Made by a program: the position numbers and the translations under genes
Assembly (NCBI GenBank): GCA_934486755.1
Contig: CAKSQT010000001.1
Location: forward strand, 2,226-66,225
Origin: an uncultured Eubacteriales bacterium
GTDB lineage: Bacteria; Bacillota; Clostridia; Oscillospirales; Acutalibacteraceae
Reading direction: 5' to 3'
DNA length: 64,000 nt
In this document: one piece after another, positions 1-64,000 of the stretch
Layout of the letters: each line of letters opens with the position of its first letter
How positions within the stretch are numbered: position 1 is the first letter of the stretch
The notes under the pieces: model-generated
What the model was told of the DNA's origin: nothing
The model's input: only the letters and a program-made list of their open reading frames with translations
Databases searched by the model: none

Positions 1-808
1 CAAGATCGTCTATATACACAGACCCGCTCATATGGGTGAAGCCTATTCTTGTCTGCGGTGAATCGGAAAGAGCGCATTCCTGATTGAAAAGCTGCATATA
101 TCCGTCTTCACTGACAAGGGTAATTTTCACCGTACCCTTTGAATATCTTGCGGATACCTGCACCCAGGTTTTAAAGGGAAGCGCCTTTGTTGAGTCCGAA
201 TTTACCGCCCTATATTCAAGTTGATTAAATCCGGGGGAATATGACGGGCTTGTGTATCCGTTCTGACCCGACGGTTTGCCGACAGGAACCGCCGTTATTT
301 TGCCTCTTATTGAACGCAACGCTATTCCGCGCCAATTTTCCTTATCCTTATAATCGTAAACAAACGTGGGATAACGGTAATTGTAGTTAGCGTCATCACA
401 TTCAAGCAGCACCTTGAAATTGACAGAATAGAGCGTCGCGTCACTCTGCAAAAAGTTTGATGACAGAAGATATATACCATTATTACCGTTTTTACCTGCC
501 TCGGAGGTGTTCTGTACCGTTATTTTCGCCGCTGTATCGCTGCTGTTAATCGTGTCTTTAAGCGGGTTTTTCACAGCCGACATTTCCGACTTTTTAACGT
601 TAGCATAATCATTGGCGAAGAACATTGACACGTTGCCGTCCTCGAAGTCGGTGCTTGTTTTGACTTCGCCGACAGGGTCAAACGGATCCGAGCCTGTATC
701 GTCCTTATCGTTATTGCTTTCGGCGTAAAGACTTACCGAGGAAACGGCAAGCATTATAACTGCCAACAAAAGTGCAAAAATTGACTTAAATGACTTTTTT
801 GTTTTCAT
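1..808 (-). CDS. secreted beta-sandwich (LamG/concanavalin-like) protein; only the 5' part of the gene is in the window
   Basis: Minus-strand ATG at 806-808 (RC of 'cat') opens a frame that runs off the left edge. The N-terminus MKTKKSFKSIFALLLAVIMLAVSSVSLYAE looks like a signal peptide. The ORF track omits it because no stop falls in the window. The visible portion resembles the first domain of the 821-2554 and 25736-27445 paralogs. Confidence 0.45.
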   Translation of the reverse strand, partial: MKTKKSFKSIFALLLAVIMLAVSSVSLYAESNNDKDDTGSDPFDPVGEVKTSTDFEDGNVSMFFANDYANVKKSEMSAVKNPLKDTINSSDTAAKITVQNTSEAGKNGNNGIYLLSSNFLQSDATLYSVNFKVLLECDDANYNYRYPTFVYDYKDKENWRGIALRSIRGKITAVPVGKPSGQNGYTSPSYSPGFNQLEYRAVNSDSTKALPFKTWVQVSARYSKGTVKITLVSEDGYMQLFNQECALSDSPQTRIGFTHMSGSVYIDDL

Positions 809-820
809 TGCCGTTCCTCC

Positions 821-2554
821 TTATTTAGTCTTTTTAGAGCCGAACTTATTATCGCCGTTTATACCGTTAAAATAATAAGAATATTTTTTATCGTTTGTCC
901 AATCCTTTACAGTATCGGGAATGGGGTCTTCCCAACCGCCGCCGACATAGTTATCGTAATCGCCGTTGATTTCATCGGGAGTCAATTCAACTATAATATT
1001 GTCTATATAACAGTCGGTCTCAAAGGTCTTTACTCCGACTCTGCCGAAGCCGATAATTTCTTCCCAGTTTCCCGCGTCTGAGGTAAGCTCACTCTTCATC
1101 GCCATACCGTCATCAGTAAATTCGATAACCTTTTCGCCGTCAAAATAGACGCATATAATATTATCGAAAACCGAGATAGCAAGGTTGTGCCACTTTCCGT
1201 CGCCTATAATATTATCAATCGGCACAGGGTCGCAAAGACGAGTACCCGTTATGTTCTTTTCCCATTTAACGGGACTGTTGACGTGTTTATAAAGCGACAC
1301 GGTCATTTGGTCGCTATTGCCGATACTCTCATTCTGCACGGTGGCGGCATAATCCGAATAGCCGTACCACTCTACTATTCGGCTTCGGGCGCTGAGTGCA
1401 ATAAAGTTATTGGCATTTTTAGACTTGGGGTCGCATTTTTCGGTGTATTGGAAATCCATACTTACCTTATAGTCCGACCAGCTTTCATCGCCTATAAAAT
1501 CAACCGAATCCTGCATAAGCTGTTTATAAAGGAAGCGGTTACCGTCCTGTACTATTTTGTCGGCATACTTGGGCGCCGCCTCATTGACAGTGCCTTCGCT
1601 TTTGGTATAATCATACTGTTTTTGCCCGCTGGTCCATTTATAGTTTTTATCGGCACCCGTGCCTGCGTCCTTGCCTATGGCGAGCTTTTTATCGTCGGAG
1701 AAGGTTTCGTATAAAACAATGTTTTCATTCCCCGAAAGGTCCAAATCGGGATCGACAGGTTCGGTAGGTTTATCCGAGCCCGATGAACTCGGCTCATCAT
1801 CACTGCCTGTATATGTGCCCTCGCCGTAAAACTTCAAATCGCTGAAATTTGTTTTAACGAACGTTGCCTCATCAACCGAGTGCAGACCGAGGCCCGCATA
1901 TATAGGGCCTGTATAGTCCATTGAAGCATATCCCGCAAGCCGCCAATTTGAATCTCCGCTGTTTTTATATCGGCACTCAACCGAATTTTTCTGAACAACA
2001 ACTTTCAATTGGAACGGGAATGAAACGTTTTTGGCAGAAGTAAACTTCCAGCTTCCTCCCGTCTTAGTACGGTAGACTATCATAAGACCCTCGGCTCTTA
2101 AATGAAGAAAAACACCCGAAGCGTCGTTTGACAGCGAGCTTCTTATCATAATTCCCGATGACGCGTTTATATTAACCGAATCGCCCGCGTTTTCAGGACC
2201 GAAGCTGTTCATAGTAGCCTCTATTGTCAGAGAATCGCTGTCCCTCGGCGCAACATTAAACTTTCTGTAAGCGAATGTTACGTCATCTGTGCTGCCCCAG
2301 TAGCAATATGCGTTTGAACGCATATCGTAACTGCCGCCGCTTTGCTTTATATCGCCTTGCGGAGTATATGCGCCCGCGCCGTTTTCAACTTCGACATTTC
2401 CGTCAATGTTTATCAGCTCCAAATCAGGATTGGTTTCATCAATTTTCTCGGCACGGGTCATAACCATATTGGAAAGCACTATTCCCACGGTCATTAACGC
2501 TACGAGCAGGATAACGGTTATATGTTTCGGTGATATTTTTACATTAGCTTTCAT
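821..2554 (-). CDS. membrane-anchored/secreted two-domain beta-sandwich protein (N-terminal concanavalin-like domain, Ser/Asp-rich linker, C-terminal LamG/DUF1080-like domain); last gene of cassette 1
   Basis: 577-aa ORF with an N-terminal signal anchor (ITVILLVALMTVGIVL). It has an SSSGSDKPTEPVDPD linker and a C-terminal 'DGKWHNLAISVFDNIICVYFDGEKV' LamG-like segment. It is paralogous to 25736-27445 (similar length and domain order). It overlaps the upstream cohesin gene by 11 nt. Confidence 0.5.
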   Translation of the reverse strand: MKANVKISPKHITVILLVALMTVGIVLSNMVMTRAEKIDETNPDLELINIDGNVEVENGAGAYTPQGDIKQSGGSYDMRSNAYCYWGSTDDVTFAYRKFNVAPRDSDSLTIEATMNSFGPENAGDSVNINASSGIMIRSSLSNDASGVFLHLRAEGLMIVYRTKTGGSWKFTSAKNVSFPFQLKVVVQKNSVECRYKNSGDSNWRLAGYASMDYTGPIYAGLGLHSVDEATFVKTNFSDLKFYGEGTYTGSDDEPSSSGSDKPTEPVDPDLDLSGNENIVLYETFSDDKKLAIGKDAGTGADKNYKWTSGQKQYDYTKSEGTVNEAAPKYADKIVQDGNRFLYKQLMQDSVDFIGDESWSDYKVSMDFQYTEKCDPKSKNANNFIALSARSRIVEWYGYSDYAATVQNESIGNSDQMTVSLYKHVNSPVKWEKNITGTRLCDPVPIDNIIGDGKWHNLAISVFDNIICVYFDGEKVIEFTDDGMAMKSELTSDAGNWEEIIGFGRVGVKTFETDCYIDNIIVELTPDEINGDYDNYVGGGWEDPIPDTVKDWTNDKKYSYYFNGINGDNKFGSKKTK

Positions 2555-4265
2555 CTATATCCGCCTCCTTATCAATGGGGTGCTTTAAAGCACGTCTGTA
2601 AAATCCGTAGCAGAAACCGAAGTTAATAAGCAACACGCCGATTACCGCAAGCATGACCCAAATTATATTGCTCATATTGCGTGTAACGAATTTTACCGTA
2701 TATTTTGCCGAATCCTTGATACGTTTTATTATTTCTTTTACGCCGCCCTCGGAATCGCCGCTGTTGTCGTTTTCGTCAATCTCAGCGGCTGTATCGCCGT
2801 CCGAATCTTCGTCCGAGTCGGTATCGTCCTGCGGCAGCTCGGCTATTGCGTCCATAAGCGAGGAAAGCAGTTGTCCCTCATTCTGCAAAAGAGCCTTTAC
2901 GCCGTCGTCAAGCATTTCGTAAGCGTAGTTTGCGATATTAACATCAATCTCATCGTCACGCGTAACCGTTTCGGGCGTTAACGACAAAACATAGGAAAAA
3001 TTATCCTTAAAAGCGTCTGCCGCTTTAATCTCGGCGGCTTTCTCAGGATTTTGAGATATTTTCAGTTCCTCGATCTTCTTTATGAGCTTTTCGAGCAGTT
3101 CCTTTTTATCTGCCAGCATTTCTACGGCATATTTATTTATCTCGTAATCGCCGAGCGCCGAAAGTGCGTTGCGCACACCCGTTTCATCACCTGTTTTGAC
3201 CGTTTCGGGCGTCAGGTCGAAAACCCATTTAAACGGCTGGGATAAATAATCGTTCACCGCTTCTTCGGCGGCGGCGCGCTGTTTCTTTTCAAGCTCCGCC
3301 CTTTCCTGTTCTTCAAGCTCGTCTTTAATCTGCGCTTTCAGGAAAGCAAGAACGCTTTTCAGCGTGTTTTTCTGCGGCATCAGTTTTGCCTGAGCCTGAA
3401 CCGACAGCTTTTCCATTTCGGTTATAGCGGTTTCGAGAGCAACAACGTCCTTAAAACTGCCGTCGGCATTTTTATCTGTCGTCACATTGAGCTTGGTGCG
3501 TGACAAAGCATAACTATGCTCCTGCTTATATTTTTCAACCTCAGCATTTACAGAGTCGTTTCCGCTTTGCTCGCGCAGGCGGTTATATTCTTTAATCGCA
3601 TTTGCAAGCGTGCTGTAATTGGTTACCAGCGGTTTTTCGGAGCCACTCAATGCCGTATACTTATTCCAAGCCGATATAATCCGTTCGTTGCAGGCATCTG
3701 TATAAACGACGGGATTATCTATTGCGTTTATCGCCGCTATTACCGCGTTAACATTATTGACGGCATTACCCGTTATGCTTCCGCCTGTCATAGTCCCTAC
3801 GGCAATATCCTTCATAGCGTTGCCTTCAAAAACATACAGCATTTCAACCGACGGTGTGATTACCGTATCCGAAAACGAGGATTTTGCGGCAAAGGTAAAT
3901 TGAAAAAGTTTACCCGACGTCAAGGTAACTTTATCAAGAGAATCCCAAATAAGCCTTACCTTACCGTTTTTATTGCTTATGGTACAGCCGTCCATATTCT
4001 TAACAAATATCTTTTCGCTGTTGCCCGAAAACGCCACTTTGCTTTCATCATACGCAATTACAAGGGAAATACCGCTGATTTGCACAGCGGCACTTCCTGT
4101 ATATTTTACGGATACCTGAAACGCGTCGTTTGCCTTTACTCCCCCGACGTCCTCAACAGACAGTGACACCGAAGTATCGGCAAACGAGGTTATGGCAACA
4201 ATCGGAAGGATAACTGTAAGCGTAAGAATAACGGCAAATATCTTTTTAAAAATACCAGTTCTCAC
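2544..4265 (-). CDS. type I membrane protein with N-terminal cohesin-like beta-sandwich domain, long helical repeat stalk, acidic tract and C-terminal TM anchor
   Basis: 573 aa with a signal peptide (MRTGIFKKIFAVILTLTVILPIVAITSFA). It is followed by about 140 aa with a cohesin-like pattern (VSLSVEDVGG..FQVSVKYTG..ISLVIAYDESKV..GKLFQFTFAA). Internal helical repeats (..LTPETVKTGDE.. / ..LTPETVTRDDE..) and a DTDSDEDSDGD acidic tract precede a single C-terminal TM (IIWVMLAVIGVLLINFGF) and a short basic tail. There is no LPXTG motif. Paralog of 27442-29154. Confidence 0.5.
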   Translation of the reverse strand: MRTGIFKKIFAVILTLTVILPIVAITSFADTSVSLSVEDVGGVKANDAFQVSVKYTGSAAVQISGISLVIAYDESKVAFSGNSEKIFVKNMDGCTISNKNGKVRLIWDSLDKVTLTSGKLFQFTFAAKSSFSDTVITPSVEMLYVFEGNAMKDIAVGTMTGGSITGNAVNNVNAVIAAINAIDNPVVYTDACNERIISAWNKYTALSGSEKPLVTNYSTLANAIKEYNRLREQSGNDSVNAEVEKYKQEHSYALSRTKLNVTTDKNADGSFKDVVALETAITEMEKLSVQAQAKLMPQKNTLKSVLAFLKAQIKDELEEQERAELEKKQRAAAEEAVNDYLSQPFKWVFDLTPETVKTGDETGVRNALSALGDYEINKYAVEMLADKKELLEKLIKKIEELKISQNPEKAAEIKAADAFKDNFSYVLSLTPETVTRDDEIDVNIANYAYEMLDDGVKALLQNEGQLLSSLMDAIAELPQDDTDSDEDSDGDTAAEIDENDNSGDSEGGVKEIIKRIKDSAKYTVKFVTRNMSNIIWVMLAVIGVLLINFGFCYGFYRRALKHPIDKEADIDES

Positions 4266-4298
4266 CTTGTACTCCTTTCTTAGTTGACAAAGGCTTGA

Positions 4299-5936
4299 TT
4301 ATTTTGCTTTGTACTCCTGCATTTGTTTGGATACCGTTGATTTTACATCGTCAAGCTTGGCATCCTTCATCTTCTTTATCATCTGATCGTAGGTCGCGGT
4401 ATATTTGCTTCCGTTAAGCCCTGAAAGGAGCTGATCGTTATACTCTTTAATTACGCTTGCAACATTTGAAACGTCTGTAAGCATTGACGAGAGGTCTGCT
4501 CTGAAACGGTAATAAGGCGTTTTGTGAAGCGTTGGTCTTACGTTCTTTTCAAATTCGAGCGCCCACTCGGACTGACCGTCAAGAACAACGGGCGTATGGT
4601 ATAACAGATATGCGTTTGTAACCGTCCAGAAGCACTTGCCGTATTTGCAGGAAGAACTCGGCTGCACCGTATAGTCAACGCCCTGCGCGCAGTCGCCTGT
4701 AAGAGTGTAGTGATAGGTGTTATACTCCTTAGCGTACTCGCTGTTCTTTTCAAATCCGTAACAGAGGAGGTTCGCAAGGTCGTTGCCTTCCGTACCCTTA
4801 GGCGAGCGCATAAGGTCAAGCAGTTTTATAGCTTCTTTGGGATACTTTGCGGTTATCGGAATAACCTGGTATGTCGCTTCGCTTCCCAAAATAGAAACCC
4901 CGTTAAACTGCTGCTCGGTCGTGTCGAGCAAAAGTCCGTAAGTACCTATTTCACCGTTGTTAAGTATGTATTTGACGCCTCTTGCCTCGCCTGTTTCGGG
5001 ATTGTCGGTTCCGTACCACATTCCCGAACCGTCTGCCCATATAACCGATGCCCTTGTTCCGCCGCCGTTTGAGGTAAGAACATCCTCAGGAACATAGCCC
5101 GCATTGTACCATTTGCCCGCATATTCAAGGTAAAGTTTATATGCGTCTGTTTCCATAAAGTTTACCAGCTGCGCGTTATCGTCAAATGCGTCGTAGCAAA
5201 GCGACGCGCCGTTCATTGATGTGGCGCCTACAAAGTCATATCCTCTTGTCGCAAGGATTTTACCTATTGTAATTACATCAATACCGTTACCTATCGTATC
5301 GGTATCATAGGCGTCGGCAGCCCAAACTTTTTCAAGGAACTTTGTAATCTCATCATACACCGCGCGGGTCGTTTTCGTAGAACTGTGCGCCGCATTTAAC
5401 AGTGCGTCAACGTCCATATACTGATAAAGTTCGGCGGGTATATCAATTTGTGCCGACTGCTGGAATATAGGCTGCTGAATAGGCAACATATAGAGCTTGT
5501 CGTTATATGTACCGCTGTAATAATCCTCGGCATAATCCTTCATTTCCTGATAAATGTTGGGAGTATCCTTTTCATTTATAAGGTCATCAAGCTCGGAATA
5601 AGCGCCCTTTGTAATTTCACTCTCAACATCGTAGAGGTAACCCGACCACGCAATGTCAACCTGATCTCCCGCGTTCATCCAGAGCGACCAGTTTTCATTT
5701 GTCTGGTCAATAAACTCAACCTGAACGCCAGGCATAAGTTCGTTCAGTTTTTTATTAAATTCCTTGTGTACTATTTCGTCATCTTTACAGCCGAGCGCGC
5801 CTGAAAAGCCCCATTTTAATACGACCTTGCCGCCTTTGCCGCCGCAGCCCGTAAAGAGTGCCGCAATCATACTTACCGAAAGTATTGCCGCAATTATTCT
5901 GCCAAACTGTTTTTTCATAAAAATGCTCCTTTTCAA
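4299..5936 (-). CDS. ABC transporter substrate-binding lipoprotein, CUT1/LplA-like (extracellular solute-binding protein family 1)
   Basis: 545 aa with a lipobox (ALFTGCGG). The size and composition are typical of LplA/YesO-type polysaccharide-binding SBPs. It lies directly downstream of two CUT1 permeases. Paralog of 29249-30814. Confidence 0.8.
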   Translation of the reverse strand: MKRSIFMKKQFGRIIAAILSVSMIAALFTGCGGKGGKVVLKWGFSGALGCKDDEIVHKEFNKKLNELMPGVQVEFIDQTNENWSLWMNAGDQVDIAWSGYLYDVESEITKGAYSELDDLINEKDTPNIYQEMKDYAEDYYSGTYNDKLYMLPIQQPIFQQSAQIDIPAELYQYMDVDALLNAAHSSTKTTRAVYDEITKFLEKVWAADAYDTDTIGNGIDVITIGKILATRGYDFVGATSMNGASLCYDAFDDNAQLVNFMETDAYKLYLEYAGKWYNAGYVPEDVLTSNGGGTRASVIWADGSGMWYGTDNPETGEARGVKYILNNGEIGTYGLLLDTTEQQFNGVSILGSEATYQVIPITAKYPKEAIKLLDLMRSPKGTEGNDLANLLCYGFEKNSEYAKEYNTYHYTLTGDCAQGVDYTVQPSSSCKYGKCFWTVTNAYLLYHTPVVLDGQSEWALEFEKNVRPTLHKTPYYRFRADLSSMLTDVSNVASVIKEYNDQLLSGLNGSKYTATYDQMIKKMKDAKLDDVKSTVSKQMQEYKAK

Positions 5937-6809
5937 TTATTCTTTTACCGAGCCGACGGCAATTCCCTTTGCAAAATACTTTTGCATATACGGGAAAAGC
6001 AGCAAAATCGGTATAGTGGCTATGATACACATAGCGTATTTCATAGTTTCAAGCGGTATTGCCGAGGTATCCCTTACCCCTGATTCTTTAAGCGCTTTAA
6101 CAAGAACGTCGGCGCTGTTAAGTATTTTTTGCATTAAAAACTGTATTGTCCAATACTCTTTTTTCGTTATATAGATTAGTGAGGTCTGCCAGTTATTCCA
6201 ACCTCCGACAACACCTGTGAAAAAGTTCATTCCGATTATCGGCTTTGACATCGGCATCACTATGCTCCACAGGGTTCTGAACTGACTTGCCCCGTCTATC
6301 TCCGCCGACTCAATAAGCGATTTCGGCACACCCTTAAAAAACGTTTTGTAAACTATAACGCCCCACGCACCGACAGCAGGCAACAAATACACCATCGGAT
6401 TGTCTTTCATATGATAAAGCTGTGTGTAAACCATATACGTCGGCATTAAACCGCCGCTTACAAACATTGTACCCAGCAGAATGACATTTACAGGCTTTTT
6501 TAAAATAAAGTCGTCCCTTGTAAGGGGATAGGCAAAGGCACAGTTGACAACTATATTTATCACAGTTGCGAGAAGTGCAACAATTATCGTAAATATAATT
6601 GCTCTGCCCATAACCGCTATGTTTTCAAACAGCATTTTATATGCCGCAACCGACCAGATCTTCGGTATAAATGAAAAGCCGTATGTGGAAAACTCCGCCT
6701 CGCCAGTGAACGAAATTATAAGTATCATCAGCACAGGAACTAAAAATATAAGGGTCATTATCGCGAAAAAAATATGTAAAACTATCGGATATACTTTTCC
6801 GTCCTTCAT
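5937..6809 (-). CDS. sugar ABC transporter permease, LplC/YtcP-like (MalG-type)
   Basis: 290 aa with multiple TM segments and the EAA-like loop 'ESAEIDGASQFRTLWSIVMPMSKP'. Adjacent to the SBP gene with a 0-nt gap. Paralog of 30857-31783. Confidence 0.8.
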   Translation of the reverse strand: MKDGKVYPIVLHIFFAIMTLIFLVPVLMILIISFTGEAEFSTYGFSFIPKIWSVAAYKMLFENIAVMGRAIIFTIIVALLATVINIVVNCAFAYPLTRDDFILKKPVNVILLGTMFVSGGLMPTYMVYTQLYHMKDNPMVYLLPAVGAWGVIVYKTFFKGVPKSLIESAEIDGASQFRTLWSIVMPMSKPIIGMNFFTGVVGGWNNWQTSLIYITKKEYWTIQFLMQKILNSADVLVKALKESGVRDTSAIPLETMKYAMCIIATIPILLLFPYMQKYFAKGIAVGSVKE

Positions 6810-6821
6810 AATAACCCTCCC

Positions 6822-7763
6822 CTAATAAACCGCGTTTTCAGGATTTGTCCGCTTGATTATTGTATTAGTAACAATAAGAAGGACCAAACCTACTGCCGAT
6901 TGAAAAATTCCGACCGCACTTGTAACGCCGACGGTGTATTTTCCCGCCAATCCGTGATAAAGATATGTTGCCAAGGTTTCGGTCGTTGAATACAAAGCGC
7001 CCGAATCAAGCGGCACCTGATAGAATATGTCCATTCCGCCTGCCAGCACCTGACCCATACGGAGTATCAGCACCATACTTGCCATCGGCATAAGCTCGGG
7101 GAAAGAAATGTAACGCATCTGCTTAAATTTACCCGCCCCGTCAAGCGCCGCGGCTTCATACAACGAAGTGTCTATTGAAAGCAACGCCGCGTAGTAATAC
7201 AGACTTGCCATACCAACATCTTTCCATATCTCAAAAAACGTCAGTATAAACGGCCAATATTTCGCCGATTCACGCGAGCTGTAAAAATTAATCGTGTCAA
7301 ACCCCATATTTTTAAGGGCAAGCACTATCACACCGTTTGTAGGACTAAGTAACACATATCCGATATAGGCTACTACGACCCACGAAAGAAAGTTCGGTAT
7401 CAGCATAGCCGTTTGATACAGCTTGTTTGCGTGTTTTGATTTAACATCATAAAGCAACAACGCGACCAACATACCAAGCGCAAGATTTACTATCAACATC
7501 CACGCAATGTTATAGCCTACTGTGTTTCTTATGACCCTGAGCATATCGCCAGAATCAAAAAAGTTCTTGAAATTTTTAAAACCTACCCACGGGCTTCCGA
7601 ATATTCCGTCGCGGTAGTTATACTCCTTAAACGCAAGCACCATACCGAAAACGGGGACGTAATGCAACAAAAGCATTGACAAAAGCCCAGGAAGTATGAA
7701 AAGCAGATAAACGGCATTGTTTTTATATTTAAGTTTTCTGGATCTACTGTTTTTTAAAGACAT
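6822..7763 (-). CDS. sugar ABC transporter permease, LplB-like (MalF-type)
   Basis: 313 aa with an N-terminal 'KYKNNAVYLLFILPGLL' motif typical of LplB-type permeases. It has the EAA loop 'EAAALDGAGKFKQMRYISFPEL'. Paralog of 31790-32749. Confidence 0.8.
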   Translation of the reverse strand: MSLKNSRSRKLKYKNNAVYLLFILPGLLSMLLLHYVPVFGMVLAFKEYNYRDGIFGSPWVGFKNFKNFFDSGDMLRVIRNTVGYNIAWMLIVNLALGMLVALLLYDVKSKHANKLYQTAMLIPNFLSWVVVAYIGYVLLSPTNGVIVLALKNMGFDTINFYSSRESAKYWPFILTFFEIWKDVGMASLYYYAALLSIDTSLYEAAALDGAGKFKQMRYISFPELMPMASMVLILRMGQVLAGGMDIFYQVPLDSGALYSTTETLATYLYHGLAGKYTVGVTSAVGIFQSAVGLVLLIVTNTIIKRTNPENAVY

Positions 7764-7778
7764 TTTATATCCCCGTTT

Positions 7779-9401
7779 CTAATTCGCGTCTTCAACCGTA
7801 TCGTCAAGTACGTCTGCGCGTGTACGTTTTAAAAGCAGATGCCACTTAACAATAACCAAAACGGTAAATGCGATAAGTACAACTATAATCACAGCCAATA
7901 CTATAAAAAGTATCTTTTCAGCAAGGCTTACCTTGGCGCCCTTATTTTCAACGACCGTTGACACGCCGCCCGACTCTGTATTTTCGGTGTTCTCAGCACC
8001 GTCCGTATCTGTATCGGTCTGACTGTCCGCTCCGCTTTCAGTCTGAGCGTCGCCCGCCTGAGCCTGCGAATTATCCGAACCGCTTGCCGTCCCCGCACCG
8101 CTTTCCGCAAGCGGAACATACGAATCGGGAGAAGTTATCGGATGAACGTCTTTAAGCTGAGGATACGCCCCGTCGCTTACCTTCCACGCCGATATGCTGC
8201 TAAACGCTGCGTTAATTTCAGCCATAGAGCCTGCCGCAAAACCTATTTCCAAGCCGCCTGGGGCGTCGCTTATCCAGTTGTTCTTTGTAAGCGTCTTATT
8301 AGTCTGTGATTTTGTTCTTCCCTCAATAACTGCGGTTGTGTAGCAGTTTTCACACGCTTCGGTGTTTTTCTTAATACCTGAGCCGTAAACATCGGTGGCG
8401 TAGAAACACCCCGAGGAGCTGGTCATTACTTTGCCGCCCGCCCAACAGTTTTTAACATACGAATCCCCTGTCATGGGTCCGCAGAACGCGCCCGCGCTGG
8501 TATAACCGCCTGTGAAGCTGCCCTGATAAAAACAATTTTCAATGTTGACCTTGCCGTTATATTTGCCCCAATATGTTTCATTGCCGCCGCAAAAACCGCC
8601 TGAATTCCAAACGCCTGTCGTGGTGACATTTGCATACGAATAACTGTTTTTGATACTTGCGGTTTTTCCTTTTTCGGCAGAAAGTGTTCCGACAAGACCG
8701 CCGACATTGTTTGAGGCGCTTGTTACCGTTCCCGAAGAACCGCAGCCTGTTATTTTTGTGTTGAGCGCCGTTCCGACAAGTATTCCCGTTGACTGTTCAA
8801 GCGACTGTCCCGGATTTGTTGACCAGTCGCTGTTCATTTGGGAGTTGCCTTCAACGGTACTCTTAACAGTTGCGTTAAGTATTACAATATTTTTGAGCGT
8901 TGCTCCCTTTGTCTGACCGAAAAATCCTGCTTCCCAGCCCATAGAACCGTCGCTTTTGAAACCGCTGTACTTTTCAGCAAGGGTAGAGCCTGTCGGTCTA
9001 TGGTCTATGCTGAGATTTTTAATTATGTATTTAGGAGTGCCGTCAGACGCCTTATCACAGGTGAAAGTGCCCGTAAACGGAGCGCTGAATTTTCCTATTG
9101 GGACAAAATTCGCAACCGACGACATATCAATATTATTCGCCAGTTTATAGTTTGCAGAAAGATTGTTTCTTATTTCGTCTACCTGCTGTGCATTTGTTAC
9201 AAGGTACGGACTTTTAACCGTGCCTTTGCCCTTTCCGCTGAACCCTGCCGCTTTCACCGAAAACTGTGAGATTCCGAAGACACAAACGCTCAAACACGTA
9301 ATCATCAAAATGCTCGTTACCTTAAATAGCGATTTCATTTTCATTTTTTTGATTGCCCCTTTCAAAAATTGCAAAAAAATTCCATTTTTCAAGATTGACA
9401 T
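7779..9401 (-). CDS. GLUG-motif beta-helix surface protein with signal peptide and C-terminal TM anchor; first gene of cassette 1 (start more likely at 9344)
   Basis: The N-terminal mature region 'KSPYLVTNAQQVDEIRNNLSANYKLANNIDMS...PIGKFSAPFTGTFTCDKASDG..IIKNLSID' matches the GLUG/IgA-protease-like N-terminal consensus. Gly/Ser-rich beta-helix-like repeats follow. The C-terminal helix ILFIVLAVIIVVLIAFTVLVIV is hydrophobic. An internal ATG at 9344 (MKMKSLF..) follows GAAAGGGG and gives a cleaner signal peptide. Paralog of 32709-34526. Confidence 0.5.
   Translation of the reverse strand: MSILKNGIFLQFLKGAIKKMKMKSLFKVTSILMITCLSVCVFGISQFSVKAAGFSGKGKGTVKSPYLVTNAQQVDEIRNNLSANYKLANNIDMSSVANFVPIGKFSAPFTGTFTCDKASDGTPKYIIKNLSIDHRPTGSTLAEKYSGFKSDGSMGWEAGFFGQTKGATLKNIVILNATVKSTVEGNSQMNSDWSTNPGQSLEQSTGILVGTALNTKITGCGSSGTVTSASNNVGGLVGTLSAEKGKTASIKNSYSYANVTTTGVWNSGGFCGGNETYWGKYNGKVNIENCFYQGSFTGGYTSAGAFCGPMTGDSYVKNCWAGGKVMTSSSGCFYATDVYGSGIKKNTEACENCYTTAVIEGRTKSQTNKTLTKNNWISDAPGGLEIGFAAGSMAEINAAFSSISAWKVSDGAYPQLKDVHPITSPDSYVPLAESGAGTASGSDNSQAQAGDAQTESGADSQTDTDTDGAENTENTESGGVSTVVENKGAKVSLAEKILFIVLAVIIVVLIAFTVLVIVKWHLLLKRTRADVLDDTVEDAN
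9364..9381. promoter_or_regulatory. single ATTGCAAAA box (aaaaattgcaaaaaaatt) just upstream of the RBS of the GLUG/Lpl operon
   Basis: Same TTGCAA-palindrome box as the paired sites at 9508-9545 and 11129-11166. It lies 20-35 nt upstream of the likely start at 9344. Confidence 0.35.
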
Positions 9402-9507
9402 TTAGAGGGATAATTTGTCATTTTGCACCTTAGATTGCACTCTGACAGAACAAAATTTCACCAATTTGTCACCTACTACACATATAATACAGCATTATAT
9501 ACCGAAA

Positions 9508-9545
9508 CACAATTGCAAAATAAGAAGTAAAACTTGCAAAAAGCG
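9508..9545. promoter_or_regulatory. paired ATTGCAAAA boxes (direct repeat, 21-bp spacing) - candidate operator of the adjacent AraC-family regulator
   Basis: cacaATTGCAAAAtaagaagtaaaacTTGCAAAAAgcg shares a nearly identical 38-bp arrangement with 11129-11166. It sits in the promoter region of cassette 1. Confidence 0.45.
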
Positions 9546-9567
9546 ATATCTTTCGCGTTTGTGCAAA

Positions 9568-9600
9568 TATAATAAAAAAGACCGGCTTAAAAGTCGGTCT
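9568..9600 (-). terminator. rho-independent terminator downstream of the GH gene
   Basis: Hairpin agaccggc-ttaaaa-gtcggtct (9579-9600). On the minus-strand RNA it is followed by CUUUUUUAU. Confidence 0.6.
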
Positions 9601-9613
9601 AAAATTAATTATA

Positions 9614-10987
9614 TTATACTTTAATTGTTATTTCGCTGTTTCCGTCTTTATTAAAATCAAGGATATGCTCCGATTTCCTTCCGTTTATTTCAATTGTGAT
9701 TTTATACTTGCCGAAAAATCCTTTGAAATCAAGCTCGCTGCCCTTTGCAAAATCCGAGGTGTGCCACTCATTATGTATAAGGTCGTACACTGCTTTGTAC
9801 GCAGGCTTTAATGTAAAATCGTTTCGCATAAATCCGCCGTAGTAAAAATTTTCGCCTTGGGTCATATCAAGTATCGGTCCCAAATACCCCTCAACTAAAT
9901 TCCAATAAACTATTGCTTCCATGTTGGGATGTGAAAACCAGATTTTATAGAGGTTTTTGATTATCTCTGCCTGTACTTCCTCATCATCCGCCTCATTTGA
10001 ATAAGACGGTATTGTTATTTCAGTTATTTGCATAGGTAAATTGAAATCGCTGTAAGTATCAAGAACCTCATAAATAAATTTTGGGTTGTAGAACTTCTCC
10101 GCCATTTTCATTTCATCCTCACGCTTATAGAAGAAATGATACTGCATTCCTATGGTGTCAATCGGTGTTCCATGTTCAAGCTCCTGTTTTATCTGCATAT
10201 AATAACTGCTTCTTGTATGAAGATAATGCTCCCATACAGTCTCGTGATTATCATTGATAATAAGCTCGTTGTTCGGGAAATACTTTCTTGCGGTCTTGAA
10301 CGACCAATTAACAAAATCGGGTTCAAAGAAGAATTTTGTCTGACCGAACGGATGCGGGTACAACACAAGGGTTTCGTTAGTAACTTCCCATTCTTTTATA
10401 TCTTTTGCAAAATATTCGGAACATTCCCTCATTCTGTCTTCAAGCGCTTGCTTTACCCCGTCAACGGTTTTTAATTCCTTTACCCATTGCGCGTCCCATC
10501 CGTCATAATTAAGACAGTGCGCTTTGGCTTTGATATCATTCTCCTTGCAGAATTTAATACACTCGCTTATGGGAGGACGCCTGTGGATATGCGGTTCATC
10601 CTTAAAATAACGTTTTTTCGCTTTTTCAGGCTCATTATCGCCCCAATAGAATGGTAAAACGGCGAGGTTAAATAAGTCCGAAAAATATTTCCTGTATAGT
10701 TCGTTTTTCTCCGCATAATCAGGCAAAATAGGAAGGTCGCCGTATTTTTGGGGGTCAATATTTGCCCAGTCGCCGAGCGTATCGAGCATAAATACGTTTG
10801 CGCCGAAATCGAAGGAGTGTTTTTTAAGTTCAACCGATATTTCGGCATCAACAGGATTACCGACATCATCGGTTACTTTGATTTTGAAATTCCCCTTGCG
10901 GTACTTTTCTATTCCCTCGTTTACACGTGCGTCCATATAATCCTTGTATTTTTCAAAATATTTTAATACTGCTTTGCGATTGCTCAT
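9614..10987 (-). CDS. cytoplasmic glycoside hydrolase, clan GH-A TIM-barrel (GH10-like motifs)
   Basis: 457 aa with no signal peptide. 'EWEVTNETL' resembles the GH-A acid/base NE(P) motif and 'MQITEITIPS' resembles the nucleophile TEL/ITE motif. The exact family is not certain from sequence alone. Confidence 0.5.
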   Translation of the reverse strand: MSNRKAVLKYFEKYKDYMDARVNEGIEKYRKGNFKIKVTDDVGNPVDAEISVELKKHSFDFGANVFMLDTLGDWANIDPQKYGDLPILPDYAEKNELYRKYFSDLFNLAVLPFYWGDNEPEKAKKRYFKDEPHIHRRPPISECIKFCKENDIKAKAHCLNYDGWDAQWVKELKTVDGVKQALEDRMRECSEYFAKDIKEWEVTNETLVLYPHPFGQTKFFFEPDFVNWSFKTARKYFPNNELIINDNHETVWEHYLHTRSSYYMQIKQELEHGTPIDTIGMQYHFFYKREDEMKMAEKFYNPKFIYEVLDTYSDFNLPMQITEITIPSYSNEADDEEVQAEIIKNLYKIWFSHPNMEAIVYWNLVEGYLGPILDMTQGENFYYGGFMRNDFTLKPAYKAVYDLIHNEWHTSDFAKGSELDFKGFFGKYKITIEINGRKSEHILDFNKDGNSEITIKV

Positions 10988-11007
10988 AATTCTTCCCCTC
11001 TTATACC

Positions 11008-11024
11008 AAAAATTGCAAAAATAG
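11008..11024. promoter_or_regulatory. single ATTGCAAAA box (aaaaattgcaaaaatag) immediately upstream of the GH gene RBS
   Basis: Located 21-37 nt upstream of the ATG at 10987, just 5' of the RBS AGAGGGGAAG on the minus-strand transcript. Confidence 0.35.
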
Positions 11025-11128
11025 TTTTAATTTTACAGCATATTTTAAAGGTAATTCTGCCGTTTTATACAGTAAAAATATAACAATATACCCTTATCGC
11101 TCATATATTATCCTATTATTATAAAAAA

Positions 11129-11166
11129 CACAATTGCAAAATGAGAAATAACTATTGCAAAAAGCG
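11129..11166. promoter_or_regulatory. paired ATTGCAAAA boxes (21-bp spacing) in the divergent araC-like/GH promoter region
   Basis: cacaATTGCAAAAtgagaaataactaTTGCAAAAAgcg lies 45-80 nt upstream of the probable TTG start (11212) of the AraC-family gene. Confidence 0.45.
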
Positions 11167-11976
11167 TCTTATTGTGTTAGTATACATTCGGAATTTATTC
11201 AAGGAGGGTTTGTTTTGCAGCAATATCTCGATCTTACAACGGTTCCAACCTATATGTTTGCGGGTTTCAGAAAGTTTTCGCCCTACGAGCGCCATATAAA
11301 CCGAGTCTCGTCTGAAAACGTGCTGTTGCTGATACTTAACGGCACATTGACATTTAAAGAGGACGGAAAAGAGGTTACATTAAATAAAGGCGAATATTAC
11401 ATACAAAAATCGGGCGGTTTGCAGGAGGGACACAAAGCAAGTCTTGAACCCTACTACTTTTTCATACATTTTACAGGCACAGTAAACGCAAATCCCGACG
11501 GCATACCGATACGCGGCACATTTTCAACAGGTGAATTTATGCCGCTGATAAACAGTTTAAATCAGTCGATTATTGACGCAAAGGGCAATAATTTCAAAAA
11601 GACATTTTTATTTATGCAAATTATTAATAATTTAATTCCGGTTAAGCACAGCACCTCTGACAAATTAGTTGACCTTATGAAAGAAATTATGGAAAAAAAT
11701 TATTCGCAAGACTTTCTTATAGAAAATCTTGCGAACCAACTTAATTATTCTAAGGATTACATAATTAAAAAATTCAAGAAAACGGCAGGTATAACCCCGC
11801 ACCAATACTTAACGCGGCTGAGAATATCAAAGGCTAAAAACCTATTGATCTCCTCCGAAAAAACACTTGAAGAAATTTGCTCGGAGTGCGGATTTACCGA
11901 CATTTCGACCTTTCACCGCAATTTTGCAAAGGAATCGGGAACCACACCCCACAAATTCAGGTCAAAAAATCTGTAA
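11155..11976 (+). CDS. AraC/XylS-family transcriptional regulator (probable start TTG at 11212 after AAGGAGGG)
   Basis: C-terminal dual HTH region 'DYIIKKFKKTAGITPHQYLTRLRISKAKNLL..TLEEICSECGFTDISTFHRNFAKESGTTPHKFR' is classical AraC-type. The N-terminal domain is consistent with a cupin-like effector domain. Confidence 0.85.
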   Translation: MQKASYCVSIHSEFIQGGFVLQQYLDLTTVPTYMFAGFRKFSPYERHINRVSSENVLLLILNGTLTFKEDGKEVTLNKGEYYIQKSGGLQEGHKASLEPYYFFIHFTGTVNANPDGIPIRGTFSTGEFMPLINSLNQSIIDAKGNNFKKTFLFMQIINNLIPVKHSTSDKLVDLMKEIMEKNYSQDFLIENLANQLNYSKDYIIKKFKKTAGITPHQYLTRLRISKAKNLLISSEKTLEEICSECGFTDISTFHRNFAKESGTTPHKFRSKNL

Positions 11977-12001
11977 CACTGCCGTTTTATCCGCGTCCTA
12001 A

Positions 12002-12190
12002 TCAACCTTTACCCCACGCGGCGTCGAAGGAGATGGCTATTTGCTTTTTGTCGGTTTCCACACAATATATCGGCAGCTTGCGGTCGTTGCCAGCAAACGT
12101 GACCGCCGAGCCGACGACCGTCGCCGTTATTGCCAATACGAGCGCCAGACACAGCATTATCTGCTTTTTAGTTATTATAAAAAATTTCAT
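12002..12190 (-). pseudogene. N-terminal remnant of a polysaccharide deacetylase (NodB-type) gene
   Basis: 62-aa ORF with signal peptide + 'KKQIAISFDAAWGKG' resembling the PdaA-type 'KkiALTFDDGWG' start of the NodB domain. It stops immediately (TGA at 12002-12004). No continuation exists in any frame because the convergent araC-like gene occupies the rest. Confidence 0.3.
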
Positions 12191-12352
12191 TGTTATACCA
12201 CCTTTCAGCCTATTTGAAGATATGTATAACGGCTTGTATATTATTCGTGATAAATTTAGGCTGACGAGGGTTGAACCCTCGTCAGCCTAAATTGTTTGTG
12301 ACTAATGCAGTTTTAGGCAAGTTTGGTGTCAACGCTTGCCGTAATAGTAAGG

Positions 12353-12769
12353 CTATTTTATAGTGGGACCGAAATTGTCGGGATTTGTGTCGATTATATT
12401 GCTTGACGATTCGGAGCTTGACGGCGCGGTTGACGGGGTTTTGGAGCTGTCCTCGCTCTTTTCGCCGCTGTTTCCGCTTGAAATTGTTTTGCTTTGGGAG
12501 TCGGCTGAGGTGTTGCCTGTTTTGCCGCTGTTTTGAGCCTTTGAACCGCTTTTTGAGGCGGTTTTGCCGTCCTTTTTATCATTATTTTTGCTGTCGCTTT
12601 CCGCTTTGCTTTCGTCTGCCGCGGTGCCGCTTTCCTGCGAGACAGAATCTGACGGTGCGGAGGACGAAGACGGTGCGGTTTTTGACGAATTATTATCGGC
12701 TTTTTTCTTACAGCCGACGAGCGCCGCAAGGGCTATGATACACAATAAAATCGCTGTTATTCTTTTCAT
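12353..12769 (-). CDS. Ser/Lys-rich low-complexity lipoprotein with conserved C-terminal 'IIDTNPDNFGPTIK' motif
   Basis: 138 aa with a lipobox (LAALVGCKKK). The body is disordered and S/K/D-rich. Its last 14 residues are almost identical to the C-terminus of the 43-aa small ORF at 16346-16477. Confidence 0.6.
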   Translation of the reverse strand: MKRITAILLCIIALAALVGCKKKADNNSSKTAPSSSSAPSDSVSQESGTAADESKAESDSKNNDKKDGKTASKSGSKAQNSGKTGNTSADSQSKTISSGNSGEKSEDSSKTPSTAPSSSESSSNIIDTNPDNFGPTIK

Positions 12770-12807
12770 TTTAGCACCTCTATGTAGGGAAAATATTATT
12801 GCCGTTT

Positions 12808-12835
12808 CAGCTCCCCTCTTAAAAGAGGAGAGCTG
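12808..12835. other. stem-loop (10/11 bp) between small ORF and lipoprotein gene; possible attenuator/weak terminator
   Basis: cagctcccctc-ttaaaa-gaggagagctg. No clear U-tract follows on the minus-strand transcript. Confidence 0.3.
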
Positions 12836-12869
12836 ACGGTATTGTTATATTTTGATGTTGTATTGGTTT

Positions 12870-13001
12870 TTAATCATCAAAGTCATAATCTTCCCGATTG
12901 GTTGAACTGTTGTAAATCTCATCAACTCCGACTTCGAGAGAAATATTTTCTTTCTGCCTTATCGCTTCAAATTCCAAAACGGGTGTTGTATATTTCTTCA
13001 T
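12870..13001 (-). CDS. small ORF, 43 aa (MKKYTTPVLEFEAIRQKENISLEVGVDEIYNSSTNREDYDFDD), translationally coupled to the 3' end of the 1103-aa gene
   Basis: ATG at 12999-13001 is preceded by AAGGAGG 7 nt upstream. This RBS overlaps the TAA stop of the upstream gene (13014-13016). It shares an N-terminal 'PV(L/I)EF' motif and identical length with the small ORF at 16346-16477. It is absent from the ORF track because it is under 60 aa. Confidence 0.45.
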   Translation of the reverse strand: MKKYTTPVLEFEAIRQKENISLEVGVDEIYNSSTNREDYDFDD

Positions 13002-13013
13002 AACAGTTCCTCC

Positions 13014-16000
13014 TTACTCGGTTATTCCAAGACAGGTGTAAACATCATTTTTGATGGTTGTAATATCTGTCTTTGTTGAGTCAAGCGCGTTCTCGGCGGT
13101 GTAAGCCGTTATCTGTCCTTGGGTTACATAGTAAGCCGCGGTCTTGCGGAGCGCCTTGTTGCGTGACATTGTGATTTCGTTCGATTCTACCGTATAACCG
13201 CCGAGCTTAACATAGAGCTTGGTGTGTACGGAAATCCTTGACGCGTCAAGGGTCGGGTCAACATTTGTTCCCGATATAACCACGCCGAAGGTTGAGGCGT
13301 TCTCAGCGGCGTTTACCGTCTTTATATCGGCGGCAGTAGGAACCTTTTTCGCCCAAACCTGTGCGCCTATCTCGATTATCGGGAGGAGCGCGTCAATCTT
13401 GTTGGCGGCTATATTTATATCCTCGTTGTTTATTAAAACCGATTTGCCGAGATTGGCGGCATAATTTTCGGTTGTGATGGCTTTATACGCGATAGAATCT
13501 TTAACCGCAACCGAGCCCGAGAACGAGAGCGCGCCCTTGGCGGTATCGCCGAGATAGATATTTGCGCCTTCGTCTGCAAATACGGTGTTCTTTGCAAGCT
13601 GTCCTTCGGTATAATACTTAAAGTCGGCTATTTTGAGTGTTCCGTTGTTTGCATAGAAGTACGGACGGAAATCGCTCATATCGCCTACTGAGTAGGTGCG
13701 TTTTACCGAGGAGAATACTACGCGGTCAGAATTATCGTTGCTGTAAATGTAAATATCCATTGTAACGGCAACCTTACCTGCAACTGAATAGTCAAACTTC
13801 ATATCAAGTGTCGTCCAATAGGTGTTATTGTACGCGTTTGATTTAAGCGCTTTGTTCATAGTGCCGTTTTCGTTGTATGCCTGACCCGATCCGATAAAGA
13901 ATTCATTGCCCTGTACGGCAAAAGCGCCGTTGTTAAGAGTCGCTGTTTTATGTGCAACCCCTTCAAGGAACAAACCGAAGCCGCCCTTTTCGGCAACAGT
14001 CTTATCGCCTGCGAACATTATATACTGATTGGTACCAATACCGCTGTAAGTAACGGACATATAGGCGGGTTTTGTGCCCTTAGGCCATACAGCCTCTGTA
14101 AGAGTTGCTTCATCGCCCGAATTTAGTAAAAGTGTATTTTTCTTGGAAAGGCTGGTCAGATTTTTGTCGAACGACGGGGTTACAACGCCGCCTATCCAAT
14201 TTTTCTCGGACTTTGAAGCGTCGCTGAAATCGTCAGACACAAAGGTTGCAGACGTTGCAGCCGAAAGAACGTTCTTAATTTCGGCAGATACACGCTCCGC
14301 CGCCTTAGTATCGAGCTTTTCAAGTTCCGCCTTAGCGGTTACAAAATCAGCGCTGTCGGCAGTTATAGCGGAATATTTAAGGTTAAATTCATCAGCAGCC
14401 GCCTGTGCGGTTTGAACACCCATTGCTTTTATGTTTATTGTGCTGTTTGACGCCAGCGTGAACGCAACATTCGCGGGTTCGTCATCGGTCAGTTTATAGG
14501 TCTTGTATACGGTTGACTTATAAGTATCGTCGGTTTTATCATAAACACTGCCTTCAACCACACCCGCCGAATAAAGAACGTTTTTACCGCTGAATGTAGC
14601 AGTTGTTTTAACCGTCAGTTTTTTAGAAGCCGAATACTGTGACCAGTCATAATCAAACTCAAACTTGACCCAACCGTTTTGAGGTGTTTTGGTTGCGGAA
14701 ATATTCCACAGACCCATACGGTTATCGGCACCTCTGCCTTTCAAATTGTTTCCGTATTCGCACGCAAAGGTTTTGGCGTTGCCTTCATATTCAGCAACCC
14801 AGCAGAGATACCCAGACTCATAAGCGCCGGTATCACCCTTTGCGGTCAGGCAGGTAGAATTACCTCTTACGGGATAAAATTTAACAGTTGTAGCACCTGC
14901 GGGATACTGCCAGGTTACTTCCGAATGAGTAATGGGTGTACCGTCGGTTGAAGCAAACTCGGCGTTGCCCGTATATGTAACAAACGTATCAGCGTCGGTA
15001 ACAGTAGCCGCGGTACTTGCAAAATAGTTATCACGTATCCACTTGCTTTGCGAGAAATCAACCGAACGCGAGGTTTTGATATTTGCCAAAACGTCAGCGG
15101 ATTTTGCATCTATCAATGCTTTAAGGGCGGTTATTTCGCTGTCAGATTGTACTAACGGGGTGAACGCGTTATAGGCGTCTACCGCCTTTGCGAAGGTAAT
15201 TAAATCGTCCTCTGTCATAGAGTCAACAGACTTGTTAAGTACCGCCGCATAAGCGTTTTTATACGCCGCAACCTTTTCGGGAACCGAAAGGGACTCTATT
15301 TTCGCGTCTACCGCGTTAAGGAAAGCCAATACGTCGGCGCCGTTATCGGCGTTAAGAACCGCCTTAACATCATTACTAAGGGTTGCATAGGCTTCGCGCG
15401 CGGCAACCGAATTATCGGTATCGTCAGCGGTTACATCTTCGCTGTTTTTGGTGAACAACTCGTTTAAATCAAGATATTTGAGCGCTTCATCAGCATAGGA
15501 AGTAACGTTAAAGTTGTCAACATAAATCTTACCCGTAACCGCTACACCACTATTACCAGCTGTGGCAAACATAGGGGTCAGGGTTTCAACATCGAGATTA
15601 TAATCGCTAAGTTTATATGATATAGTAGCGTTAGCCTCGGCATCGCCTGTGGCGGTATACGTTGAGCCGCCGACACTAACCTCTGTACCAACTGTATATA
15701 ATGCCGTTCCCTTTGTAGTTACGGTTATTGTAACCGCGGTATCGGTATATTTAAAGTTGAAATCATAATGAACATTTTTGCTCGGGTCAATTTCAGCATA
15801 GTTTGAGTCTGTACTGTTAAGATACCCAAATCCGCAGTATTTTTCGTTAGTGTTTCCGACAGTTCCGTTTACAAGCGATATCTTTTTAACAAGCAACGCC
15901 CCGTCCTGATAGTTCATCTGGGTGCCGATAGCGTTACCGTTTTTGTCTTTAAGGAAGAAATATCCGAAGTTATACCCTGCTAAGGCTCCACCTGTCATAT

Positions 16001-16325
16001 CAAAAGCGGCGGTTATGGGTTTGTTCCCTGTCGGCCACTGTTTAACCGTTGCCGTAGCCAATTTACCCCTCAGATCATCGGACAAACAGAGAGCATAATC
16101 ATCTGCATTTTCAGAAGCGGGGCTTTGAATCATTGTATGACTGCCAACGTCGTTATAATCAAAAACGGCGTTTGCTTCATCAATACCGTCAAGCGTTGTA
16201 CTCTTGAATACATTAAATTTCGCGACGGAAACGCCCGCGTTATCGGCGAAAACAACCGACGACACGCAGGTTAAGACCATTGCGAGTGCCAGAAATAGTG
16301 AAAGTAGTTTTTTCTTTGTACGCAT
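13014..16325 (-). CDS. large secreted multidomain protein (signal peptide; about three copies of a novel 'W-x-x-G-N/T-K-P' beta-rich domain; helical linker regions); no dockerin, no obvious anchor
   Basis: 1103 aa with N-terminal MRTKKKLLSLFLALAMVLTCVSSVVFA and a strong RBS AGGAGG. N-terminal module 'KQWPTGNKP..GYFFLKDKNGNAIG..TLTPMFATAGNSG' is homologous to the N-terminal module of the 1825-aa dockerin protein (KWWCGGNKP..GYFFLTDKNGNAVG..TLVPMFRSTGS). A further copy sits near aa 740 (WPKGTKP...). Confidence 0.7.
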   Translation of the reverse strand: MRTKKKLLSLFLALAMVLTCVSSVVFADNAGVSVAKFNVFKSTTLDGIDEANAVFDYNDVGSHTMIQSPASENADDYALCLSDDLRGKLATATVKQWPTGNKPITAAFDMTGGALAGYNFGYFFLKDKNGNAIGTQMNYQDGALLVKKISLVNGTVGNTNEKYCGFGYLNSTDSNYAEIDPSKNVHYDFNFKYTDTAVTITVTTKGTALYTVGTEVSVGGSTYTATGDAEANATISYKLSDYNLDVETLTPMFATAGNSGVAVTGKIYVDNFNVTSYADEALKYLDLNELFTKNSEDVTADDTDNSVAAREAYATLSNDVKAVLNADNGADVLAFLNAVDAKIESLSVPEKVAAYKNAYAAVLNKSVDSMTEDDLITFAKAVDAYNAFTPLVQSDSEITALKALIDAKSADVLANIKTSRSVDFSQSKWIRDNYFASTAATVTDADTFVTYTGNAEFASTDGTPITHSEVTWQYPAGATTVKFYPVRGNSTCLTAKGDTGAYESGYLCWVAEYEGNAKTFACEYGNNLKGRGADNRMGLWNISATKTPQNGWVKFEFDYDWSQYSASKKLTVKTTATFSGKNVLYSAGVVEGSVYDKTDDTYKSTVYKTYKLTDDEPANVAFTLASNSTINIKAMGVQTAQAAADEFNLKYSAITADSADFVTAKAELEKLDTKAAERVSAEIKNVLSAATSATFVSDDFSDASKSEKNWIGGVVTPSFDKNLTSLSKKNTLLLNSGDEATLTEAVWPKGTKPAYMSVTYSGIGTNQYIMFAGDKTVAEKGGFGLFLEGVAHKTATLNNGAFAVQGNEFFIGSGQAYNENGTMNKALKSNAYNNTYWTTLDMKFDYSVAGKVAVTMDIYIYSNDNSDRVVFSSVKRTYSVGDMSDFRPYFYANNGTLKIADFKYYTEGQLAKNTVFADEGANIYLGDTAKGALSFSGSVAVKDSIAYKAITTENYAANLGKSVLINNEDINIAANKIDALLPIIEIGAQVWAKKVPTAADIKTVNAAENASTFGVVISGTNVDPTLDASRISVHTKLYVKLGGYTVESNEITMSRNKALRKTAAYYVTQGQITAYTAENALDSTKTDITTIKNDVYTCLGITE

Positions 16326-16345
16326 TTATAAACCTCCTAAAAATT

Positions 16346-16477
16346 TTACTTGATAACGGGACCGAAATTATCGGGATCAGTGTCAATAAAACCGTTATCC
16401 GTCTGCGAAGTCAGATCTGCCAAAGTATCGTTAGGGCAACGTTCCGTAAATTCAATGACAGGTTTCATATACCGCAT
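16346..16477 (-). CDS. small ORF, 43 aa (MRYMKPVIEFTERCPNDTLADLTSQTDNGFIDTDPDNFGPVIK) immediately upstream of the 1103-aa gene
   Basis: Minus-strand frame with ATG at 16475-16477 (or 16466-16468) and TAA at 16346-16348. AAAGGCGG lies 7 nt upstream. The C-terminal 'IDTDPDNFGPVIK' is near-identical to the lipoprotein 12353-12769 C-terminus (the DNA is also about 80% identical over 45 nt). The N-terminal 'KPVIEFTE' resembles 'TPVLEFEA' of the 12870-13001 ORF. Confidence 0.45.
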   Translation of the reverse strand: MRYMKPVIEFTERCPNDTLADLTSQTDNGFIDTDPDNFGPVIK

Positions 16478-16600
16478 TTTTCAGCCGCCTTTCAAGATTT
16501 TTTTGAAAGATTATACCAACCTTTCTACAAATAAATTATAAGATATGCACATAGTCTGCAAAAGTATAAAAAAATTGATAATCATATATTTTTTTGACAA

Positions 16601-17005
16601 ATTAGATTTTAGATAGTAGATATTAGATATTAGACGCCGGTGTGCTTCGCACCCGTAATAATTCGCAATGCGTAATGCGTAATTCGCAATTCGTAATTAA
16701 TATAATCCATTTAACGGGATAAAAAATTAGTGTTTAGCGAAAAAATAAGATTGATATACCTGCCTCCCTCTGACGAGGGAGGTGGATTTTTGCGCAAGCA
16801 AAAAGACGGAGGGAGAGACAAATTCCGCATAAAAACACGGTTTTTTCTCTCCCTCAGTCAACTTCGTTGACAGCTCCCTCGTCAGAGGGCGCCAACAAAT
16901 TTTTCAATTTTATCTTCGCTAAACTCTAATTTATATCCGCGCGGAGCGCACATTTGTCTAATATCTAACGTCTAAAATCTAACATCTAATTTCTAATGTC
17001 TGATA
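16601..17005. repeat. MITE-like structured repeat element, copy 1 (core about 16724-16934 with 15-bp TIR AATTAGTGTTTAGC/GCTAAACTCTAATT; flanked by inverted 7-bp tandem arrays and GC clamps)
   Basis: The core is about 93% identical to 55253-55444. It contains five hairpins. H1 is 16763-16782 (CCTCCCTC-TGAC-GAGGGAGG). H2 is 16787-16804 (TTTTTGC-GCAA-GCAAAAA, a GNRA loop). H3 is 16805-16859 (13-bp stem). H4 is 16857-16871 (GTCAAC-TTC-GTTGAC). H5 is 16873-16892, the inverse of H1. Heptamer arrays TTAGAYA x5 (16601-16635) and AATKCGY x5 (16656-16700) lie on the left. An inverted TCTAAYR x7 array (16957-17005) on the right overlaps the last 5 codons and stop of the HK gene. Confidence 0.6.
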
Positions 17006-18675
17006 TCCAATTCAACCTTAGGCATTACGGCGGAGCAGATAGTTCCTACGCCCACTTCGCTTTGAATTTTCAAGCCGTAATTATCGCCGTAAAGCAGCCG
17101 CAGGCGCCAATTAACATTACGCAGTCCCACGTGTTTCCACTCGCTTGACAGCGGAGCGTTGATATATTCGATAAGCTCGGCGAGTTTTTCCTCGGTCATA
17201 CCGACGCCGTTATCCTTTACCGAAACGGTAATATCGTTTTCGGTTTCGGTTATATTCAGGGTTATGCGCGGGTTTTGCACGTCCTCGTTTGCAAAGCCGT
17301 GATAAACGGCGTTTTCGATTATCGGTTGCAGGCAGTTTTTAAGCAAAACCGTATCGCCCAATTCGCCCGAAATATCGGGAATTTCAAAATTGATATTTAA
17401 GCCGAACCTTATTTGCAGAACCTCAAAACAGCTTTTGCAAACCTCTATTTCGCTTTTGACGTTTGAGAACATACTCGTAACGTCAATACCGCTTCTCAGC
17501 ATTTTAACGGTGCGCTGAATACAGTAGGATATTTTATTATCCGCGCCGAGCTCGTCAAGCGCTATCCAATTTATTGCATCAAGCGTGTTATACATAAAAT
17601 GCGGCGAGAGCTGTAATTGCAGGGATATTATCTGCTGCTGTCTTAACGCCGCAACCTGCCTGTCCACCGAGGCGTTGGCAGTTGCGTATTTATTGGCGAG
17701 CTGTTTTACCGAATTTCGGACGTAGGATACCTCGTCAATGCTTTCAAACGGCGACAGCGGAAAATAATCGTCAAGCGAGAAAAGCAGCTGCTTTATCGGT
17801 CTGTAAGTTGCAACCGAGATAAAATAAGCCGTGCCGACAACAACGACAAACACCAGAATAAAATACATAAACTGCCGCAGATAAAGGGAATTATAATTCG
17901 CCCTATAATAATTCTTAAAGCAGATAGAAACTATATTGAGGTCGGTGTTATCGAGCTTGCGGGAATAGACCTTGCAGGCTTTGCCCTGAGCATAATCAAC
18001 ATTTTTTGAGAGATCTATTTTGCTTTCGCAGAAGTCCGCAATGTTTTTATCAAGCGTATCGGTGCGCACCGATACGGCGATATTGCCGCTTTCGTCGCAT
18101 ACGAAGCCGTTACGGTCGCCCATATCGTCGCTGCCGAGGATTTGTTTGCCGAAAAACATTGTGTTTACAATTATATATACCTTATTCTGATATGAGTAGG
18201 CGTTATTTTTCAAAACAAAGGTCATATAACCGTTATTTGATTTATACATTTCAAGGTTTTTATATTCGCCGAGCTTTTCCGACATATAGGGCTCCGTATT
18301 TCCGACGGTTACGCTGTCGTTATCCGAGGAAATGCGCACGCCGCTTATGTAATCTATCATATACATACCCGTAGAAAGCTGTTTTTCTATATTTTGTATT
18401 CTTGTATGATAGTCGCTTTCGCTCTTATCGGGGATCTTGATAGTGGCATAGGTCGCCGCCGCCGAGGAAATACGGGCTATTGAAACAACGGCGTTATCGT
18501 TCATTCGGGTAAGCCGTTCGGTCTCGGCTATATACATCTGTTTATCAAGCGACTTTTTATTCCCGACAAAAATGAACGCAAAAAGGGTAAGCGCTATCGC
18601 CGATACCGCAAAAGTTATGATAAAAAGAGTTCTTTTGAAATTTTTGTAACGAACGGTTCCTCTGAAATGAAACAA
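16993..18675 (-). CDS. sensor histidine kinase, YesM/LytS-like (two N-terminal TMs, extracellular sensor domain, HisKA_3-type H-box, HATPase_c)
   Basis: 560 aa, TTG start after AGGTGA. 'SPHFMYNTLDAINWIA' is a YesM-type His-kinase motif. 'ENAVYHGF..DNGVGMTEEKL..GVGT' is the ATPase domain. Confidence 0.8.
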   Translation of the reverse strand: MFHFRGTVRYKNFKRTLFIITFAVSAIALTLFAFIFVGNKKSLDKQMYIAETERLTRMNDNAVVSIARISSAAATYATIKIPDKSESDYHTRIQNIEKQLSTGMYMIDYISGVRISSDNDSVTVGNTEPYMSEKLGEYKNLEMYKSNNGYMTFVLKNNAYSYQNKVYIIVNTMFFGKQILGSDDMGDRNGFVCDESGNIAVSVRTDTLDKNIADFCESKIDLSKNVDYAQGKACKVYSRKLDNTDLNIVSICFKNYYRANYNSLYLRQFMYFILVFVVVVGTAYFISVATYRPIKQLLFSLDDYFPLSPFESIDEVSYVRNSVKQLANKYATANASVDRQVAALRQQQIISLQLQLSPHFMYNTLDAINWIALDELGADNKISYCIQRTVKMLRSGIDVTSMFSNVKSEIEVCKSCFEVLQIRFGLNINFEIPDISGELGDTVLLKNCLQPIIENAVYHGFANEDVQNPRITLNITETENDITVSVKDNGVGMTEEKLAELIEYINAPLSSEWKHVGLRNVNWRLRLLYGDNYGLKIQSEVGVGTICSAVMPKVELDIRH

Positions 18676-18680
18676 TTAAT

Positions 18681-20126
18681 TCACCTATCCGACTGCGATT
18701 TTACGGAGTATTCGTGCGGAGTCATTCCGACGTTTCTTTTAAACACCTGCCCGAAGTAGAGGGGATTTTGAAATCCGACCTTGTAGGACACCTCTTTGAC
18801 GGAATATCTGCCCTTCGCAAAAAGCTCTTTTGCCTTGTTTATACGAAAATCCGTCACATAATCCTTGAAATTTTTGCCTGTGTCACGCTTGAAAATACGG
18901 CTGAAATGCGCCGTGCTTATGCACAGATGGTCGCTTAGCGTATTGAGTGAAATTTCGCTGCCGTAGTTATTATTTATATATTCAATAGCCTTTGTGATAA
19001 CCGCGGAATCGCCGTTGGTGCGTTCAAACCGCAGGGAACGCATTTCCTTGAATATATCCTTAAAATCGTCCCTTATTCTCGCCGATTCAAGGCTGTGTTT
19101 TATTTTTTGCACCTTATCGCGGTCCTCGTTTACGGCAGACTTCAAAATTTCATCCGCCACGGAGCGTATTCTGTTAAAGGAAAGCGAATACATCATTATT
19201 TTTTCGGCGTCCTTCACGCCTTCGCCGTTCTTGGCAAGGGCTCGGTCCAGATAAAGCTCGGTGAAATACCTATCGTTCTGAACGTATATATCGCACACAT
19301 TGTCAAGCGGTATGCAGTTATAGGAAAATTCCGCCCGGCAGGCAATTTTAACGTTCTTTTTAAGTTCGTTTAAATAGTCGGTCATTTTGCGGTAGGAAAC
19401 GCTGTCCATTCGTGAAAAAACTATCACCAGCACCGCGTTTTTACTGTTTCCGACCACCGTAAACGCCTTGAAAAATTCATTTTCCATATCCGCGAAATCG
19501 TCCCAAATTCTATAAGGGTCATCGCTTTTAATCTCGCCCGACGCCGCGCTGAAATGCACAAGCTCGGCATTTTTTTCAAGTATTTCGGGGTCTTGATTTT
19601 CAATAGCCTTTCTGAACGCTTGAAGGCTCATTTCGCCGTAATAGTAGTTTCGGATATTTTCCTTAACGCTGTTATGGAGCATTACCATTCGGTTTGAAGT
19701 GCTGATAGCAAAGTTCGTGGTCTTTTCCATTTCGTCCATACAGGCTTTAACAAGCCTTTTAAGCTCCTCAAAGTCGATAGGCTTTGAAACAAAGCCCGAC
19801 GCTTTCAGGTTAATGGCTTTCTGCGCGTATTCAAACATTTGATAACCCGTTATGAAAATGAATTTTGTGCGCGGCGATTTTTCGGCGATATATTCCGCCA
19901 CCGCTATACCGTCAACCTTTTTCATACGTATATCGGTTATGATTATATCGACGCTGCTTGTTTTAAGCAGCTCGATAACCTCCTCGCCGTCGCTGAGAGA
20001 CGCGACAACTTCGGCATTTTCAAAGGATTCGCCTATAAACTTGCTTATACCGTTTCTTATTAACTTTTCGTCGTCACAGACGGCTATACGGTATTTATAC
20101 AAGAACAACACTCCTTTGCAAAGCAA
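18681..20126 (-). CDS. response regulator, YesN-like (N-terminal REC domain + C-terminal AraC-type HTH); likely start TTG at 20102
   Basis: 'RIAVCDDEKLIRNG...DIIITDIRMKKVDG' is the REC domain. C-terminal 'LSDHLCISTAHFSRIFKRDTGKNFKDYVTDFRINKAKELF...VGFQNPLYFGQVFKRNVGMTPHEY' is the AraC HTH. AAAGGAG lies 8 nt before the internal TTG. Confidence 0.85.
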   Translation of the reverse strand: MLCKGVLFLYKYRIAVCDDEKLIRNGISKFIGESFENAEVVASLSDGEEVIELLKTSSVDIIITDIRMKKVDGIAVAEYIAEKSPRTKFIFITGYQMFEYAQKAINLKASGFVSKPIDFEELKRLVKACMDEMEKTTNFAISTSNRMVMLHNSVKENIRNYYYGEMSLQAFRKAIENQDPEILEKNAELVHFSAASGEIKSDDPYRIWDDFADMENEFFKAFTVVGNSKNAVLVIVFSRMDSVSYRKMTDYLNELKKNVKIACRAEFSYNCIPLDNVCDIYVQNDRYFTELYLDRALAKNGEGVKDAEKIMMYSLSFNRIRSVADEILKSAVNEDRDKVQKIKHSLESARIRDDFKDIFKEMRSLRFERTNGDSAVITKAIEYINNNYGSEISLNTLSDHLCISTAHFSRIFKRDTGKNFKDYVTDFRINKAKELFAKGRYSVKEVSYKVGFQNPLYFGQVFKRNVGMTPHEYSVKSQSDR

Positions 20127-20192
20127 TTATCAATTCTATTATACAACTAAAAATGAATTTTGGGTGATGTAATTTTTGGATTTTATCACATA

Positions 20193-20218
20193 CCTCCCCT
20201 TTTTAAATAAAGGGGAGG
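20193..20218. terminator. strong 10-bp stem-loop (CCTCCCCTTT-ttaaat-AAAGGGGAGG) between the dockerin-protein gene and the response regulator gene; possible terminator/RNA-stability hairpin
   Basis: Perfect inverted repeat. A T-run follows on the plus strand (20233-20239), but the U-tract is poor on the minus-strand transcript that would terminate the 1825-aa gene. Confidence 0.35.
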
Positions 20219-20242
20219 CTTTGAGGATATTTTTTTACCGAA

Positions 20243-23200
20243 TTACAGTCCCAATATTTTTTTACGAAGCAGGTTTGCGTCGTTAGTGGTTATCTCGCCG
20301 TCGCCGTCCATATCGGCACGGGCAATCTGCCTGTCGGTAAGCTCTACCTTGCCGAGAATGCAGTAGCGGATAAGAGTAACGTCCTTAACGGTAATTCTGC
20401 CGTCGCCGTTTACGTCGCCCATATCGGTGCCGCCTGTGCGTTTATAGTCCTCCTCTGACATATAACGGAAATTATTTACAACGTTTACATACTGCTCGGA
20501 GGAAATTCGGTTCACAAGACTTGTGTTGTAGCACTCGTCGCTGTCGTAAGTGTTGCCGCGCAGGTACACGCCGTCGCTGCCGTCGGCATTTCCGAATTCT
20601 ATGCCGTATTTCGCGTCGGCGCCGAAGTAGTTGTTTTCTATAACGAAATCGCGGCAGTAGTTCTGGTTGCCCATAACACTCATATAAGAACCGTCGTTCA
20701 ATGTGTTACCCTTAAAGAGGAACGCCATTGAGGAAAGCGGGCGCAATCCGTGCATCAGCATAAACTGCCAATGACCCCAATCGGTCTGACCCTGCGCGGT
20801 ATTGCCTAAGCCCTGACCGTGCATATAAAACGGGTCGTCAAGCGTTGCGTTTACAATACTTGTGTACCAGTTTACGCCCTCATGGGTGTTAAATATCTGA
20901 CCGCCGAATTCCTTATAGGTATTGCCGTCAAACACGGTGTTGATGATAGAACCGTAGGTTCCTGCGGCGCCGCCGCTCTCATAGGAGTTATCTATGAAAT
21001 ATCCGTTAGAACGTGCTTTTTGAATGGCTATAAGGGAGTTGCGGTTCGGACGTACGGCAAAAGGTTTATCCACCTTAATGTCGGAGCCTTTGTTTTCGAC
21101 TATACGTCTTGTCTGACCGACGCCCTGACCGGATATAACATAAACGTCATATCCTACAAGTTGACCCGACTGATAGTTCTTATCTTTCAGGCGGTAGGTG
21201 ACCTCGTCAACATTGGCGGAGCCCATTATTGCGGCGTTATCGCCTATGAACTGCATTACGCCGCCGTCAAGCAGGTGGGTACCGTCGGTCGTGGTAACCT
21301 CGTGGTTATTTCTGCTCGATCCCTTAAATGCGACATTTTTAACGTATATCTCGCCGCTGAGCGCAAGTCCGCCGCCGTTTTCGGGATTGCGGCAATTTTC
21401 AACTATAAGCGCCTGCGTTGAAGCGCAGGGGCACCAGGAATAGAAATCACTGCCTTCAAAACGTGAAAATCTCCAATCTCCGTTTACGCCCTGAATACAA
21501 CCTATATCCATCCACAGTGTAAAATCGGAAAGTTGACCGTTTTCTACCCTGCCCATATCAAGATAGGCGGTGTTTCTGCCGTTTACTTTTCTGGTTTCGG
21601 CTTGTATGTCGTTAGCCATTTCAACCGTAGTGTAGCCCGAGTTCTTTATCGGGGTACCGTCACCGGAGGTGGTGGCGCCCGTTAATTCCTGCAAGTGCAG
21701 GTAAACATCCTTGATGTAAACGTTTTCGGACATCTTCTGCAAACCGCTGAACGTTTTATTTGCAAAACCGCGGAATATTGATTTATGCCTTACCCCATAG
21801 AAAGCAATTCCTTCTATCGAAACGTTGCTTGTATACTGTACGTAAGCGTCAGGCGCGTCGCCCATCATCCAAGCAGTCGGGGTATACATTATTTTGGTTC
21901 GGTTTATACCCTCGCCCTTAAACACAACGTTTTCGGGGATTGTGAGGGTGTTGGTAACACGGTAAATACCTCTCGGCAGATATACAACCCCGCCGCCGTT
22001 TTCAGCCGCGTCTATCAAAGCCGATATTATCGACGCGGTGTCGTTCGTGGTACTGTCGCCTTTGGCGCCGTATTTTTCATCCTGAACGTTAAACACGGTC
22101 TTGCTCCAAGAATCGCGCGGAGAGGCGCCCACCGTGACCTCAAACGGTTCGGACCACGCGGTATTGTCGCCGTAGCCGTTATAAACAATGAGGTTATATT
22201 TACCGTAGGGAACGTCATTCGGAACGGCGATTTTAACGGAATACTCGTCATCATAAAGCTCGGTTATTCCGAGGGTGCGTTTATACGTTCCGTTTGTTAT
22301 TACCGCAGAGAGCTTTGTTACGTCCTGAACAAGCGCCAAGTTACTGCCCTGCGCCCTTATCCAGCCGCCCTGAGTTGCGGTTTTGCCCTCATCGGAAACG
22401 GTGAATTGGATATGAGGGTTATTGATGTAGATAATAACATCGTCAACGGTAAGCCCCGTCATATTGGATATCTGACCCTTATTTACGGCTTTGAGCTTGA
22501 CCGCGTAAACGCCCTTTTGGAAGTTCTCGGGTATTATGAATTTAACCGAAGTCGCGGTCTTTTGCTTGATTTCAAGGGTCTGAGCCTGTGCGTCGTTCCA
22601 AGTCGGCTGTGCGCCGCCCTCCGCCGCCTTCGACTGGAAGGACTGCTCGCCGATATAGGAGGCGTTAGCAGGTTCAAGCGTATTGCCAATCTGCATAATC
22701 TCAACGCCGCTTACGGTCTTGCCGATGTTCTCGCCCGTAACGGTCACCATATCGCCGGGGTTCATTTCGGTATTACCCGAATAGAAGACCTGAATATCGT
22801 TAGGTGCTACGTTTACGTCATAGTCGCCCTTTTTGAAGGCTACGTCAACGTCGTCAACGTAATAGTCATAGGATTTCCAAGTGCTGGGCGTTCCGAAACC
22901 GAAAGCAAGTCTGCCGTATTCCAAAGGCATTCCGAAAATAGCGGAGAGCTTATTTTCGTGTTCGTCGGTAAACGATATTGAACCGCTTATTCCGTTATAG
23001 TTTATTGTAACGGTTATCCAATCGGACGCTGTAAGCGCTTCGTGGTCAAGGCTTCCCATCCAGCCTGAACCGCCGTTATTCGCGCCGTCCTGAATTGTGC
23101 TTGCCGCAACCATTGTGCCTGTCGCGTTATATCCAATACTTGTATAATTATTAACGTCAAGGAAAGAAGGCATAAAGCTCGTTCTGTTAAACGCGTTGCC

Positions 23201-25720
23201 TTCAAGGGTAGACGATGTAACTTTCATTCGGAAAGACACATTCGTCATAACGCCGCCGTTTGCCCACAGCTCGTCGCGTATGGTTATAAATCCGCCGTTG
23301 GCGCTTACCTTCATAACCTTATTCGTCGGATCGGTCGGGTCGGTTACAACCTCAAAGTTCTCGGTTCCCGTTATCTTATTTGTATCTTTGGTGAATTTTG
23401 CCCACTGCTTTAAGGAACCAGATGAAAAATCGTCGGTAAAATGGGTGGTATAATCACCTTCCTTACGGGGTTCAAAATAGTTATTAATTGCTTCTTTGAG
23501 TTCAAGTATATGCTCATAAAATCCCGAAAGTATCAGGCGGGACATATCGTCAAGTCCGTTATACTCCGCAACAGCTTGTTCCACAAGAGCGCTGTGGGAC
23601 GGACGCGCGTCGGCGGCGTCAAGCGCTTCAAGAGCCGCATATTTCTGCTTAAACGCCGCAGTTTCGGCATTATCGCTCAGGAAAACCGACAGTTTAGCAG
23701 CAAATCCGTTATTCAAAAGATAATCCTTTGCTTTTGAGTCTAACTTATTCCAATCGTCAAGCGCGCTTTCAAGAAGCAGTTTATCCGCGTCGGTCAGTTC
23801 TTCGGTTGTCTTGCCGATTAAAGAGGAATACTTAGCCTCAAACAGTCTTCCCATATCCTGCGAATCGTTAAAGGTTCCGCTGACGGTTATATTGTCAACG
23901 TCAACACCTGCGTTCTGGGATATTATTTTCGGAGAGAGGGTAAGACCCGTACCCTCTGGGAAAGTGTAGGTTATCTTTTTAGCGGGCAGAGTTATCTGCT
24001 TTATCTCGGTATCCTCGGACAGCTCTTTATATCCGCTCTCGGCAGTATAATGCTGATAACCGTAGAGAGTCAATATATAGCTTACCGCAACCTCGCGCTT
24101 GCTTTCCCAATTTGTGTAATCAAAGGTTGCGTCAACCTTTGTCCACATATTTCTCTGCCAATTACCGAGACGGTAAGACTCATTGGCTACCCAAGCAGGG
24201 TCCTTTACCACCGTAGCGAGTTTTGAATCGTTATCTTTCGGTGTAAATGTTATTGTCTTATCAGTCGAGACGGCTTTTACAAAATATCCGCCGTCCTGCG
24301 AACGGAAGCAGATACCCGCGCCTATGCCATTCTCCTCGTCATAAAGGAAATACAGGTTTCCCGTTCCCTTTTCAAACCTGAACGAAGCGGAAGCGTTAGC
24401 GGGCTTGTTGCCCTTAGTCCAATACTTCTGATTAACGCCGACTGCGGACTCCTTGCCGAGAGTTACATAGTTATTAACGCCGTCCTCGGTATCCTCAAAG
24501 ACATAATCCGCCGTACCCTCGGTTTTTACATATTTTTCGGTAAACCACGAATCTTCAAAATCCACGGGAGTGAATTTCGCCATATTGGTGATTACGAAAT
24601 CGCCCTTTGCGTCTATCAGCGCTTTTTCGGCGGCAAGGTTCTGTTTTGCGTATTCGCTTAACTTCTCGTAGACCGACATAGCCTCGCCGAAAAGCGCTAT
24701 ATCTTCATCGGTCATTTTTGAGGTTTCAATTTTTAACACCTCGCCGTATTTCTGCTTATAAGCGTCTGCGTCTATCTTGGCGTTTAATTTATCGACCGCG
24801 TCCTTTTGAGCGGAAACGACCTTGCTTACATTCGCTTTTTCAAGAACGGTTTTAACATTGCTGTCAAACTTATTGTAATCGTTGTAAGCCGCTGTAACAG
24901 CTTCGGTATCGGCAAGAGTAAGACTGTCAACCGCCTTATTAAGCACGGTGTTTTCGGCTATAAACTGCTTTGCGGTTACCGCATAGGACTCAATTTTAAG
25001 GTTGTCGAGCTTCATTGAGCCTGTTGACCTGAACATCGGCACAAGCGTAGTAATATCGGTTAAATTATCAAAACTTCTTGTTGCCTCGGCGGTATCGTCG
25101 CCCAAGGCAATTTGCGTTGAGGTTGACGACAGTTTCATAATATCGCCGCTTTGATATTTAAGCACGCCGTTTATTTTGAGCTTTATTGTGACCTTGGTTC
25201 CGTTATATGAAAACTCATATTCATAATGAGCCTTTTTAAACGGTTCAAGCTCGGCGTAAACGCTGTTGTCCTGCGGTACCCAGAAGCAGCCGCAGAATTT
25301 ATTTGCCCAGTCGCCGCCTATTTCCTTAACGGTGCCGTCGGTCATCGTCGCCTTTGTGGCGAACAGTCCGCCGTCGTTATTTCTGACGGTGTTGCCGACC
25401 GCGTTGCCGTTTTTATCGGTCAAGAAAAAATATCCCGTACCCGACACATTGGTGAGGTCGAACGAAATTTTGGTCGGCTTGTTGCCGCCACACCACCATT
25501 TATCAGCTACCTGAACGTCTTTATCCTTTTCAACGGTGAGTGCGCCGTCGGTTATGTTTGAAGCGTTGGTCAGCTTATCGGTCGCCGCCGAAAAGTCTTC
25601 GCTTTCTATAACGTTTATCTGCTTAAAGGTCACCGTTTCGGCGGTGGCAAACAGCGGCAGATACGTAAGGCAGAGAGCTAACGCAACAAGACACGCTGTA
25701 ATTTTATATGTTCTTTTCAT
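20243..25720 (-). CDS. 1825-aa secreted cellulosomal-type protein: novel N-terminal WxxGNKP modules (x2), helical linkers, pectate-lyase-superfamily right-handed beta-helix domain, C-terminal type I dockerin
   Basis: Signal peptide MKRTYKITACLVALALCLTYLPLFATA. 'KYGAKGDSTTNDTASIISALIDAAENGGGVVYLPRGIYRVTNTLTIP' is the hallmark start of Pectate_lyase_3/GH55/GH28-like beta-helices. The C-terminal 'DVNGDGRITVKDVTLIRYCILG...ADMDGDGEITTNDANLLRKKILGL' is a canonical duplicated Ca-binding dockerin. Only 15 nt separate it from the upstream cassette-2 gene. Confidence 0.8.
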   Translation of the reverse strand: MKRTYKITACLVALALCLTYLPLFATAETVTFKQINVIESEDFSAATDKLTNASNITDGALTVEKDKDVQVADKWWCGGNKPTKISFDLTNVSGTGYFFLTDKNGNAVGNTVRNNDGGLFATKATMTDGTVKEIGGDWANKFCGCFWVPQDNSVYAELEPFKKAHYEYEFSYNGTKVTIKLKINGVLKYQSGDIMKLSSTSTQIALGDDTAEATRSFDNLTDITTLVPMFRSTGSMKLDNLKIESYAVTAKQFIAENTVLNKAVDSLTLADTEAVTAAYNDYNKFDSNVKTVLEKANVSKVVSAQKDAVDKLNAKIDADAYKQKYGEVLKIETSKMTDEDIALFGEAMSVYEKLSEYAKQNLAAEKALIDAKGDFVITNMAKFTPVDFEDSWFTEKYVKTEGTADYVFEDTEDGVNNYVTLGKESAVGVNQKYWTKGNKPANASASFRFEKGTGNLYFLYDEENGIGAGICFRSQDGGYFVKAVSTDKTITFTPKDNDSKLATVVKDPAWVANESYRLGNWQRNMWTKVDATFDYTNWESKREVAVSYILTLYGYQHYTAESGYKELSEDTEIKQITLPAKKITYTFPEGTGLTLSPKIISQNAGVDVDNITVSGTFNDSQDMGRLFEAKYSSLIGKTTEELTDADKLLLESALDDWNKLDSKAKDYLLNNGFAAKLSVFLSDNAETAAFKQKYAALEALDAADARPSHSALVEQAVAEYNGLDDMSRLILSGFYEHILELKEAINNYFEPRKEGDYTTHFTDDFSSGSLKQWAKFTKDTNKITGTENFEVVTDPTDPTNKVMKVSANGGFITIRDELWANGGVMTNVSFRMKVTSSTLEGNAFNRTSFMPSFLDVNNYTSIGYNATGTMVAASTIQDGANNGGSGWMGSLDHEALTASDWITVTINYNGISGSISFTDEHENKLSAIFGMPLEYGRLAFGFGTPSTWKSYDYYVDDVDVAFKKGDYDVNVAPNDIQVFYSGNTEMNPGDMVTVTGENIGKTVSGVEIMQIGNTLEPANASYIGEQSFQSKAAEGGAQPTWNDAQAQTLEIKQKTATSVKFIIPENFQKGVYAVKLKAVNKGQISNMTGLTVDDVIIYINNPHIQFTVSDEGKTATQGGWIRAQGSNLALVQDVTKLSAVITNGTYKRTLGITELYDDEYSVKIAVPNDVPYGKYNLIVYNGYGDNTAWSEPFEVTVGASPRDSWSKTVFNVQDEKYGAKGDSTTNDTASIISALIDAAENGGGVVYLPRGIYRVTNTLTIPENVVFKGEGINRTKIMYTPTAWMMGDAPDAYVQYTSNVSIEGIAFYGVRHKSIFRGFANKTFSGLQKMSENVYIKDVYLHLQELTGATTSGDGTPIKNSGYTTVEMANDIQAETRKVNGRNTAYLDMGRVENGQLSDFTLWMDIGCIQGVNGDWRFSRFEGSDFYSWCPCASTQALIVENCRNPENGGGLALSGEIYVKNVAFKGSSRNNHEVTTTDGTHLLDGGVMQFIGDNAAIMGSANVDEVTYRLKDKNYQSGQLVGYDVYVISGQGVGQTRRIVENKGSDIKVDKPFAVRPNRNSLIAIQKARSNGYFIDNSYESGGAAGTYGSIINTVFDGNTYKEFGGQIFNTHEGVNWYTSIVNATLDDPFYMHGQGLGNTAQGQTDWGHWQFMLMHGLRPLSSMAFLFKGNTLNDGSYMSVMGNQNYCRDFVIENNYFGADAKYGIEFGNADGSDGVYLRGNTYDSDECYNTSLVNRISSEQYVNVVNNFRYMSEEDYKRTGGTDMGDVNGDGRITVKDVTLIRYCILGKVELTDRQIARADMDGDGEITTNDANLLRKKILGL

Positions 25721-25735
25721 TGCATTATCCCTCCG

Positions 25736-27445
25736 TTAATAGAATGAAATCTTGTTATCAATATAATATTGATAAAGTTCCTTGCTTATCGGCTCGTTCC
25801 AACGTCCGCCGATGAAGTTGTCAAAATCTCCGCCGAGCGGGTCTTCGAGCTTGCGAACCGTTATATTATCCACATTAACGGTAACATTTGAGCCGTATAA
25901 GCCGATATTGCCGTATGCGGGTATTTCAATGCGGTTTGCGTTGGTATTCTCGCTTAAATCGTCAACATAGGAAATTACTTCCTCGTCATTCCAATAAATC
26001 TTTATTGTGTTGTCAAGCAGATCCATACGCAGATTGTTCTTCTTGCCCGAAAGTATAAGGTCGTATGCCTCGGGATCCTCGGCGTCAAGATAGTTGAGCG
26101 TTACGGTTTTAAGCGCCGTCTGATAAGCCTTTGATTTATCGGTCATCATATTAGCGTAACCGAGGGTGAGCGTTTGGATTATCTTGGTGTGCTTGACCTG
26201 CGTTCCGTCAACCTCTTCGACAACGGTTTGGGTTTTGCTTGAAAGAACCGCCGAATAGGACGATATGCCGTGCATTTTGTTGTATTTAAGTCTGCCGATA
26301 AGTCCGAATGTGTTGGTGTTTGTAAGCGAAATATCGCTTGGGAAGGTAATATCGCACGAAACGGAATAATCGGTCCAGTCGGTACTGCCCGCAAACCAAA
26401 GCCCGTCGCTCACTGGGGTTATAGCAAGATAGCGGTTGGTCTTATCCTTGTTAAGCTCTACCGTTGTTTCGGAAGCGGTGGTCTGCCATATCGGGTTTTC
26501 AACGCTTTCCTCGCCGTCGAACATTGAACCGTCGGTAAAGGTCTCTCTTAACAGAATATCCTCTGTCGGCGGAAGGTCTGGCGGCAGGGTTATCTCGCTT
26601 GACGAGGAGGACGAAGAAGACGATGACGGATTATCGGGGTCTTCGTCAAGCTGATAGCCTTCATAAGCCGTTACCTCAACGCTGAAATCGCTGAAAACGG
26701 CGGTTGCAAGGTCGCTCCTGTCGGTCGAAGAAGCGCCCAAGCCTATGTAAATATCCTTATCGAACTTCACAAACACACCCGACTGTATGGTGACCCATGA
26801 CTTAGGATTGGACGGGGTGAAGTTATATTCGGATTTAACCTTTCCTACGCCCTTGCCCGTTGTAACAAAGGTCATACGGAGCCTTATTCCGTTATCGTAT
26901 CTCGGCGGCTCCTTATAGCTAAGGTTGGAGTTACAAACCTTGCCTGTTTCGGTTCTTGAAACCATAAGCATAGCCTCGGGACGTGCGTGCGCAAGCGCCA
27001 TTGAGGCTCTGCCGTTAAGGCTTGAACGCAGGAGTATGCCTGCCGAGGCGGTTGTGGCAAACGCCGACCAGGAATTAAGCGTTACCTCCGCCGTAACGGT
27101 CGCCTCGTCGTCAACACGGTAGTTGAAGGGTATTTTAAGGTATGCGTAGTCAACCTGATCGCCGTCATACCAGCAGGCAAAGCTGTTGGTTTTTATTGTG
27201 TAGCGGCGGCTTGATTCGTCGCCCGATTCCTCATAGCTTCCGTCGGAGTCATCGAACACCCTTTTTGCGCCGTCGATTGTGGCATAATCCGCCTTTACCT
27301 TGGCAAATTCAAGCTGCGGGTTTACGGATTTTGATACCGTAACCATATCCGCTTTTACATTCATAGAGATGATAAGCGCCGACGCGCAGAGTATAGCCGC
27401 TAACGCAACGCAGATTATCTTTTTTGTTCTTGAAACGTTTGTCAC
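25736..27445 (-). CDS. two-domain beta-sandwich protein with Ser-rich linker (LamG/DUF1080-like C-terminal domain); paralog of 821-2554
   Basis: 569 aa with an N-terminal signal/anchor (IICVALAAILCASALIISMNV) and an SSSSSSSSSSE linker. The C-terminus 'GGRWNEPISKELYQYYIDN' parallels 'GGGWEDPIPDTVKDWTND' of the paralog. Confidence 0.5.
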   Translation of the reverse strand: MTNVSRTKKIICVALAAILCASALIISMNVKADMVTVSKSVNPQLEFAKVKADYATIDGAKRVFDDSDGSYEESGDESSRRYTIKTNSFACWYDGDQVDYAYLKIPFNYRVDDEATVTAEVTLNSWSAFATTASAGILLRSSLNGRASMALAHARPEAMLMVSRTETGKVCNSNLSYKEPPRYDNGIRLRMTFVTTGKGVGKVKSEYNFTPSNPKSWVTIQSGVFVKFDKDIYIGLGASSTDRSDLATAVFSDFSVEVTAYEGYQLDEDPDNPSSSSSSSSSSEITLPPDLPPTEDILLRETFTDGSMFDGEESVENPIWQTTASETTVELNKDKTNRYLAITPVSDGLWFAGSTDWTDYSVSCDITFPSDISLTNTNTFGLIGRLKYNKMHGISSYSAVLSSKTQTVVEEVDGTQVKHTKIIQTLTLGYANMMTDKSKAYQTALKTVTLNYLDAEDPEAYDLILSGKKNNLRMDLLDNTIKIYWNDEEVISYVDDLSENTNANRIEIPAYGNIGLYGSNVTVNVDNITVRKLEDPLGGDFDNFIGGRWNEPISKELYQYYIDNKISFY

Positions 27446-29154
27446 AGTACCTCACCTCCGATTTGCTCGTATTTTTTCTGTTTTAAGTACTGCCACGCGA
27501 GAACCGCGGGGAACGCCAGCATAAGCACCGAAGCCGCAAGAATAATGCACAGAATGAGAATTATCTGCGGAACCTCGCTTATAACGGTTTTGGTCACCGT
27601 TTTTGCGCTGTCGCTGTTTGTATCGTTCTTGACCGCCGTATTTGCGGTCGATGAGCCGCTGTTATTATTACTGCCCGAAGACGCCGACGACGATGTTGCC
27701 TGCGACGGCTTAGTTACGGTTGAAGAATTGCCTTTTGAGTCGCCCGACGGGACGGTAAGAGTTGCTATTTTATCAAGCAGTTTTTCAAGCAGGCTCCTTC
27801 GCATTGCGAGCTTTTCACGCAGTGCCTCGGGCTGGGCGTCAATATCCGCAATGGCAAGCTCAATAGCGGTCTTGTCATAAACGGTTACGGTACGCTGGGT
27901 TATGGCAAGCACCTTTGCGTGCTTTTTAAGAAACTCCTGCTGCTGTTCAAGCAGAGCCTGCTCTGCCTCATCCTCGGCGGTGTATTTATTGACATAACCC
28001 ATAAGCTCGCTCAAATGCTCGCGCTCGCTTTTGCCCAATTCCTGCGCTATGTCGGACATAAGGTCAAACGAGGTTATGGCTTCAACCACCATTGAGCCGT
28101 ATTCCTTGTAGTTGCCCGCTATATCGTTTTCGGTGGCTTCAAGCACCGTTTTGAAGTTCTCCTTAAACTCCTCGTATTCCTGAACCGCCTTTGAATACTT
28201 GCGCGCGTCGGCTTCAAGCTGTTTTATTTCAGCCTTTAACGAGTTTATCTTTTCTTTAACCGAGCTGTCCATACGGGCAAGCGCGGCGTCGCTCATCAAA
28301 CCGAGTTCGTCTGACGCGGCGGTAACCTCGGTCTTGTCGTTAAGCGTTACCTGACCCTCGGGAATTGCGAGTATGCGTTTATATTTTTCAACAAACGCGG
28401 CAATCGCCTTGTCTATTTCGGCGTAACCCGCGTTTTCCTGCGCCTTGTAATACCTTGTAGGCGCGGTGCGGTAGTATTCGTACAAATCGGGATAGGAATT
28501 AAAGAACGCCTTTATCTTTTCGTTTGTATACTTAGTGAATATCGCCTTTGCGGCGTCAATATCCGCCTTGGAGTCGGGATATTTTATTGTTTCGAGCTTT
28601 CTGTAAGCCGCAAGCTCATCTTCGGTAAACGTTATAGCGTTAATTACCACATTCACACCTGCCGCCGATATATCGCTTGTTATCTTTTTATTCTCGCTAT
28701 CATACATAACAGCCGAAGTAATCTTAAACGCGCCGTTTATGTTGCTTTTGACCGTTTCGGCGGTGAAAAGCATATTGAATATATTGCCGTTTAAAACGGT
28801 GTTTTGCGCGGTGGTATCCCATATCACCGTCACGGTTCCGCTTTTCGTATTGCAGGCGGACTGCGCAACGCCGTCCCTGTCCGCAATCAGACAGTCAACG
28901 CTGTTTTCCGCAAACGTGAATAAATCAGGGTCATAGCTTAGTTTAAGCTGTAAAGAGCTTATGGCTTTGCTGTTCTGCACCGAAACCGAAACAGTCAGCT
29001 TTTCGCCGGGAGAAACGCTTGACACGGCGGAACTTCCCTTGAAAGCGCCCACCGAAAGCACGGCGTCCGACGCGGCGTTTACGCCGACGGTGCCGAGCAA
29101 TACGGAGGATACGAGAAATACCGTCAGAATCAGCGAAATAATCCTGTTTTTCAT
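27442..29154 (-). CDS. type I membrane protein with N-terminal cohesin-like domain, helical stalk and C-terminal TM anchor; paralog of 2544-4265
   Basis: 570 aa with a signal peptide. 'GEKLTVSVSVQNSKAISSLQLKLSYDPDLFTF...GNIFNMLFTAETV' is cohesin-like. A long Glu/Lys-rich helical region and an S/N-rich tract precede the C-terminal TM (IILILCIILAASVLMLAFPAVLAW). It overlaps the downstream gene by 4 nt. Confidence 0.5.
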   Translation of the reverse strand: MKNRIISLILTVFLVSSVLLGTVGVNAASDAVLSVGAFKGSSAVSSVSPGEKLTVSVSVQNSKAISSLQLKLSYDPDLFTFAENSVDCLIADRDGVAQSACNTKSGTVTVIWDTTAQNTVLNGNIFNMLFTAETVKSNINGAFKITSAVMYDSENKKITSDISAAGVNVVINAITFTEDELAAYRKLETIKYPDSKADIDAAKAIFTKYTNEKIKAFFNSYPDLYEYYRTAPTRYYKAQENAGYAEIDKAIAAFVEKYKRILAIPEGQVTLNDKTEVTAASDELGLMSDAALARMDSSVKEKINSLKAEIKQLEADARKYSKAVQEYEEFKENFKTVLEATENDIAGNYKEYGSMVVEAITSFDLMSDIAQELGKSEREHLSELMGYVNKYTAEDEAEQALLEQQQEFLKKHAKVLAITQRTVTVYDKTAIELAIADIDAQPEALREKLAMRRSLLEKLLDKIATLTVPSGDSKGNSSTVTKPSQATSSSASSGSNNNSGSSTANTAVKNDTNSDSAKTVTKTVISEVPQIILILCIILAASVLMLAFPAVLAWQYLKQKKYEQIGGEVL

Positions 29155-29209
29155 ACCCTTTTCCTTTCTTCGGACCGACAGAGGATTTCCGTCGGCCTAA
29201 ATTTGCCTA

Positions 29210-29234
29210 CCGATGGCGGCTTTGCCGCCATCGG
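29210..29234. other. perfect 10-bp GC-rich stem-loop (CCGATGGCGG-cttt g-CCGCCATCGG) in the 94-nt gap downstream of the SBP gene
   Basis: Intra-operon hairpin without a U-tract. This is typical of SBP-gene 3' stabilisers/partial terminators in ABC-transporter operons. Confidence 0.4.
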
Positions 29235-29248
29235 TAACTGTGTTTATA

Positions 29249-30814
29249 CTATTTCTTGGACTTGATATATTCGTCCGCCTGTTTCTGGAATTCCTTGATT
29301 ACGTCGTCAATTCCTGCCGACTTGATTTTAGAATTCATTTCGTCGTAGGTGCTTTGATAATCCTTTATAACACCTGTGGTAAGCTGAGCTTCAAGCTCTT
29401 TATTTGTTGAGATGATGTTGCTCATTTTAATATCAACGGGGGTCTGGTCGAAGCAGTAACCGTACATTACGCCCTTCTTAACCTTGGGCAGCTTGTTTTC
29501 AAAATAATCCTTACCGTAATCAATGGTTGTCTGGTCATACGGATAAACCGCCGAGAACTTGAACATATTTCCTACCTGCCAGTTGGGTATGCCGTATTTT
29601 GAAGAAGAAGTTCCCTGACCTACATAGTCGAACGCCTTAACAACGTTATCCGATGTTCTCTCATAATGGGTGCCCTCAATGCCGTATGCCAGCATATCGA
29701 GAATTTCTTTGCCCTCGTCGGTGCGGCAAAGTTCTATAAACTTCATCGCTCTTGCGGGGTTTTCGGCGGTTGAAGGAATTGTAAGATAGGTCATAAGCGA
29801 GCCTACGTTGTGGCTTGAAAGCATATCGTTTTCGGGGTTGTCAAGAACTACAACATACGGGTCGGATGTGCCTGCCATAGGAGCAATAACCCAATTTTCG
29901 TCCGCTCCCTTGCGTGAGCCGCGAAGACCGGCTATCTGTCCGGCATAATCAGATGTTCCGAAAGAGGTTCCCGTAAGAACGTCTTTGCTTATGTATCCGT
30001 CCTGGTACCATTTGTTCATCCACTTTATCCAGAGTTTAAATTCTTCGGTCTCGTGGAAGTCGATTATCTTTACCTTGTCGGAGGTCTGGTCAAAACAGAT
30101 ATTGGAGTTTTCGCCGCCGATAAAGGTGTATCCTCTTTTTGCGATGTTGTTTGAATAAAGCTCATCTGTGTTAAGCTGAATGAGCTTGCCCGCCGCCTTT
30201 GCCGCGCTCAAACCTTGGTCAAGCACCTTATAGAAGCTTTCATCGGTATGCGGATTTGCGTGCGTCGCCGCAACGATAGCCGCGGTATCAAAATAGCTGA
30301 ATACAGCCTGTGATATTTTAAGCGAGGTGGTTTCCTTTATATGATACTGGATATTCGGTATGCCGTAGAGCTTGCCGTTGTATTCGCCTGTATAATACTG
30401 GTCGGCGTAAATTCCCTCGCGTTCCTCCTTTACGGTAGGAGCGTATGTATCAATAAGGTCGTCAAGCTCAATGAATGAGTTTTTGGTTATCTCTTCAAGC
30501 AGGGAAAGGTTTAAGCCAAGGCTCGCTATATCAAAGCTGGTGTCGCCCGCCATCCAAAGCTGCCACTTATCGCTCAAACTGTCACATATAATTTCGAGCT
30601 TGGTGTTGGGGAGCTTCTTTTCCACGAGTTTATTAAGCTCGTCGTTCACCATGCTGAGGTCTTTTTGCGGAGAGAAGTCGAAAACGAAGCGCAGAGTGAC
30701 CTCCTTGCTTTCATCATCGGTGAATTTTCCGCCAGATTTACTGCCGCAGCCCGCAAAGCAGGAAACAAGCAGCGCGATCGCCATTAAGATGCTTAATAAT
30801 CTGAATTTTTTCAT
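29249..30814 (-). CDS. ABC transporter substrate-binding lipoprotein, LplA/CUT1-like (cassette 2)
   Basis: 521 aa with a lipobox (LVSCFAGCGS). Paralog of 4299-5936. Confidence 0.8.
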   Translation of the reverse strand: MKKFRLLSILMAIALLVSCFAGCGSKSGGKFTDDESKEVTLRFVFDFSPQKDLSMVNDELNKLVEKKLPNTKLEIICDSLSDKWQLWMAGDTSFDIASLGLNLSLLEEITKNSFIELDDLIDTYAPTVKEEREGIYADQYYTGEYNGKLYGIPNIQYHIKETTSLKISQAVFSYFDTAAIVAATHANPHTDESFYKVLDQGLSAAKAAGKLIQLNTDELYSNNIAKRGYTFIGGENSNICFDQTSDKVKIIDFHETEEFKLWIKWMNKWYQDGYISKDVLTGTSFGTSDYAGQIAGLRGSRKGADENWVIAPMAGTSDPYVVVLDNPENDMLSSHNVGSLMTYLTIPSTAENPARAMKFIELCRTDEGKEILDMLAYGIEGTHYERTSDNVVKAFDYVGQGTSSSKYGIPNWQVGNMFKFSAVYPYDQTTIDYGKDYFENKLPKVKKGVMYGYCFDQTPVDIKMSNIISTNKELEAQLTTGVIKDYQSTYDEMNSKIKSAGIDDVIKEFQKQADEYIKSKK

Positions 30815-30856
30815 TGTAATACTCCAATCTGCCGAAAACGGCGGTTTTATAATTTT

Positions 30857-31783
30857 TTATCCCTTTACGGAACCTATCATCATTCCCTTTGAGTAATACT
30901 TCTGGAAGAACGGGAACGCAATCATCATCGGAAGCGCCGCGAGAACGCATATCGCAAATTTAAGCGTTTCATTCGGCAGGGTTTTTATCATATCGAGGTA
31001 GCCTGGTATATTCTGCATTGTCTGCTTTATCATATCCGACTCTTGCAGAACCTTTTGAAGCATATACTGCAAGGTGTAAAGGTCCTTGTTGGTGATATAG
31101 TAAAGACTTGTTTCGTAATCGTTCCAACGTCCGAGCAGTCCAAAGAGATAATAGGTTGCCAAAATCGGTTTTGAAAGCGGAATTACTATTTTAACAAGTA
31201 TCTGGAATTCGCTTGCACCGTCGAGCGACGCCGACTCTATAAGCGATGTCGGAAGTTGCTTAAAGAAGGTTCTGAAAATGAAAATCGTGTATGCGCCTAT
31301 CGTCCAGTTGAAGAAATATACCCACATATTATCCTGCAAGCCGAGATATTGTGTGCGGACTATGTATCCTGGAACAAGTCCGCCGCTGAAAAACATTGTA
31401 ACTATCAAATAGGTGTTTACAAACTTCTTATAAGCAAATCCCTCGCGCGCGAGTGCGTATCCGCACATTGCCATAACAAAAACGCTTATGAGCGTAACGC
31501 CGAAGGCGTAAATCAATGTTACCTTGTACGCGTTTATCATAGTCATAGGAGAAGCGAAGACAAATTCAAACGCCGTTAAAACAAATTTTTTCGGTATAAA
31601 CCTGAATCCGTATTCAAGCACGTCTGCCTCAGACGAGAAGGCTACCGAAAACAAGAGCAGCATCGGCACTATAAATATCACCGACAAAAGTATGAAGAAG
31701 GCGTAAATAAAAACTTTATAGTTTAAAATCTTTTTACGCAGGGGACTTTTTTTGCGAATGGTTTTATCAGACATTTTCGGCAC
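30857..31783 (-). CDS. sugar ABC transporter permease, LplC-like (cassette 2)
   Basis: 308 aa with the EAA loop 'ESASLDGASEFQILVKIVIPLSKP'. Paralog of 5937-6809. Confidence 0.8.
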   Translation of the reverse strand: MPKMSDKTIRKKSPLRKKILNYKVFIYAFFILLSVIFIVPMLLLFSVAFSSEADVLEYGFRFIPKKFVLTAFEFVFASPMTMINAYKVTLIYAFGVTLISVFVMAMCGYALAREGFAYKKFVNTYLIVTMFFSGGLVPGYIVRTQYLGLQDNMWVYFFNWTIGAYTIFIFRTFFKQLPTSLIESASLDGASEFQILVKIVIPLSKPILATYYLFGLLGRWNDYETSLYYITNKDLYTLQYMLQKVLQESDMIKQTMQNIPGYLDMIKTLPNETLKFAICVLAALPMMIAFPFFQKYYSKGMMIGSVKG

Positions 31784-31789
31784 CTCCTT

Positions 31790-32749
31790 TTAAAGTAATG
31801 CGCTTTCTTCGTCCAGTTTTTTGACGAAGAAGTTTGAAAGCATAAGGCAGATAAATCCTACAACCGACTGGAACAGACCTACCGCCGCCGTTACGCCCAT
31901 TTTGCCCGATTTAAGACCTCTGAGCAAATAGGTCGGGAGTATATCGGTAACGCTGTAAAGCGCCGCGGAGTCCATCGGAACCTGATAGAAAAGGCCGAGG
32001 TTGCCGCCGAGTATGCCCGCCATTGAGGTTATTATCATAAACGCGATTATCGGCTTGATAGAGGGCAGAGAAATATGTATCACCTGCTTGAAGTGCGACG
32101 CGCCGTCAAGCTCCGCCGCCTCGAAAAGCTGGTGGTCTATTCCCATTAAAGAAGCATAATACAAAAGACAACCCATACCGATAGTCTGCCATTCCTGCGT
32201 TACAAGGAGTATAAGCGGCCAGTATTTAGGCTCGTTATACCACGCTATCGCCTCGCCGCCGAGATTTGTTATTACCGAATTTAAAATTCCGCTTTTATAG
32301 TTAAGGAACGCATAAACGATATACGCCATAATAACCCACGAAATATTACTCGGCATAGCCATTGTCGTCTGGAAGAATTTAAGCGCGCCCCTGCTGTTTA
32401 TCTCATACATAAGGAGGGCGATTATTATTCCGAGCAGCATAGAAACCAACTGGAAAAGTATGTGGTATCCTATTGTGTTGCGGATGACCCTGAACGCGTC
32501 GGACGATTTAAAGAAGTATTCAAAATTTTCAAAACCGACAAACGGGGAAGCAAATTTATCCCTGTAATTGAAGTTTTGGAAAGCCACGACCACGCCGAAA
32601 ATAGGCAGATAGTGGAACACAAGCAGCCATAACAACGCAGGAAGCGCCAACAAAAGCAAGGGCAGGCTTGTTATGTACTTGTTAGGTTTTTTCTGTAACG
32701 GTGATTTTTCACCCATTTTGCTCATCCCCCGTATTTTCCTCGTCCCCAT
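31790..32749 (-). CDS. sugar ABC transporter permease, LplB-like (cassette 2); true start probably 32725 or 32716
   Basis: 319-aa ORF-track model whose first 8-11 codons overlap the GLUG gene stop (32709-32711). Internal ATGs at 32725 (MSKMGEK) and 32716 (MGEKSPL) each have an RBS. Paralog of 6822-7763. Confidence 0.8.
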   Translation of the reverse strand: MGTRKIRGMSKMGEKSPLQKKPNKYITSLPLLLLALPALLWLLVFHYLPIFGVVVAFQNFNYRDKFASPFVGFENFEYFFKSSDAFRVIRNTIGYHILFQLVSMLLGIIIALLMYEINSRGALKFFQTTMAMPSNISWVIMAYIVYAFLNYKSGILNSVITNLGGEAIAWYNEPKYWPLILLVTQEWQTIGMGCLLYYASLMGIDHQLFEAAELDGASHFKQVIHISLPSIKPIIAFMIITSMAGILGGNLGLFYQVPMDSAALYSVTDILPTYLLRGLKSGKMGVTAAVGLFQSVVGFICLMLSNFFVKKLDEESALL

Positions 32750-34526
32750 CTGTTATATCCACTCCTGTAAGAGCCCTTTTCTTTCTGAAAAAGTAGATAC
32801 ACAGCAGGACATTCATTGCAAGTATTACCGCTATAAGCGCAATAAGTATTATTACTATGACTTTTTCCGATGTTGTAAGCGCGCGGCTGCTCACACTCTG
32901 GTCAGCCATATCCTTTACCGCCTCGTAAGCCTCTTTGAGCTTGGAGACGATCTTGGAAGAAATAAACGTGTTGTGCGCCTCGTCAAGGAATGTGTAATCG
33001 TCGTATATTTCAAGAACATTGTCCCTGTCCGCCGCTTTCAGCTTGCCGACGTCAGGGAGCGCCTTTACCCTTTTTACAATGTCGGGTATTATGAGCAGAC
33101 ACATTGAGTCGTAGCACTTTGTCATCTTAGCGACCAGCTCGGCGGGTATCTCGTTGTATTCCGCGTCGGTTAGCTTATCAAAGGCACGTTTTACCTTCTT
33201 TACCTCGTCCTTGTCTTTAAGGGTGAGTTTTTCCGCCTCGGGAAGTTTTTCTATTTCGGCAACCAGTTCGCTTACGCTTATTACCGTTTCTTCGGAGGAA
33301 TCAGAGCTTCCCTGTTCCTGTGAAGTTCCGTCCGTACCTGTGCTTTCGCTCGGTACGACCTCGGAAACAGCGCCGGGCGTATAAGCCGCGCCGTCGGTAA
33401 TATAGGCAAAGTTTGCCTTGACCGATTCTGCCGCCGCCGTTACCTGCGCCGCGGAAACCTTTGCAAACTTAGGCTGGTTTCCGTTGCCCGCAAAGCCGCA
33501 GTCGTTTGCTGTATACATAGCCGACGCGTCGCCGATTTCGGAAGCGCTTTTAATTTGAACGTTTGAATAACACTTTGTTAGCGTTACCGAAGCGTCCTTA
33601 CAGCTGTTTGTAAAAGGCGCCAAGTCGGAAGTGCCGATACAAACGGCGTTTTCAATTTCCGCGCCTTCTCCTATGCTGCCCGTAAATCCGCCGCAGGAGC
33701 TGAGGTCGGAAGTATACGTAAATACGTACGAACCCTCGGCAAGAACGTTTTTAACGCTGCCGCCTGATATACTGCCGATAAACAGACCCTGATTCCAGAA
33801 GCCTGCTCCCTTTATTTCAACATTTGAATAGCAGTTCTCAACGATACAGTTGCTGACGCGCCCCACAAGTCCGCCCGTGTTATTTGCGCGGGAAGTAACG
33901 CTGCCCGTAACGCCGCAACCTGAAATATAAGTATCCTCGGCATAGGTTACCAAAACGGCTGTACCCATTTCATCTCCCTGACCGGGATTTAACGAATGGT
34001 CGGGGTTCATTTGGTGCTGACCCAAAACGTTGCTTGTTATCTTCGCGCCCAAAACATAAATATTTTCAAGTGACGCGCTTGTTGTAGCACCGAACAGAGC
34101 CGCCTCCCACTTGTTATTATTCTTAACATAGTTAGCGTAACCGCTGTTGTTCTTAACCTGATGGGCGGCACCGTTATTGTTGTCAATTTTCAAGTTTTTA
34201 ATTATGTATTTCGGCGTTCCGTCGCTGTTAAGTTCGCAGGTGAAACTGCCCGTAAACGGCTTTGCCATAGTTCCTATCGGCTGAAACGCCGAGGAAAACG
34301 ACGACATATCCACCGTGTTTGACAGCTTGTAGTGAGCGGAAAGATTGTTTCTCATTCCGTCAAGCTGTTCGGGTGTTTCCACCAAATACGGCGACTCTTT
34401 TGTACCGTTGCCGTTATACGCCACAGCCGCGCTTGCCGAAAACGACGCCGTGAAAATGCTTAAAACAATGCAGATGCACAACGCCAAGGAAAGTGAACTG
34501 ACTGTCGCTTTTTGTTTATAATGCAT
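32709..34526 (-). CDS. GLUG-motif beta-helix surface protein with signal peptide and C-terminal TM anchor (cassette 2)
   Basis: 605 aa. 'ESPYLVETPEQLDGMRNNLSAHYKLSNTVDMS..PIGTMAKPFTGSFTCELNSDG..IIKNLKID' parallels the 7779-9401 protein. A C-terminal coiled region is followed by the TM VIVIILIALIAVILAMNVLLCIYFF and an acidic tail. Confidence 0.5.
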   Translation of the reverse strand: MHYKQKATVSSLSLALCICIVLSIFTASFSASAAVAYNGNGTKESPYLVETPEQLDGMRNNLSAHYKLSNTVDMSSFSSAFQPIGTMAKPFTGSFTCELNSDGTPKYIIKNLKIDNNNGAAHQVKNNSGYANYVKNNNKWEAALFGATTSASLENIYVLGAKITSNVLGQHQMNPDHSLNPGQGDEMGTAVLVTYAEDTYISGCGVTGSVTSRANNTGGLVGRVSNCIVENCYSNVEIKGAGFWNQGLFIGSISGGSVKNVLAEGSYVFTYTSDLSSCGGFTGSIGEGAEIENAVCIGTSDLAPFTNSCKDASVTLTKCYSNVQIKSASEIGDASAMYTANDCGFAGNGNQPKFAKVSAAQVTAAAESVKANFAYITDGAAYTPGAVSEVVPSESTGTDGTSQEQGSSDSSEETVISVSELVAEIEKLPEAEKLTLKDKDEVKKVKRAFDKLTDAEYNEIPAELVAKMTKCYDSMCLLIIPDIVKRVKALPDVGKLKAADRDNVLEIYDDYTFLDEAHNTFISSKIVSKLKEAYEAVKDMADQSVSSRALTTSEKVIVIILIALIAVILAMNVLLCIYFFRKKRALTGVDITDGDEENTGDEQNG

Positions 34527-34594
34527 AACTATACCCCTTTCATTATTTACATTTTAATTATAAAATCAGCAATTCTTACCCGCAACCTATAAGA

Positions 34595-34623
34595 ATTTGA
34601 TACATATCAAATAATTTGATACC
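34595..34623. promoter_or_regulatory. TTTGATAC direct repeat (19-bp spacing) containing palindrome TTTGATACATATCAAA in the divergent cassette-2/copA intergenic region
   Basis: aaTTTGATACatatcaaataaTTTGATACc lies about 70-100 bp upstream of the cassette-2 start codon (34526). It is a candidate response-regulator (YesN-like) or other operator. Confidence 0.25.
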
Positions 34624-34679
34624 GTTGCAATTAGTATATTATTCTTAAATAATTTCAATAATAAATTTGTAAAAAGGAC

Positions 34680-34708
34680 TTGAAAAATACCCCAAGGGGG
34701 TATATAAT
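34680..34708 (+). promoter_or_regulatory. sigma-A promoter (TTGAAA-17-TATAAT) with embedded CsoR operator palindrome ATACCCCAAGGGGGTAT
   Basis: -35 box at 34680-34685, -10 box at 34703-34708. The GC palindrome TACCCC-AAG-GGGGTA (34687-34703) matches CsoR-box architecture. It lies 23 nt upstream of the likely copA TTG start. Confidence 0.65.
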
Positions 34709-36947
34709 AACCGTGAAAGGAGCGCTTACATTGAAAAATGAAACATATATAATAAGCGGTATGTCGTGTGCCGCGTGTTCAAGTTCGGTTCAACGTGTAG
34801 TTTCGCGGCTTGACGGAGTCAGCGAATGTGACGTAAACTTAATAACCCAAAAAATGACGGTTACGTATGACGAACAAAAAACGGGACCCGACGACTTTGT
34901 ACGGGTTGTTGAGAAGGCAGGCTTCGGAATATCGGCTGAAAATAAAAAAGCCGAGAAACCGAAATCGCCAGACAAAAAGAAGGACGGTATGCTCGCGTCT
35001 ATAATAACCGCGTCGGTTTTGAGCGCCGTTCTGCTCTATATTTCTATGGGGCAAATGCTGTTTGACGGGCTTCCTATCCCGAAAATTATCAGTATGAGCG
35101 GCAACCCGTATAATTTTGCCATAACACAGCTTTTGCTGACCTTGCCCGTAATGTTCATCGGCAGGCGTTTCTTCACAAAGGGCTTTTCCCTGCTGTTTCG
35201 CGGCAGACCGAATATGGACTCGCTCGTTGCGGTGGGTTCGGGCGCGTCGTTTATTTACAGCCTTGTTATGACCTATCTTATAGGGTCTAACCACCACGCG
35301 GTTCACAGTCTTTATTACGAATCAGTTGCGGTGGTTATAACGCTTGTTATGCTCGGCAGATATTTTGAGGAGCTGAGCAAGAAAAAGACGGCAGGAGCGA
35401 TAGAAAAACTTATAAAGCTATCCCCCGATACCGCAACGGTAATAAAAGACGGCAAAGAATTTGAAATGCCGCTTGAAAGCATATCGGCAGGCGATCTGCT
35501 TTTGGTAAAGCCCGGCGCTAAGATACCGCTTGACGGACAGGTTGAAAAGGGCGAAAGCAGCGCCGACGAATCAATGCTGACAGGCGAGAGCCTGCCCGTT
35601 GAGAAAAGCGAGGGCAGCTTTGTTACAGGCGGCAGTCTTAACCTTAACGGCGTGCTTTATGTAAGAGTGACAAGAACGGGCGACGACACCACGCTTGCCA
35701 AAATAATCAAGTTCGTGGAGGACGCGCAGAATAAAAAAGCGCCTATTTCAAAGACCGCCGATAAGGTTGCGGGATTTTTCGTACCTGCCGTTATGGCTAT
35801 TGCGGTAATCGCGGCGGCGGTATGGCTTATATCGGGTCAAAATCTTGCGTTTGCGCTTAAAGTATTCACGGGTGTGCTGGTAATCGCCTGCCCGTGCGCT
35901 CTGGGACTTGCCACACCGACCGCAATTATGGTGGGAACGGGGCTGGGAGCCTCAAACGGTATACTGATAAGAAACGGCGAGGCGCTTGAAACCACCCACA
36001 AGACCAAGGTTGCGGTTTTTGACAAAACGGGTACCGTTACCGAGGGCAAGCCTTCGGTTACCGATATAATTTCAGAGAACAAAGAAACGTTGCTTAAAAC
36101 CGCGGCGGCGGTAGAGGCGGCGTCCGACCACCCGCTCGCAAACGCCGTTACCGATTACGCAAAGGCAGAAGGGCTGTCCTCCGACGAAAGACCAGAAGAA
36201 TTTGAAAATATACCAGGCCGAGGAATATCCGCAAAACTTAACGGCGAAAAAGTTCTCTTAGGTAATATACAGCTTCTAAGCGACAACGGTGTATCAGCCG
36301 ACTCAGCCGCCGCGGACAAGCTCTCGGCAGAGGGAAAATCGGTAATATTTGTTGCGAAAAACGGCGAATTGCTCGGAATAATAGGAATTGCGGACAGGGT
36401 AAAACCGACCTCCGCCGCCGCTTTTGAACGTCTTAAAAAACTCGGCGTTAAAACCGTTATACTTTCAGGCGACAACAAAATTTGCGCCGAATATACGGCG
36501 GGGCTTGTCGGCGCAGACGAGGTCTATGCAGGCGTGCTGCCAGAGCAGAAGGCTCAAAAGGTAGCCGAGCTTAAACAAAAATACGGCGAAGTAATGATGA
36601 TAGGCGACGGAATTAACGACGCGCCTGCCCTTGCCGCCGCCGACATCGGCTGTGCTATCGGTTCGGGCAGCGATATTGCCATTGAATCCGCCGACATAGT
36701 GCTTATGAAAAACGACCCGACCGACGTAGCAAGGGCGATACGCCTGAGCCGCCTTACGATAACCAATATAAAGGAAAATCTTTTCTGGGCGTTTTGCTAC
36801 AACACCGTGTGCATACCCGTTGCGGCGGGCGTGCTTTACGCCTTCGGCGGACCGCTTTTAAGTCCGATGATTGCGGGTCTTGCAATGTCTTTGAGTTCGG
36901 TATGCGTTGTGTGCAACGCTTTAAGACTGAGGGGTAAAAAGCTATGA
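34680..36947 (+). CDS. copA: copper-translocating P1B-type ATPase CopA (probable start TTG at 34731 after AAAGGAG)
   Basis: N-terminal HMA domain '[14 protein letters not shown]', CPC motif '[13 protein letters not shown]', phosphorylation site 'DKTGTVT', and '[12 protein letters not shown]'. Confidence 0.9.
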
Positions 36948-37243
36948 GCGAATGTAACTGCTGCGCCAAGAAAAAGCACCGAAACGAGGAGGAGTACCGC
37001 ACCCTTATAAACCGCCTTAACCGAATTGAGGGTCAGGTCAGGGGAATTAAAGGAATGGTTGAGAACGACGCTTACTGCACCGATATACTTACTCAGGTAT
37101 CGGCAATCCAAGCGGCTCTCAACGCATTCAACAAACAGCTACTTTCAAACCACATACACACCTGTGTGTTTGAGGGAATAAAAAACGGCGATAGCGAGGT
37201 CGTTGACGAACTCGTGACCGCCATACAAAAATTGATGAAATGA
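36944..37243 (+). CDS. csoR: copper-sensing transcriptional repressor CsoR (DUF156/RcnR-CsoR family)
   Basis: 99 aa. '[37 protein letters not shown]' with the conserved C..H..C metal-ligand pattern (YCTD, H, C). Its start overlaps the copA stop by 4 nt. Confidence 0.8.
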
Positions 37244-37253
37244 GGAAACAAAA

Positions 37254-37460
37254 ATGATAACAAAAATCAACGTACCCGACATACACTGCGACGCCTGTGT
37301 AAACAGGATAACCGCCGCGCTTACACGCGCCGAGCTTAAATTCGCGGTATCAAAGGAAGACAAAACCGTAACAGTAGACGGCTGTGAGCATTGCGTGAAA
37401 ACCGCAATGGAAACGCTTGAAGACCTCGGATTTACACCGAGCATTGCAAATCAGGCTTAA
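37254..37460 (+). CDS. copZ: copper chaperone CopZ (HMA domain)
   Basis: 68 aa with the 'HCDACVNRI' metal-binding motif. Confidence 0.8.
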   Translation: MITKINVPDIHCDACVNRITAALTRAELKFAVSKEDKTVTVDGCEHCVKTAMETLEDLGFTPSIANQA

Positions 37461-37531
37461 TTTTACGGTAGATTTTTTTACAATAATGTTATATAATAAG
37501 TGCAACACAACATTTAACAGGAGCCGAGACT

Positions 37532-38962
37532 ATGGAAAAATCTCAAAAAAAGCAAATTCCGCTTATAGACCGAATATTCAGGATTGTTTGCGGTGTGATT
37601 GCGATAGGCGTTGTGGTTGCACTTATTCTTTACATATCCCTTAATTCCATTGCGGACAAGGGTTACTTTTTAAGGAAGCACAGCACCGTAACATCGCAGA
37701 ACTATGAAATAAACAACTCAATGATGTCCTACTTCTTCTATGAGGAATACCGAAACTTTGTCAACAAGAATTATGACAGTATTAACGATATGGGGCTTTC
37801 ATCGGCAAAGTCGCTTAAAAAGCAAAAAAGCTATTACGGCGACGGCACGTGGTACGACCATTTTATGACCGCGGCAACCGATAAGGTCAAGCAAAAGGTT
37901 GCGCTTGCGGAAGCGGCAAAATCGGCGGGATTGTCCCTTGATGACGAGGAAAACGCCGAAATAGACCGCACAATTGAAAGAAAGCAGAACGCCGCCGACG
38001 GCAGAAGCGAGTCATTGCGCGAATACCTTGCGTTTATGTACGGCAGGGGCGTTACCGAAAAGGACGTGCGCGACTGCCTTAAACTCAATATGCTTGCGGA
38101 CAAATATTATCAGAGCGTTTATGACAGCACCGTTATGACCGATGATGAAATAAACGCAAAATACGAGCAAGAACCGCAAAAATATATGTCGGCCACCTGC
38201 AAAAAATACGTATTCAAATATGCCGAGAACGGCAAAAAAGCCAAATCGGCAAAGAGCTTTGACGAATACATAAACGCCGTGCTTGAAGACATAACTAAGG
38301 ACTACAAGGAGTCATACAGCGTTGACCTTGAACGCTCTATGGCTGAGGTCACCTATTATCAGTTGGGAGCGTCAAGCTATGACTACGGCGAAAACAAAAC
38401 GGTTGACAAGCTGGCGTTTTCAGATACAGCGGCTGTAAGCGATACCGCCGTTACCGAAAAGGACGGCGAATATACAGGCTACTGCGTTGTATCGCTCCCC
38501 GCAAGAGCCGAATACGCCACAAAAAACATAAGACTTATAAAGTTCAACTTTAAAACCTACGGTTCGGAGCAATATGCCCTGCGCGCCGCAAATTCGGTAC
38601 TTGAATCGTGGAACGACAGCACCAAAACACAGGTCTATTTCAAAGGCCTTGTAGCTGAAAACAGCGAGGACACCGACAGTTATGACAACGGCGGTCTTTA
38701 CCGCAACTTGAAGACGGGCGTTCTTGAAAGCGCGGTTGAAGAATGGGCGTTTTCCGATGAACGCAAGGAAAACGACTGCACCGTTATCACGGGCGAAGAA
38801 GCCTACTATGTCGTTCTGTTTGAGGGTAACGGAGTTCCTGCGTGGCAAGCCGATATTATCGCCGAAAATTTTGACGGCGTAATAAAAGAACAGACCGACA
38901 AGTTCGTAAACGACTATTCCGTTAAGGTCACAAAGAAATATTGGAAAAAAATAGGCGTATAA
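37532..38962 (+). CDS. membrane-anchored extracytoplasmic protein of unknown function (N-terminal TM, chaperone/SurA_N-like composition?)
   Basis: 476 aa with a single N-terminal TM (IFRIVCGVIAIGVVVALILYISL). The remainder is hydrophilic. No confident family assignment. Confidence 0.4.
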   Translation: MEKSQKKQIPLIDRIFRIVCGVIAIGVVVALILYISLNSIADKGYFLRKHSTVTSQNYEINNSMMSYFFYEEYRNFVNKNYDSINDMGLSSAKSLKKQKSYYGDGTWYDHFMTAATDKVKQKVALAEAAKSAGLSLDDEENAEIDRTIERKQNAADGRSESLREYLAFMYGRGVTEKDVRDCLKLNMLADKYYQSVYDSTVMTDDEINAKYEQEPQKYMSATCKKYVFKYAENGKKAKSAKSFDEYINAVLEDITKDYKESYSVDLERSMAEVTYYQLGASSYDYGENKTVDKLAFSDTAAVSDTAVTEKDGEYTGYCVVSLPARAEYATKNIRLIKFNFKTYGSEQYALRAANSVLESWNDSTKTQVYFKGLVAENSEDTDSYDNGGLYRNLKTGVLESAVEEWAFSDERKENDCTVITGEEAYYVVLFEGNGVPAWQADIIAENFDGVIKEQTDKFVNDYSVKVTKKYWKKIGV

Positions 38963-38970
38963 ATGAAAAA

Positions 38971-39002
38971 AGAGTGCTGACATACGGTCAGCGCTCTTTT
39001 CT
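38971..39002. terminator. bidirectional rho-independent terminator between convergent genes
   Basis: agagtgctgac-atacg-gtcagcgctct (one G.U) is followed by TTTTCTT on the plus strand and by UUUUUUCAUUU on the minus strand. It overlaps the stop codon of the minus-strand acyltransferase gene. Confidence 0.55.
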
Positions 39003-39824
39003 TATATCCTTTAACGCATTATTCATTTCGTTATAAACTATCTCGCCAAGCCCGTTGGTGTGAAGCCCCTCAAACTGTTCGGGGTTTATCACGTCAAGCA
39101 CGCGGAATTCTATCTCGGTCTTTTTTATTATAACTCTGTGCGGAATTGCGCGGGTATTATTTATTACGCATACCGCTATCGGTGCGTGCGCCTTATAGGC
39201 TATTTTAAAAGCTCCGTTTCTGAGCGGTAAAAGCTCGCAGGTCTTGCTTGTGTATCCCTCGGGGAAAAGCCCTACCGACGCCTTATCCTCCTTCAAAAGC
39301 CGCGAAGCGGATATTATTGTCTTTGCCGCCTCTCTATTGTTCTCCCTGTCTATCGGCAGGCAGTACAGCTTGTGCATTATTTTTGCGATAAACGGCATTG
39401 TTTTATAGATTTCCTTTTTGCCGATAAACCCAAGCTCTGCGTTCGGCAGTACGGACATTATCATTATGGGGTCAAAATCGTGCTGATGATTGCAGACGAG
39501 CAAGAACCTTTTGTTCTCAGGCAGTTTTTCAACACCGCTCGCGTTGACCTTTACTCTGCACAGCTTTAAAAGCAGAGGAATGGTTATATTAACGGCAAAG
39601 CGGTAATATTTTGCGCCGCGCTCGGCAGGCGAATTGACATTAACAAAGGCGACCGAAAGCGCAAAAATTGCAAGATGAAGAATAACAAGACCTATAAAAA
39701 AGCCGACAAACAACAGCGGAACCAGCCACCACGAATAACTCTCACGCAGAACGTCAAAGAATATATCCGAAACAGGTATAAGCACCGCGCTCAACACAAG
39801 ATAAACATAAAACACACAAATCAC
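38988..39824 (-). CDS. 1-acyl-sn-glycerol-3-phosphate acyltransferase family protein (PlsC/LPLAT)
   Basis: 'LLVCNHQHDFDPIM' (HX4D motif), 'FIGKKE', and 'VGLFPEGYTSK' (FPEGTR-like motif). Two N-terminal TMs. Confidence 0.7.
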   Translation of the reverse strand: MICVFYVYLVLSAVLIPVSDIFFDVLRESYSWWLVPLLFVGFFIGLVILHLAIFALSVAFVNVNSPAERGAKYYRFAVNITIPLLLKLCRVKVNASGVEKLPENKRFLLVCNHQHDFDPIMIMSVLPNAELGFIGKKEIYKTMPFIAKIMHKLYCLPIDRENNREAAKTIISASRLLKEDKASVGLFPEGYTSKTCELLPLRNGAFKIAYKAHAPIAVCVINNTRAIPHRVIIKKTEIEFRVLDVINPEQFEGLHTNGLGEIVYNEMNNALKDIRKER

Positions 39825-39830
39825 CTGTTC

Positions 39831-40010
39831 TTAGTTTTGTTTTCTTACTATACCGTACTCGTCATAAAGGTTAAAATAGGGGCAGTCAAAGGTCTGCGAG
39901 GACAAAAATCTGCGCATTTCGTCCTCGTCAAGCTCCATATCGCAGTACCAGTATTCGCTTTCGTCGTCATAACAGTAGTTAGCACAGCTTTCACAGTTAG
40001 TCGCCGCCAT
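39831..40010 (-). CDS. small cysteine-rich acidic ORF, 59 aa (MAATNCESCANYCYDDESEYWYCDMELDEDEMRRFLSSQTFDCPYFNLYDEYGIVRKQN)
   Basis: ATG at 40008-40010 overlaps the 3' end of the upstream membrane-protein gene by 14 nt. AAGGA lies about 11 nt upstream. Five Cys fall in CxxC-like spacing (C6,C9,C13,C23). It is just under the ORF-track length cutoff. Confidence 0.35.
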   Translation of the reverse strand: MAATNCESCANYCYDDESEYWYCDMELDEDEMRRFLSSQTFDCPYFNLYDEYGIVRKQN

Positions 40011-40836
40011 TTTGCTTTCCGTCCTTATCCGTTTTTTTGAGTACCGCTATACGCTCAAACAGATTTTTATATCTGCCGTTTTTAAGCCGCGGAAAAGCCT
40101 TAAATATACGTTTATGTACTATGTTTTCGCTCATAATCCGTTTATATTCGGCGGCTTTGGCGTCATACTCCGCTTTAAGCTCGTCGAGCTTCGGCTTTTT
40201 GCCGTCAACAAATTCCTCGCCTTTTTCACGCGCAGTTATTGCCTTATCGCTCACATTCTCGCCTATTTTATCGGAAAGAGAGTTGAGCATTTTTTCAACT
40301 TCCAGCATAGCGTTGAGTTTTTTCGGAAGTTTAAGCAGTTCTATAAGCGTTATCACGAAATCCGCAACAAATATAACCGAAAAAACCGCAAGCAAAACAC
40401 TTCCGAGGACTATGGGCGTTTTGCTTATAATAAGGTATATGAACGGGTGGACACCGCCTATTATAAAGGCGGCGGCAAGACCCCACAAAATACTGAATTT
40501 AAGGCAAACGTATCCCTTTATGTTAAAGGGCATATTGCTGTAATCCCACCATTTGTCGTGGAAGAATTTTTCAAGCACAAGACCCGTTACAAACTCCAAA
40601 GCGGTTGTAAGCACAGCCGCGCCTAAAAACAACAGCAGCACGTTTTTTCTGAGCGGCCACAGCACAACGACTACGGCGAGCATACCGAAGCCGTATATCG
40701 GGCAAACGGGACCGTTTAAAAAACCGCGGTTTACGAATTTTCCCTGATTAACGGCGGCAAAAGCGACCTCGCTTACCCAACCGAGAAAAGCGTATATAAG
40801 AAATATCCAAACCGCCTCATATAAATTTACAGGCAT
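39997..40836 (-). CDS. DUF1113/CmpB-like putative transporter membrane protein with C-terminal coiled-coil extension
   Basis: N-terminal 'LYEAVWIFLIYAFLGWVSEVAFAAVNQGKFVNRGFLNGPVCPIYGFGMLAVVV' matches the PF06541-type signature (GW..E....G....RGF..GP.PIYG). Confidence 0.55.
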   Translation of the reverse strand: MPVNLYEAVWIFLIYAFLGWVSEVAFAAVNQGKFVNRGFLNGPVCPIYGFGMLAVVVVLWPLRKNVLLLFLGAAVLTTALEFVTGLVLEKFFHDKWWDYSNMPFNIKGYVCLKFSILWGLAAAFIIGGVHPFIYLIISKTPIVLGSVLLAVFSVIFVADFVITLIELLKLPKKLNAMLEVEKMLNSLSDKIGENVSDKAITAREKGEEFVDGKKPKLDELKAEYDAKAAEYKRIMSENIVHKRIFKAFPRLKNGRYKNLFERIAVLKKTDKDGKQNGGD

Positions 40837-40855
40837 TTTTTCTACCTCCTGTTTC

Positions 40856-42379
40856 CTATTCCTCGGTGCCGTCGGGAATATCGGTCGAAGTATTGTCCGA
40901 CGAGGTATCGGCTGAGGAATTGTCCTCCGACGAGGTGCTCGGCTCGCTGCTTGACGAGCTTGAAGACGGCGCCTCGCTGCTTGGGGAACTGCTCGGCTCG
41001 CTTGACGAAACCGACGGCGTTATATCCGAGCTTGATGACGACGGTGCGGTTGAAGACGGCGTTACCGACTGCGAACTGCTTTGAACCGAAGAAGACGTGC
41101 TTCCGCCGCTTGAACCGCGTTTTGCGTACCAATCGTTCTTTTCAACACCGTTTTGCTCAATATAATCCTCAGGCTTTATATCGTCATAAATAAAAGCGTG
41201 GATAATTTTTGAAGCGTAATCAAGGTCGTAGTATATGCAGGAGCCGTAGCCGCTTACGGTCTTGGACGGCATCTGATACTTGTCAAGCGGAACGCGGGTC
41301 TGCTCGAATTTGGGTGATTTTAAAAGCACATTTGTGGCTAGTCCCATTATTTCGGTGTAGGAAAGCGAGGTTTCACTGCACGGAATGAGCGCCTTAGCGA
41401 GTTTAACATATTTCTTTGCCGAAAGCGTCGTTGCCTTATTGAAAAGCTGTTCCATAACGTAACGCTGTCTGTCGGTACGGCCCTGATCGTTGTTGGTACC
41501 CTCAACATTTGCGGCGTGGCGTATACGCGCATAGGCAACAGCCTGCACGCCGTTAAGGTGATGCTCGCCTGCGCTTGAAATGAAATACGGCGTCGGGTCG
41601 ATACCCATATATCCGCACTGCTCCATTATCATACCGTTTATACCGAAGTTTACGCTTTTGCCGTTTTCCCTGCCCATAACGTTAATTTCACCGTCGGCAA
41701 GGGTCACGTCAATGCCGCCGACAGCATCTATAATATCGGTCATACCGTAAAAATTGACTGTGGCGTATTCCGATATATCAAGACCGAATATTGTGTTAAG
41801 GGTCTTAATAGCAAGCTCGGGTCCGCCTTTTGAATAGGCGCTGTTTATCTTGCCGTAGACGGTTTTGCCGTCCTTGGTTATCGGCACAAGCGAATCGCGC
41901 ATAACCGAAATAACCTTTATCACCTTGGTTTCAGTGTTGATACTCAGTATCATTATACTGTCGGACAGACCCTTAAACGACTTGGGGTCGCGCGAGTCTA
42001 TACCGAACAGCGCGACATTGACTATCTTGCTGTCTATCACGTTTTTAAAACCGAGGTCGTCGGGGTCCTTGGTAATATCGTTATAGTTATAGTTGAATAT
42101 TATTCGGAAAGCGCCGAAAGCGACAGCAATGACAAGCAAAACCGAAGCTACTGAGATTATAGTTCTTTTCTGCCATCTTTTGCGCGCGTTCCACCAATCG
42201 CCGATTTTCTGGAAAAATCCCGAAATTCCGTGCTTTTTCTTGCGGTAACGCTTGGTTCCGCCGCCGTAATAATGGCTGTCGCTCATTATATCCTCAAAAC
42301 CGTCGTCCTCAAAGCTGAATCCTTCGTTATTTATTTCGTTTTCTTTATTATAGAATTTATCGTCCATATTCACACCCAA
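40856..42379 (-). CDS. LytR-CpsA-Psr (LCP) family cell-envelope phosphotransferase with long Ser-rich C-terminal tail
   Basis: N-terminal TM (TIISVASVLLVIAVAFGAFRII) and LCP core 'NVALFGIDSRD..SDSIMILSINTETKVIKVISVMRDS'. The C-terminal about 90 aa are poly-Ser/Thr/Pro/Glu. Confidence 0.75.
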   Translation of the reverse strand: MGVNMDDKFYNKENEINNEGFSFEDDGFEDIMSDSHYYGGGTKRYRKKKHGISGFFQKIGDWWNARKRWQKRTIISVASVLLVIAVAFGAFRIIFNYNYNDITKDPDDLGFKNVIDSKIVNVALFGIDSRDPKSFKGLSDSIMILSINTETKVIKVISVMRDSLVPITKDGKTVYGKINSAYSKGGPELAIKTLNTIFGLDISEYATVNFYGMTDIIDAVGGIDVTLADGEINVMGRENGKSVNFGINGMIMEQCGYMGIDPTPYFISSAGEHHLNGVQAVAYARIRHAANVEGTNNDQGRTDRQRYVMEQLFNKATTLSAKKYVKLAKALIPCSETSLSYTEIMGLATNVLLKSPKFEQTRVPLDKYQMPSKTVSGYGSCIYYDLDYASKIIHAFIYDDIKPEDYIEQNGVEKNDWYAKRGSSGGSTSSSVQSSSQSVTPSSTAPSSSSSDITPSVSSSEPSSSPSSEAPSSSSSSSEPSTSSEDNSSADTSSDNTSTDIPDGTEE

Positions 42380-42389
42380 ATCGAATAGA

Positions 42390-43217
42390 TTATCCCCTGA
42401 TTAATTCCTTGTATATATCGCTCTTTTTTATTCCGCTTTGCGCCGCCGCCTCACGCGCCGCCGCAGACACCGAATCTCCGCCCGCCGCAAGCTCCTTTGC
42501 AAGCGCCACGGCGTCTTCAAGCGTATATTCTTCGTTTTCCTCTCCGTCAAATCCCGAAACTATTATAACATATTCGCCGCGCGGAGTGTTTTCCCCGTAA
42601 AACTCCGCCGCCGCAGAAAGAGTCGTTCTTTCCACCGTTTCGTGCAGCTTGGTAAGCTCCTTTACAAGCGCTATATCCCTGTCGCCGAAAAAACTGAGCA
42701 TATCTTTCAGTGTTGCGGGCAGTTTATGCGGCGCTTCATAAAATATCATCGTTCGTTTTTCTTTTACAAGCTCTTTTAAATGCTCCCGCCTTGACGGTTT
42801 GTTCATCGACAAAAAGCCCTCGAAGCAAAACCGTCCGCTAGGCATACCCGAAATTGCAAGCGCCGTTACAAGAGCGCTGGGTCCCGGCACCGACTCAACG
42901 GGAATACCGTTTTCGTATGCGAGCCTTACAAGGTCCTCGCCAGGGTCGGATATTGCGGGCATACCCGCGTCGGACACAACGGCGCAGTTCTCACCGCGCA
43001 AAATACGTTCGATTATCGCCCCGCCGCGGTCATTCTTATTATGCTCATAATATGACAGCATTTCTTTCTTAATTCCGAAATGATTAAGAAGTTTTACCGT
43101 AACCCGAGTATCCTCGGCGGCTATAAAGTCAACCTTTTCAAGCGTTTCGGCGGCTCTCGGACTGAAATCCGAAAGGTTGCCTATCGGCGTACCCACAACG
43201 TAAAGCTTTCCCGACAT
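42390..43217 (-). CDS. rsmI: 16S rRNA (cytidine1402-2'-O)-methyltransferase RsmI
   Basis: 'LYVVGTPIGNLSDFSPRAAETLEKVDFIAAEDTRVT' is the hallmark RsmI N-terminus. Confidence 0.85.
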   Translation of the reverse strand: MSGKLYVVGTPIGNLSDFSPRAAETLEKVDFIAAEDTRVTVKLLNHFGIKKEMLSYYEHNKNDRGGAIIERILRGENCAVVSDAGMPAISDPGEDLVRLAYENGIPVESVPGPSALVTALAISGMPSGRFCFEGFLSMNKPSRREHLKELVKEKRTMIFYEAPHKLPATLKDMLSFFGDRDIALVKELTKLHETVERTTLSAAAEFYGENTPRGEYVIIVSGFDGEENEEYTLEDAVALAKELAAGGDSVSAAAREAAAQSGIKKSDIYKELIRG

Positions 43218-43951
43218 TATAAATACGCCTCCTTATACGCTCCGTAAATATTTTTCATTTCCTCTGAAAGTTCGCCGTTTTGCTCAATATAAAGCGTCGG
43301 CTGTATTCTAAGACCTTTTTTCGCGCACTTCTTGCCCTCAACCAACACAAGCCACGGCTCCTCGCCTATCCGCTGGCAGACAAGCCTTAATCTTTTCGGC
43401 TCGCAGCCATACTGCGACATAAGCGACATAAGCTCGCAGAGCCTTTCGGGGCGGTGGCACATACAAAGTCTGCCCGATGTCTGCAAAAGTTTTGCCGACA
43501 CACTTACTATATCTTCAAGCGTGCAGGCGACCTCGTGCCTTGCGACAGCGTGAACACTGTTGGGATTTTTAAGACCCGCATGGGGTGCCTTGTAAGGCGG
43601 ATTGCAGGTAACAAGCGTGTGGCAGCCGAATTCCAGCTTGCCTTTAAGGTCGTTTAAATCGCTTTCGATAAGCACGAAATTATCAATTTTAAGCTCACAG
43701 CTTGTCCTTTCGGCAAGCGATACAGCTTCGCCGCTTATATCAACGCCGACAGCCGACGAAAGCAGTCCGTCCCTCAGCATAATAAGCGGTATAATACCGC
43801 AGCCCGTGCCGAGATCGACCATTCGGTCTTTTTTCCGTGCCGAAGCGAAATTGCTTAAAACTACCGCGTCGGTTCCGAAGGTGTGATTATCGGAAACGTT
43901 AATATGAAACCCTTTGCCGAGCGGTTCGCGCCTTATCAGCTTCGGCTCCAT
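43217..43951 (-). CDS. tRNA (adenine37-N6)-methyltransferase-like SAM-dependent methyltransferase (TrmN6/YfiC family)
   Basis: 'DLGTGCGIIPL' (SAM motif I) and 'VTCNPPYKAPHAG' (NPPY N6-adenine motif). Genomic neighbour of rsmI, as for B. subtilis yabB. Confidence 0.6.
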   Translation of the reverse strand: MEPKLIRREPLGKGFHINVSDNHTFGTDAVVLSNFASARKKDRMVDLGTGCGIIPLIMLRDGLLSSAVGVDISGEAVSLAERTSCELKIDNFVLIESDLNDLKGKLEFGCHTLVTCNPPYKAPHAGLKNPNSVHAVARHEVACTLEDIVSVSAKLLQTSGRLCMCHRPERLCELMSLMSQYGCEPKRLRLVCQRIGEEPWLVLVEGKKCAKKGLRIQPTLYIEQNGELSEEMKNIYGAYKEAYL

Positions 43952-45315
43952 TTTACACCCTGCGGGGTATCTTCAAGCGTGATACCCATTTCTTTGAGTT
44001 TGTCGCGTATTGCGTCCGCCGTTTTAAAGTCCTTAGCTTTTCTTGCGGCTGTGCGCTCCTCTATCAGCTTTTCAACCTCGCTGTCAAGGGTTTTTGAACC
44101 GCGGTTATACACAAGTCCCAAAACGTAAGCCAAAGTATCAAATTCCTCGGCGCAGGCTTCAATAGCCGCTTTTTCGTTATTGGAGGCTATAAATGTATTT
44201 ATATCTCTTACAAGATTGAACAGTGCCGCCATCGCGTCGGCGGTGTTGAGGTCGTCCTCCATAGCGGCGATAAATTCTTCCTCGCGCTTTTTAAGGAACT
44301 CGGGAGCCTTGCCGCCTTCCGCTGCGTTCTGCAACGCAAAATCTATATTATCGCGGCAGGTATAGAGCCTTTCAAGCGCATTCTTCGCCTGTTCGATAAT
44401 ATCGGTTGAATAGTTTATCGGACTTCTGTACTGCGACGAAATCATCAAATAACGTATTGGCTCATAGCCGTAAGTATTTGCTACATCGCGGACGGTAAAG
44501 AAGTTATTAAGCGATTTTGACATCTTATGATTGTCAACATTGATAAATCCGTTGTGCATCCAATAATGCGCAAATTCACAGCCGTTGGCGCACTCGCTCT
44601 GCGCTATTTCGTTTTCGTGGTGCGGAAAGATAAGGTCAAGACCGCCGCAGTGTATATCAATGGTCTTGCCGAGGTATCTTCCAGCCATAGCGGAACATTC
44701 TATATGCCAGCCAGGTCTTCCGTCGCCCCAAGGGGACTGCCAGTAAGGCTCGCCCGGTTTCGCGCCCTTCCAAAGGCAGAAATCCATCGGGTCTTCCTTT
44801 ATTTCGGCAACGCCTATTCTTGCGCCCGCTTCAAGCTCTTCAAGCGGCTGGTGCGAGAGCTTGCCGTATTCATTGAACTTTTTGGCGCGGAAATAAACGT
44901 CTCCGCCCGATTCATAAGCATAGCCCTTTTCCACAAGTACGGATATAATGCGCTGAATTTCATCAATATTCTCGGTGGCGCGCGGATGAACCGTAGCTTC
45001 TCTTATATTAAGCCCGTGAGCGTCGGTCCAAAATTCCTTTATATATCTTTCGGCAACCTCGGGAACGGTTATGCCCTCCTCGTTTGCCTTTTTTATCAGT
45101 TTATCGTCTATATCGGTAAAGTTCTGAACAAACTCTACCTTATATCCGCGCCATTCAAGATAACGGCGAAGCACATCGAAAACGCAGAGCGGTCTTGCGT
45201 TTCCGATGTGAATATAATTGTATACCGTAGGACCGCAGGCATAAATTTTTACGACCCCGTCGTTTATCGGTTTAAATTCGTCCTTTTGTCTTGTAAGAGT
45301 ATTAAAAATCCTCAT
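43936..45315 (-). CDS. cysS: cysteine--tRNA ligase
   Basis: '[11 protein letters not shown]' (HIGH-type motif), 'KMSKSLNNF', zinc-binding Cys residues. Confidence 0.9.
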
Positions 45316-45971
45316 TCTGACTCTCCTTTGAAATTGCTTATTAACTGTTCAAGCTCGTTCACCCTACTTTCAAGGCAGTCGATTTTCTGCTGAACGGGGT
45401 CGGGAATGTGTATCTGGTCAAGCGGAGGACAAACCTTTTTACCGTCCTGCCTTACCACCCTTGCGGGAACGCCGACAACGGTTGAGTTCGGCGGAACCTC
45501 CTCCAAAACGACCGCACCCGCGGCAATACGCGAATTGTCGCCTATTTTAAACGGCCCTAAAACCTTTGCGCCCGCGCTTATCATAACATTGTTACCGACA
45601 GTCGGGTGGCGCTTGCCGACGTCCTTTCCCGTACCGCCGAGCGTTACGCCCTGATATATCAGCACATCGTCGCCTATTTCGGCGGTCTCGCCTATAACGA
45701 TACCCGTGCCGTGATCTATTACAAGACGTCTGCCGATAGTGGCTCCTGGGTGAATTTCAATTCCCGTTTTTCTCACCGCGCGCTGTGAAACAAAGCGAGC
45801 GAGAAAATGCATACCGTGCGTGTGATAAAAATGCGCCCTACGGTACATTCTTATCGCCTTTACGCCTGGATAAAGCAAAAATACCTCTATAAAACTGCGT
45901 GCGGCAGGGTCCCTGTCGCGCACCGCGTTGACGTCCTCGCGAAGTCTGTCAAACACTTCGATAACCCCCAT
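45312..45971 (-). CDS. cysE: serine O-acetyltransferase
   Basis: Left-handed beta-helix hexapeptide repeats 'GATIGRRLVIDHGTGIVIGETAEIGDDVLIYQGVTLGG' after the N-terminal SAT helical domain. Confidence 0.8.
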   Translation of the reverse strand: MGVIEVFDRLREDVNAVRDRDPAARSFIEVFLLYPGVKAIRMYRRAHFYHTHGMHFLARFVSQRAVRKTGIEIHPGATIGRRLVIDHGTGIVIGETAEIGDDVLIYQGVTLGGTGKDVGKRHPTVGNNVMISAGAKVLGPFKIGDNSRIAAGAVVLEEVPPNSTVVGVPARVVRQDGKKVCPPLDQIHIPDPVQQKIDCLESRVNELEQLISNFKGESE

Positions 45972-45988
45972 TTTCCGAATTAAACATA

Positions 45989-46570
45989 TTATTTTGTAGG
46001 ATCGATATACTCCTTACAGGCGAGGAAATAAATAACGCCCGATATAATACATAATACGGCGGAGATCCAGAAAAGTACACTTATTATTATATCACACAAG
46101 CTGACAAAGGACGCCGCGTTTATTCCGAGATCGTCAATAAGTATGTGCGCAAACAGCGCAATACAAATTCCGACCATCTGTGTAACAGTTTTCAGCTTGC
46201 CCCACATATTAGCGGCTATTACCTTGCCGCCGCTCGAAACAACGACAAGTCTTAAAGAAGATACCATAAATTCCCTGAAAAGAACTATGAACAATATCCA
46301 GGTTACCTGCCAGCCTATTCCGAGCTTTATAAACCCGAGAAAAGCGGCGGTCGTGAGCATTTTATCGGCAAGCGGATCCAAGAATTTGCCGAAATCGGTT
46401 ATCATATTGTATTTGCGGGCCATTTTTCCGTCTATCATATCGGTTAATGACGCCGCCGCAAACAATATCAGCGACACGGCGTAGTGATACGGAAAATCAA
46501 TCATAAGCGCCGCCATAAATATCGGCGTTGCTATTATTCTTGCAATTGTAAGTTTATTCGGTGTATTCAT
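45989..46570 (-). CDS. pgsA: CDP-diacylglycerol--glycerol-3-phosphate 3-phosphatidyltransferase
   Basis: CDP-alcohol phosphatidyltransferase motif 'TDMIDGKMARK...FGKFLDPLADK'. Multiple TMs. Confidence 0.8.
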   Translation of the reverse strand: MNTPNKLTIARIIATPIFMAALMIDFPYHYAVSLILFAAASLTDMIDGKMARKYNMITDFGKFLDPLADKMLTTAAFLGFIKLGIGWQVTWILFIVLFREFMVSSLRLVVVSSGGKVIAANMWGKLKTVTQMVGICIALFAHILIDDLGINAASFVSLCDIIISVLFWISAVLCIISGVIYFLACKEYIDPTK

Positions 46571-47892
46571 CAGACCAACTCTCCCAACAAATCGTAATCT
46601 ATGCAGTCGTTTACTTCAACCTTTACAAAATCGCCTATTTTAAGCTGGCGCGGCGACATAAAGAATATCTTTCCGTCAACCTCGGGCGCGTCAGCAGGGG
46701 TTCTGCCGAAATAGCATTTAATATAATCGTCCCAGCCCTCTATAAGCACCTCGGTGACGGTTCCCTTGCGTTCCTCGTTCTTCTCGGCGGCTATGGTAAG
46801 CTGGCTCTCCATTATGTTTTCCATTCGGTCAACCTTTACCTGCTCGTCTATCTGGTCGGGGAACTCGGCGGCAGCCGTGCCCTCCTCGGCGGAGTAGGTG
46901 AAGCAACCGAGCCTGTCAAACCGTTTTTCCTTTACAAATCTTGCAAGCTCGCTAAACTGTTCCTCGGTTTCGCCGGGGAAACCCGTTATAAGCGTGGTTC
47001 TGAGCGTAATATCGGGTATTTTCGCCCTTATTCTGTCAATCAGCCCTGAAAGCGTTTCGTAACTGCCCTGTCGGTTCATTCTTTTAAGAATATCGGCGTT
47101 TACGTGCTGAATAGGTATGTCAAGATATTTTACAAGTTTGGGTTCGCTTGAAATCGTTTCAAGCAACTCGTCGCTTATGCGCTCGGGGTATGTGTAAAGC
47201 GTGCGTATCCAATGCAGTCCCTCTATTTTGCAAAGCTCCCTTAAAAGCTCGGGAAGCATAGGCTTGCCGTAAATATCCTCGCCGTAGGCGGTGGTGTCCT
47301 GCGCCACGACAACAAGCTCTTTCACGCCCCTAAAAGCGAGCTTGCGCGCTTCTTCAACGCAGTCTTCAATTTTTCGGCTGCGCATACGTCCTCTTATCTT
47401 CGGTATGGCGCAGTAGGTACAGCAATTATCGCACCCGTCGCCTATTTTAAGATACGTGCTGAACGGATAGCCGCCTAAAATGCGGTCGCAGTTCAAATCA
47501 AGCGCGTATTTATCGCCATAGGTGTTCTGGCGCTTGCCCTCAATAGCGGAAAGGACAATATCGGCAATTTTGCCGTTGGATCCGATACCTACGCAGACAT
47601 CGACCTCGGGTATTTCCTCGGTAACGTCGTCCTTATAGCGCTCTGCAAGGCAGCCCGTTACAATAAGCGCCTTGCACTTGCCGTTTTTCTTATACTGCGC
47701 CGCTTCGAGAATGTTTTCAATAGCCTCTTTTTTAGCGTCCTCAATAAAGCCGCAGGTGTTTATTATAATTGCGTCAGCCTCGGCTTCCTCGGTGGATATT
47801 TCAAAACCGTTCTGCTTTAACGAGGCAAGCATCATTTCGGCGTCCACCTGATTTTTCGGACAGCCGAGCGATACCATACTTATCTTATACAT
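46570..47892 (-). CDS. rimO: ribosomal protein S12 methylthiotransferase RimO (radical SAM MTTase with TRAM domain)
   Basis: 'MVSLGCPKNQVDAEMM' N-terminal MTTase domain, radical-SAM CxxxCxxC 'GCDNCCTYCAIP', C-terminal TRAM. Position upstream of pgsA-recA is typical for rimO in Firmicutes. Confidence 0.7.
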   Translation of the reverse strand: MYKISMVSLGCPKNQVDAEMMLASLKQNGFEISTEEAEADAIIINTCGFIEDAKKEAIENILEAAQYKKNGKCKALIVTGCLAERYKDDVTEEIPEVDVCVGIGSNGKIADIVLSAIEGKRQNTYGDKYALDLNCDRILGGYPFSTYLKIGDGCDNCCTYCAIPKIRGRMRSRKIEDCVEEARKLAFRGVKELVVVAQDTTAYGEDIYGKPMLPELLRELCKIEGLHWIRTLYTYPERISDELLETISSEPKLVKYLDIPIQHVNADILKRMNRQGSYETLSGLIDRIRAKIPDITLRTTLITGFPGETEEQFSELARFVKEKRFDRLGCFTYSAEEGTAAAEFPDQIDEQVKVDRMENIMESQLTIAAEKNEERKGTVTEVLIEGWDDYIKCYFGRTPADAPEVDGKIFFMSPRQLKIGDFVKVEVNDCIDYDLLGELV

Positions 47893-47894
47893 TA

Positions 47895-48527
47895 TTATTC
47901 CAAATCCTCACCGTATAATAATTCTTCGCTGTATTTTTTTAGTGCGTCCCTTACTTTTCCGTAGGAAAAGCCTTTTCGTATGAGAGCGGCGTATACCTTT
48001 TGAACGCCGTTTTCACTCGCTATTTTAGTGCGGTATTTTTTCGCTATCAGCGCGGCTATCTGTTCGCTCTCGTCTGCGTCTTCATTGTCAAGCGCCTCGG
48101 AAGCGATTTCCTTAGGCACGCCTTTGAGCATCATTTTATAAGCCGCCTCGCGCCTTGAAACGTTACATTCGGCACAGCGCGCCGCAAAGTTTTCCGCAAA
48201 CCTGCGGTCGTCTACAACGCCAAGCTCCGTCAGTCTTGCTATTACCGCCGCCGATGCTTTGCGTTCAAAACCTGCTTTTGTGAGTTTATCGTACAGCGCC
48301 TTGGCGGTATGGTCGTTTCGGTCAAGATACCACAGCGCGCGTGATTTTGCACGCTCATAATCCGACTCGTATTCAAGATTTTCAATATCCTCGGCGCTAA
48401 GCTCCGAACCTACGCCGAGCGCGTTGTTTAAAAACACGTCGGTATCAATCTTGATTTCCGAGCCGTTGTCAAAGGCAATAAGCATTAAATGCTTTTTTTC
48501 TTTGCTTACAGAAACTACCGTCATCAA
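47895..48527 (-). CDS. recX: recombination regulator RecX
   Basis: 210 aa helical-repeat protein immediately downstream of recA with a 4-nt overlap. '[24 protein letters not shown]' is RecX-like. Confidence 0.75.
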
Positions 48528-49678
48528 TCGTCTACCGCTATATCTATATCAATTTTTTTATGCGGTCTTTTTATTTCCTCGGCGGGAGTAGGTTCTACCG
48601 AAGACGTTTCCTCCGCCTTTTCCGCTTTCTTATTCTTAGCGTCGTCTACCGCTTTATATATCTTTTCTTCTATTTCCTTTGCAAGCTCGGGATTGTCAAT
48701 AAGCAGCTGCTTAACATTGTCCCTGCCCTGACCGAGGCGTGTATCGCCGTAGTAGAACCACGCTCCCGAACGGCTGAGTATTCCCGTCATAACGCCGACG
48801 TCAACAATTTCGCCCTCGTGCGAAATGCCCTTGCCGTACATAATGTCAAATTCCGCCTCTTTAAACGGGGGAGCAACCTTGTTTTTAACGACCTTTGCGC
48901 GTGTGTGCGAGCCGATAACCTCGGTGCCGTTCTTAATAGCCTCCGACCTGCGGACATCTATGCGCACGCTTGAATAGAACTTCAAGGCTCTGCCGCCCGT
49001 GGTGGTCTCGCTGCTTCCGTATATAACGCCTATTTTATCGCGTAACTGGTTAATAAATATTGCGGCGCAGCCTGTTTTTGATAGGGCCGCCGTAAGCTTT
49101 CTCAAAGCCTGCGACATAAGCCTTGCAAGCTGACCCACGTGCGAATCGCCCATATCGCCCTCAATTTCCGCCTTTGTTACAAGCGCGGCGACCGAGTCGA
49201 TTACTATAATATCAACCGCACCTGAACGCACAAGCGCCTCGGCTATTTCAAGCGCCTGTTCGCCAGAATCGGGCTGGGAGACCAAAAGGCTGTCAATATC
49301 AACGCCGAGGTTTGCGGCGTATACGGGGTCGAGCGCATGCTCAACGTCTATAAAAGCGGCGGTTCCGCCCGCTTTTTGAGCCTCCGCAACGCAGTGCAGG
49401 GCAACCGTTGTTTTACCCGAGGATTCGGGGCCGTATATTTCCACAATTCTGCCCCTCGGAATACCGCCTATGCCGAGAGCTAAGTCCAGCGTAAGCGAGC
49501 CTGTATGAATATGCTCGACCGACATTGAAGCGTTTTCGCCGAGACGCATTACCGCGCCCTTTCCGTAGAGCTTTTCAATCTGCGCCATTGCGGTTTGGAG
49601 GGCTTTTTCCTTTCCTTCCTCCGTTGTTTCCTTGACCGCGGGTTTTACTGTTGTTTTATTTGCTGCCATATAGGGCAC
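48524..49678 (-). CDS. recA: recombinase RecA
   Basis: '[16 protein letters not shown]' Walker A, '[12 protein letters not shown]', L2 loop '[19 protein letters not shown]'. Confidence 0.95.
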
Positions 49679-49699
49679 CTCCGTTTTCTTTGATATTTC

Positions 49700-50551
49700 T
49701 TATTTTATATTATTCGCTGTCCCAAAAACTACCCTCTTGATACCGTTCAGGTCACAGACCGTTCCGATATTTTCAAATCCGTTTTCGGACATTATCTTTT
49801 CGACCGAATTGCTTTCGCCCATTCCCACCTCAAAGGCGAGCATTCCGCCGTCTTTAAGGCTTTTTTTATAATCGGCGGTTATCGCTCGGTAGAACATCAT
49901 GCCGTCCTCCCCGCCGAAAAGCGCGTTTTCAGGCTCAAAATGGGTTTCAGGCGAAATTGTTTCCATCTCGTCGGACGGTATATACGGCGGATTGCTAACT
50001 ATTATATCATACCTGCCGTCAGCGGCATCGCCGTTAAAAATATCGCCCTTGACCGCCGTAACGTTTTCAGCCTTGTTGAGCGTTATGTTCTTTTCAAGGT
50101 AGCGCATCGCTTCGTCGTATTTTTCGAGCAATACAACGTCGGCGTCGGGCAGCTGCTTGGCAATGGCTATACCCACACAGCCGCTTCCCGAACATAGATC
50201 AAGCGCCTTTGCGTTTTCTCTTTCTTTAAGAAATTCTACCGCTTTTTCAACAAGCGTTTCGGTATCCGCCCTCGGCACAAGAACGCCAGGTCCGACCTTA
50301 AAGGTGCAACCGTAAAAATCCCACTCGCCGAATATATACTGCAAGGGATACCTTACGATACGCTGTTTTATAAGCGCGGTCAGATTGTTCTGCTGATACT
50401 GCGTAAGGTGTGACGCGTAGTGCATAAGCACCTCTTGATTGCTGTATCCCGTAATATGCTTGATTATCTGCTTCGCTTCAAAAACATAATCGTCTATTCC
50501 TGCCGCAAAAAGTTCTTTTTTTGTATTGTTATACGCTTCAAATACCGTCAT
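49700..50551 (-). CDS. prmC: release factor glutamine methyltransferase PrmC (HemK)
   Basis: 'LDLCSGSGCVGIAIA' SAM motif and 'IVSNPPYIPS' NPPY motif. Confidence 0.8.
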   Translation of the reverse strand: MTVFEAYNNTKKELFAAGIDDYVFEAKQIIKHITGYSNQEVLMHYASHLTQYQQNNLTALIKQRIVRYPLQYIFGEWDFYGCTFKVGPGVLVPRADTETLVEKAVEFLKERENAKALDLCSGSGCVGIAIAKQLPDADVVLLEKYDEAMRYLEKNITLNKAENVTAVKGDIFNGDAADGRYDIIVSNPPYIPSDEMETISPETHFEPENALFGGEDGMMFYRAITADYKKSLKDGGMLAFEVGMGESNSVEKIMSENGFENIGTVCDLNGIKRVVFGTANNIK

Positions 50552-51536
50552 TTTCAGAGTCTTCCGTTTTATCTTCTTCTATTTTATCAACACTGCGGTC
50601 AACATCGGGATTTTCGGGTTCGCAGGCGCGCAGGGCGGCTATTGCGACCTCTATCATACCGTCGTCAGGCTCGCGCGTTGTTATTCTTTGCATCCAAAGA
50701 CCGGGGGCGGATATTATCCGAGTCAGTACATTGTCGTATCTGCCGCAAATTCGCAAAATTTCAAATCCAAAGCCGCAAACCACGGGTATAAGCAGTATCT
50801 TAACGACGACCCACAGCCAATATATGTTGTAAACGCCGGGAAATATCATCTGCACAACGGTTGAAAACACAATGCTTATCACTATCATCAATATCATAAA
50901 CGACGTGCCGCACCTGGGGTGAAATCTTTTTTGCTTTCTTACGTTCTCAACGGTGAGCGGAAGACCCTTTTCATAGCAGAATATCGTCTTATGCTCGGCG
51001 CCGTGATACATAAACACGCGGCGTATATCCTTCATAAACGAAACAAGCCAGATGTAAGCTATGAACACGCACAGCTTTAAAAGCTGTTCTATGCTTGAAC
51101 GCATAACCGCGGAAAACTGCGAGCCTGTCAGTTTTTGAAGACCTGCTACAAACAATCTCGGCAGCAGCATAAAGAGTATTACCGCCAGCGCCACGCCCAA
51201 GACCGTGCCAAGCACCATAACGGCGCTTATAAGGGCGTTTTTCTTCTTTTCGCTTAATTTTTTCTCGTTTTCTTCCTCAATATCGGTGTATCCCGATTTG
51301 TCAGCCGAAATCATCATTGCCTTATAGCCTTGAATCATCGACTCGGCAAAGCCGACAACACCTCTTAAAATCGGAAGGCTAAGCAGCTTGTGCCGTTCTC
51401 TCAATCCCTTGCCTGAAAGGTATGTAATGTCAATATCCTTGTCAGGCGTGCGCACGGCTATTGCCGTCTTTTCGGGACTTTTCATCAAAATTCCCTCTAT
51501 CAGCGCCTGACCGCCGATTGCAGTATATTTTGCCAT
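50538..51536 (-). CDS. DUF1385 (YqhQ-like) membrane protein
   Basis: 'MAKYTAIGGQALIEGILMKSPEKTAIAVR' is the conserved DUF1385 N-terminus. TMs in the middle and C-terminal regions. Confidence 0.7.
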   Translation of the reverse strand: MAKYTAIGGQALIEGILMKSPEKTAIAVRTPDKDIDITYLSGKGLRERHKLLSLPILRGVVGFAESMIQGYKAMMISADKSGYTDIEEENEKKLSEKKKNALISAVMVLGTVLGVALAVILFMLLPRLFVAGLQKLTGSQFSAVMRSSIEQLLKLCVFIAYIWLVSFMKDIRRVFMYHGAEHKTIFCYEKGLPLTVENVRKQKRFHPRCGTSFMILMIVISIVFSTVVQMIFPGVYNIYWLWVVVKILLIPVVCGFGFEILRICGRYDNVLTRIISAPGLWMQRITTREPDDGMIEVAIAALRACEPENPDVDRSVDKIEEDKTEDSENDGI

Positions 51537-51547
51537 TGGTATCTCCT

Positions 51548-53002
51548 TTATTCTTCGGCCGACGGGGGAATTATATCCTCTGCGGGTGGCTCTTTGGGCG
51601 GTTCGTATAACGGCAGAACTATCGTTACCGTTGTTCCGACGCCCTCGGTGCTTTCAATAAACAAAAGACCGTTGTGCTGTTTTATTATTTCGTCCGCAAC
51701 CGCAAGTCCTATTCCCGAACCCCTGACTGTCTTGTTGGCTTTATAAAACTTTTCCTTTACGCGGTCTATATCCTGCGCAGGTATTCCGAGACCCGTATCC
51801 TTGACCGCAATACGCACACAGCCGTCCTCCAATATCTGTTCCACGAGGACCTGACCGCCCTTTTCGGTGTATTTAACGGCATTGTCGATTATATTTATGA
51901 AAACCTGTTTCAGCCTGTTCGGGTCGCCCGACACCGTAACTTCCTCCGACGGGCGGGTAAATATCATATCAATTCCCTGCTGACGCGCAAGCTCGGTATA
52001 CATATCCGCCGCCTCCGCCAACAGTTTTGAAACATTCAGCGGTTGGGAAACAACCGAAAGTCTGCCCGTTTCCATACGCGAGAAGTCAAGCAGCTCCTCA
52101 ACAAGCCCCGAAAGACGGTCAGCCTCGCTAAGAACAACGTCAAGTCCGCGGTTTACAAGCGCTTCGTCCGTTCCGACGGACATTTTAGCTGTTTCACCCC
52201 AACCTCTTATTGCGGTCAGCGGGGTTCTCAACTCGTGGGAAACGGAAGATATAAAATCGTTTTTAACGTTTTCCGCTTGACTCAACTCCGCCGCCATATA
52301 GTTTATGGTATCGCAAAGCTCGCCTATTTCGTCGTTGCGCTCTATGTCTATCCTCGTTTCAAAATCGCCCATTGCGATTTTCCGCGCCACATTGCTGACG
52401 TTGCGTATAGGACGGACTATTGAGCTTATAAAAAACAGCCCCGACAGTCCCGAAAACACCAAAATGCCCGCGCAAGCGAGAAGCACTATCAGAACAAACG
52501 CGGTAACCTTGCGGTTTACGGCTTTAAGGGAGATTATCCAGCGGTATGCGCCTATCACCTTACCGCGTTGATCCCTTATGACGGTAGTTTCGGCAAGTAT
52601 GCGTTCGCCCGAGGAGTTCTTGCCCTTGTAGGAGGCGGTGTCCTTATCCTTGCTGATAGCCTCGTTATAATCGGGCATTTTTTCATCGTCGGGTCTGAAA
52701 CCCGTGGTGCTTACAAGAATGTCCCCGTCCTTATCAATCACCTGAACCTCGACCTTGTTTTTGTATTGGAACGAGGACGCTATATCTATTGCCTTGTTGC
52801 TGAAATTAGATGTAGGCGAGACCGAAAGCGCGGAAAATTCGGAGGTATAGTTCTCGGCAAGCGTTTTGACGCGCTCGGTATAAAGAGAACTGTACGCCGC
52901 GGAAAAAATGATTGCGACAAGACAAACTACCACCGCAACGATAAGAAAAACGTTTAAAAACCACCGCACGGCGATACTTTTAAACTTTATTTCTATCTGC
53001 AT
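51548..53002 (-). CDS. sensor histidine kinase (two TMs flanking a periplasmic domain, HAMP, HisKA, HATPase_c)
   Basis: H-box 'SVSHELRTPLTAIRGW', N-box 'QVFINIIDNAVKYT', G-boxes 'DTGLGIP', 'GSGIGLAVA'. Confidence 0.85.
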   Translation of the reverse strand: MQIEIKFKSIAVRWFLNVFLIVAVVVCLVAIIFSAAYSSLYTERVKTLAENYTSEFSALSVSPTSNFSNKAIDIASSFQYKNKVEVQVIDKDGDILVSTTGFRPDDEKMPDYNEAISKDKDTASYKGKNSSGERILAETTVIRDQRGKVIGAYRWIISLKAVNRKVTAFVLIVLLACAGILVFSGLSGLFFISSIVRPIRNVSNVARKIAMGDFETRIDIERNDEIGELCDTINYMAAELSQAENVKNDFISSVSHELRTPLTAIRGWGETAKMSVGTDEALVNRGLDVVLSEADRLSGLVEELLDFSRMETGRLSVVSQPLNVSKLLAEAADMYTELARQQGIDMIFTRPSEEVTVSGDPNRLKQVFINIIDNAVKYTEKGGQVLVEQILEDGCVRIAVKDTGLGIPAQDIDRVKEKFYKANKTVRGSGIGLAVADEIIKQHNGLLFIESTEGVGTTVTIVLPLYEPPKEPPAEDIIPPSAEE

Positions 53003-53034
53003 TTCTTCCGCCTCCTTTCAGCCGAGATATTTTT

Positions 53035-53760
53035 CTATTTTGTATTCCACTTATAACCCATTCCCCAAACGGTAACGAGATACCTCGGTTCCGACGGGTT
53101 ATCCTCTATCTTCATACGAAGACGTCTTACATTAACGTCAACAATCTTTTCTTCGCCGAAATAGTTACTCCCCCATACCTTTTCCAAAATATCCGCCCTG
53201 TCAAGCGCGGTATCGGGGTTGTTGAAAAAGTATTCAACCATTTGGAACTCAACCTGAGTGAGTTCGATATTAAGACCCTTTTTCGTAAGAGTGCGCCTGC
53301 GTAGATTAAGCGTAAACTCGCCGAGAGTAATATCGTCGGACGAGCCTGCCGCAGGCGTTGGGGTGTGCATTTCAACACGGCGGTAAAGCGAATCCACCCT
53401 TGCAAGCAGTTCAGACGGACTGAAAGGCTTTGTTATGTAATCGTCCGCACCGAGCATAAGACCGCTTATTTTATCCATTTCCTGCGTTCTTGCCGTGAGC
53501 ATTATTATGCCGAGCGTAGCGCTGCGTTTTCTCAATTCCTTGCAGAGCGTAAACCCGTCCATTCCAGGCATTGAAATATCAAGCAGGGCTATATCGAAAC
53601 CGCCCGCGCCGCCGTCGTATATTTCGAGAGCCTCCTCGCCTGAGCCTGCTTCAACGACCTCGTAACCCGCGCGGCGCAGATTTATTGCCTCAAACTCTCT
53701 TATTGCCGCCTCGTCTTCAACTATCATCAGTCTTTTCATAGCTGCCTCCACATCTGACAA
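53035..53760 (-). CDS. OmpR-family response regulator
   Basis: 'RLMIVEDEAAIRE..DIALLDISMPGMDG' is the REC domain. The C-terminal winged-helix is 'RRLRMKIEDNPSEPRYLVTVWGMGYKW'. Confidence 0.85.
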   Translation of the reverse strand: MSDVEAAMKRLMIVEDEAAIREFEAINLRRAGYEVVEAGSGEEALEIYDGGAGGFDIALLDISMPGMDGFTLCKELRKRSATLGIIMLTARTQEMDKISGLMLGADDYITKPFSPSELLARVDSLYRRVEMHTPTPAAGSSDDITLGEFTLNLRRRTLTKKGLNIELTQVEFQMVEYFFNNPDTALDRADILEKVWGSNYFGEEKIVDVNVRRLRMKIEDNPSEPRYLVTVWGMGYKWNTK

Positions 53761-53761
53761 A

Positions 53762-55066
53762 TCACTCGTATATTCTGAAATTCTGCTTTATTTCTTCAAC
53801 CTTAATGGCTTCGGGATCCGCCACAAAGCAGGCATAGACCATACCGTTTATGTGCGTTATTTCGGTTAAGCCGAATTTTTTATATTCGCCGTTCTCCCAA
53901 TCCTTTAAATCGAAGGTCTGGATATATGCCATTTGCTCCCCAACCGTCTGTGTTTCGGGGTCATAGCTGTAAATCCCTCTCAAACGGTTGTCAATATCCT
54001 TTGAAAACGCCAATTTCCCGACCCACTTTGTCGGTATTATCATATAGTACCCGTCGTTGTAATTAAGCACGGTGCTTTGCTGTTTTGTAAGCGTTTCGCC
54101 GTTAAATGAGCACCAATTTGTGTAGTAAAGACTGTCGGTAGTGCCGCCGGCCGCAGGCAGAAACTCCTGAATCGGTATTTCGATAATATTGTCGCCGTTT
54201 ATATCACGGCAAGATATTGAAGACGCCCTTAAAGTAACAAGATTTTCCCTTGTTTCGGGATTCAAAAGAGGATTTACAAGAACGCCCTTTTCCATAAAGA
54301 CGACCTCGGTGATAGCGCCCGCACCCTTGACCTCGTCAATATACACCGCTCGTCTTCCGTTAGACAGCGTGGAAAGTATCGGCTCGTTCACGGACTTTAC
54401 CGTGCCGTCAAGCTGACAGCCCGCAACCTCGTTTACTCCGTCGCCGTTCAGCTTATAAAGCCCTGCGTAGTTGGTTGATTCAGACGAATTATAGTTTATT
54501 AAAAGTATTTCTTCCTTTGAGTCCTCATCTAAATCACAGCACAGGAAGTATGTATACCTTTGCAGCATTCGCTGTGCCAATTCGCCCTTTGAATAGGAAT
54601 ACACGGCGAGCTGCATTTCGCTTGTGCCGTATATCTCCCAACCGACGAGTATCTCCTCGACCCCGTCGCCGTCAAGGTCGCAAAAATCAACACGGTCTAC
54701 CCCGCCTGCCGTTATCTTCTGTTCGGCAGTCGATTTCCACTTGCCGTCCTCATTGGTTATCATATTTATATGCAATGTAACGGTATCGCCGCTCTGCGTG
54801 CTGTAAAAACAGAACGCTTCAAGAATACCGTCGCCGTTAATGTCGTTCCTTATAAACGCCGAACGGAAACTGCCGTTTGTGGGATATTTCAGCGTGTAAT
54901 CCCCGCTGACGCTCTTTTTAAGAGCGTTTTCAATCGGTTTAAGCGCACCGCTTAATTCAGGCGGATTTAAAAGCTCGTCCGTGTCCGCGGTAAAAATACT
55001 GCAACCGCACAAAACGACCGCCGTACACAACAGCAATGCGGCGCATTTCAGTATTCTTGAAAGCAT
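53762..55066 (-). CDS. FG-GAP/VCBS-like repeat lipoprotein, first gene of the lipoprotein-RR-HK operon
   Basis: Lipobox VVLCGC. It carries four Ca-binding-like repeats 'DINGDGILE', 'DLDGDGVEEIL', 'DLDEDSKEEILL', 'DINGDNIIEI'. Confidence 0.6.
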   Translation of the reverse strand: MLSRILKCAALLLCTAVVLCGCSIFTADTDELLNPPELSGALKPIENALKKSVSGDYTLKYPTNGSFRSAFIRNDINGDGILEAFCFYSTQSGDTVTLHINMITNEDGKWKSTAEQKITAGGVDRVDFCDLDGDGVEEILVGWEIYGTSEMQLAVYSYSKGELAQRMLQRYTYFLCCDLDEDSKEEILLINYNSSESTNYAGLYKLNGDGVNEVAGCQLDGTVKSVNEPILSTLSNGRRAVYIDEVKGAGAITEVVFMEKGVLVNPLLNPETRENLVTLRASSISCRDINGDNIIEIPIQEFLPAAGGTTDSLYYTNWCSFNGETLTKQQSTVLNYNDGYYMIIPTKWVGKLAFSKDIDNRLRGIYSYDPETQTVGEQMAYIQTFDLKDWENGEYKKFGLTEITHINGMVYACFVADPEAIKVEEIKQNFRIYE

Positions 55067-55164
55067 TTAACCCACCTCCCGACAGTCATAAATATACATC
55101 ATAAATTATATCACAACACGCATTAAAAATAAAGGCTTTTTTATGAACAAAAAGCGCAACGCTT

Positions 55165-55444
55165 AAATTAGAGTTTAGATTTTAGATGTTAGACATTAGA
55201 CGAATGTGCGCTCCGCGCGAAATATTAAAAATAAATTAGAGCTAAGCGAGATAAAATAAGATTGATACCCCTGCCTCCATCTGACGAGGGAGGTGGATTT
55301 TTGCGTAAGCAAAAAGACGGAGGGAGAGAAATTTTCGCATAAAAAGGCGGTTTTTTCTCTCCCTCAGTCAACTTCGTTGACAGCTCCCTCGTCAGAGGGA
55401 GCCAACGGCATTTTCAATTTTATTATTGCTAAACTCTAATTTAT
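55165..55444. repeat. MITE-like structured repeat element, copy 2 (perfect 15-bp TIR TAAATTAGAGTTTAG at 55165-55179 / CTAAACTCTAATTTA at 55429-55443)
   Basis: Core 55253-55444 is about 93% identical to 16742-16934 in the same orientation. The TTAGAYN heptamer array (55171-55201) and GC clamp gaatgtgcgctccgcgcg (55202-55219) lie inside the TIRs here. That clamp is identical to the inverted right clamp of copy 1. The right TIR contains the stop codon of the upstream dockerin gene. Confidence 0.6.
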
Positions 55445-58400
55445 GCTCCAATAAGCATTTTCTTTAAGGCAACAAGGTCGTCTTGGTCAAGTGCGCCGTC
55501 GCCGTTCACGTCGGCAGGGTCCTTGCCCATTATTGTATTGCCCTTTGCCAGAGATTTTTTCAGCATTATAAGGTCGCGTATGTCGATTATGCCGTCATAG
55601 TTAAGGTCGCCCGCAATTACTTCCTTTGACCTTTCCTGCGCTATCATATAAAGGCTGAAATGCTCGGTATAGAAGCAGAGCTTTCCGTCAACAAATTCCG
55701 CATTCATATCGGTAAGAGTTCCGTCCTCCTCAACACGGAATATACGGCAGTTTTTGCCGTTCATTCCCTCGGGAACGTCTATGCTTACCTTGACCGTGGC
55801 GTTAGGCTGTGCCGTTTCACCGTTTTCCTTTACCAGCTTAATGTCAAACGCGGCGGTTGAATTTATGCCTAAGTTTTTAAGCTGTTCTTTAATAACGGCA
55901 GTACCGACCTGCGCATCATTCGCCTTTGATACCGAGAGCTTAACGCCCTCCTCCGCAAGACTTTCATTACTGCCCGATACCTCTACGTTAGCAGGCGCGT
56001 TCGCCTCGCTTTCTACCGATTTACGGGTGAGCAATTCTACTTTTATGCCCTTGTTTTTTGCAAATTTGTAGATTGCGGAATCCTCATAACACTTTATAGT
56101 GATATTAGAATAATTAGAACCGAATGCGCTGTCGGAAATATAGGGTATATCGCCCGATATAACAAAAGTTGTGTTGTCGGAGAAATTGGTAAAAGCGCCG
56201 TATCCCAACGACAAAAGACTTTCAGGGAGATAAATCGTTTTAAGGTCTGAATTCCAATTTCGATTTATTCCGTTGTTTTCGATAACAGCCACTCCATCAG
56301 GCACAACTAAGGTTTCTTTGCAATATCTTATGGAACTATCGCCTATAACCTTAATACCCTTACCCGAAGGAATTACGCCATTCGGACTTATAATTAACCT
56401 ACCGCTGTTTCTTTCTATAATACAGTTTTCGGTGCTGACGAAATATTTATTGGCGGGATCCACTTCAATTGTACCGCTGCAAGGATGATTGTTAAAAGCA
56501 CGGTAGTCTATATATGTCACCGATGCGGGTATTCTTATATTTAATTTTACAAAATGATTTTTAAATGCGCCCTCTCCTATCTGTTTGATACTTAAATCAT
56601 TTGGAATTTCGTTTTTGCTGTTTGACAGGACAAATGTACCTGTTTCCTTTTGAATAATACAATTGTCAACGCTCTTATAATAGGGATTATTTTGGTCAAT
56701 TGTAAGTTTTTCCAAAAGGCTCCAAGCGGTGGTAGTATCTATATATTTTACACTTTTCGGCAGAGTTAGGGTTTTTGCACTATACGGAACAGCATTACCT
56801 AGTACTTCGGTTATCTTTTTGCCTTCAAATTCCTCGGGAATTATTATATTGTCTCCGCCTTTTACTCTACCGTAAACCGTCCAGCCTTCGCCGTTGGTGA
56901 ATAATTCAAATCCGTCCTCGGTTTCGACATATTTTAGTTCAAAGCTGATAGGTTGAGATGCCGCGGAGCCTTTGCTGTATCTGAACTCATAAGTGCCCAC
57001 ATTCATCAAGCGGCCTCCGCTGAGCTTTTGCCAATTCTCACCGCTCTGTTGTTTGTATTCAAGGGTAAGACCGTTTAATTGATCCTTTGAATCAATATAA
57101 AACAACGGATTGCTCCCACCGTTGTATGAAATCTTTAAAATCGGTGTGGGAAGCTCATCTTTATATGCGCATATTTTATATGTTTCTACTTTTTCGCCGT
57201 TAAGGAAGATGTTAATAGCCGTTCTGCCCGTTTTTCCCGTGAATTCAGCATTTATTGAGTAAGAAAATTTACCCTGATATTCTTTAACCAACGATGCCGT
57301 AACAATATCGGTATCATCGCTTTCGCAGGTTAAAACAGCGTCTTCCGCTGTCAAAGGATAGGTGTTTACATAGCCTATTGTTAACGACGTGTAATCGTTC
57401 AAATTATATAAATTCGTTAAGGGATTTTTATTAAAATCGGGAGCAGTTCTGTTTTGATCTGTAAAGGTGACATCATAGCCCTTTTTCCTTAAATTGCAAA
57501 TGGTCTTTACTACCTTTTTATTTCCGAGATCAAGTTGATTATAGTTAAGATTTATTTTGCAGCCGTCGGCAAACTTTATTTTGTCAAGCTCTGTTATATC
57601 CTCTATGTAGTTATCTATTGCATAAAAATTCTTTACCTTGCTTAAATCAAGCAACGACAGACCTTTAAGGCTGTGTACGCCAATGTCGTTAAAATTAAAC
57701 CATTCGTCTTCCCATACATCACCCTCATACATTGACCTATCATAAAAATATGTTTGTATAAAATTAAGCAGTTCTTTATCAGGCATTTGCTTTTCGGTGA
57801 TTTTTACACTCAGGTCATTTATTTCAAGGCGGCACTCTTTTTTATAGGTTCCGTCGTCTCTTTTTTCTCTGAACAAATATACTCCGTTTTCGGTTATTCC
57901 CTTTTCGGGGTCATAGACCTTCCACTCGCTGTCGGTTACTAAGCGGTATTCACAATAATCGTCGGTAGTGACAAGCCAAGCCGTTGACGGGTCATTGTAA
58001 CGCTTGGAATAAACTACCACCGTTTCATCTTCTAAAAGTTCATTGTTGACTATTCTAAAATTGCGTTCATAAATGACCATGCCGTTATGCCAAACCTTAA
58101 CCGTCGCATATCCGCAGGAAACAAGATCAAGTGCAACACTAAGTTGACCTGCACTGTCAATAACCTTTGTTTTTAATACGCTTTCGTCTGACGATGTGGC
58201 GGTTATCTCCTTTGCCCTTTCGGCAGGCTCAACATTAAAAATAATTTCAGGCGCAAAATAATCATCATCCATATTAATAACATCAAACGATGGTTGATAT
58301 CCTAAATTTATACTTATTTCATCCTGCTCTGATGAAAGCGCAGCGGGGCTGTCGGCTGTGACATTCTGCACCGCAACGTTTTCAGCCGCGGCAATGCTTT

Positions 58401-58536
58401 CACTTTCCGTACTCTGATTATAGGCGGACGTATCGGCAGCCGCCGCGTCCTTCGGTGCGACAGCGGTTGCACTGCCTGTAAACATACAGCACGCGGCAAG
58501 TGCCGCCGTCATAATAATTGAAAAAAATCTCCTCAT
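55441..58536 (-). CDS. secreted dockerin-bearing protein with BspA-type leucine-rich repeats and Ig-like domains (non-catalytic cellulosomal cargo/adhesin)
   Basis: 1031 aa with a signal peptide (MRRFFSIIMTAALAACCMFTGSATA). BspA-like LRR units occur ('LTLPKSVKYIDTTTAWSLLEKLTIDQNNPYYKSVDNCIIQK', 'IPASVTYIDYRAFNN', 'IYLPESLLSLGYGAFTN'). The C-terminal dockerin is 'GDLNYDGIIDIRDLIMLKKSL...ADVNGDGALDQDDLVALKKMLIGA'. The gene looks AT-richer than its neighbours by eye. Confidence 0.75.
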   Translation of the reverse strand: MRRFFSIIMTAALAACCMFTGSATAVAPKDAAAADTSAYNQSTESESIAAAENVAVQNVTADSPAALSSEQDEISINLGYQPSFDVINMDDDYFAPEIIFNVEPAERAKEITATSSDESVLKTKVIDSAGQLSVALDLVSCGYATVKVWHNGMVIYERNFRIVNNELLEDETVVVYSKRYNDPSTAWLVTTDDYCEYRLVTDSEWKVYDPEKGITENGVYLFREKRDDGTYKKECRLEINDLSVKITEKQMPDKELLNFIQTYFYDRSMYEGDVWEDEWFNFNDIGVHSLKGLSLLDLSKVKNFYAIDNYIEDITELDKIKFADGCKINLNYNQLDLGNKKVVKTICNLRKKGYDVTFTDQNRTAPDFNKNPLTNLYNLNDYTSLTIGYVNTYPLTAEDAVLTCESDDTDIVTASLVKEYQGKFSYSINAEFTGKTGRTAINIFLNGEKVETYKICAYKDELPTPILKISYNGGSNPLFYIDSKDQLNGLTLEYKQQSGENWQKLSGGRLMNVGTYEFRYSKGSAASQPISFELKYVETEDGFELFTNGEGWTVYGRVKGGDNIIIPEEFEGKKITEVLGNAVPYSAKTLTLPKSVKYIDTTTAWSLLEKLTIDQNNPYYKSVDNCIIQKETGTFVLSNSKNEIPNDLSIKQIGEGAFKNHFVKLNIRIPASVTYIDYRAFNNHPCSGTIEVDPANKYFVSTENCIIERNSGRLIISPNGVIPSGKGIKVIGDSSIRYCKETLVVPDGVAVIENNGINRNWNSDLKTIYLPESLLSLGYGAFTNFSDNTTFVISGDIPYISDSAFGSNYSNITIKCYEDSAIYKFAKNKGIKVELLTRKSVESEANAPANVEVSGSNESLAEEGVKLSVSKANDAQVGTAVIKEQLKNLGINSTAAFDIKLVKENGETAQPNATVKVSIDVPEGMNGKNCRIFRVEEDGTLTDMNAEFVDGKLCFYTEHFSLYMIAQERSKEVIAGDLNYDGIIDIRDLIMLKKSLAKGNTIMGKDPADVNGDGALDQDDLVALKKMLIGA

Positions 58537-58627
58537 TTTTGCATATCACCTTTTTTTCAAAAATATTAATATTTCAAAAAGATATATTTAATTATACTAC
58601 AACTTATATATTAAGTAAAGTTTTTTC

Positions 58628-58659
58628 CAAAAAAATCCGCCGAGAAAAATCTCAGCGGA
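58628..58659 (-). terminator. rho-independent terminator of the rplK-rplA operon
   Basis: Minus-strand RNA: UCCGCUGAGA-UUUUUC-UCGGCGGA followed by UUUUUUUGG, 20-50 nt downstream of the rplA stop. Confidence 0.7.
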
Positions 58660-58679
58660 CGAAAAATCATATTTTTTAA

Positions 58680-59375
58680 TTAAGCGCCGAACTTAGCAAC
58701 ATTGAGCTTTATTCCAGGGCCCATTGTTGTTGCGATAACGCAGGACTTGATATACTGTCCCTTAGTTGCGGCAGGCTTAGCCTTAATTATTGCGCCCATA
58801 AGAGCGTCAAAGTTTTCCTGCAACTTTTCAGCGCCGAAAGAAACCTTGCCTATGGGGCAGTGAATGATGTTTGTCTTGTCAAGTCGGTATTCAATCTTAC
58901 CAGCCTTAGCTTCGGTAACAGCCTTAGCAACGTCGGGGGTTACTGTGCCTGCCTTAGGAGTAGGCATAAGTCCGCGGGGTCCTAAGAATTTACCGAGACG
59001 TCCTACAACACCCATCATATCAGGTGTTGCGATAACAACATCAAAATCGAGCCAGTTTTCGTTCTGAATCTTAGCAACAAGCTCCTCAGCGCCTACAAAA
59101 TCAGCGCCTGCTTCTTTTGCAGCGTCAGCCTTGTCGCCCTTTGCGAAAACGAGGGTCTTAACAGTTTTACCTGTTCCGTTCGGAAGAACAACGGCGCCTC
59201 TTACCTGCTGGTCAGCGTGTCTTGAGTCAACGCCGAGACGTACGTGAATTTCTACCGTTTCATCAAATTTGGCAGTTCCTGTCTTAACAGCGACAGCAAC
59301 GGCTTCCTCAGCGTCATAGAGCTTACCTGTTTCGATGAGCTTTGCGCTGTCATTATACTTTTTACCGTGTTTCAT
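58680..59375 (-). CDS. rplA: 50S ribosomal protein L1
   Basis: '[20 protein letters not shown]' and overall L1 family match. 231 aa. Confidence 0.95.
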
Positions 59376-59428
59376 TGTTTACCTCCCAATATGTGGTTAA
59401 ATCGGAATTTTCCTCCCACGAGAGAGAA

Positions 59429-59854
59429 TTAATCGACTACTTCAACGCCCATACTGCGCGCAGTGCCCGCTATCATACTCATAGCAGACTCAATGCTCGC
59501 GGCATTAAGGTCAGGCATTTTTGTTTCAGCGATCTTTTTAACCTGCTCTCTGGTGATTTTGGCAACCTTAGTTTTATTAGGTGTGCCTGATGCACTTTCA
59601 ATACCGCAAGCCTTTTTAATAAGAACCGCTGCGGGCGGAGTCTTAGTAATAAAGCTGAAAGAGCGGTCTGCATAAACAGTAATAACAACCGGAATTATAA
59701 GACCGGCATCGTTCTTGGTTCTTTCGTTGAACTCCTTAGTGAACGCCATAATGTTTACGCCGTGCTGACCGAGGGCGGGACCTACCGGGGGAGCCGGTGT
59801 CGCCTTGCCTGCGGGAATTTGCAGTTTAATGTAGCCTGTGATTTTCTGAGCCAT
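59429..59854 (-). CDS. rplK: 50S ribosomal protein L11
   Basis: '[38 protein letters not shown]' is the canonical L11 N-terminus. Confidence 0.95.
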
Positions 59855-60010
59855 TTATTTGCACCTCCATTATTCGTGGTAACAGCGTAGTAATACGCCT
59901 GGCGGAACGGTCATATTCCGTCCCTCCCACCGTGACACCTTAAACCTGTGTCGGGGCATAGGAACGCACAAAAGCGCGCCTTTTAATAAGCATTTCTGCA
60001 TATTAACAAA

Positions 60011-60538
60011 TTATTTGTCAAGGGATATCTGGTCGAGTTCAAGCTCAACAGGGGTTTCCCTTCCGAACATTGAGAGAACAACGCAGACGTTGTTATTCTC
60101 GGTGTCCACCTCTTTAACGATACCACTGTAACCTTCAAGCGGTCCGCTGATGATCTTTACATTATCTCCTGCCGCATAACCGACCTCAACGCTGTGCTTT
60201 TCAACGCCGAGAGCCGCCACTTCATCATCTGTAAGCGGCACGGGCTTAGACGCAGGACCGACAAATCCCGTACATCCTCTGATATTTCTGACAACGTACC
60301 AGCTGTCGTCCGTAACGATCATTTTAATAAGAACATATCCGGGGAAAATCTTGCGTTCGACTTCGCGCTTCTTGTCGTCCTTGATCTCGGTAACCGTTTC
60401 GGTAGGAATTCTGATTTCCTGTATCAGATCCTGCATTCCGCGGCTCTCAACCATAGTGGCAAGATCGCTTGCGACCTTATTTTCGTATCCCGAATAGGTA
60501 TGAACAACATACCATCTTGCTTCGTTGTTTTCAGCCAT
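60011..60538 (-). CDS. nusG: transcription termination/antitermination factor NusG
   Basis: 'WYVVHTYSGYENKV' NGN domain and C-terminal KOW 'GDNVKIISGPLEGYSGIVKEVD'. Confidence 0.9.
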   Translation of the reverse strand: MAENNEARWYVVHTYSGYENKVASDLATMVESRGMQDLIQEIRIPTETVTEIKDDKKREVERKIFPGYVLIKMIVTDDSWYVVRNIRGCTGFVGPASKPVPLTDDEVAALGVEKHSVEVGYAAGDNVKIISGPLEGYSGIVKEVDTENNNVCVVLSMFGRETPVELELDQISLDK

Positions 60539-60557
60539 TTATACCTGCTCCTTCGAC

Positions 60558-61241
60558 TTATGCGCCCAAGATGAGGGTAAGAAGTTGACCGAGACCGTAA
60601 TCTACAAGCCAAATAAACGCGCCGACGATAATGCACATAACCAGAACTATGCCTGTGTTTTTAAGCACTTCTTTGAAGCCGGGCCATACTATCTTTTTGA
60701 TCTCACTCTTATAGTCACGGAAGAAACGGACTATGCGCTTCGGTATGGTAAGTTTTCCGCTTGCCTTAGCTTCAATATGATCGTCTATCAAAAGATAAGC
60801 TATGGCGAGAACGGCAAAAACAAGGATCGCAACAGCCGTCAAAAGTACAAAAGACGAGTACTTCACGGAGGTTACGTCGGGCAACGGACGGGTATCAACA
60901 AACTTCCAAGGATTTGAAAGGGCGATAACCAGCATATATATGCCCGATACCAAGCCGACAGCAGGAGCCGCATAGCGAAGTCCCTTTGCTTTAAAGGAAA
61001 ACGCGCTCATTAACGTGGCGATAACGGTAAGCCAGAAGCAGAACAGAATGTCCGAAGACCTTGCCATATCAACCTCTGCGCCCGCAACCTTGATCTTACT
61101 GCCGAACGCCAACTGCGCGCCGACAAGGTTCACCGTGTTCTCGCCGCTTACTATTGCGGCAAAGCGTGTGAAGAAAAGCACAAGCGCGCCCACGCCGAAA
61201 ACGATAGCGGCAAAGCGGCAAATTTTATTAACAACTTTCAT
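60558..61241 (-). CDS. secE: preprotein translocase subunit SecE, unusually long form (about 160-aa multi-TM N-terminal extension + canonical C-terminal SecE domain)
   Basis: C-terminal 'FFRDYKSEIKKIVWPGFKEVLKNTGIVLVMCIIVGAFIWLVDYGLG' matches the SecE consensus. The ATG at 61239-61241 has GGAGG 8 nt upstream, overlapping the rpmG stop. This supports the full 227-aa reading. Confidence 0.7.
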   Translation of the reverse strand: MKVVNKICRFAAIVFGVGALVLFFTRFAAIVSGENTVNLVGAQLAFGSKIKVAGAEVDMARSSDILFCFWLTVIATLMSAFSFKAKGLRYAAPAVGLVSGIYMLVIALSNPWKFVDTRPLPDVTSVKYSSFVLLTAVAILVFAVLAIAYLLIDDHIEAKASGKLTIPKRIVRFFRDYKSEIKKIVWPGFKEVLKNTGIVLVMCIIVGAFIWLVDYGLGQLLTLILGA

Positions 61242-61252
61242 CGCGCTGCCTC

Positions 61253-61402
61253 CTACTTCGTTTCCTTGTGTAGGGTGTGCTTTTTGCAGAACCTACAGTA
61301 CTTGTTCATTTCAAGTCTATCAGGATCGTTCTTCTTGTTTTTCATTGTGTTGTAGTTGCGTTGTTTGCACTCTGTGCAAGCAAGTGTGATTTTAACTCTC
61401 AT
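61253..61402 (-). CDS. rpmG: 50S ribosomal protein L33
   Basis: 49 aa '[49 protein letters not shown]' with two CxxC pairs. The ORF-track model 61253-61567 is N-terminally over-extended. Confidence 0.9.
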
Positions 61403-61730
61403 AACGGCACCTCCCGCTTTACGGAAATATTTTTTGCTTTTACCTTGGCGGAGCGTTGCCCCGTCGGAAAAGTAAACGCCTCCCTCGGTCCGATCACGCC
61501 GAATGTACCGATACGCAACATATAGTCCGCACCGAAAAGCACCGTACAATATAAGCGATGACCGCAAAAACCGGCTCTTTGCAAAAAAAAAGAACCTTTC
61601 AGAGGTAAAGCCATTATACCATAACCACCCCTAAAAGGTCAAGTGTTTTTTCAGGCAAATTGCATTTTAATTAACTGTGGAAATTAATCGGTCGGTATGG
61701 TAGAATATAAATGAAAAAGGAGGTTTTTAT

Positions 61731-62372
61731 ATGAAAAAGATAATTACTGCCTTAATCGCGGTTATTTTCATCGGCGTTATCGGAACGGCAGGTATAATAG
61801 CCAAAAATCACACTACCGCCGATGAGGATAAATTTTTCACCTCAGCCAAAAAATACAAGAGAGACAAGACGGTGGTTGCCGTCGTTGACAACGAGAAGAT
61901 ATATAAATATCAGGTAGACTTTATGCAGTCGTCACAGCGGCTGTCAAAAGAGAATGCTGAAAAGAACGGTTATGACACTTCCGAAATAACGGTAGACAGC
62001 ACGGACAAAATTCTCAAAAACATTATTAGAGAGACCGTCGCCCTGAACGAAGCAAAACGGCTGAAACTGACCGCAAAATACAGTGACGCCAAAAAATATA
62101 TAACCGAAAATTACAACGCAATGATGTCGGAAGACAGCGAGAATTCGCGTTTTATGAAGCAGTATCTTAGCGAAATGAATTTCAGCGAAAAGGAGTATAT
62201 AAAACAGGCGTCAGAAGCATATCAGGATACCCTTACGCGCACAAACCTGTATAATTATTTTATAAAAGACCGCGAGGGCAGCGAAGAGGAACTGAAATCA
62301 CAATACGAGCAATACCTCGACGAACTCACAGACAAAGCGGATATAGTATACACGAATGTAGAAATCAAATAA
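61731..62372 (+). CDS. membrane-anchored SurA N-terminal-domain-like protein (putative extracytoplasmic chaperone), hypothetical
   Basis: 213 aa with an N-terminal TM (IITALIAVIFIGVIGTAGII). Helical, K/E-rich ectodomain. RBS AAAGGAGG. Confidence 0.35.
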   Translation: MKKIITALIAVIFIGVIGTAGIIAKNHTTADEDKFFTSAKKYKRDKTVVAVVDNEKIYKYQVDFMQSSQRLSKENAEKNGYDTSEITVDSTDKILKNIIRETVALNEAKRLKLTAKYSDAKKYITENYNAMMSEDSENSRFMKQYLSEMNFSEKEYIKQASEAYQDTLTRTNLYNYFIKDREGSEEELKSQYEQYLDELTDKADIVYTNVEIK

Positions 62373-62388
62373 ATTGCAACAAGCACTA

Positions 62389-62426
62389 AGCCGAGGCTCT
62401 TAAAAGAACCTCGGCTGAATTTTTAT
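62389..62426 (+). terminator. rho-independent terminator after 61731-62372
   Basis: AGCCGAGG-ctcttaaaagaa-CCTCGGCT followed by gaatttttat. Confidence 0.55.
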
Positions 62427-63292
62427 ACCAATTTTACGGTTTCTCCCGATTTTACGCACTTAACAACGCTGTCAACGCTTATCCAAACATCAATAAGGGT
62501 CGGGTTATATACGGTGGCTCCGTCGGCGCTGTAAACAAGTCGGTCATACGCCGTTACATAATCGTATATTTCGATATTGGTCGCGTACCAAACGTCTTCC
62601 TTGCCCGACAGCCGCTCGCATATTTTTTCAAGCAGTTCCCAATTGCCGTTATTCTCATACTCAAAGCTGTGACCCCACAGATAGAACAGCTTGGGAGTAA
62701 GCGAAGCCCCGTAGCCTTTATCCTCAATGGCGTTAAACTTTTCTATGTAATCCAAAACGTTCGGATTAACGTGGTGGGCGGTCGGAACCCATGCAAGCCA
62801 ATCGGTCGGCAGTTCAAAGCCGTCGTTATCGGCGCCCAAAGTACGAGAATAGGCAATATCAAGGTCTTTTAGATAGCGCTTTATATTTTCATAATCAGCA
62901 CCGTTTGCGAACGCGGTTATGCCGCTGTCGGGATACGCCATACCTCTTATTATCGTTCCGAACCTCTTTTCAAGTCCGAGACGGCAGTTAAGCACGTCGC
63001 TTATGCCGTCAATAGCGCGCAGTTTTCCCGACGCGCGGTGTTCCTCGCCGTGAACCGCTATTTCGTGACCCGCATTAATAATATTCTCGCGGATTTCCTG
63101 CTCAGTGAGGTGCCATTCGCCGTCCTTTTCGGGTATGAAGCCGTTATTTATGTTGAATGTGCATTTAATGCCGTATTTGTTTAACGTATTCACAAGACGA
63201 ATATCACTGCGGCAACCGTCGTCATAACTGAAAGTGACCGCCTTGCGCAAGCCATTCGGAAATCTCAAAAACTTATACCTCATAAAAATCAC
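62423..63292 (-). CDS. polysaccharide deacetylase family protein (NodB homology domain), cytoplasmic
   Basis: 'KAVTFSYDDGCRSD' (TFDDG-like motif 1) and 'HEIAVHGEEH' (H-x-x-x-H motif 2). No signal peptide. Confidence 0.6.
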   Translation of the reverse strand: MIFMRYKFLRFPNGLRKAVTFSYDDGCRSDIRLVNTLNKYGIKCTFNINNGFIPEKDGEWHLTEQEIRENIINAGHEIAVHGEEHRASGKLRAIDGISDVLNCRLGLEKRFGTIIRGMAYPDSGITAFANGADYENIKRYLKDLDIAYSRTLGADNDGFELPTDWLAWVPTAHHVNPNVLDYIEKFNAIEDKGYGASLTPKLFYLWGHSFEYENNGNWELLEKICERLSGKEDVWYATNIEIYDYVTAYDRLVYSADGATVYNPTLIDVWISVDSVVKCVKSGETVKLV

Positions 63293-63300
63293 CTTTTTAA

Positions 63301-63780
63301 TTATTTATGATAAGCGGAGCCTTCATTGATTTTAAAGCCCCGATATATCTGTTCAAGCAGCATTATTCTAAAAAGCTGGTGCGGAAATGTCATATCCGAC
63401 ACGGACAGGCGTATATCCGCCCTTTTCTTCACCGAATCGGCAAGCCCGTAAGAACTGCCGATTATGAACGTCATACCGCCCGAAGAAAACTGTGCCGACG
63501 ACAGCGTTTTTGCAAAGTTCTCGCTTGACAGCTTTTTACCCTCTATACACATAGCCGCAACGTAGGAGGACTCGGGTATCCTTTTAAAGACAGCCTGTGC
63601 CTCCTTTTCAAGCGCGGAATTTATTTCGTTTTGAGAGGGGTTATCGTTAAGCCGTTCAGGCTCGATTTCAACCACCTGCAACTTGCAATAGCGCGACAGC
63701 CGCTTTAAATATTCGTCCGACGCGTCCTTCAAATATTTTTCTTTTAGCTTTGAAAGGGCTATTATAGTAACCTTTATCAT
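63301..63780 (-). CDS. rlmH: 23S rRNA (pseudouridine1915-N3)-methyltransferase RlmH (SPOUT)
   Basis: 'MIKVTIIALSKLKEKYLKDASDEYLKRLSRYCKLQVVEI' and C-terminal 'SDMTFPHQLFRIMLLEQIYRGFKI' are typical of RlmH. 159 aa. Confidence 0.85.
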   Translation of the reverse strand: MIKVTIIALSKLKEKYLKDASDEYLKRLSRYCKLQVVEIEPERLNDNPSQNEINSALEKEAQAVFKRIPESSYVAAMCIEGKKLSSENFAKTLSSAQFSSGGMTFIIGSSYGLADSVKKRADIRLSVSDMTFPHQLFRIMLLEQIYRGFKINEGSAYHK

Positions 63781-64000
63781 ATAACCGACACCCTGTTCCC
63801 CTCGGGCGACGCAACCGACAGAATATAGTCCCGTCCGTTCTCGGCGCCTATGTCCATAAGCGCCGCCTCAGCCGTTTTCTTCGCCAGCATAGGCACATTG
63901 TTTTTAAGGCTCAAATGGGCAAGTATAAAACGGGTCGTTCCGCTTTTGAGGAGGCTGGGCAATTCACAGGCGCAGGCGTTGTTTGAAATATGTCCCCTTT
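63777..64000 (-). CDS. MBL-fold metallo-hydrolase (YycJ/WalJ-like), 3' end only; gene starts beyond the window
   Basis: C-terminal 'RFILAHLSLKNNVPMLAKKTAEAAL' resembles the conserved 'LVLTHLSKENNxPxLA' end of YycJ-type beta-lactamase-fold proteins. It overlaps the rlmH start by 4 nt. Confidence 0.4.
   Translation of the reverse strand, partial: RGHISNNACACELPSLLKSGTTRFILAHLSLKNNVPMLAKKTAEAALMDIGAENGRDYILSVASPEGNRVSVI

Follow-up and report, generated by a model that had tools for sequence, protein, structure and literature searches.

Sus-like polysaccharide utilisation loci (PULs) share one logic, in which a single regulated locus codes for an enzyme and accessory or binding proteins of the cell surface together with a dedicated importer. 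In the Gram-positive PULs of Roseburia and Eubacterium rectale, and in B. subtilis lplABC with its yesMN-type regulators, the extracellular enzyme is either free or attached to the wall on its own. To our knowledge, neither cohesin nor dockerin is involved in these Gram-positive systems. The PUL systems of E. rectale are summarised in PMC4611034.

Surface cohesins are known from other settings. C. thermocellum OlpA/OlpC, R. flavefaciens ScaE and R. bromii Sca2 are monovalent anchoring scaffoldins of cellulosomes and amylosomes, attached by SLH domains or by sortase (PMC4611034; PMC4081043). Proteins with a single cohesin and a C-terminal transmembrane (TM) segment have been predicted in Lachnoclostridium sp. 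MSJ-17 (WP_216523161.1, WP_216522914.1), H. luporum and C. cibarium (PMC11557425), and in R. difficilis, Ruminococcus sp. HUN007 and others (bioRxiv 10.64898/2026.02.05.704116). Both surveys read them as membrane-attached anchoring scaffoldins; neither mentions a binding partner or ABC transporters, and the preprint mentions no operons (PMC11557425; bioRxiv 10.64898/2026.02.05.704116). In Pseudobacteroides cellulosolvens, scaffoldin cluster E includes ABC transporter genes amid those for cohesin-bearing scaffoldins, and the authors suggest uptake of degradation products (PMC5590126).

We analysed a 64-kb genome stretch (the window) of an uncultured human-gut Clostridia bacterium. It contains two copies of a conserved seven-gene cassette in the order GLUG-like protein, permease, permease, solute-binding protein (SBP), cohesin protein, LamG-like protein and dockerin protein. 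Both copies are on the minus strand, as are all features below unless stated otherwise. Cassette 1 consists of X1 (7779..9401), an LplB/UgpA-like permease gene (6822..7763), an LplC/MalG-like permease gene (5937..6809), an LplA-type lipoprotein SBP gene (4299..5936), the gene for the 573-aa Coh1 (2544..4265), Lam1 (821..2554) and Doc1 (1..808). A preliminary description had placed these ORFs on the minus strand in this order, with the cohesin gene between the SBP and ConA/LamG-like genes of an LplABC-type operon without ATPase, and had noted their tight spacing; we found the same, with gaps of 15, 12, 0, 33, −11 and 12 nt from gene 1 to gene 7. No ABC ATPase signature was present anywhere in the 64-kb window. 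The module had been counted as five genes. It has seven, because the partial ORF at the window edge is the start of the dockerin gene: the ORF read earlier as another secreted beta-sandwich protein comprises the opening 269 codons of a beta-helix and Dockerin_1 gene, with an RBS and an ATG at 808, 12 nt after Lam1, the rest lying beyond the edge.

Cassette 2 contains X2 (32709..34526), two permease genes (31790..32749 and 30857..31783), an SBP gene (29249..30814), the gene for the 570-aa Coh2 (27442..29154), Lam2 (25736..27445) and, as its seventh gene, Doc2 (20243..25720). The paralogy reported for 25736-34526 held gene for gene, at 23-47% identity: 23% for the cohesin proteins, 28% for the LamG-like proteins, 30% for the SBPs, 36% for the GLUG-like proteins and 41-47% for the permeases. 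The dockerin protein at 20243-25720 had been treated as a separate item, not as a member of this cassette. The gaps of cassette 2 (−41, 6, 42, 94, −4 and 15 nt from gene 1 to gene 7) are looser than those of cassette 1.

An AraC-family regulator gene (11155..11976, plus strand; HTH_18 and HTH_AraC in Pfam) is divergent from cassette 1, and an AraC gene has the matching upstream position in clade-A cassettes L001, L004, L008, L009 and L011. Cassette 2 is adjoined by a YesN/YesM-type two-component system (16993..20126), consisting of a response regulator with an AraC HTH (18681..20126) and a histidine kinase (16993..18675), both assigned by Pfam. Such a pair also adjoins clade-B cassette L012 and cluster-9 cassette L027; beside L021, only a response-regulator gene was seen. 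A GH10-family gene (9614..10987; Glyco_hydro_10, 99.6 bits) stands between the AraC regulator and cassette 1 as an inserted transcription unit of its own. It is followed by a hairpin and T-run at ~9570-9600 on the minus strand, and is missing from the matching position in the 61%-identical relative L004. Its product has no N-terminal hydrophobic segment and no signal peptide. The neighbouring cytoplasmic GH10 and GH125 proteins give conflicting substrate hints. The region between the terminator-like hairpin and the first cassette gene (9402..9570) is the probable promoter/leader of cassette 1. A scan of cassette 1 revealed no convincing internal terminator; from this, the gaps of −11 to 33 nt and the terminator-like hairpin ahead of the cassette, we infer that its genes are co-transcribed as an operon. 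In cassette 2, the 94-nt spacer between the SBP and cohesin genes (29155..29248) contains a 13-bp GC-rich hairpin (29208-29236) without T-run, and a second hairpin. The spacer hairpin may act as an mRNA stabiliser or attenuator, and so strong a hairpin could uncouple expression of the SBP and cohesin genes.

Coh1 and Coh2 share one build: signal peptide, N-terminal cohesin, helical stalk, disordered linker, C-terminal TM helix and short tail. The HMM search that had been proposed for the putative cohesin region gave PF00963 matches above the curated Pfam cut-off (24.1 bits) in both paralogues: 39.5 bits for Coh1 (aa 34-165) and 40.1 bits for Coh2 (aa 44-169). The Coh1 module (aa 31-168; 3762..4175) was modelled by AlphaFold2 (AF2) as a beta-sandwich with pLDDT ~85-93. 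In Foldseek searches of the PDB the fold matched solved cohesins, not an unrelated Ig-like fold: the top 46 matches were cohesins (E down to 1.7e-8, target TM score 0.70-0.75), except that rank 26 was the CLIPPER adhesin domain, a cohesin-like fold in a non-dockerin context, and the best matches were type I cohesins from solved cohesin-dockerin complexes. Searching PDB sequences with a profile of the protein family gave 20 matches; cohesins accounted for 18 of them and took the first 15 ranks. By curated HMM score and predicted fold, the N-terminal module of Coh1 is thus a cohesin. PF00963 was the sole recurrent Pfam family, matched by 42 of 67 family members; the other 25 missed E 1e-3. The Coh1 stalk (aa 169-478; 2832..3761) is predicted to be all-helical (pLDDT ~90), with four repeats of a 65-80-aa helical unit and one long connecting helix; it matched no Pfam model, and stalk-type repeat units were also found outside Coh1. 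An acidic linker predicted as disordered (aa 481-532, pLDDT <50) leads to the TM helix (aa ~533-556; 2598..2669; AF2 helix at 533-561) and a tail of ~17 aa. Coh2 has a signal peptide and a TM segment at 520-557 by hydropathy, and its alignment with Coh1 spans aa 1-488 of the 573 residues. Hydropathy and AF2 thus agree with the type I topology assigned earlier (signal peptide and one C-terminal TM segment); the tail that follows is short, with ~12-17 residues and no recognisable domain. No further cohesin was found in any cassette or elsewhere in the 64-kb window, and no multi-cohesin primary scaffoldin in the cassettes.

The seventh-gene products of the cassettes are proteins of ~1,500-1,800 residues with a beta-helix and Dockerin_1. 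Doc1 is complete in same-species contigs (L001-L003), where it has 1501 aa with its dockerin at aa 1364-1421. Doc2, a secreted protein of 1825 aa, combines helical units with Ig-like domains and a right-handed beta-helix and ends in a type I dockerin (aa 1767-1825; nt 20246-20422). Dockerin_1 scored above threshold in the last gene of cassette 2 and, in the same-species contigs, in that of cassette 1. Two Ca-loop repeats were present in all 12 cassette dockerins examined, with a 34-residue spacing in 11. The beta-helix module could be placed in no CAZy family; structurally, an epimerase was its closest neighbour, and adhesins such as PfbA were also among the neighbours. The Doc proteins are putative polysaccharide-active enzymes or depolymerases.

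The arrangement is conserved among distant relatives. Eight cassettes are homologous in every one of the seven components, and the SBP and cohesin-protein identities divide them into the same two clades. The full gene order is kept at cohesin-protein identities of 18-42% to Coh1 (L009, L011, L012, L014, L020, L027), even where these fall to 18-27%. Among distinct, highly diverged cassettes from other metagenomes and MAGs, a dockerin gene follows the cohesin and LamG-like genes in 15 of the 16 that were readable; in the exception, L021, a non-dockerin protein gene follows the LamG-like gene. In L025, no transporter genes separate X from the cohesin gene. A search anchored on the LamG-like gene found a cohesin-family gene directly upstream in all nine loci with readable sequence. 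The cohesin-stalk-TM architecture is complete in 83 of the 150 best-matching representatives of 50%-identity clusters, so at least 83 protein clusters share it.

These data suggest, with a probability of roughly 0.6, that the dockerin enzyme encoded in cis is tethered at the cell surface by the stalked cohesin, next to the LplABC-type importer of the same cassette. A sugar-responsive regulator, AraC for cassette 1 or the YesM/YesN-like kinase with its AraC-type response regulator for cassette 2, would switch on one operon. This would supply two permeases and a lipoprotein SBP, which form an ABC importer of the LplABC type; its ATPase would come from elsewhere in the genome. The cohesin protein would be held in the membrane by its C-terminal helix, and the ~50-residue disordered linker and ~310-residue helical stalk would lift its single N-terminal cohesin through the wall. 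The last gene would provide the very large secreted protein with its pectin-lyase-fold beta-helix module and C-terminal type I dockerin; bound by the cohesin, this presumed depolymerase would be kept right above its own importer, and the SBP would capture the freed oligosaccharides. As accessory surface components, probably glycan-binding or auxiliary catalytic, the cassette would add the membrane-bound GLUG-like protein and the ConA/LamG-like protein, which is secreted. Conserved synteny, together with the identity of the domains, suggests the cohesin-dockerin pairing. The docking platform over an importer proposed in the preliminary description is strengthened by the presence of a dockerin beta-helix protein in both cassettes and in 15/16 diverged ones.

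Each cassette resembles a Bacteroides PUL in Gram-positive form and appears self-contained. Its functional logic matches that of the Sus-like PULs of Bacteroidota by analogy, not by membership: the cassette has no SusC/SusD pair, belongs to a Gram-positive host and would import by an ABC transporter, and the enzyme tether would be a cohesin-dockerin contact instead of lipidation. With the Roseburia and E. rectale PULs and B. subtilis lplABC it shares a DUF3502 LplA-type SBP and two permeases without an ATPase gene, regulation by AraC or HK/RR-AraC proteins, and a gene for an extracellular glycan-active protein in the same locus. With the monovalent anchoring scaffoldins it shares a single surface cohesin, nearest in fold to type I, for dockerin-bearing glycan-degrading proteins; however, Coh1 and Coh2 are anchored by a C-terminal membrane helix and helical stalk instead of SLH or sortase, their genes lie inside an ABC importer operon whereas those of OlpA/OlpC, ScaE and Sca2 lie in sca clusters or alone, and only the cassettes have a dedicated single dockerin enzyme. 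The survey cohesin-TM proteins resemble Coh1 and Coh2 in architecture; the seven-gene cassette, helical stalk repeat and cis dockerin enzyme are undescribed in both surveys. P. cellulosolvens cluster E encodes SLH/CSBM-anchored scaffoldins of a very large cellulosome, unlike TM-anchored Coh, and neither a conserved cassette nor a dedicated cis dockerin enzyme is described there (PMC5590126). The novelty claimed earlier for a cohesin with an importer was somewhat overstated, since cohesin-TM proteins (PMC11557425; bioRxiv 10.64898/2026.02.05.704116), though without this operon setting, and ABC genes in a scaffoldin cluster (PMC5590126) were known.

The stalked cohesin might instead be a general surface anchor for many of the organism's dockerin proteins, or for those of other cassettes, and not specifically for the neighbouring enzyme, its operon position reflecting co-regulation only. 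Single-cohesin anchoring scaffoldins such as R. bromii Sca2 bind several dockerins (PMC4611034), recognition positions 10-11 are L-K in most cassette dockerin repeats of both deep clades, and the window has three dockerin genes for two cohesins, the third encoding an LRR_5 dockerin protein outside any cassette. However, this non-cassette dockerin has other recognition residues and another repeat spacing, and retention of the dockerin gene in 15/16 cassettes despite very deep divergence is hard to explain unless the cis enzyme is a main client; we consider a general anchor unlikely. One-to-one specificity of the cassette pairs is nevertheless doubtful, because the cohesin protein is the fastest-evolving component (22-27% identity between clades), yet the dockerin recognition positions are alike across cassettes.

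The same rapid evolution would fit a cohesin-fold domain that no longer binds dockerin, leaving a stalked glycan-binding or structural protein of the transporter, SusE/F-like, with the enzyme on another scaffoldin. The family members missed by Pfam Cohesin and the CLIPPER domain point the same way; but both window proteins exceed the curated cut-off, their closest structural relatives are bona fide dockerin-binding type I cohesins, and cassettes and window offer no other cohesin, which together make loss of binding improbable. A transmembrane sensor that tells the regulator about occupancy by glycan or enzyme outside the cell, in the manner of RsgI-type anti-sigma factors, would likewise cross the membrane once, carry a binding module on the outside and have its gene beside sugar-responsive regulators. 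The short, domainless cytoplasmic tail, the C-terminal TM segment (orientation opposite to RsgI) and the dedicated AraC or HK/RR regulators already there render such a role very improbable. Surface retention of the cis-encoded enzyme beside its importer remains our preferred reading.

For the other cassette 1 proteins, HMM searches supported the permeases (BPD_transp_1) and the SBP (DUF3502); the GLUG and DUF1080 matches fell below cut-off. Gene 2 also gave UgpA and GlcT, and gene 3 GlcU, MalG and UgpE, NCBIfam matches below their cut-offs. Both cassette 2 permeases matched BPD_transp_1. DUF3502 scored 43.5 bits in the cassette 1 SBP (lipobox LFTGCGG; in the PDB, the extracellular solute-binding proteins 5suo, 5swa and 5mlt matched weakly) and 64.6 bits in that of cassette 2 (lipobox CFAGCGS). 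X1 is GLUG-like and a type I membrane protein: its signal peptide is followed by a repeat domain, then by an acidic low-complexity linker and, at the C-terminus, a TM segment. Hydropathy places TM segments at aa 23-50 and 488-526; its true start is probably 21 codons downstream, because the gene called in relatives encodes 519 aa. Against a Pfam cut-off of 20.5 bits, Glug scored 18.3 bits in X1, 21.1 bits in X2, which also has a C-terminal TM segment, and 40.7 bits in the X homologue of L025. Lam1, a secreted two-domain ConA/LamG-like protein, had a 3keto-disac_hyd/DUF1080-like match of 24.2 bits (cut-off 26.8, Pfam); the secreted Lam2, 28% identical over its full length, matched weakly. This family matched the Lam1 homologue of L027 strongly and that of L014 weakly, and a seven-sequence alignment revealed a conserved GGDYDNYVGGxW motif in the C-terminal part of Lam1.

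Cassette 1 consisted of six ORFs on the minus strand, from 9401 to 821, separated by gaps of 15, 12, 0, 33, and -11 nt. The preliminary description had read these as one tight row of genes, and the packing was as reported; the row is probably co-transcribed. The first gene encodes X1, a GLUG-like protein (7779-9401; Pfam match below threshold), and is followed by two permease genes (6822-7763 and 5937-6809; BPD_transp_1 by Pfam), SBP1 (4299-5936; a solute-binding lipoprotein with a lipobox and, by Pfam, DUF3502), the cohesin protein gene coh1 (2544-4265), and the gene for the LamG-like protein Lam1 (821-2554; weak 3keto-disac_hyd/DUF1080-like Pfam match). A seventh gene on the same strand, starting at 808 (12 nt after the Lam1 gene) and continuing beyond the window edge, encodes the dockerin protein Doc1, read in the preliminary description as another secreted beta-sandwich protein. 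Full-length Doc1 was obtained from three contigs of the same species (L001-L003) whose cohesin protein is 100% identical to Coh1. It has 1501 aa, with a dockerin and the same beta-helix match as Doc2, its counterpart in cassette 2; the two proteins are paralogous, with 29% identity across about 900 residues.

Hydropathy and sequence reading indicated a signal peptide and a single C-terminal TM segment in both Coh1 and X1, and an N-terminal signal only in Lam1. The two BPD_transp_1 permeases and the LplA-type lipoprotein SBP with DUF3502 identify the transporter as a CUT1-type (LplABC-like) importer. Neither an LSGGQ nor an ABC Walker A motif was found anywhere in the 64-kb window; the cognate ATPase of CUT1-type importers is often a shared MsmK/MsmX-type enzyme encoded elsewhere.

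All six genes are repeated, in unchanged order, at 34526-25736 on the same strand. Paralogous recurrence had been noticed from the sequence, as a five-gene module; the repeat in the same order stands, and its extent is corrected to six genes plus a dockerin gene. Identity between the two cassettes was 23% for the cohesin protein, 28% for the LamG-like protein, 30% for the SBP, 36% for the GLUG-like protein, and 41-47% for the permeases. The seventh gene of cassette 2 (20243-25720) encodes Doc2, a secreted protein of 1825 aa that matches Pect-lyase_RHGA_epim and ends in a Dockerin_1 domain (PF00404; 47 bits vs gathering score 22.9).

The cohesin domains of Coh1 (aa 34-165) and Coh2 scored 39.5 and 40.1 bits, respectively, against a curated Pfam gathering score of 24.1 (PF00963). 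In an AlphaFold2 model of Coh1 (11-sequence alignment; mean pLDDT 79.9), aa 33-166 form a beta-sandwich (jelly-roll) of cohesin fold (pLDDT about 85-93), and aa 169-476 are entirely helical (pLDDT about 90). Residues 481-532 are acidic and predicted to be disordered, and aa 533-561 form a terminal helix. An unrelated Ig-like fold, which had been considered as an alternative, was contradicted by Foldseek: the top 46 PDB matches of the model were all cohesins. The best of these (6kgf, 2vn6, 5nrm, and 1g1k; target TM 0.70-0.75) are type I cohesins solved with dockerins. When PDB sequences were searched with the family profile, 18 of the 20 matches were cohesins, among them the 15 best.

The helical region (the stalk; Coh1 aa 169-478, window 2832-3761) is built from a unit of 65-80 aa with the motif F..x.L.LT...VT..D...V..A...Y..L....K.LL......L..L...I..L, for which there is no Pfam model. 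One to four copies of this unit were found in each of three further settings: the N-terminal half of cassette dockerin proteins, including Doc2 (aa 251-371 and 627-748), GLUG-like proteins of clade B (the clade of Coh2), and a secreted protein of 1103 aa encoded at 13014-16325 (aa 290-408). In giant metagenomic proteins it matched up to 29 separate stretches.

Word-indexed protein searches returned only 13 and 31 relatives, which made the cohesin-stalk family appear tiny. When 1.84 billion representatives were searched exhaustively with a profile, 431 proteins matched at an E of at most 1e-30. Of the best 150 of these 431 matches, 83 were complete in architecture, combining a signal peptide, an N-terminal module resembling cohesin, stalk units, and a C-terminal TM segment in a total of 500-700 aa; this corresponds to at least 83 family clusters counted at 50% identity. 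Among 67 aligned members there was a deep split between the clade of Coh1 and that of Coh2, with 18 subgroups at roughly 28% identity. The only recurrent Pfam family among them was Cohesin, matched by 42 of the 67 at an E of 1e-3 or better. One apparent member from a conjugative-element-like context (P0011 at L010, 551 aa) was rejected as most likely an assembly chimera; a DUF3846 N-terminus is fused in it to the C-terminal 420 residues of a cohesin-stalk protein of the P0009 type. A scan of genome contigs with Coh1 revealed one locus only, 94% identical and from the same species, in a Hadza gut MAG.

The same cassette order recurred in diverged loci. Gene context was examined for members 18-42% identical to Coh1 (L009, L011, L012/L013, L014/L015, L027, and L028). 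The common order was GLUG-like protein, permease, permease, DUF3502 SBP, cohesin protein, LamG-like protein, and beta-helix-dockerin protein. L027 had one additional gene ahead of the dockerin gene, and only the last three genes were readable in L028, whose contig breaks off a short way upstream of the cohesin gene. Metagenomes were also scanned with the LamG-like protein as anchor, so as to limit ascertainment bias. A cohesin-family gene lay immediately upstream in 9/9 loci with readable upstream sequence, and a dockerin-type gene was present in all but one locus with readable downstream sequence. Comparison of eight cassettes showed homology across all seven components; the cohesin protein was the most divergent, and the eight split into two clades that were the same by SBP identities as by cohesin-protein identities. 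In the LamG-like protein, conservation across cassettes was strongest in a C-terminal motif, D..(G/N)G(D/N)(Y/F)DN..GG.(W/F)..(P/E)(I/M/V), located at aa 527-545 of Lam1 and present also in Lam2 (25736-27445). Another component of the cassette may make contact at this motif.

Type I dockerins carry two 22-residue Ca-binding repeats near the C-terminus. The L001 record annotates Dockerin_1 in Doc1, and this dockerin matches others of solved structure. Two DxNxDGxxxxxD Ca-loop repeats were present in each of the 12 cassette dockerins examined, with a spacing of 34 residues in 11 of the 12 and 40 in the L025 locus, and most had L-K at positions 10-11 of both repeats. The window encodes a third dockerin protein outside any cassette (55441-58536), which has 1031 aa and LRR_5 repeats; its neighbourhood (including 53762-55066) holds an FG-GAP repeat protein together with a two-component system of OmpR type. 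In the dockerin of this LRR_5 protein, positions 10-11 are I-R and Q-D, and the repeats lie 32 residues apart. The shared repeat features fit a dedicated subfamily of cassette dockerins. The same residues suggest that cross-reaction between cassettes is possible.

The core of the Doc proteins is a putative polysaccharide-active module of pectin-lyase fold without a close characterised relative. An enzyme role is assigned from the beta-helix fold only, and hydrolase, lyase, and epimerase chemistry are all candidates. These putative enzymes fall outside the characterised families and may therefore have new glycan specificities. Neighbouring genes gave inconsistent substrate clues: a cytoplasmic GH10 gene, a cytoplasmic GH125 gene, and SGNH/GDSL-type genes in other cassettes. 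The GH125 gene (exo-alpha-1,6-mannosidase family, without a signal peptide) comes directly after the Doc1-type gene outside the window, in L001-L003 (18027-19295 in L001) and in L004 (16463-17731), a relative with 61% identity. The only PDB matches of SBP1 were the extracellular solute-binding proteins 5suo, 5swa, and 5mlt. Together with the GH125 gene these are weak hints at a substrate. Sequence searches of the PDB with the GLUG-like and LamG-like proteins found nothing useful.

The best-supported reading is that the Coh protein is a membrane-anchored monovalent anchoring scaffoldin. By way of the stalk and linker, the cohesin would reach across the wall and there hold the cis-encoded dockerin enzyme beside the cassette's own ABC importer. 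The whole assembly would be a functional analogue of a Sus-like PUL, as the preliminary description had proposed; computation favours that interpretation, with corrections to the underlying observations, and makes it more specific by adding the seventh gene. More broadly, we tentatively propose, at a probability of about 45%, that these loci represent a large undescribed class in uncultured gut and rumen Clostridia. In such "one cohesin, one dockerin" loci, a stalked membrane cohesin would recruit the giant beta-helix depolymerase of the same operon into a fixed enzyme-importer assembly, and each of several cassettes per genome (here two within 34 kb) would serve a different glycan.

Rival readings concern the partner of the Coh protein. 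It could be a general anchor that serves many dockerins; against this reading, a dockerin gene was present in 15 of 16 distinct cassettes overall. The module could also have a cohesin fold and another ligand. The L021 locus had the variant order permease, permease, SBP, GLUG-like protein, cohesin, and LamG-like protein, followed by a 793-aa protein without a dockerin, and its cohesin-family protein had no Pfam Cohesin match. In the L025 locus, the GLUG-like, cohesin, LamG-like, and dockerin genes were present without transporter genes between them. A third rival, that the Coh protein is a sensor, is unlikely because the cytoplasmic tail has only about 12-17 residues; an RsgI-like role was dismissed for the lack of a cytoplasmic domain.

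The anchoring scaffoldin proposed here differs from the classical cellulosome in several respects. The classical primary scaffoldin bears multiple cohesins, whereas each cassette protein has one, and Pfam scans of the window's ORFs of 200 aa or longer found no further cohesins. Classical anchoring to the wall is by SLH domains or sortase (LPXTG); the surface anchor Sca2 of R. bromii is also attached by sortase (PMC4611034). In contrast, Coh1 and Coh2 have a C-terminal TM helix, and SLH (Pfam) and LPXTG are absent from both. Classical dockerins are borne by cellulases and hemicellulases, whereas those of the cassettes are borne by family-unassigned pectin-lyase-fold beta-helix proteins; the only nearby GH10 protein lacks both a dockerin and a signal peptide. 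The likeness to Bacteroidota Sus-like PULs is functional only: these have an adjacent SusC-like TonB-dependent transporter and SusD-like lipoprotein, and neither appeared in the Pfam results for the cassette genes. Under the operational definition of a Gram-positive PUL, co-located glycan-active enzyme, transporter, and regulator, all three gene classes are represented, the enzyme as a putative one assigned from its beta-helix fold only.

Monovalent scaffoldins with a TM helix, known from recent surveys, share a single cohesin and a C-terminal TM helix with Coh1. Such proteins were noted by a 2024 survey in Lachnoclostridium sp. MSJ-17 (for example WP_216523161.1), in H. luporum, and in C. cibarium, their partners being unclear (PMC11557425), and a 2026 preprint noted scaffoldins with a TM anchor in R. 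difficilis and in several Ruminococcus strains from the rumen (bioRxiv 10.64898/2026.02.05.704116). One scaffoldin cluster of P. cellulosolvens contains ABC transporter genes (PMC5590126). The single cohesin of R. albus was rejected as a relative; it belongs to a ScaF-type cohesin-dockerin adaptor of different architecture (PMC4081043). Full-text literature searches revealed no described cohesin gene in an LplABC-type operon and no seven-gene cassette. The TM-anchored single cohesin had thus been predicted before; what appears to be new is the conserved cassette of seven genes, with its dedicated dockerin enzyme, importer, and helical stalk.

Cohesin-dockerin pairs are understood chiefly as the glue of cellulosomes and amylosomes. 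For the many cohesins and dockerins of non-cellulolytic gut Firmicutes, no role is agreed on, to our knowledge. In the present case, the genome itself suggests the partners: one cohesin, one dockerin enzyme, and one importer were kept together across very deep divergence. Because these partners stay together, in a family of at least 83 protein clusters, a few recombinant modules would be enough to put this long-standing question to a direct test. If the pairing is true, it would provide a Gram-positive route to the Sus principle of coupling surface degradation with import, a rule for interpreting glycan-utilisation loci of uncultured Clostridia, and, for surface-display engineering, compact matched cohesin-dockerin pairs with a wall-spanning helical stalk. 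If the class of loci is real, it would be a third organisation of surface glycan capture besides Sus-like PULs and cellulosomes, and would partially explain the many "orphan" dockerins of non-cellulolytic Firmicutes.

The window comes from an uncultured Eubacteriales/Clostridia bacterium of the human gut and is chromosomal, carrying recA, cysS, and the genes for ribosomal protein L1 and SecE. The regulator beside cassette 1 is a divergent AraC gene (Pfam). Between it and the cassette lies the GH10-family gene (9614-10987), with its terminator-like hairpin at about 9570-9600; this gene looks like a recent insertion because it is missing from the matching position in L004. Cassette 2 is followed on the same strand by two regulatory genes, one for a response regulator whose output domain is AraC and one for a sensor of the His_kinase type (Pfam). 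A promoter/terminator scan gave counts near background for cassette 1, and terminator-like sites at about twice the shuffled expectation for the cassette 2 region. These counts were set aside, and only hairpins read directly were used as evidence. The SBP-cohesin spacer is just 33 nt in cassette 1. In cassette 2 it is 94 nt (29155-29248) and holds a GC-rich hairpin of 13 perfectly paired bp (29208-29236) that lacks a T-run, as well as a second hairpin ahead of the RBS. This spacer may act within the operon as an mRNA stabiliser or an attenuator, setting how much transporter is made relative to the surface proteins. Divergent from cassette 2, at 34680-36947, is a gene for a heavy-metal P-type ATPase (HMA and E1-E2_ATPase) that appears unrelated to the cassette.

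Follow-up and report, generated by a model that had tools for sequence, protein, structure and literature searches.

Membrane-anchored single-cohesin proteins are encoded beside a dockerin-bearing enzyme in putative ABC importer operons of an uncultured gut Oscillospirales bacterium

Introduction

Most work on cohesin-dockerin pairs concerns their role in holding together large cellulosomes and amylosomes. The window analyzed here, a 64-kb stretch of DNA from an uncultured human/animal gut member of the Oscillospirales, harbors what appears to be a minimal form of the system, with one socket and one plug encoded in an ABC sugar-uptake operon. Two genes in the window were described in an initial annotation as encoding membrane proteins with a cohesin-like domain. 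This raises the question of whether the domains are genuine cohesins, how the proteins are held at the cell, and what a single cohesin would bind in a transporter operon.

Results and discussion

Protein A (573 amino acids, GTG start) is encoded at 2544-4265 on the minus strand, and its paralog protein B (570 amino acids) at 27442-29154, also on the minus strand. The two proteins have the same architecture and can be aligned over their full length, with 23% identity (E 3e-17). The possibility that protein A is an artefactual open reading frame was rejected. A Shine-Dalgarno sequence, GAAAGGAG, is located 8 nt 5' of the start, the same start codon is used in orthologues, and the conservation of these orthologues and of synteny also speaks against an artefact.

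Proteins A and B each carry one true cohesin. The Pfam cohesin model PF00963 matches residues 34-165 of protein A with 39.5 bits and residues 44-169 of protein B with 40.1 bits, compared to a curated gathering cut-off of 24.1, and both matches span almost all of the 139 positions of the model. The AF2 models of the domain have pLDDT values (10-residue blocks) of 82-92 in A and 81-94 in B. DSSP assigns only strands to the domain, in keeping with the flattened jelly-roll sandwich of cohesins (about 140-150 residues), and no helix is inserted, a type I-like topology. The initial annotation had made the cohesin assignment dependent on structural comparison, which it passed. In Foldseek searches of the PDB, cohesins account for 39 of the top 40 matches of protein A (target TM-score up to 0.75) and for all 50 matches listed for protein B (up to 0.83); the cohesin matches have E-values as low as 2e-8 and target TM-scores of 0.65-0.83. 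The best structural matches of both domains are genuine type I cohesins that bind dockerins, and ScaE-type (type III) cohesins match worse, with target TM-scores of ~0.45-0.55. A phmmer search of protein A against PDB sequences returned only noise (E of at least 0.33). CLIPPER, an unrelated domain, ranks 29 among the fold matches of protein A, and non-cellulosomal cohesin-like modules also occur among the Foldseek matches. A profile search with the family HMM revealed A and B as the only cohesins in the 64 kb.

The layout originally claimed for the two proteins, comprising a signal peptide, one cohesin, approximately 300 residues of helices, and a C-terminal TM helix, is borne out by Pfam, AF2, and hydropathy. 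In protein A, the signal peptide occupies residues 1-29 (4179-4265), the cohesin residues 30-166 (3768-4178), the helical stalk modules R1-R4 residues 167-480 (2826-3767), an acidic disordered linker residues 481-528 (2682-2825), and the juxtamembrane segment and TM helix residues 529-561 (2583-2681), followed by the cytoplasmic tail (2544-2582), all on the minus strand. The AF2 model of A comprises a beta-sandwich (33-166), helices (169-476), a disordered segment (480-532), and the TM helix (533-561); the corresponding segments of B are 31-171, 178-465, 470-529, and 530-565. The acidic tract described earlier is present in A, with 14 D/E in the 30 residues 471-500, but not in B, whose linker is Ser/Thr/Asn-rich and non-acidic.

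A and B are predicted to be type I single-pass membrane proteins with a signal peptide, based on hydropathy and AF2, which provide the TM and signal-peptide calls. Each protein has exactly two hydrophobic segments, one N-terminal and signal-like, the other C-terminal. The N-terminal segment carries an AXA-type cleavage site and is conserved, and cleavage is predicted between SFA and D in protein A and between VNA and A in protein B. Because the signal peptide is cleavable and the C-terminal helix is of the stop-transfer type, the original label "tail-anchored" is a misnomer. A basic stretch directly follows the TM helix (YRRALKH in A, QYLKQKK in B). The proposed short basic cytoplasmic tail is basic only next to the membrane; the final 25 residues of A contain 4 K/R and 5 D/E. 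As first reported, A and B contain no LPXTG-like motif (regular expression search), no SLH (Pfam), and no dockerin; the last holds for the proteins themselves but not for their operons, which encode dockerin enzymes. A lipoprotein anchor was also considered and rejected, because the cohesin proteins lack a lipobox cysteine.

The same predicted anchor recurs in the family. The cohesin-TM architecture is common to at least 65 clusters (50% identity), and the few members with a source name are all designated "hypothetical protein". The 65 family members recovered by representative and homologue searches contain a signal peptide, a single C-terminal TM helix, and positive-inside residues, and none contains LPXTG. 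The mean net charge of their first 12 tail residues is +2.9, and the tails have a median length of 19 residues and a maximum of 33. Among 76 similar-length matches, family members included, LPXTG is absent from the C-terminal 60 residues in every case. In many members, the motif h-x-h-x-x-(N/S/K)R-x-(M/I)(S/G) precedes a (V/I)W(I/V)LL... helix that ends aromatic-rich and is followed by K/R. This succession of conserved juxtamembrane motif, TM segment, and basic cluster matches that of known C-terminal sorting domains, and it could be a tripartite sorting signal cut by a sortase- or exosortase-like enzyme, leaving a mature protein that is wall-linked or released. This is very unlikely. LPXTG is absent, no NCBIfam sorting-domain model matched at E <= 0.1 (the cassette proteins are all without a meaningful NCBIfam match), and the juxtamembrane motif is missing from clade B, including protein B of the window. 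Moreover, the tails are, by general standards, long for a sorting signal, and the conserved residues within the helix are at least equally compatible with a permanent helix-helix contact.

In the AF2 models, the stalk between the cohesin and the membrane consists of three or four helical-bundle modules, in which no helix is longer than 46 residues, and a disordered linker of ~50 residues. The duplicated "LTPETV..DE" unit recognized at the outset is real: residues 331-409 and 410-480 of protein A are similar with z = 12.2 over shuffles and an hhalign probability of 97% (E 1e-11). A third copy, residues 237-330, is significant as well, and the similarity of the first helical unit (residues 167-236) to the other repeats is not significant. 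A stalk projecting tens of nanometres had been envisaged. The stalk is not one long coiled coil. We infer a reach of roughly 10-25 nm, which makes the envisaged figure an upper bound. Conservation within the protein is highest in R3 and R4, exceeding that of the cohesin. A pure spacer role leaves this conservation unexplained.

Both cohesin genes are part of a seven-gene cassette with the order GLUG-TM protein, permease, permease, DUF3502 lipoprotein binding protein, cohesin-TM protein, LamG-like protein, and beta-helix-dockerin enzyme. Cassette A, on the minus strand, begins with a GLUG-motif type I membrane protein that has a signal peptide, a C-terminal TM, and a charged tail (7779-9401), followed by two ABC permeases (6822-7763 and 5937-6809, together 5937-7763), an LplA-type solute-binding lipoprotein with DUF3502 as its C-terminal domain (4299-5936), protein A, a LamG/3-keto-disaccharide-hydrolase-like protein that is secreted or N-terminally anchored (821-2554), and an enzyme whose first 269 codons (1-808) are in the window, the gene running beyond its edge. 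Cassette B, on the same strand, consists of a GLUG type I membrane protein (32709-34526), permeases (31790-32749 and 30857-31783), and a binding lipoprotein (29249-30814) in its upstream half (29249-34526), then protein B, a LamG-like protein (25736-27445), and an enzyme of 1825 amino acids (20243-25720). The genes are closely spaced, and the start of the LamG-like gene overlaps the end of the cohesin gene by 11 nt in cassette A and by 4 nt in cassette B.

The transporter genes are those of an LplABC-type (CUT1) importer, with a DUF3502 lipoprotein and two BPD_transp_1 permeases. The binding proteins of cassettes A and B score 43.5 and 64.6 bits for DUF3502 and have the lipoboxes LFTGC and FAGC, respectively. 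The BPD_transp_1 scores, 43.6 and 32.6 bits, are from the cassette A permeases only; those of cassette B are 41-47% identical paralogs. An ATPase gene is absent from the cassette, and LplABC-type importers usually lack an ATPase gene in the operon. The location of the cohesin gene in an Lpl-type ABC importer operon, as suggested in the initial annotation, is confirmed for the two window copies and for the eight related loci that have enough flanking DNA. Seven of these loci (L002-L005, L009, L011, and L006) contain the complete cassette, with the gene order seen in both cassettes of the window. In the eighth locus, L010, the gene order is kept and the enzyme gene is fragmented. L006 represents a third clade, with only 27% identity to B, and the cassette recurs in three divergent clades.

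Probable regulators are encoded next to cassette B. An AraC-type response regulator (18681-20126) and a His_kinase-family sensor (16993-18675) are located directly downstream of it on the minus strand (the pair spans 16993-20126), and such a pair also follows the orthologous cassette in L009. Upstream of cassette A, a divergent AraC-family regulator is encoded on the plus strand (11155-11976), a position kept in orthologous loci. Scans for promoters and terminators did not exceed chance, and terminator-like sites were no commoner than in shuffles.

Beyond the anchoring mode, the main point is the operon context with a cis-encoded dockerin enzyme. In every cassette, a giant enzyme bearing a dockerin is encoded two genes downstream of the cohesin gene. 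Enzyme B contains a signal peptide, a pectate-lyase-like beta-helix (match at residues 1210-1283), and a C-terminal type I dockerin (residues 1767-1823, 20252-20422). The full-length enzyme A of L002, a locus 92-99% identical to the cassette A locus, comprises 1501 amino acids with a beta-helix and Dockerin_1 at residues 1369-1416. The type I dockerin model PF00404 scores 47 bits in enzyme B and 42.6 bits in L002 enzyme A. The tandem Ca2+-binding loop-helix repeats (DxNxDGxxxxxD), two per dockerin, are DVNGDGRITVKD and DMDGDGEITTND in enzyme B, and DVNLDGEVTLKD and DVNNDGKVNLKD in L002 enzyme A. The enzyme dockerins also match solved type I dockerins (1ohz_B, E 9e-8; 4fl4_A, E 4e-5).

The presence of a dockerin enzyme two genes downstream suggests that the cohesin-TM protein is a cis-encoded monovalent anchor and not an orphan cohesin. 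A and B are probably monovalent membrane-anchored anchoring scaffoldins that tether the operon's own enzyme beside its importer. The evidence for pairing within a cassette is synteny, from which enzyme B is presumed to be the ligand of cohesin B. In the orthologues that are ~60% identical overall, identity is 53-56% in the cohesin domain, 87-91% in the permeases, and 85% in the binding protein. The faster divergence of the cohesin domain, relative to the transporter, is consistent with a module that co-evolves in specificity with a partner.

Alternatively, a promiscuous cohesin may act as a general-purpose anchor that displays many or all dockerin proteins, its operon position reflecting co-regulation only. 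Besides the cassette B enzyme and the cassette A enzyme, whose dockerin is seen in the near-identical locus L002, the organism encodes a third dockerin protein, an LRR protein (55441-58536) that lies in the window outside, and unrelated to, both cassettes. Among the ligands of a general anchor would be LRR-dockerin proteins and perhaps also adaptor scaffoldins that carry a dockerin. Given such dockerin proteins and possible other cohesins in the genome, the cohesin may serve many ligands, and the cassette dockerin may bind elsewhere. Single-cohesin anchors such as OlpA and OlpC, whose complexes are among the fold matches, bind many enzyme dockerins, and published TM-anchored cohesins are depicted as anchors for whole cellulosome-like assemblies. 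A general anchor is nevertheless unlikely, as one cohesin and one dockerin per cassette are conserved over three clades, and two divergent cohesins (23% identity), each beside its own divergent dockerin, are more easily explained by separate specificities.

A domain with a cohesin fold that does not bind dockerin must also be weighed. It would be a glycan-binding or structural module of an accessory protein, either surface glycan-binding or transporter-associated, that acts by means of its conserved helical modules, with the enzyme dockerin using another cohesin. The non-cellulosomal cohesin-like modules and CLIPPER among the fold matches are consistent with such a role, as is the higher conservation of R3/R4 and the occurrence of the ~70-amino-acid helical module in up to 30 copies in giant surface proteins without a cohesin. 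The Pfam cohesin scores well over the cut-off, the dockerin-binding type I cohesins among the top structures, and a dockerin always encoded two genes away make this very improbable.

As anchors for their own enzymes, A and B would be exported by Sec and the signal peptide removed. The C-terminal helix would halt transfer, and the K/R behind it would remain in the cytoplasm. The helical modules and the disordered linker would bring the N-terminal cohesin through the wall or to its edge, where it would bind, in a Ca2+-dependent manner, the type I dockerin of the giant beta-helix enzyme, a putative glycan-degrading enzyme. The enzyme would then act at the cell surface beside the binding lipoprotein and LplBC-type permeases of the same operon, and the LamG-like and GLUG proteins may be additional membrane-tethered accessory or glycan-binding parts. 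The oligosaccharides would be taken up, and cytoplasmic glycosidases would complete their breakdown. A genuine pairing would explain how Gram-positive gut bacteria retain enzymes of 1500-1800 residues that have no wall motif and would provide a simple rule to predict which enzyme goes with which transporter. It would also yield a set of natural cohesin-dockerin pairs, membrane-anchored and mutually orthogonal, for use in surface-display engineering. A tentative and rather doubtful extension is that the cassettes are self-contained "plug-and-socket" units with orthogonal pairs, in which R3/R4 and the juxtamembrane/TM motif dock the anchor into an enzyme-importer supercomplex. Its docking partners may be its own binding protein, the permeases, or the LamG-like/GLUG proteins. 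If true, the supercomplex would be a Gram-positive counterpart of the Bacteroidota utilisome, and the unit could duplicate and diversify in one genome without cross-talk.

The cassettes follow the same functional logic as the Sus-like surface complexes of Bacteroidota and the PULs of Gram-positive bacteria, which combine an ABC importer with a surface-anchored glycanase. In these systems the importer is encoded together with the enzyme and the glycan-binding proteins, and all of them meet at the surface, allowing products to be captured. The anchors in Bacteroidota are outer-membrane lipoproteins with a TonB-dependent transporter. Enzymes of described Gram-positive PULs are usually anchored by sortase, whereas the attachment of the cassette enzyme, through a cohesin-dockerin pair, would be non-covalent. 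OlpA and OlpC of Acetivibrio (Clostridium) thermocellus are cell-bound anchors that attach individual dockerin enzymes directly at the cell surface. Like A and B, they have a single, type I-like cohesin, and Olp cohesin structures (3ul4_A; 4dh2_A/C) are among the matches, with target TM-scores up to 0.76. Unlike A and B, they attach to the wall by SLH repeats instead of a TM helix and lack the helical-module stalk, the ABC importer operon, and a cis-encoded ligand. ORFXp of Ruminiclostridium cellulolyticum is reportedly a small protein with one cohesin that associates with the membrane and whose gene is part of a cellulosome cluster (said to be described by Pages et al. in 1999); it differs from A and B in architecture and belongs to the cip-cel cluster, not a transporter operon. 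ScaE of Ruminococcus flavefaciens and R. champanellensis and Sca2/Sca5 of R. bromii are small scaffoldins that fix dockerin partners to the cell (PMC5814915). Their hosts are Oscillospirales gut bacteria, like the source of A and B, but they are covalently linked to peptidoglycan through a C-terminal LPXTG that A and B lack. The "mucinolysome" of Limousia was rejected as a match because its anchor is LPXTG, not TM.

The anchoring mode, initially regarded as distinctive and possibly a new class, is not new as a category. A 2024 classification of nonSLH-anchoring scaffoldins has a "C-terminal TM-helix" entry with named examples (PMC11557425), and TM-anchored single cohesins have been listed in several Ruminococcus genomes (bioRxiv 10.64898/2026.02.05.704116), in both cases as predictions only. 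The hosts given in these two sources are Herbinix luporum, C. cibarium, Lachnoclostridium MSJ-17, R. difficilis, and Ruminococcus sp. HUN007, JE7B6, and zg921/924. With a cohesin and a predicted C-terminal TM helix, A and B fall within the cell-anchoring scaffoldins of the 2024 classification. They share the predicted principle of a single cohesin plus TM helix with the published proteins, a likeness at the level of domain description. The text searched in both sources presents domain strings and contains no ABC/operon context, helical stalk, or cis partner, and the partners of some of these scaffoldins are called unclear by their authors.

The helical module of the stalk extends beyond the cohesin proteins. 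In six module-rich giant proteins, Pfam gave only sub-threshold or scattered matches over the repeats, indicating that the module has no family. It is an unannotated module of ~70 residues that is widespread in giant surface proteins of Clostridia.

Cohesin identity, topology and stalk

Protein A (2544-4265, minus strand; 573 residues) starts with GTG, a start position that is the same in its orthologues and that has a ribosome-binding site (GAAAGGAG) 8 nt 5' of it. Protein B (27442-29154, minus strand; 570 residues) aligns with A over the full length at 23% identity (E 3e-17), indicating that the two are old paralogs with a single common architecture. Both score well above the curated threshold of 24.1 bits for Pfam Cohesin (PF00963), A at 39.5 and B at 40.1 bits. 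AF2 models built on alignments of 13 (A) and 16 (B) homologues contain a signal-like N-terminal helix, an all-beta sandwich (A 33-166, B 31-171; 10-residue block pLDDT of 82-92 and 81-94, respectively), a helical region (A 169-476, B 178-465), a disordered stretch (A 480-532, B 470-529) and a terminal helix (A 533-561, B 530-565). When the models were compared with the PDB using Foldseek, cohesins accounted for 39 of the top 40 matches to A and all 50 matches listed for B, with E-values down to 2e-8 and target TM-scores up to 0.75 (A) and 0.83 (B). The matches include type I cohesins of R. cellulolyticum, C. acetobutylicum and A. thermocellus OlpA/OlpC, ScaC of R. flavefaciens, and non-cellulosomal cohesins of C. 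perfringens and Archaeoglobus. Since nearly all matches are cohesins, the cohesin assignment made in the initial annotation survives the structural comparison named there, in agreement with the Pfam scores of both proteins.

The only hydrophobic segments revealed by hydropathy in A and B are N-terminal and C-terminal. Along with AXA-type cleavage sites (between SFA and D in A, between VNA and A in B) and basic residues directly after the TM helix, these segments support the type I topology predicted initially. The label "tail-anchored" is a misnomer for such proteins, given the signal-like N-terminus and the cleavage sites. Classical anchors were said to be lacking, and indeed neither A nor B contains an LPXTG-like motif.

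The stalk of A was described as containing a duplicated "LTPETV" unit. The duplication is statistically solid: residues 331-409 and 410-480 (modules R3 and R4) are related with z = 12.2 over shuffles and by hhalign (97%, E 1e-11). A third related copy spans residues 237-330, and the first helical unit lacks significant relatedness. The acidic tract is present in the linker of A (14 D/E in a stretch of 30 residues) but not in that of B, which is rich in Ser, Thr and Asn. A stalk length of tens of nanometres was an overstatement: the AF2 models contain helical bundles, in which no helix exceeds 46 residues (about 7 nm), and a disordered linker of ~50 residues. From these models the stalk may reach 10-25 nm, although the arrangement of the modules is undefined because the pTM of the models is only 0.37-0.42.

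The seven-gene cassette and its dockerin

In both cassettes the cohesin-TM gene is the fifth of seven tightly packed genes on the same strand. Gene 1 encodes a GLUG-motif type I membrane protein, genes 2 and 3 ABC permeases, gene 4 a solute-binding DUF3502 lipoprotein, gene 6 a LamG/3-keto-disaccharide-hydrolase-like protein and gene 7 a giant secreted protein. The start of gene 6 overlaps the cohesin stop by 11 nt in cassette A and by 4 nt in cassette B. The permease and binding-lipoprotein genes precede the cohesin gene in each cassette, which bears out the proposed association with an Lpl operon. The GLUG-motif proteins (7779-9401 and 32709-34526, both minus strand) have the topology of the cohesin protein, with a signal peptide, C-terminal TM helix and charged tail; in that of cassette B, the stretches preceding the TM helix resemble the helical module of the stalk, as judged by eye.

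The giant protein of cassette B (20243-25720; 1825 aa) contains a beta-helix of the pectate-lyase-like type and, at its C-terminus, a Dockerin_1 domain (47 bits), which also matches the solved Xyn10B dockerin 1ohz_B (E 9e-8). The giant gene of cassette A starts at 808 and continues beyond the window edge. In L002, a related locus 92-99% identical to that of cassette A, the giant protein has 1501 aa, with a beta-helix and Dockerin_1. Because the giant genes encode Dockerin_1, the initial statement that there is no dockerin is valid for the cohesin proteins themselves but invalid for their operons; the cis-encoded presumed partner and the seven-gene cassette had been missed. Every cassette has exactly one cohesin and one dockerin, and a family HMM run over the 64 kb found no cohesin beyond A and B.

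The dockerin is at the very end of the cassette B enzyme. In the cassette A enzymes (L002 residues 1420-1501, and likewise in the related locus L004) it is followed by a Gly/Asn/Ser linker and then by a helical tail of about 70 residues, rich in Ala, Glu and Lys. The window also encodes a third dockerin protein, a 1031-aa BspA-type leucine-rich-repeat protein (55441-58536, minus strand) with a C-terminal Dockerin_1 (37 bits) and no adjoining cohesin.

Conservation and family size

The gene order is kept in four species-level genomes (L002-L005), uncultured Eubacteriales/Ruminococcaceae MAGs from the human gut, and in two loci from ENA metagenome assemblies for which the sampled host is not stated (L009, L011). 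L010 also keeps the order with a fragmented enzyme gene, which lies in five ORFs (13437-17736) with the dockerin on a 68-aa fragment; this cassette is either misassembled or decaying. L006 represents a third clade, 27% identical to protein B, and has a complete cassette with a Pect-lyase-like, Dockerin_1-containing enzyme.

An exhaustive profile search over 1.84 billion representatives gave 3881 matches at E <= 1e-3, including 307 at E <= 1e-30. Among the best 150 representatives, 76 fall in the size range 480-760 aa; 60 of these 76 combine a signal-like N-terminus with a C-terminal TM helix, and none of the 76 contains LPXTG. The sole name attached to relatives is "hypothetical protein [Clostridia bacterium]". 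The other profile matches are giant surface proteins of Clostridia, up to 3512 aa (P0052-P0193), with up to 30 copies of the ~70-residue helical module that also forms the stalk, often combined with Listeria-Bacteroides repeats or Big_2. No Pfam family covers this module.

Discussion

The simplest and most likely reading of the gene content is that the cohesin-TM protein serves as a monovalent anchoring scaffoldin. The type I membrane protein would display its cohesin on the stalk and capture the dockerin of the enzyme from its own operon. In solved complexes, type I cohesins engage their dockerins through a sheet of strands 8-3-6-5. A glycanase of 1500-1800 residues would thereby be held at the surface, beside the binding lipoprotein and permeases that would import its products. 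All four other extracytoplasmic parts of the cassette also appear membrane-tethered (two by type I TM helices, one by a lipobox and one by an N-terminal hydrophobic segment), which fits assembly at the membrane surface. The domains, the predicted topological features and the synteny are direct results of the analysis; dockerin binding, its specificity, exposure at the surface and the substrate are inferred. Expression is likely controlled by the adjacent AraC regulator in cassette A, and by an AraC-type response regulator and histidine kinase in cassette B. Directly after the cassette A dockerin enzyme, orthologous loci encode a cytoplasmic GH125 alpha-1,6-mannosidase without a signal peptide (L002 18013-19281; L004 17912-19180; Pfam 483 bits), a hint that the substrate contains mannose.

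The helical region probably does more than act as a spacer. Orthologues of A are ~60% identical overall, yet R3/R4 (residues 331-480; window 2826-3275, minus strand) are 71-82% identical versus 53-56% for the cohesin domain (alignment A1), which points to a stronger constraint on the stalk than on the ligand-binding module. In addition, comparison of 65 cohesin-TM-type proteins (the 60 above and a few from other searches) revealed a juxtamembrane pattern, h-x-h-x-x-(N/S/K)R-x-(M/I)(S/G), common to many members (window 2583-2710, minus strand, including the TM region). It immediately precedes a (V/I)W(I/V)LL... helix with an aromatic-rich end followed by a K/R cluster, and is absent from clade B, to which protein B belongs. 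A pure spacer does not explain these two features, which could mark contact with other cassette proteins. They might instead belong to a cleaved sorting signal, but this is less likely; no NCBIfam sorting-domain model matched.

Functionally, the closest known proteins are A. thermocellus OlpA and OlpC and ruminococcal ScaE, Sca2 and Sca5. OlpA and OlpC are single type I cohesins that tether individual enzymes to the cell and are themselves attached through SLH, not through a C-terminal TM helix as predicted for A and B. ScaE, Sca2 and Sca5 are sortase-anchored (PMC5814915), unlike A and B, which lack an LPXTG-like motif. The anchoring mode is not novel, contrary to what was first proposed. PMC11557425 lists a predicted "C-terminal TM-helix" among nonSLH-anchoring scaffoldins of H. 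luporum, C. cibarium and Lachnoclostridium MSJ-17, with partners called unclear, and bioRxiv 10.64898/2026.02.05.704116 predicts single cohesins with a TM anchor in R. difficilis, HUN007, JE7B6 and zg921/924. In the searched text of both sources there is no mention of an ABC transporter or operon context, nor, in that of the preprint, of a helical stalk. The cassette was not found in literature on cohesins or dockerins with ABC transporters or PULs, coverage of which was incomplete, and it may have been described elsewhere. Cohesin, dockerin, TM anchor and ABC importer are known parts; what looks undescribed is their arrangement, a large nameless family in which each transporter operon carries a single cohesin-dockerin pair and which is duplicated within one genome.

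Finally, two further genes lie near the cassettes. A 457-aa protein without a signal peptide and with a partial Glyco_hydro_10 match (9614-10987, minus strand) is encoded between the AraC regulator and cassette A, and is missing from that position in L002. A 1103-aa secreted protein (13014-16325, minus strand) has zero matches in a Pfam search and adjoins the cassette in L002 as well, at 88% identity.

Follow-up and report, generated by a model that had tools for sequence, protein, structure and literature searches.

The two copies and the question they raise

The 64-kb stretch of DNA analysed here (the window, meaning the whole stretch) contains two ~210-nt copies of a repeat, at 16724–16932 and 55233–55442, both adjoined by heptamer arrays, and the question is whether such units are mobile DNA, and of what kind, or structured RNA that serves the genes beside them. 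An earlier note on this DNA had offered both readings, a non-autonomous MITE-like element and a structured 5′ leader RNA. The repeat pair that it delimited (16742–16934 and 55253–55444) was recovered, with 91.2% identity rather than the 93% it gave; over the full common unit (16724–16932 vs 55233–55442) identity is 89.6%, and over the family core (B arm through A arm) 93.9%. A 31-nt core motif has two matches in the window, against none in 100 shuffles. The outer ends are inverted repeats of 15 bp, as had been described: in copy 1, AAATTAGTGTTTAGC (16724–16738) pairs with GCTAAACTCTAATTT (16918–16932) at 14 of 15 positions, and in copy 2, 55233–55247 pairs with 55428–55442 at 13 of 15. Terminal inverted repeats of the kind that mark MITEs are thus present, and the inner arms are inverted repeats as well. 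The subdivisions of both copies and the modules beside them are given in Table 1.

Table 1 Coordinates of the two window copies and of the adjoining modules
Feature	Position	Strand	Remarks
Heptamer array ATTAGAT x 4.9, left of copy 1	16601–16634	+	TRF; 12 matches in pattern scan vs 0.09 expected
Second heptamer array, TAATTCG x 5.7	16659–16698	+	TRF
Copy 1, left half of lineage-specific outer palindrome	16724–16761	+	Contains the 15-bp terminal inverted repeat of the earlier note; ~70% complementary to 16894–16932
Copy 1, B arm	16762–16818	+	GCCTCCC-loop-GGGAGG, TGG, hairpin TTTTTGC-GCAA-GCAAAAA, GACGGAGGGAGAGA
Copy 1, central spacer	16819–16846	+	Weak hairpin CCG...CGG; position of the DUF559 ORF in full-length relatives (alignment A6)
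Copy 1, A arm	16847–16893	+	x-motif TCTCCCTC, hairpin GTCAAC-TTC-GTTGAC, hairpin GCTCCCTC-GTCA-GAGGGCGC
Copy 1, right half of outer palindrome	16894–16932	+	
GC-rich hairpin and heptamer array TCTAATA x 7.9	16938–17011	+	Overlaps final codons and stop (16993–16995) of the HK gene
Heptamer array and GC-rich segment, copy 2	55165–55219	+	Reverse complement of 16938–16992 (91%)
Copy 2, left half of outer palindrome	55233–55272	+	
Copy 2, B arm	55273–55329	+	CCTCCATC variant in common with ORF-bearing L156 (alignment A6)
Copy 2, central spacer	55330–55356	+	Alignment A6
Copy 2, A arm	55357–55403	+	Match to covariance model R1 at 55358–55402, E 2.4e-13
Copy 2, right half of outer palindrome	55404–55442	+	Final bases overlap stop codon (55441–55443) of the dockerin gene

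Both copies have the same orientation relative to their flanking genes, and the stop codons of the HK gene and the dockerin gene lie within repeat sequence, as the note had observed. The predicted fold has a free energy of −99.7 kcal/mol (z = −12.7 on the plus strand, −11.1 on the minus strand), and the two strands fold equally well. Among the five hairpins that had been described, H1, H2, H4 and H5 were confirmed, with support from covariation across the family, but the central stem H3 is not conserved and occupies the place where full-length relatives carry an open reading frame (ORF). The UCG/CCG difference between the copies, which had been read as preserving pairing, amounts to a one-sided C/U change with no compensatory pair.

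The heptamer arrays were confirmed by TRF at 16601–16634, 16659–16698, 16957–17011 and 55168–55200. Since 16938–16992 recurs as its reverse complement at 55165–55219, the heptamer and GC-rich segment is a separate module, found in either orientation. An ATTCCGA/ATTACGC array similar to that at 16659–16698 adjoins an element in another locus (L146).

A multi-copy family of inverted arms

The conserved part of the element is a pair of arms in inverted orientation, each of ~50 nt and composed of a pyrimidine x-motif, hairpin B and hairpin A. A 23-nt A-arm pattern, run against genomes, retrieved at least 120 loci from several phyla, and the family, a very large one, ranges over gut Clostridia, Alphaproteobacteria, Deinococcus, Bifidobacterium and viral contigs. 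An nhmmer profile was too insensitive for B arms; covariance model R1, in which the arm structure was specified by hand, detected 262 arms over 726 kb of sequence. Inverted pairs (67 '-+' and 30 '+-', 97 in all) far outnumber the 11 same-orientation pairs, ~80% of pairs are heterotypic (A/B), and one locus, L003, holds an array of alternating orientation (2373–3118). The window arms match the same model: the B arms on the minus strand at 16763–16816 (E 2.5e-6, aligning to the ORF-bearing locus L156) and 55274–55327, and the A arm of copy 1 at 16848–16892 (E 1.3e-9), where the translation SLSQLR* is still in frame.

Both family hairpins covary, with 97.6% of cells paired and double changes in 12 of 14 pairs, and pairing is Watson–Crick only, G-U accounting for 4 of 1636 cells (0.2%). 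The x-motif mirrors the stem of hairpin A, with a mirror identity of 96% (shuffles 85.8 ± 0.7%), and minority variants of the one are mirrored in the other in 56 of 65 cases. Orientation relative to genes is unbiased, with counts of 9, 6, 5 and 5 over the four possible arrangements. The family is multi-copy and breaks assemblies: the ends of short contigs from the same species fall inside the element, and several metagenomes each contain several contigs with a window-type B arm. A search of Rfam with the window and 18 canonical loci, at gathering thresholds and at E ≤ 10, returned nothing relevant, the literal element sequence is absent from the literature searched, and the plasmid and phage sequences matched by BLAST are all unannotated.

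Full-length relatives carry a DUF559 nuclease gene

In full-length relatives the arms flank a gene for a DUF559 endonuclease of 112–122 aa (PF04480, Vsr-like PD-(D/E)xK). ORFs between arms match PF04480 with E-values of 1e-25 to 1e-31, and also NCBIfam PRK09767 and PDB 3HRL, and the catalytic-type residues D, E-x-D, H and D are invariant in 10 ORFs from 5 phyla. Gene and arms share sequence, as the left (B) arm supplies the Shine–Dalgarno GGAGG, created by a T>G change and usually lying 7–9 nt upstream of the start codon (L156, 16 nt), while the C-terminus of the protein, SLSQLR, is read from the right (A) arm together with the stop. The GGAGG in the B arm of copy 1 aligns with this Shine–Dalgarno sequence in L156.

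Among the arm-selected loci were 16 DUF559 ORFs, of which 8 have both arms in the same geometry, 5 have one arm and 3 have no bracketing pair, and in viral contigs both arms accompany 7 of 7 DUF559 ORFs; the ORF-to-A-arm association is inflated in both sets (L001–L120 and the viral loci), because they were picked with a pattern that doubles as the ORF 3′ end. A bracketing pair is likewise absent from the Synechocystis and E. coli copies. The sole sample free of this selection bias is one of plasmid-borne DUF559 genes found by tblastn, where 4 of 6 (two from Deinococcus, one each from Sinorhizobium and Sphingomonas) lie inside inverted repeats of 35–95 nt of the same CCCTCyCCC-loop-GGGrGAGGG type. 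Homologues of the 122-aa protein number in the thousands (at least 8000 candidates for one query), mostly on contigs of 0.5–1.5 kb.

The 64-kb window itself encodes no DUF559 ORF detectable by hmmsearch of its six-frame ORFs, and the homology of its arms to those of ORF-bearing copies runs over their whole length (alignment A6 with L156 and L062; R1 matches). Alignment A6 presents a deletion series, from L156, with window-type arms and an intact ORF, through L062, a pseudogene, and L078, which keeps ~45 nt of the ORF, to the window copies, from which the ORF is absent. Only 5 of the 67 '-+' pairs contain it. Compared with the canonical arm, the window A arm bears G>A and C>T changes that compensate each other within the hairpin and are synonymous, so that SLSQLR* is preserved.

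Target sites and empty sites

No consistent direct repeat indicative of a target-site duplication (TSD) and no target consensus was seen at the junctions of ~25 distinct copies, the outer ends being represented by the two window copies only. An empty site was not found among same-species contigs, every one of which has copy 2 in an identical position. In all 10 samples P0225 occupies one fixed locus, whose length polymorphism is due to an unrelated 167-nt MITE. Because the nearest relatives are just 58% identical, the search by way of FG-GAP homologues yielded a syntenic 'empty' locus at genus level only: the rplA / FG-GAP operon locus of a relative (L132) lacks the element.

Origin of the window elements

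We consider it probable that the window copies are non-coding selfish repeats acting at the DNA level, internally deleted miniatures of a cassette with the order B arm, DUF559 gene, A arm. Arm homology, ORF-bearing relatives, the deletion series, a multi-copy distribution across phyla and Watson–Crick-only pairing are the observations from which this reading is drawn. As they lack the ~330-nt ORF, the window copies are best described as MITE-like derivatives by internal deletion, which would have lost the ORF, kept both arms and come to sit within a lineage-specific AT-rich palindrome beside heptamer satellite modules. Pairing restricted to Watson–Crick pairs, the unbiased orientation relative to genes and the syntenic relative without the element favour a DNA-level element over a leader RNA.

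In full-length copies the ribosome-binding site comes from the B arm and the last six codons and stop from the A arm. How the element moves is a matter of inference. Both arms may be recognition or cleavage sites of the Vsr-like nuclease. ORF-less copies would spread, or once have spread, through break-and-repair copying, with a nuclease acting in trans from a gene elsewhere in the genome. To our knowledge a PD-(D/E)xK nuclease alone has no strand-transfer activity, and the spreading mechanism is for that reason conjecture. The window elements would be passengers in 3′ or intergenic space, with effects that are at most incidental, for example stop codons that have been replaced or stable hairpins that form when transcripts read through.

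Comparison with BoxC/PIT repeats

The closest known system is that of the BoxC/PIT or 'intrastrand triplex motif' (TM) repeats of E. coli (Bergler 1992; Hoyne & Maher 2000; Holder et al. 2015, PMC4666352). Each is built of three blocks in succession (Y, R, mirror-R), which can fold as a hairpin with a third strand; these repeats are intergenic and multi-copy (23 in E. coli K-12), show no strand bias, form inverted pairs that always join one type A and one type B unit, and are widespread across bacteria and associated with rearranged loci (PMC4666352). The window family resembles them in being multi-copy and intergenic, without strand bias and with heterotypic inverted pairs, and its arms follow the three-block mirror rule, with C-G-G triads possible and the triplex itself putative. 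It differs in its second loop, which is hairpin B (13–25 nt, against 1–6 nt in the ITxF definition), and in that its arms bracket DUF559 genes, whereas Holder et al. (2015, PMC4666352) found no mobility genes near the motifs. The papers searched contain no link between BoxC/PIT and DUF559. The DUF559 gene of E. coli, ycjD, ends in a BoxC/PIT-type repeat, which occurs at a median of 14 places per genome.

We put forward, as a tentative proposal that is possible without yet being probable, that DUF559 is the missing mobility or maintenance factor of BoxC/PIT-type triplex-motif repeats. A small Vsr-like nuclease gene between two triplex/hairpin arms would then represent a new kind of autonomous selfish element. 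Its range would extend from Clostridia to E. coli (ycjD), Deinococcus and Alphaproteobacteria, and the thousands of orphan arm pairs, the two in the window included, would descend from it as non-autonomous copies. Recognition by the nuclease would be of folded arms, in which heterotypic pairing gives systematic G.A, G.G and C.C mismatches, and would in this way trigger their copying by repair.

Alternative explanations

An unlikely alternative, though the best of those considered, is that the arm pair is the primary element and a homing site, the DUF559 gene a secondary, free-standing homing endonuclease gene that invaded its centre, and the window copies uninvaded targets. Homing endonucleases do use Vsr-like (EDxHD) nucleases, and one of them, I-Bth0305I, is assigned to the PD-(D/E)XK clade that also contains DUF559; the invariably central position of the ORF and the preponderance of ORF-less arm pairs would also fit. 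In common with such systems, the cassette has a small selfish nuclease gene of the Vsr/DUF559 clade that is spread over distant taxa and phage contigs. Those genes, however, lie within introns or inteins, and their homing is to a single allelic site, whereas the DUF559 cassette has inverted arms of its own, many intragenomic copies and abundant ORF-less derivatives. The arms are moreover adapted to the ORF, through the T>G change that yields GGAGG in the B arm and the encoding of SLSQLR* by hairpin B of the A arm; ~80% of ORF-less pairs retain the A/B asymmetry, and the ORF has decayed in place in L078, L062 and L086.

We regard as very unlikely a REP/BIME (REPIN)-type element moved by a Y1 HUH transposase (RAYT; see also Bertels & Rainey 2011), with DUF559 genes as mere frequent neighbours. 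REP sequences are 20–40-nt palindromes with an unpaired tag, GTAG or CGTC, at one end (Di Nocera et al. 2013, PMC3733652). The family resembles them in that its units are palindromic and extragenic, its inverted dimers can fold into a single long hairpin, clusters of alternating orientation occur (as in L003), heterodimers are preferred (cf. the Y/Z REPs of E. coli and the CGTC/GTAG families) and no TSD was seen at the junctions compared. Some REP families also lie inside larger host palindromes, as the window core lies inside its outer palindrome (PMC3733652). The family arms, in contrast, have no unpaired tag, the AGTC/CGTC at the foot of hairpin B being largely base-paired, and they are longer, with two hairpins each; and the gene between them encodes a PD-(D/E)xK nuclease rather than a Y1 HUH transposase, in a fixed geometry and with start and stop signals shared with the arms. 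Also rejected were the RAYT/REPIN and TIRYT types, whose tags and GGGGWSAS TIR motif do not fit; the GANTC-centred CIR elements of Caulobacter, as the arms have no conserved GANTC; and hammerhead-like CUGAxGAG in the loops, as these vary freely among subfamilies.

The MITE-like reading of the note holds in part. Like MITEs, the window elements are short and ORF-less, share both ends with a longer, repeated coding element and belong to a multi-copy class that far outnumbers it. Unlike MITEs, they have structured ends that include parts of the translation signals of the gene, and the coding partner with the same arms has, in place of a transposase, the DUF559 nuclease; nor was a TSD seen at the junctions of the ~25 copies compared. 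The 15-bp repeats, which had been read as the element ends, are part of the lineage-specific outer palindrome, outside the conserved core. That the element is a classical MITE, descended from an insertion sequence of the DDE-transposase type with 15-bp AAATTAG...CTAATTT ends, is most improbable: the near-complete terminal pairing, a possible TA flanking copy 2 and the ~210-nt size speak for it, but these outer ends are known from just two copies and occur in none of the 120 genome loci (L001–L120), copy 1 has no TA on its left, the window contains no transposase, and conservation and wide distribution are features of the inner pair of arms.

The RNA reading, in which the element is a structured cis-regulatory or small RNA (for instance a leader common to two envelope/sensor loci), is largely refuted and scarcely credible: the very stable predicted fold, the common orientation of the two copies and the C/U difference, which preserves a G-U pair in the central stem, would suit it, but neither a curated match (even at E ≤ 10) nor strand-specific covariation with tolerance of G-U in a conserved context was found, the fold is as good on the opposite strand, conservation does not extend to the central stem, the family shows no orientation bias, the syntenic locus in L132 lacks the element, and a promoter-like site (16562–16535, minus strand) and a terminator-like site (55164–55152, minus strand) separate copies 1 and 2, respectively, from the downstream genes that they would lead.

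Implications

For annotation, deletion derivatives of a DUF559 cassette would mean that the window elements are selfish repeats that overwrote the 3′ ends of two genes, and not regulators of the adjoining envelope/sensor operons. BoxC/PIT repeats have been catalogued since the 1990s without an associated mobility function, and DUF559 is among the most abundant uncharacterised families of small nucleases. If the two belong together, both puzzles would become testable with one purified protein and one oligonucleotide, and many short 'hypothetical proteins' and assembly breaks in gut Clostridia metagenomes would have an explanation.

Two copies of a structured repeat in the window

Direct inspection of both regions showed that the structured repeat described in the earlier note is a real feature of the window. 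The two copies are 89.6% identical over the shared unit and 93.9% over the inner stretch bounded by the outermost conserved hairpins, while the cores delimited in that note are 91.2% identical rather than the ~93% first given. The window has two matches to a 31-nt core motif, versus 0 in 100 shuffles, and the 215-nt element has a fold energy of −99.7 kcal/mol (z = −12.7), with a nearly equal z of −11.1 on the opposite strand. The 15-bp terminal inverted repeats were recovered, with terminal 15-mers pairing at 14/15 positions in copy 1 and 13/15 in copy 2, and form part of an AT-rich outer palindrome (~40 nt per side, ~70% complementarity) that encloses a pair of arms (see below). The stop codons of the histidine-kinase gene (16993–16995) and the dockerin gene (55441–55443) do lie inside repeat sequence. 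The UCG/CCG change read as compensatory amounts to one C/U difference, located in the central stem, and this stem is not conserved across the family.

The heptamer arrays were confirmed by TRF, which gave four, all lying ≤~150 nt from the two elements. These satellite modules consist of (TCTAANN)n, led by a short GC hairpin, and (ATTCGYA)n, and were seen only beside arm elements. As 16938–16992 is the reverse complement of 55165–55219 (91% identity), the GC hairpin and its heptamer array constitute a separate module, placed on either side and in either orientation. The heptamer module also adjoins elements in another low-GC gut species, in which unit number varies between samples; an orthologous site holds 3 units in locus L137 and 5 in L157, the behaviour of a variable-number repeat. 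Neither the outer palindrome nor the heptamer arrays were found among the 120 genome loci listed. REP families inside host palindromes are known (Di Nocera et al. 2013, PMC3733652).

Coordinates and state of the arm elements and other features
Feature	Sequence	Position	Description	Basis
Copy 1	window	16724–16932	no ORF sequence	alignment A6
Copy 2	window	55233–55442	no ORF sequence	alignment A6
Cassette	L156		intact ORF; arms near-identical to those in the window, with the CCTCCATC variant seen in copy 2	alignment A6
Cassette	L062		like L156, plus in-frame stop	alignment A6
Cassette	L078		~45 nt of ORF 3' end remaining	alignment A6
Heptamer arrays	window	16601–16634, 16659–16698, 16957–17011, 55168–55200		TRF
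Heptamer modules	L137	2711–2745, 5341–5361(−)		
Heptamer modules	L157	5583–5617, 3049–3083(−)		
Heptamer module	L146	2301–2328		
Solitary hairpin	window	20193–20230 (− strand)	CAAAGCCTCCCC-tttatttaaaa-AGGGGAGG, directly 3' of 1825-aa gene	
Palindrome	window	12240–12306	near-perfect, 33-nt arms, containing GGCTGACGAGGGTT/AACCCTCGTCAGCC; directly 3' of 138-aa gene	
41-nt repeat	window	12354–12394, 16347–16387	80% identity	
41-nt repeat	L121	8199–8330, 11675–11806		
Promoter-like site	window	16562–16535 (− strand)	for 1103-aa gene	consensus match only
Terminator-like hairpin	window	55164–55152 (− strand)	between copy 2 and downstream gene	consensus match only
DUF559 gene, extended	L183 (Sphingomonas)	321–857	long N-terminal extension	
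DUF559 gene, extended	L186 (Synechocystis)	423–869	long N-terminal extension	
167-nt MITE	L174/L175	~2995–3160	absent from L173/L176	
ycjD region	L277 (K-12 NC_000913.3)	1351030–1351840	~45 nt of ycjD 3' end duplicated downstream (ggagacggtgctggagaatattc..), then complete BoxC-type motif	

A family of inverted arms with DNA-type pairing

A 23-nt degenerate pattern taken from the element's right half, run against a single genome per species, gave at least 120 loci. The matches listed are mostly from Oscillospiraceae and other Clostridia; Caulobacter, Phenylobacterium, Bifidobacterium and Megasphaera are represented by isolates and Deinococcus hopiensis by an assembly. Inspection of their flanks defined the conserved element as two ~50-nt inverted arms with a variable centre, each arm comprising, when read in one orientation, an x-motif (yCCCTC), 1–2 bases, hairpin B, an A and hairpin A ([G/C]CTCCC-loop-GGGAG[C/G]). 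Arms are of type A (TCCCTC-AGTCAGCTTCGCTGAC-A-GCTCCC..GGGAGC) or type B (TCCCTC-CGTCACGG..CCGTGCC-A-CCTCCC..GGGAGG). A covariance model with hand-set structure recovered 262 arms over 726 kb and picked up others in additional loci; some 8-kb loci contain 5–10 arms, and in L003 arms form arrays that alternate in orientation. Neighbouring arms lie inverted to each other in 97 cases versus 11 direct, and ~80% of pairs combine one A with one B arm.

Base-pairing covariation is strong in both hairpins, with 97.6% of cells paired and two-sided changes at 12 of 14 pairs, in 208 cells (0/500 shuffles reach that). The pairing is Watson–Crick in type and DNA-like, G-U pairs occupying 4/1636 cells. Pairing of this kind, which holds for either strand, characterises a palindrome in DNA, as opposed to an RNA read from a single strand.

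With a window-type B-arm 23-mer, 40 loci were fetched from other gut Clostridia (several contigs per sample), in which elements sit in mosaics with other small repeats and, in L137, one arm is nested within another. In higher-GC gut Clostridia (L133–L172, e.g. L138, L141, L147, L165) the accompanying short repeats include CTGTCATTCTGAGCGnAGCGAAGAATC, which resembles TGTC-tagged REPs, TTCGTAGGGGrCGATGCCCACATCGyCCC and CCACCTTCCCCTCnAAGGGGAAGGC, and the modules at one site vary by sample (L143 versus L138, L139 and L169). No target-site duplication was evident at ~25 distinct junctions, and a search for an empty site of the window element, and for a target consensus, found none.

Other small repeats were observed in the window. 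The solitary hairpin matches the hairpin-A part of a B arm only (CM E ~0.001) and represents either what is left of an arm or a terminator-like hairpin unrelated to the family; the palindrome carries the words CTGACGAGGG / CCCTCGTCAG, as in hairpin-A loops of the window elements. The 41-nt repeat represents two paralogous 43-aa small ORFs, each directly 5' of a larger ORF without Pfam hit (1103 aa, 138 aa).

Arms bracketing a DUF559 nuclease gene in full-length relatives

Among the arm pairs listed at 200–4000 nt apart, several from unrelated taxa are spaced 349–446 nt and enclose an ORF matching Pfam DUF559 (PF04480, E 1e-25 to 1e-31) and NCBIfam PRK09767; the sole solved structure related to these, 3HRL, comes from Neisseria gonorrhoeae and is described as an 'endonuclease-like protein'. 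When every six-frame ORF was searched with the profile, 16 DUF559 ORFs were identified in the fetched loci (~1.5 Mb), the window having none. The cassette geometry is fixed, comprising B arm, 5–20 nt, start codon, ~112 codons and A arm. A GGAGG in the B arm (..GACGGAGGGA..), created by a T>G difference between the arm types, lies 7–9 nt 5' of the start in most copies (16 nt in L156), a spacing that marks it as the ribosome-binding site. At its 3' end the ORF continues via the x-motif into A-arm hairpin B (TCC CTC AGT CAG CTT CGC TGA = SLSQLR-stop), and because of this coding role A-arm hairpin B is near-invariant while B-arm hairpin B covaries freely. The window A arm carries G>A and C>T relative to the usual arm, both hairpin-compensatory and synonymous in the SLSQLR frame. 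Ten DUF559 ORFs from five phyla share D, E-x-D, H, D and R without variation, a pattern that fits an active Vsr-type site; VSR, DUF559 and DUF2726 have been grouped with Vsr and a homing endonuclease from a group I intron (Steczkiewicz et al. 2012).

The arms align end to end across L156, L062, L078 and both window copies, which shows that the window arms are homologous to DUF559-bracketing arms and that the copies form a decay series, running from an intact ORF through to its absence. An ORF is held by 5/67 '-+' pairs (L001–L099 plus window). The window copies are probably ORF-less derivatives of a DUF559 cassette, acting at the DNA level. The MITE-like interpretation proposed earlier is therefore partly right, the copies being derivatives of a larger element, but the partner ORF is a DUF559 nuclease rather than a transposase and no target-site duplication is evident.

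The competing proposal, a structured 5' leader RNA shared by two loci, is not supported. Against it stand the scarcity of G-U pairs, the Rfam searches (no window match reaching the gathering threshold, no meaningful match to the region at E ≤ 10 and none to 18 canonical relatives), the absence of conserved context (four gene arrangements, 9, 6, 5 and 5, around 25 elements with callable neighbours), an element-free syntenic locus, and the promoter-like and terminator-like sites that intervene between the elements and the downstream genes (consensus matches only). The syntenic locus belongs to the best relative, which keeps the order rplK-rplA-[313 nt]-FG-GAP-RR-HK-DUF1385-prmC-recA but lacks both an arm and a dockerin gene; no homologue of the FG-GAP protein falls between 99% and 59% identity. 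The window scaffold derives from a human-gut metagenome. Other samples of the same species have copy 2 in the same position, with several short contigs stopping within the element, as assemblers do at repeats. For its host, the window element is an ordinary selfish repeat.

Generality of the arm–DUF559 association

One cassette ORF used as protein query returned at least 8000 candidates, the best 120 of which have ≥83% identity, are nearly all exactly 122 aa including the tail and lie mostly on 0.5–1.5-kb contigs, grouped into clusters with as many as 1270 members. On viral contigs the A-arm pattern occurs in 88 stretches, with arms on both sides of 7/7 DUF559 ORFs, and the family is multi-copy, spans phyla and extends to (pro)phages. 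In a sample not selected by arms, tblastn against plasmids gave six distant copies (34–46% identity), four of which, from Deinococcus proteolyticus, D. aetherius, Sinorhizobium meliloti and Sphingomonas, are bracketed by 35–95-nt inverted repeats (CCCTCyCCC-loop-GGGrGAGGG hairpins; 82–96% complementarity, 361–512 nt apart). The Synechocystis and E. coli copies in this sample have no bracketing pair.

Two annotated DUF559 proteins have long N-terminal extensions (e.g. GPLPQPLPPAGGEP, PSPRPSPTGEG) because the upstream repeat arm is translated, and are probably start-codon misannotations caused by the repeats. An unrelated 167-nt MITE beside a fixed DUF559 cassette, with terminal inverted repeats GGCATCACCGCGCAATTC...GAATTGCGCGGTGATACC and TTTAAG on both flanks, is present or absent by sample at the same site, a clean filled/empty pair.

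Relationship to BoxC

The 3'-terminal 56 nt of E. coli ycjD, a DUF559 gene beside fabI, is a dispersed repeat (median 14 places per genome, 5388/5426 genomes). In K-12 the ycjD stop lies within CACCCTCTCCC-TGAaa-GAGCGAGGGGG, and a full CCCTCGCCCC-tct-GGGGAGAGGG-tta-GGGTGAGGGG follows 180 nt 3' of it. This repeat is the BoxC element, first seen near envM/fabI and later described as PIT and, after that, as an intrastrand triplex motif, 'TM' (Holder et al. 2015, PMC4666352). The TM motif has 23 copies in K-12, always intergenic and without strand bias, forms inverted pairs always of a type A and a type B unit, and was found in >260 genomes and tied to rearranged loci, explicitly without a transposase, integrase or other mobility function nearby (PMC4666352). 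Arms of the window family follow the rule that defines BoxC/PIT/TM motifs, in that the x-motif is the mirror image of the hairpin-A strand, with 96% identity at mirrored positions versus 85.8 ± 0.7% in 1000 shuffles and minority variants followed in 56/65 cases. They differ in that the second 'loop' is a 13–25-nt hairpin, and the published finder (loops of 1–6 nt) would miss such arms. Around ycjD, the duplicated 3' end and a perfect 19-bp upstream hairpin (TCACCTCATTCTGACAAGA/TCTTGTCAGAATGAGGTGA) suggest remnants of a second cassette.

Possible mechanism and implications

Pairing of A arm with B arm leaves three systematic mismatches (C.C, G.G, G.A), as read from the sequences, which may be suggestive in the case of a nuclease related to a mismatch endonuclease. 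In the proposed mechanism the DUF559 nuclease would recognise the arms, whether folded or duplex; repair after cleavage would copy the cassette, and arm-only copies would be propagated in trans. The stronger proposal, that DUF559 is the mobility factor of the whole repeat class, is tentative and judged less likely than not. In the literature searched, the papers that mention DUF559 do so outside their titles and abstracts, and those consulted draw no link to flanking repeats or mobility. Its association with orphan repeats appears unreported in that literature. The window family connects a very abundant uncharacterised nuclease family with a long-known orphan class of bacterial repeats.
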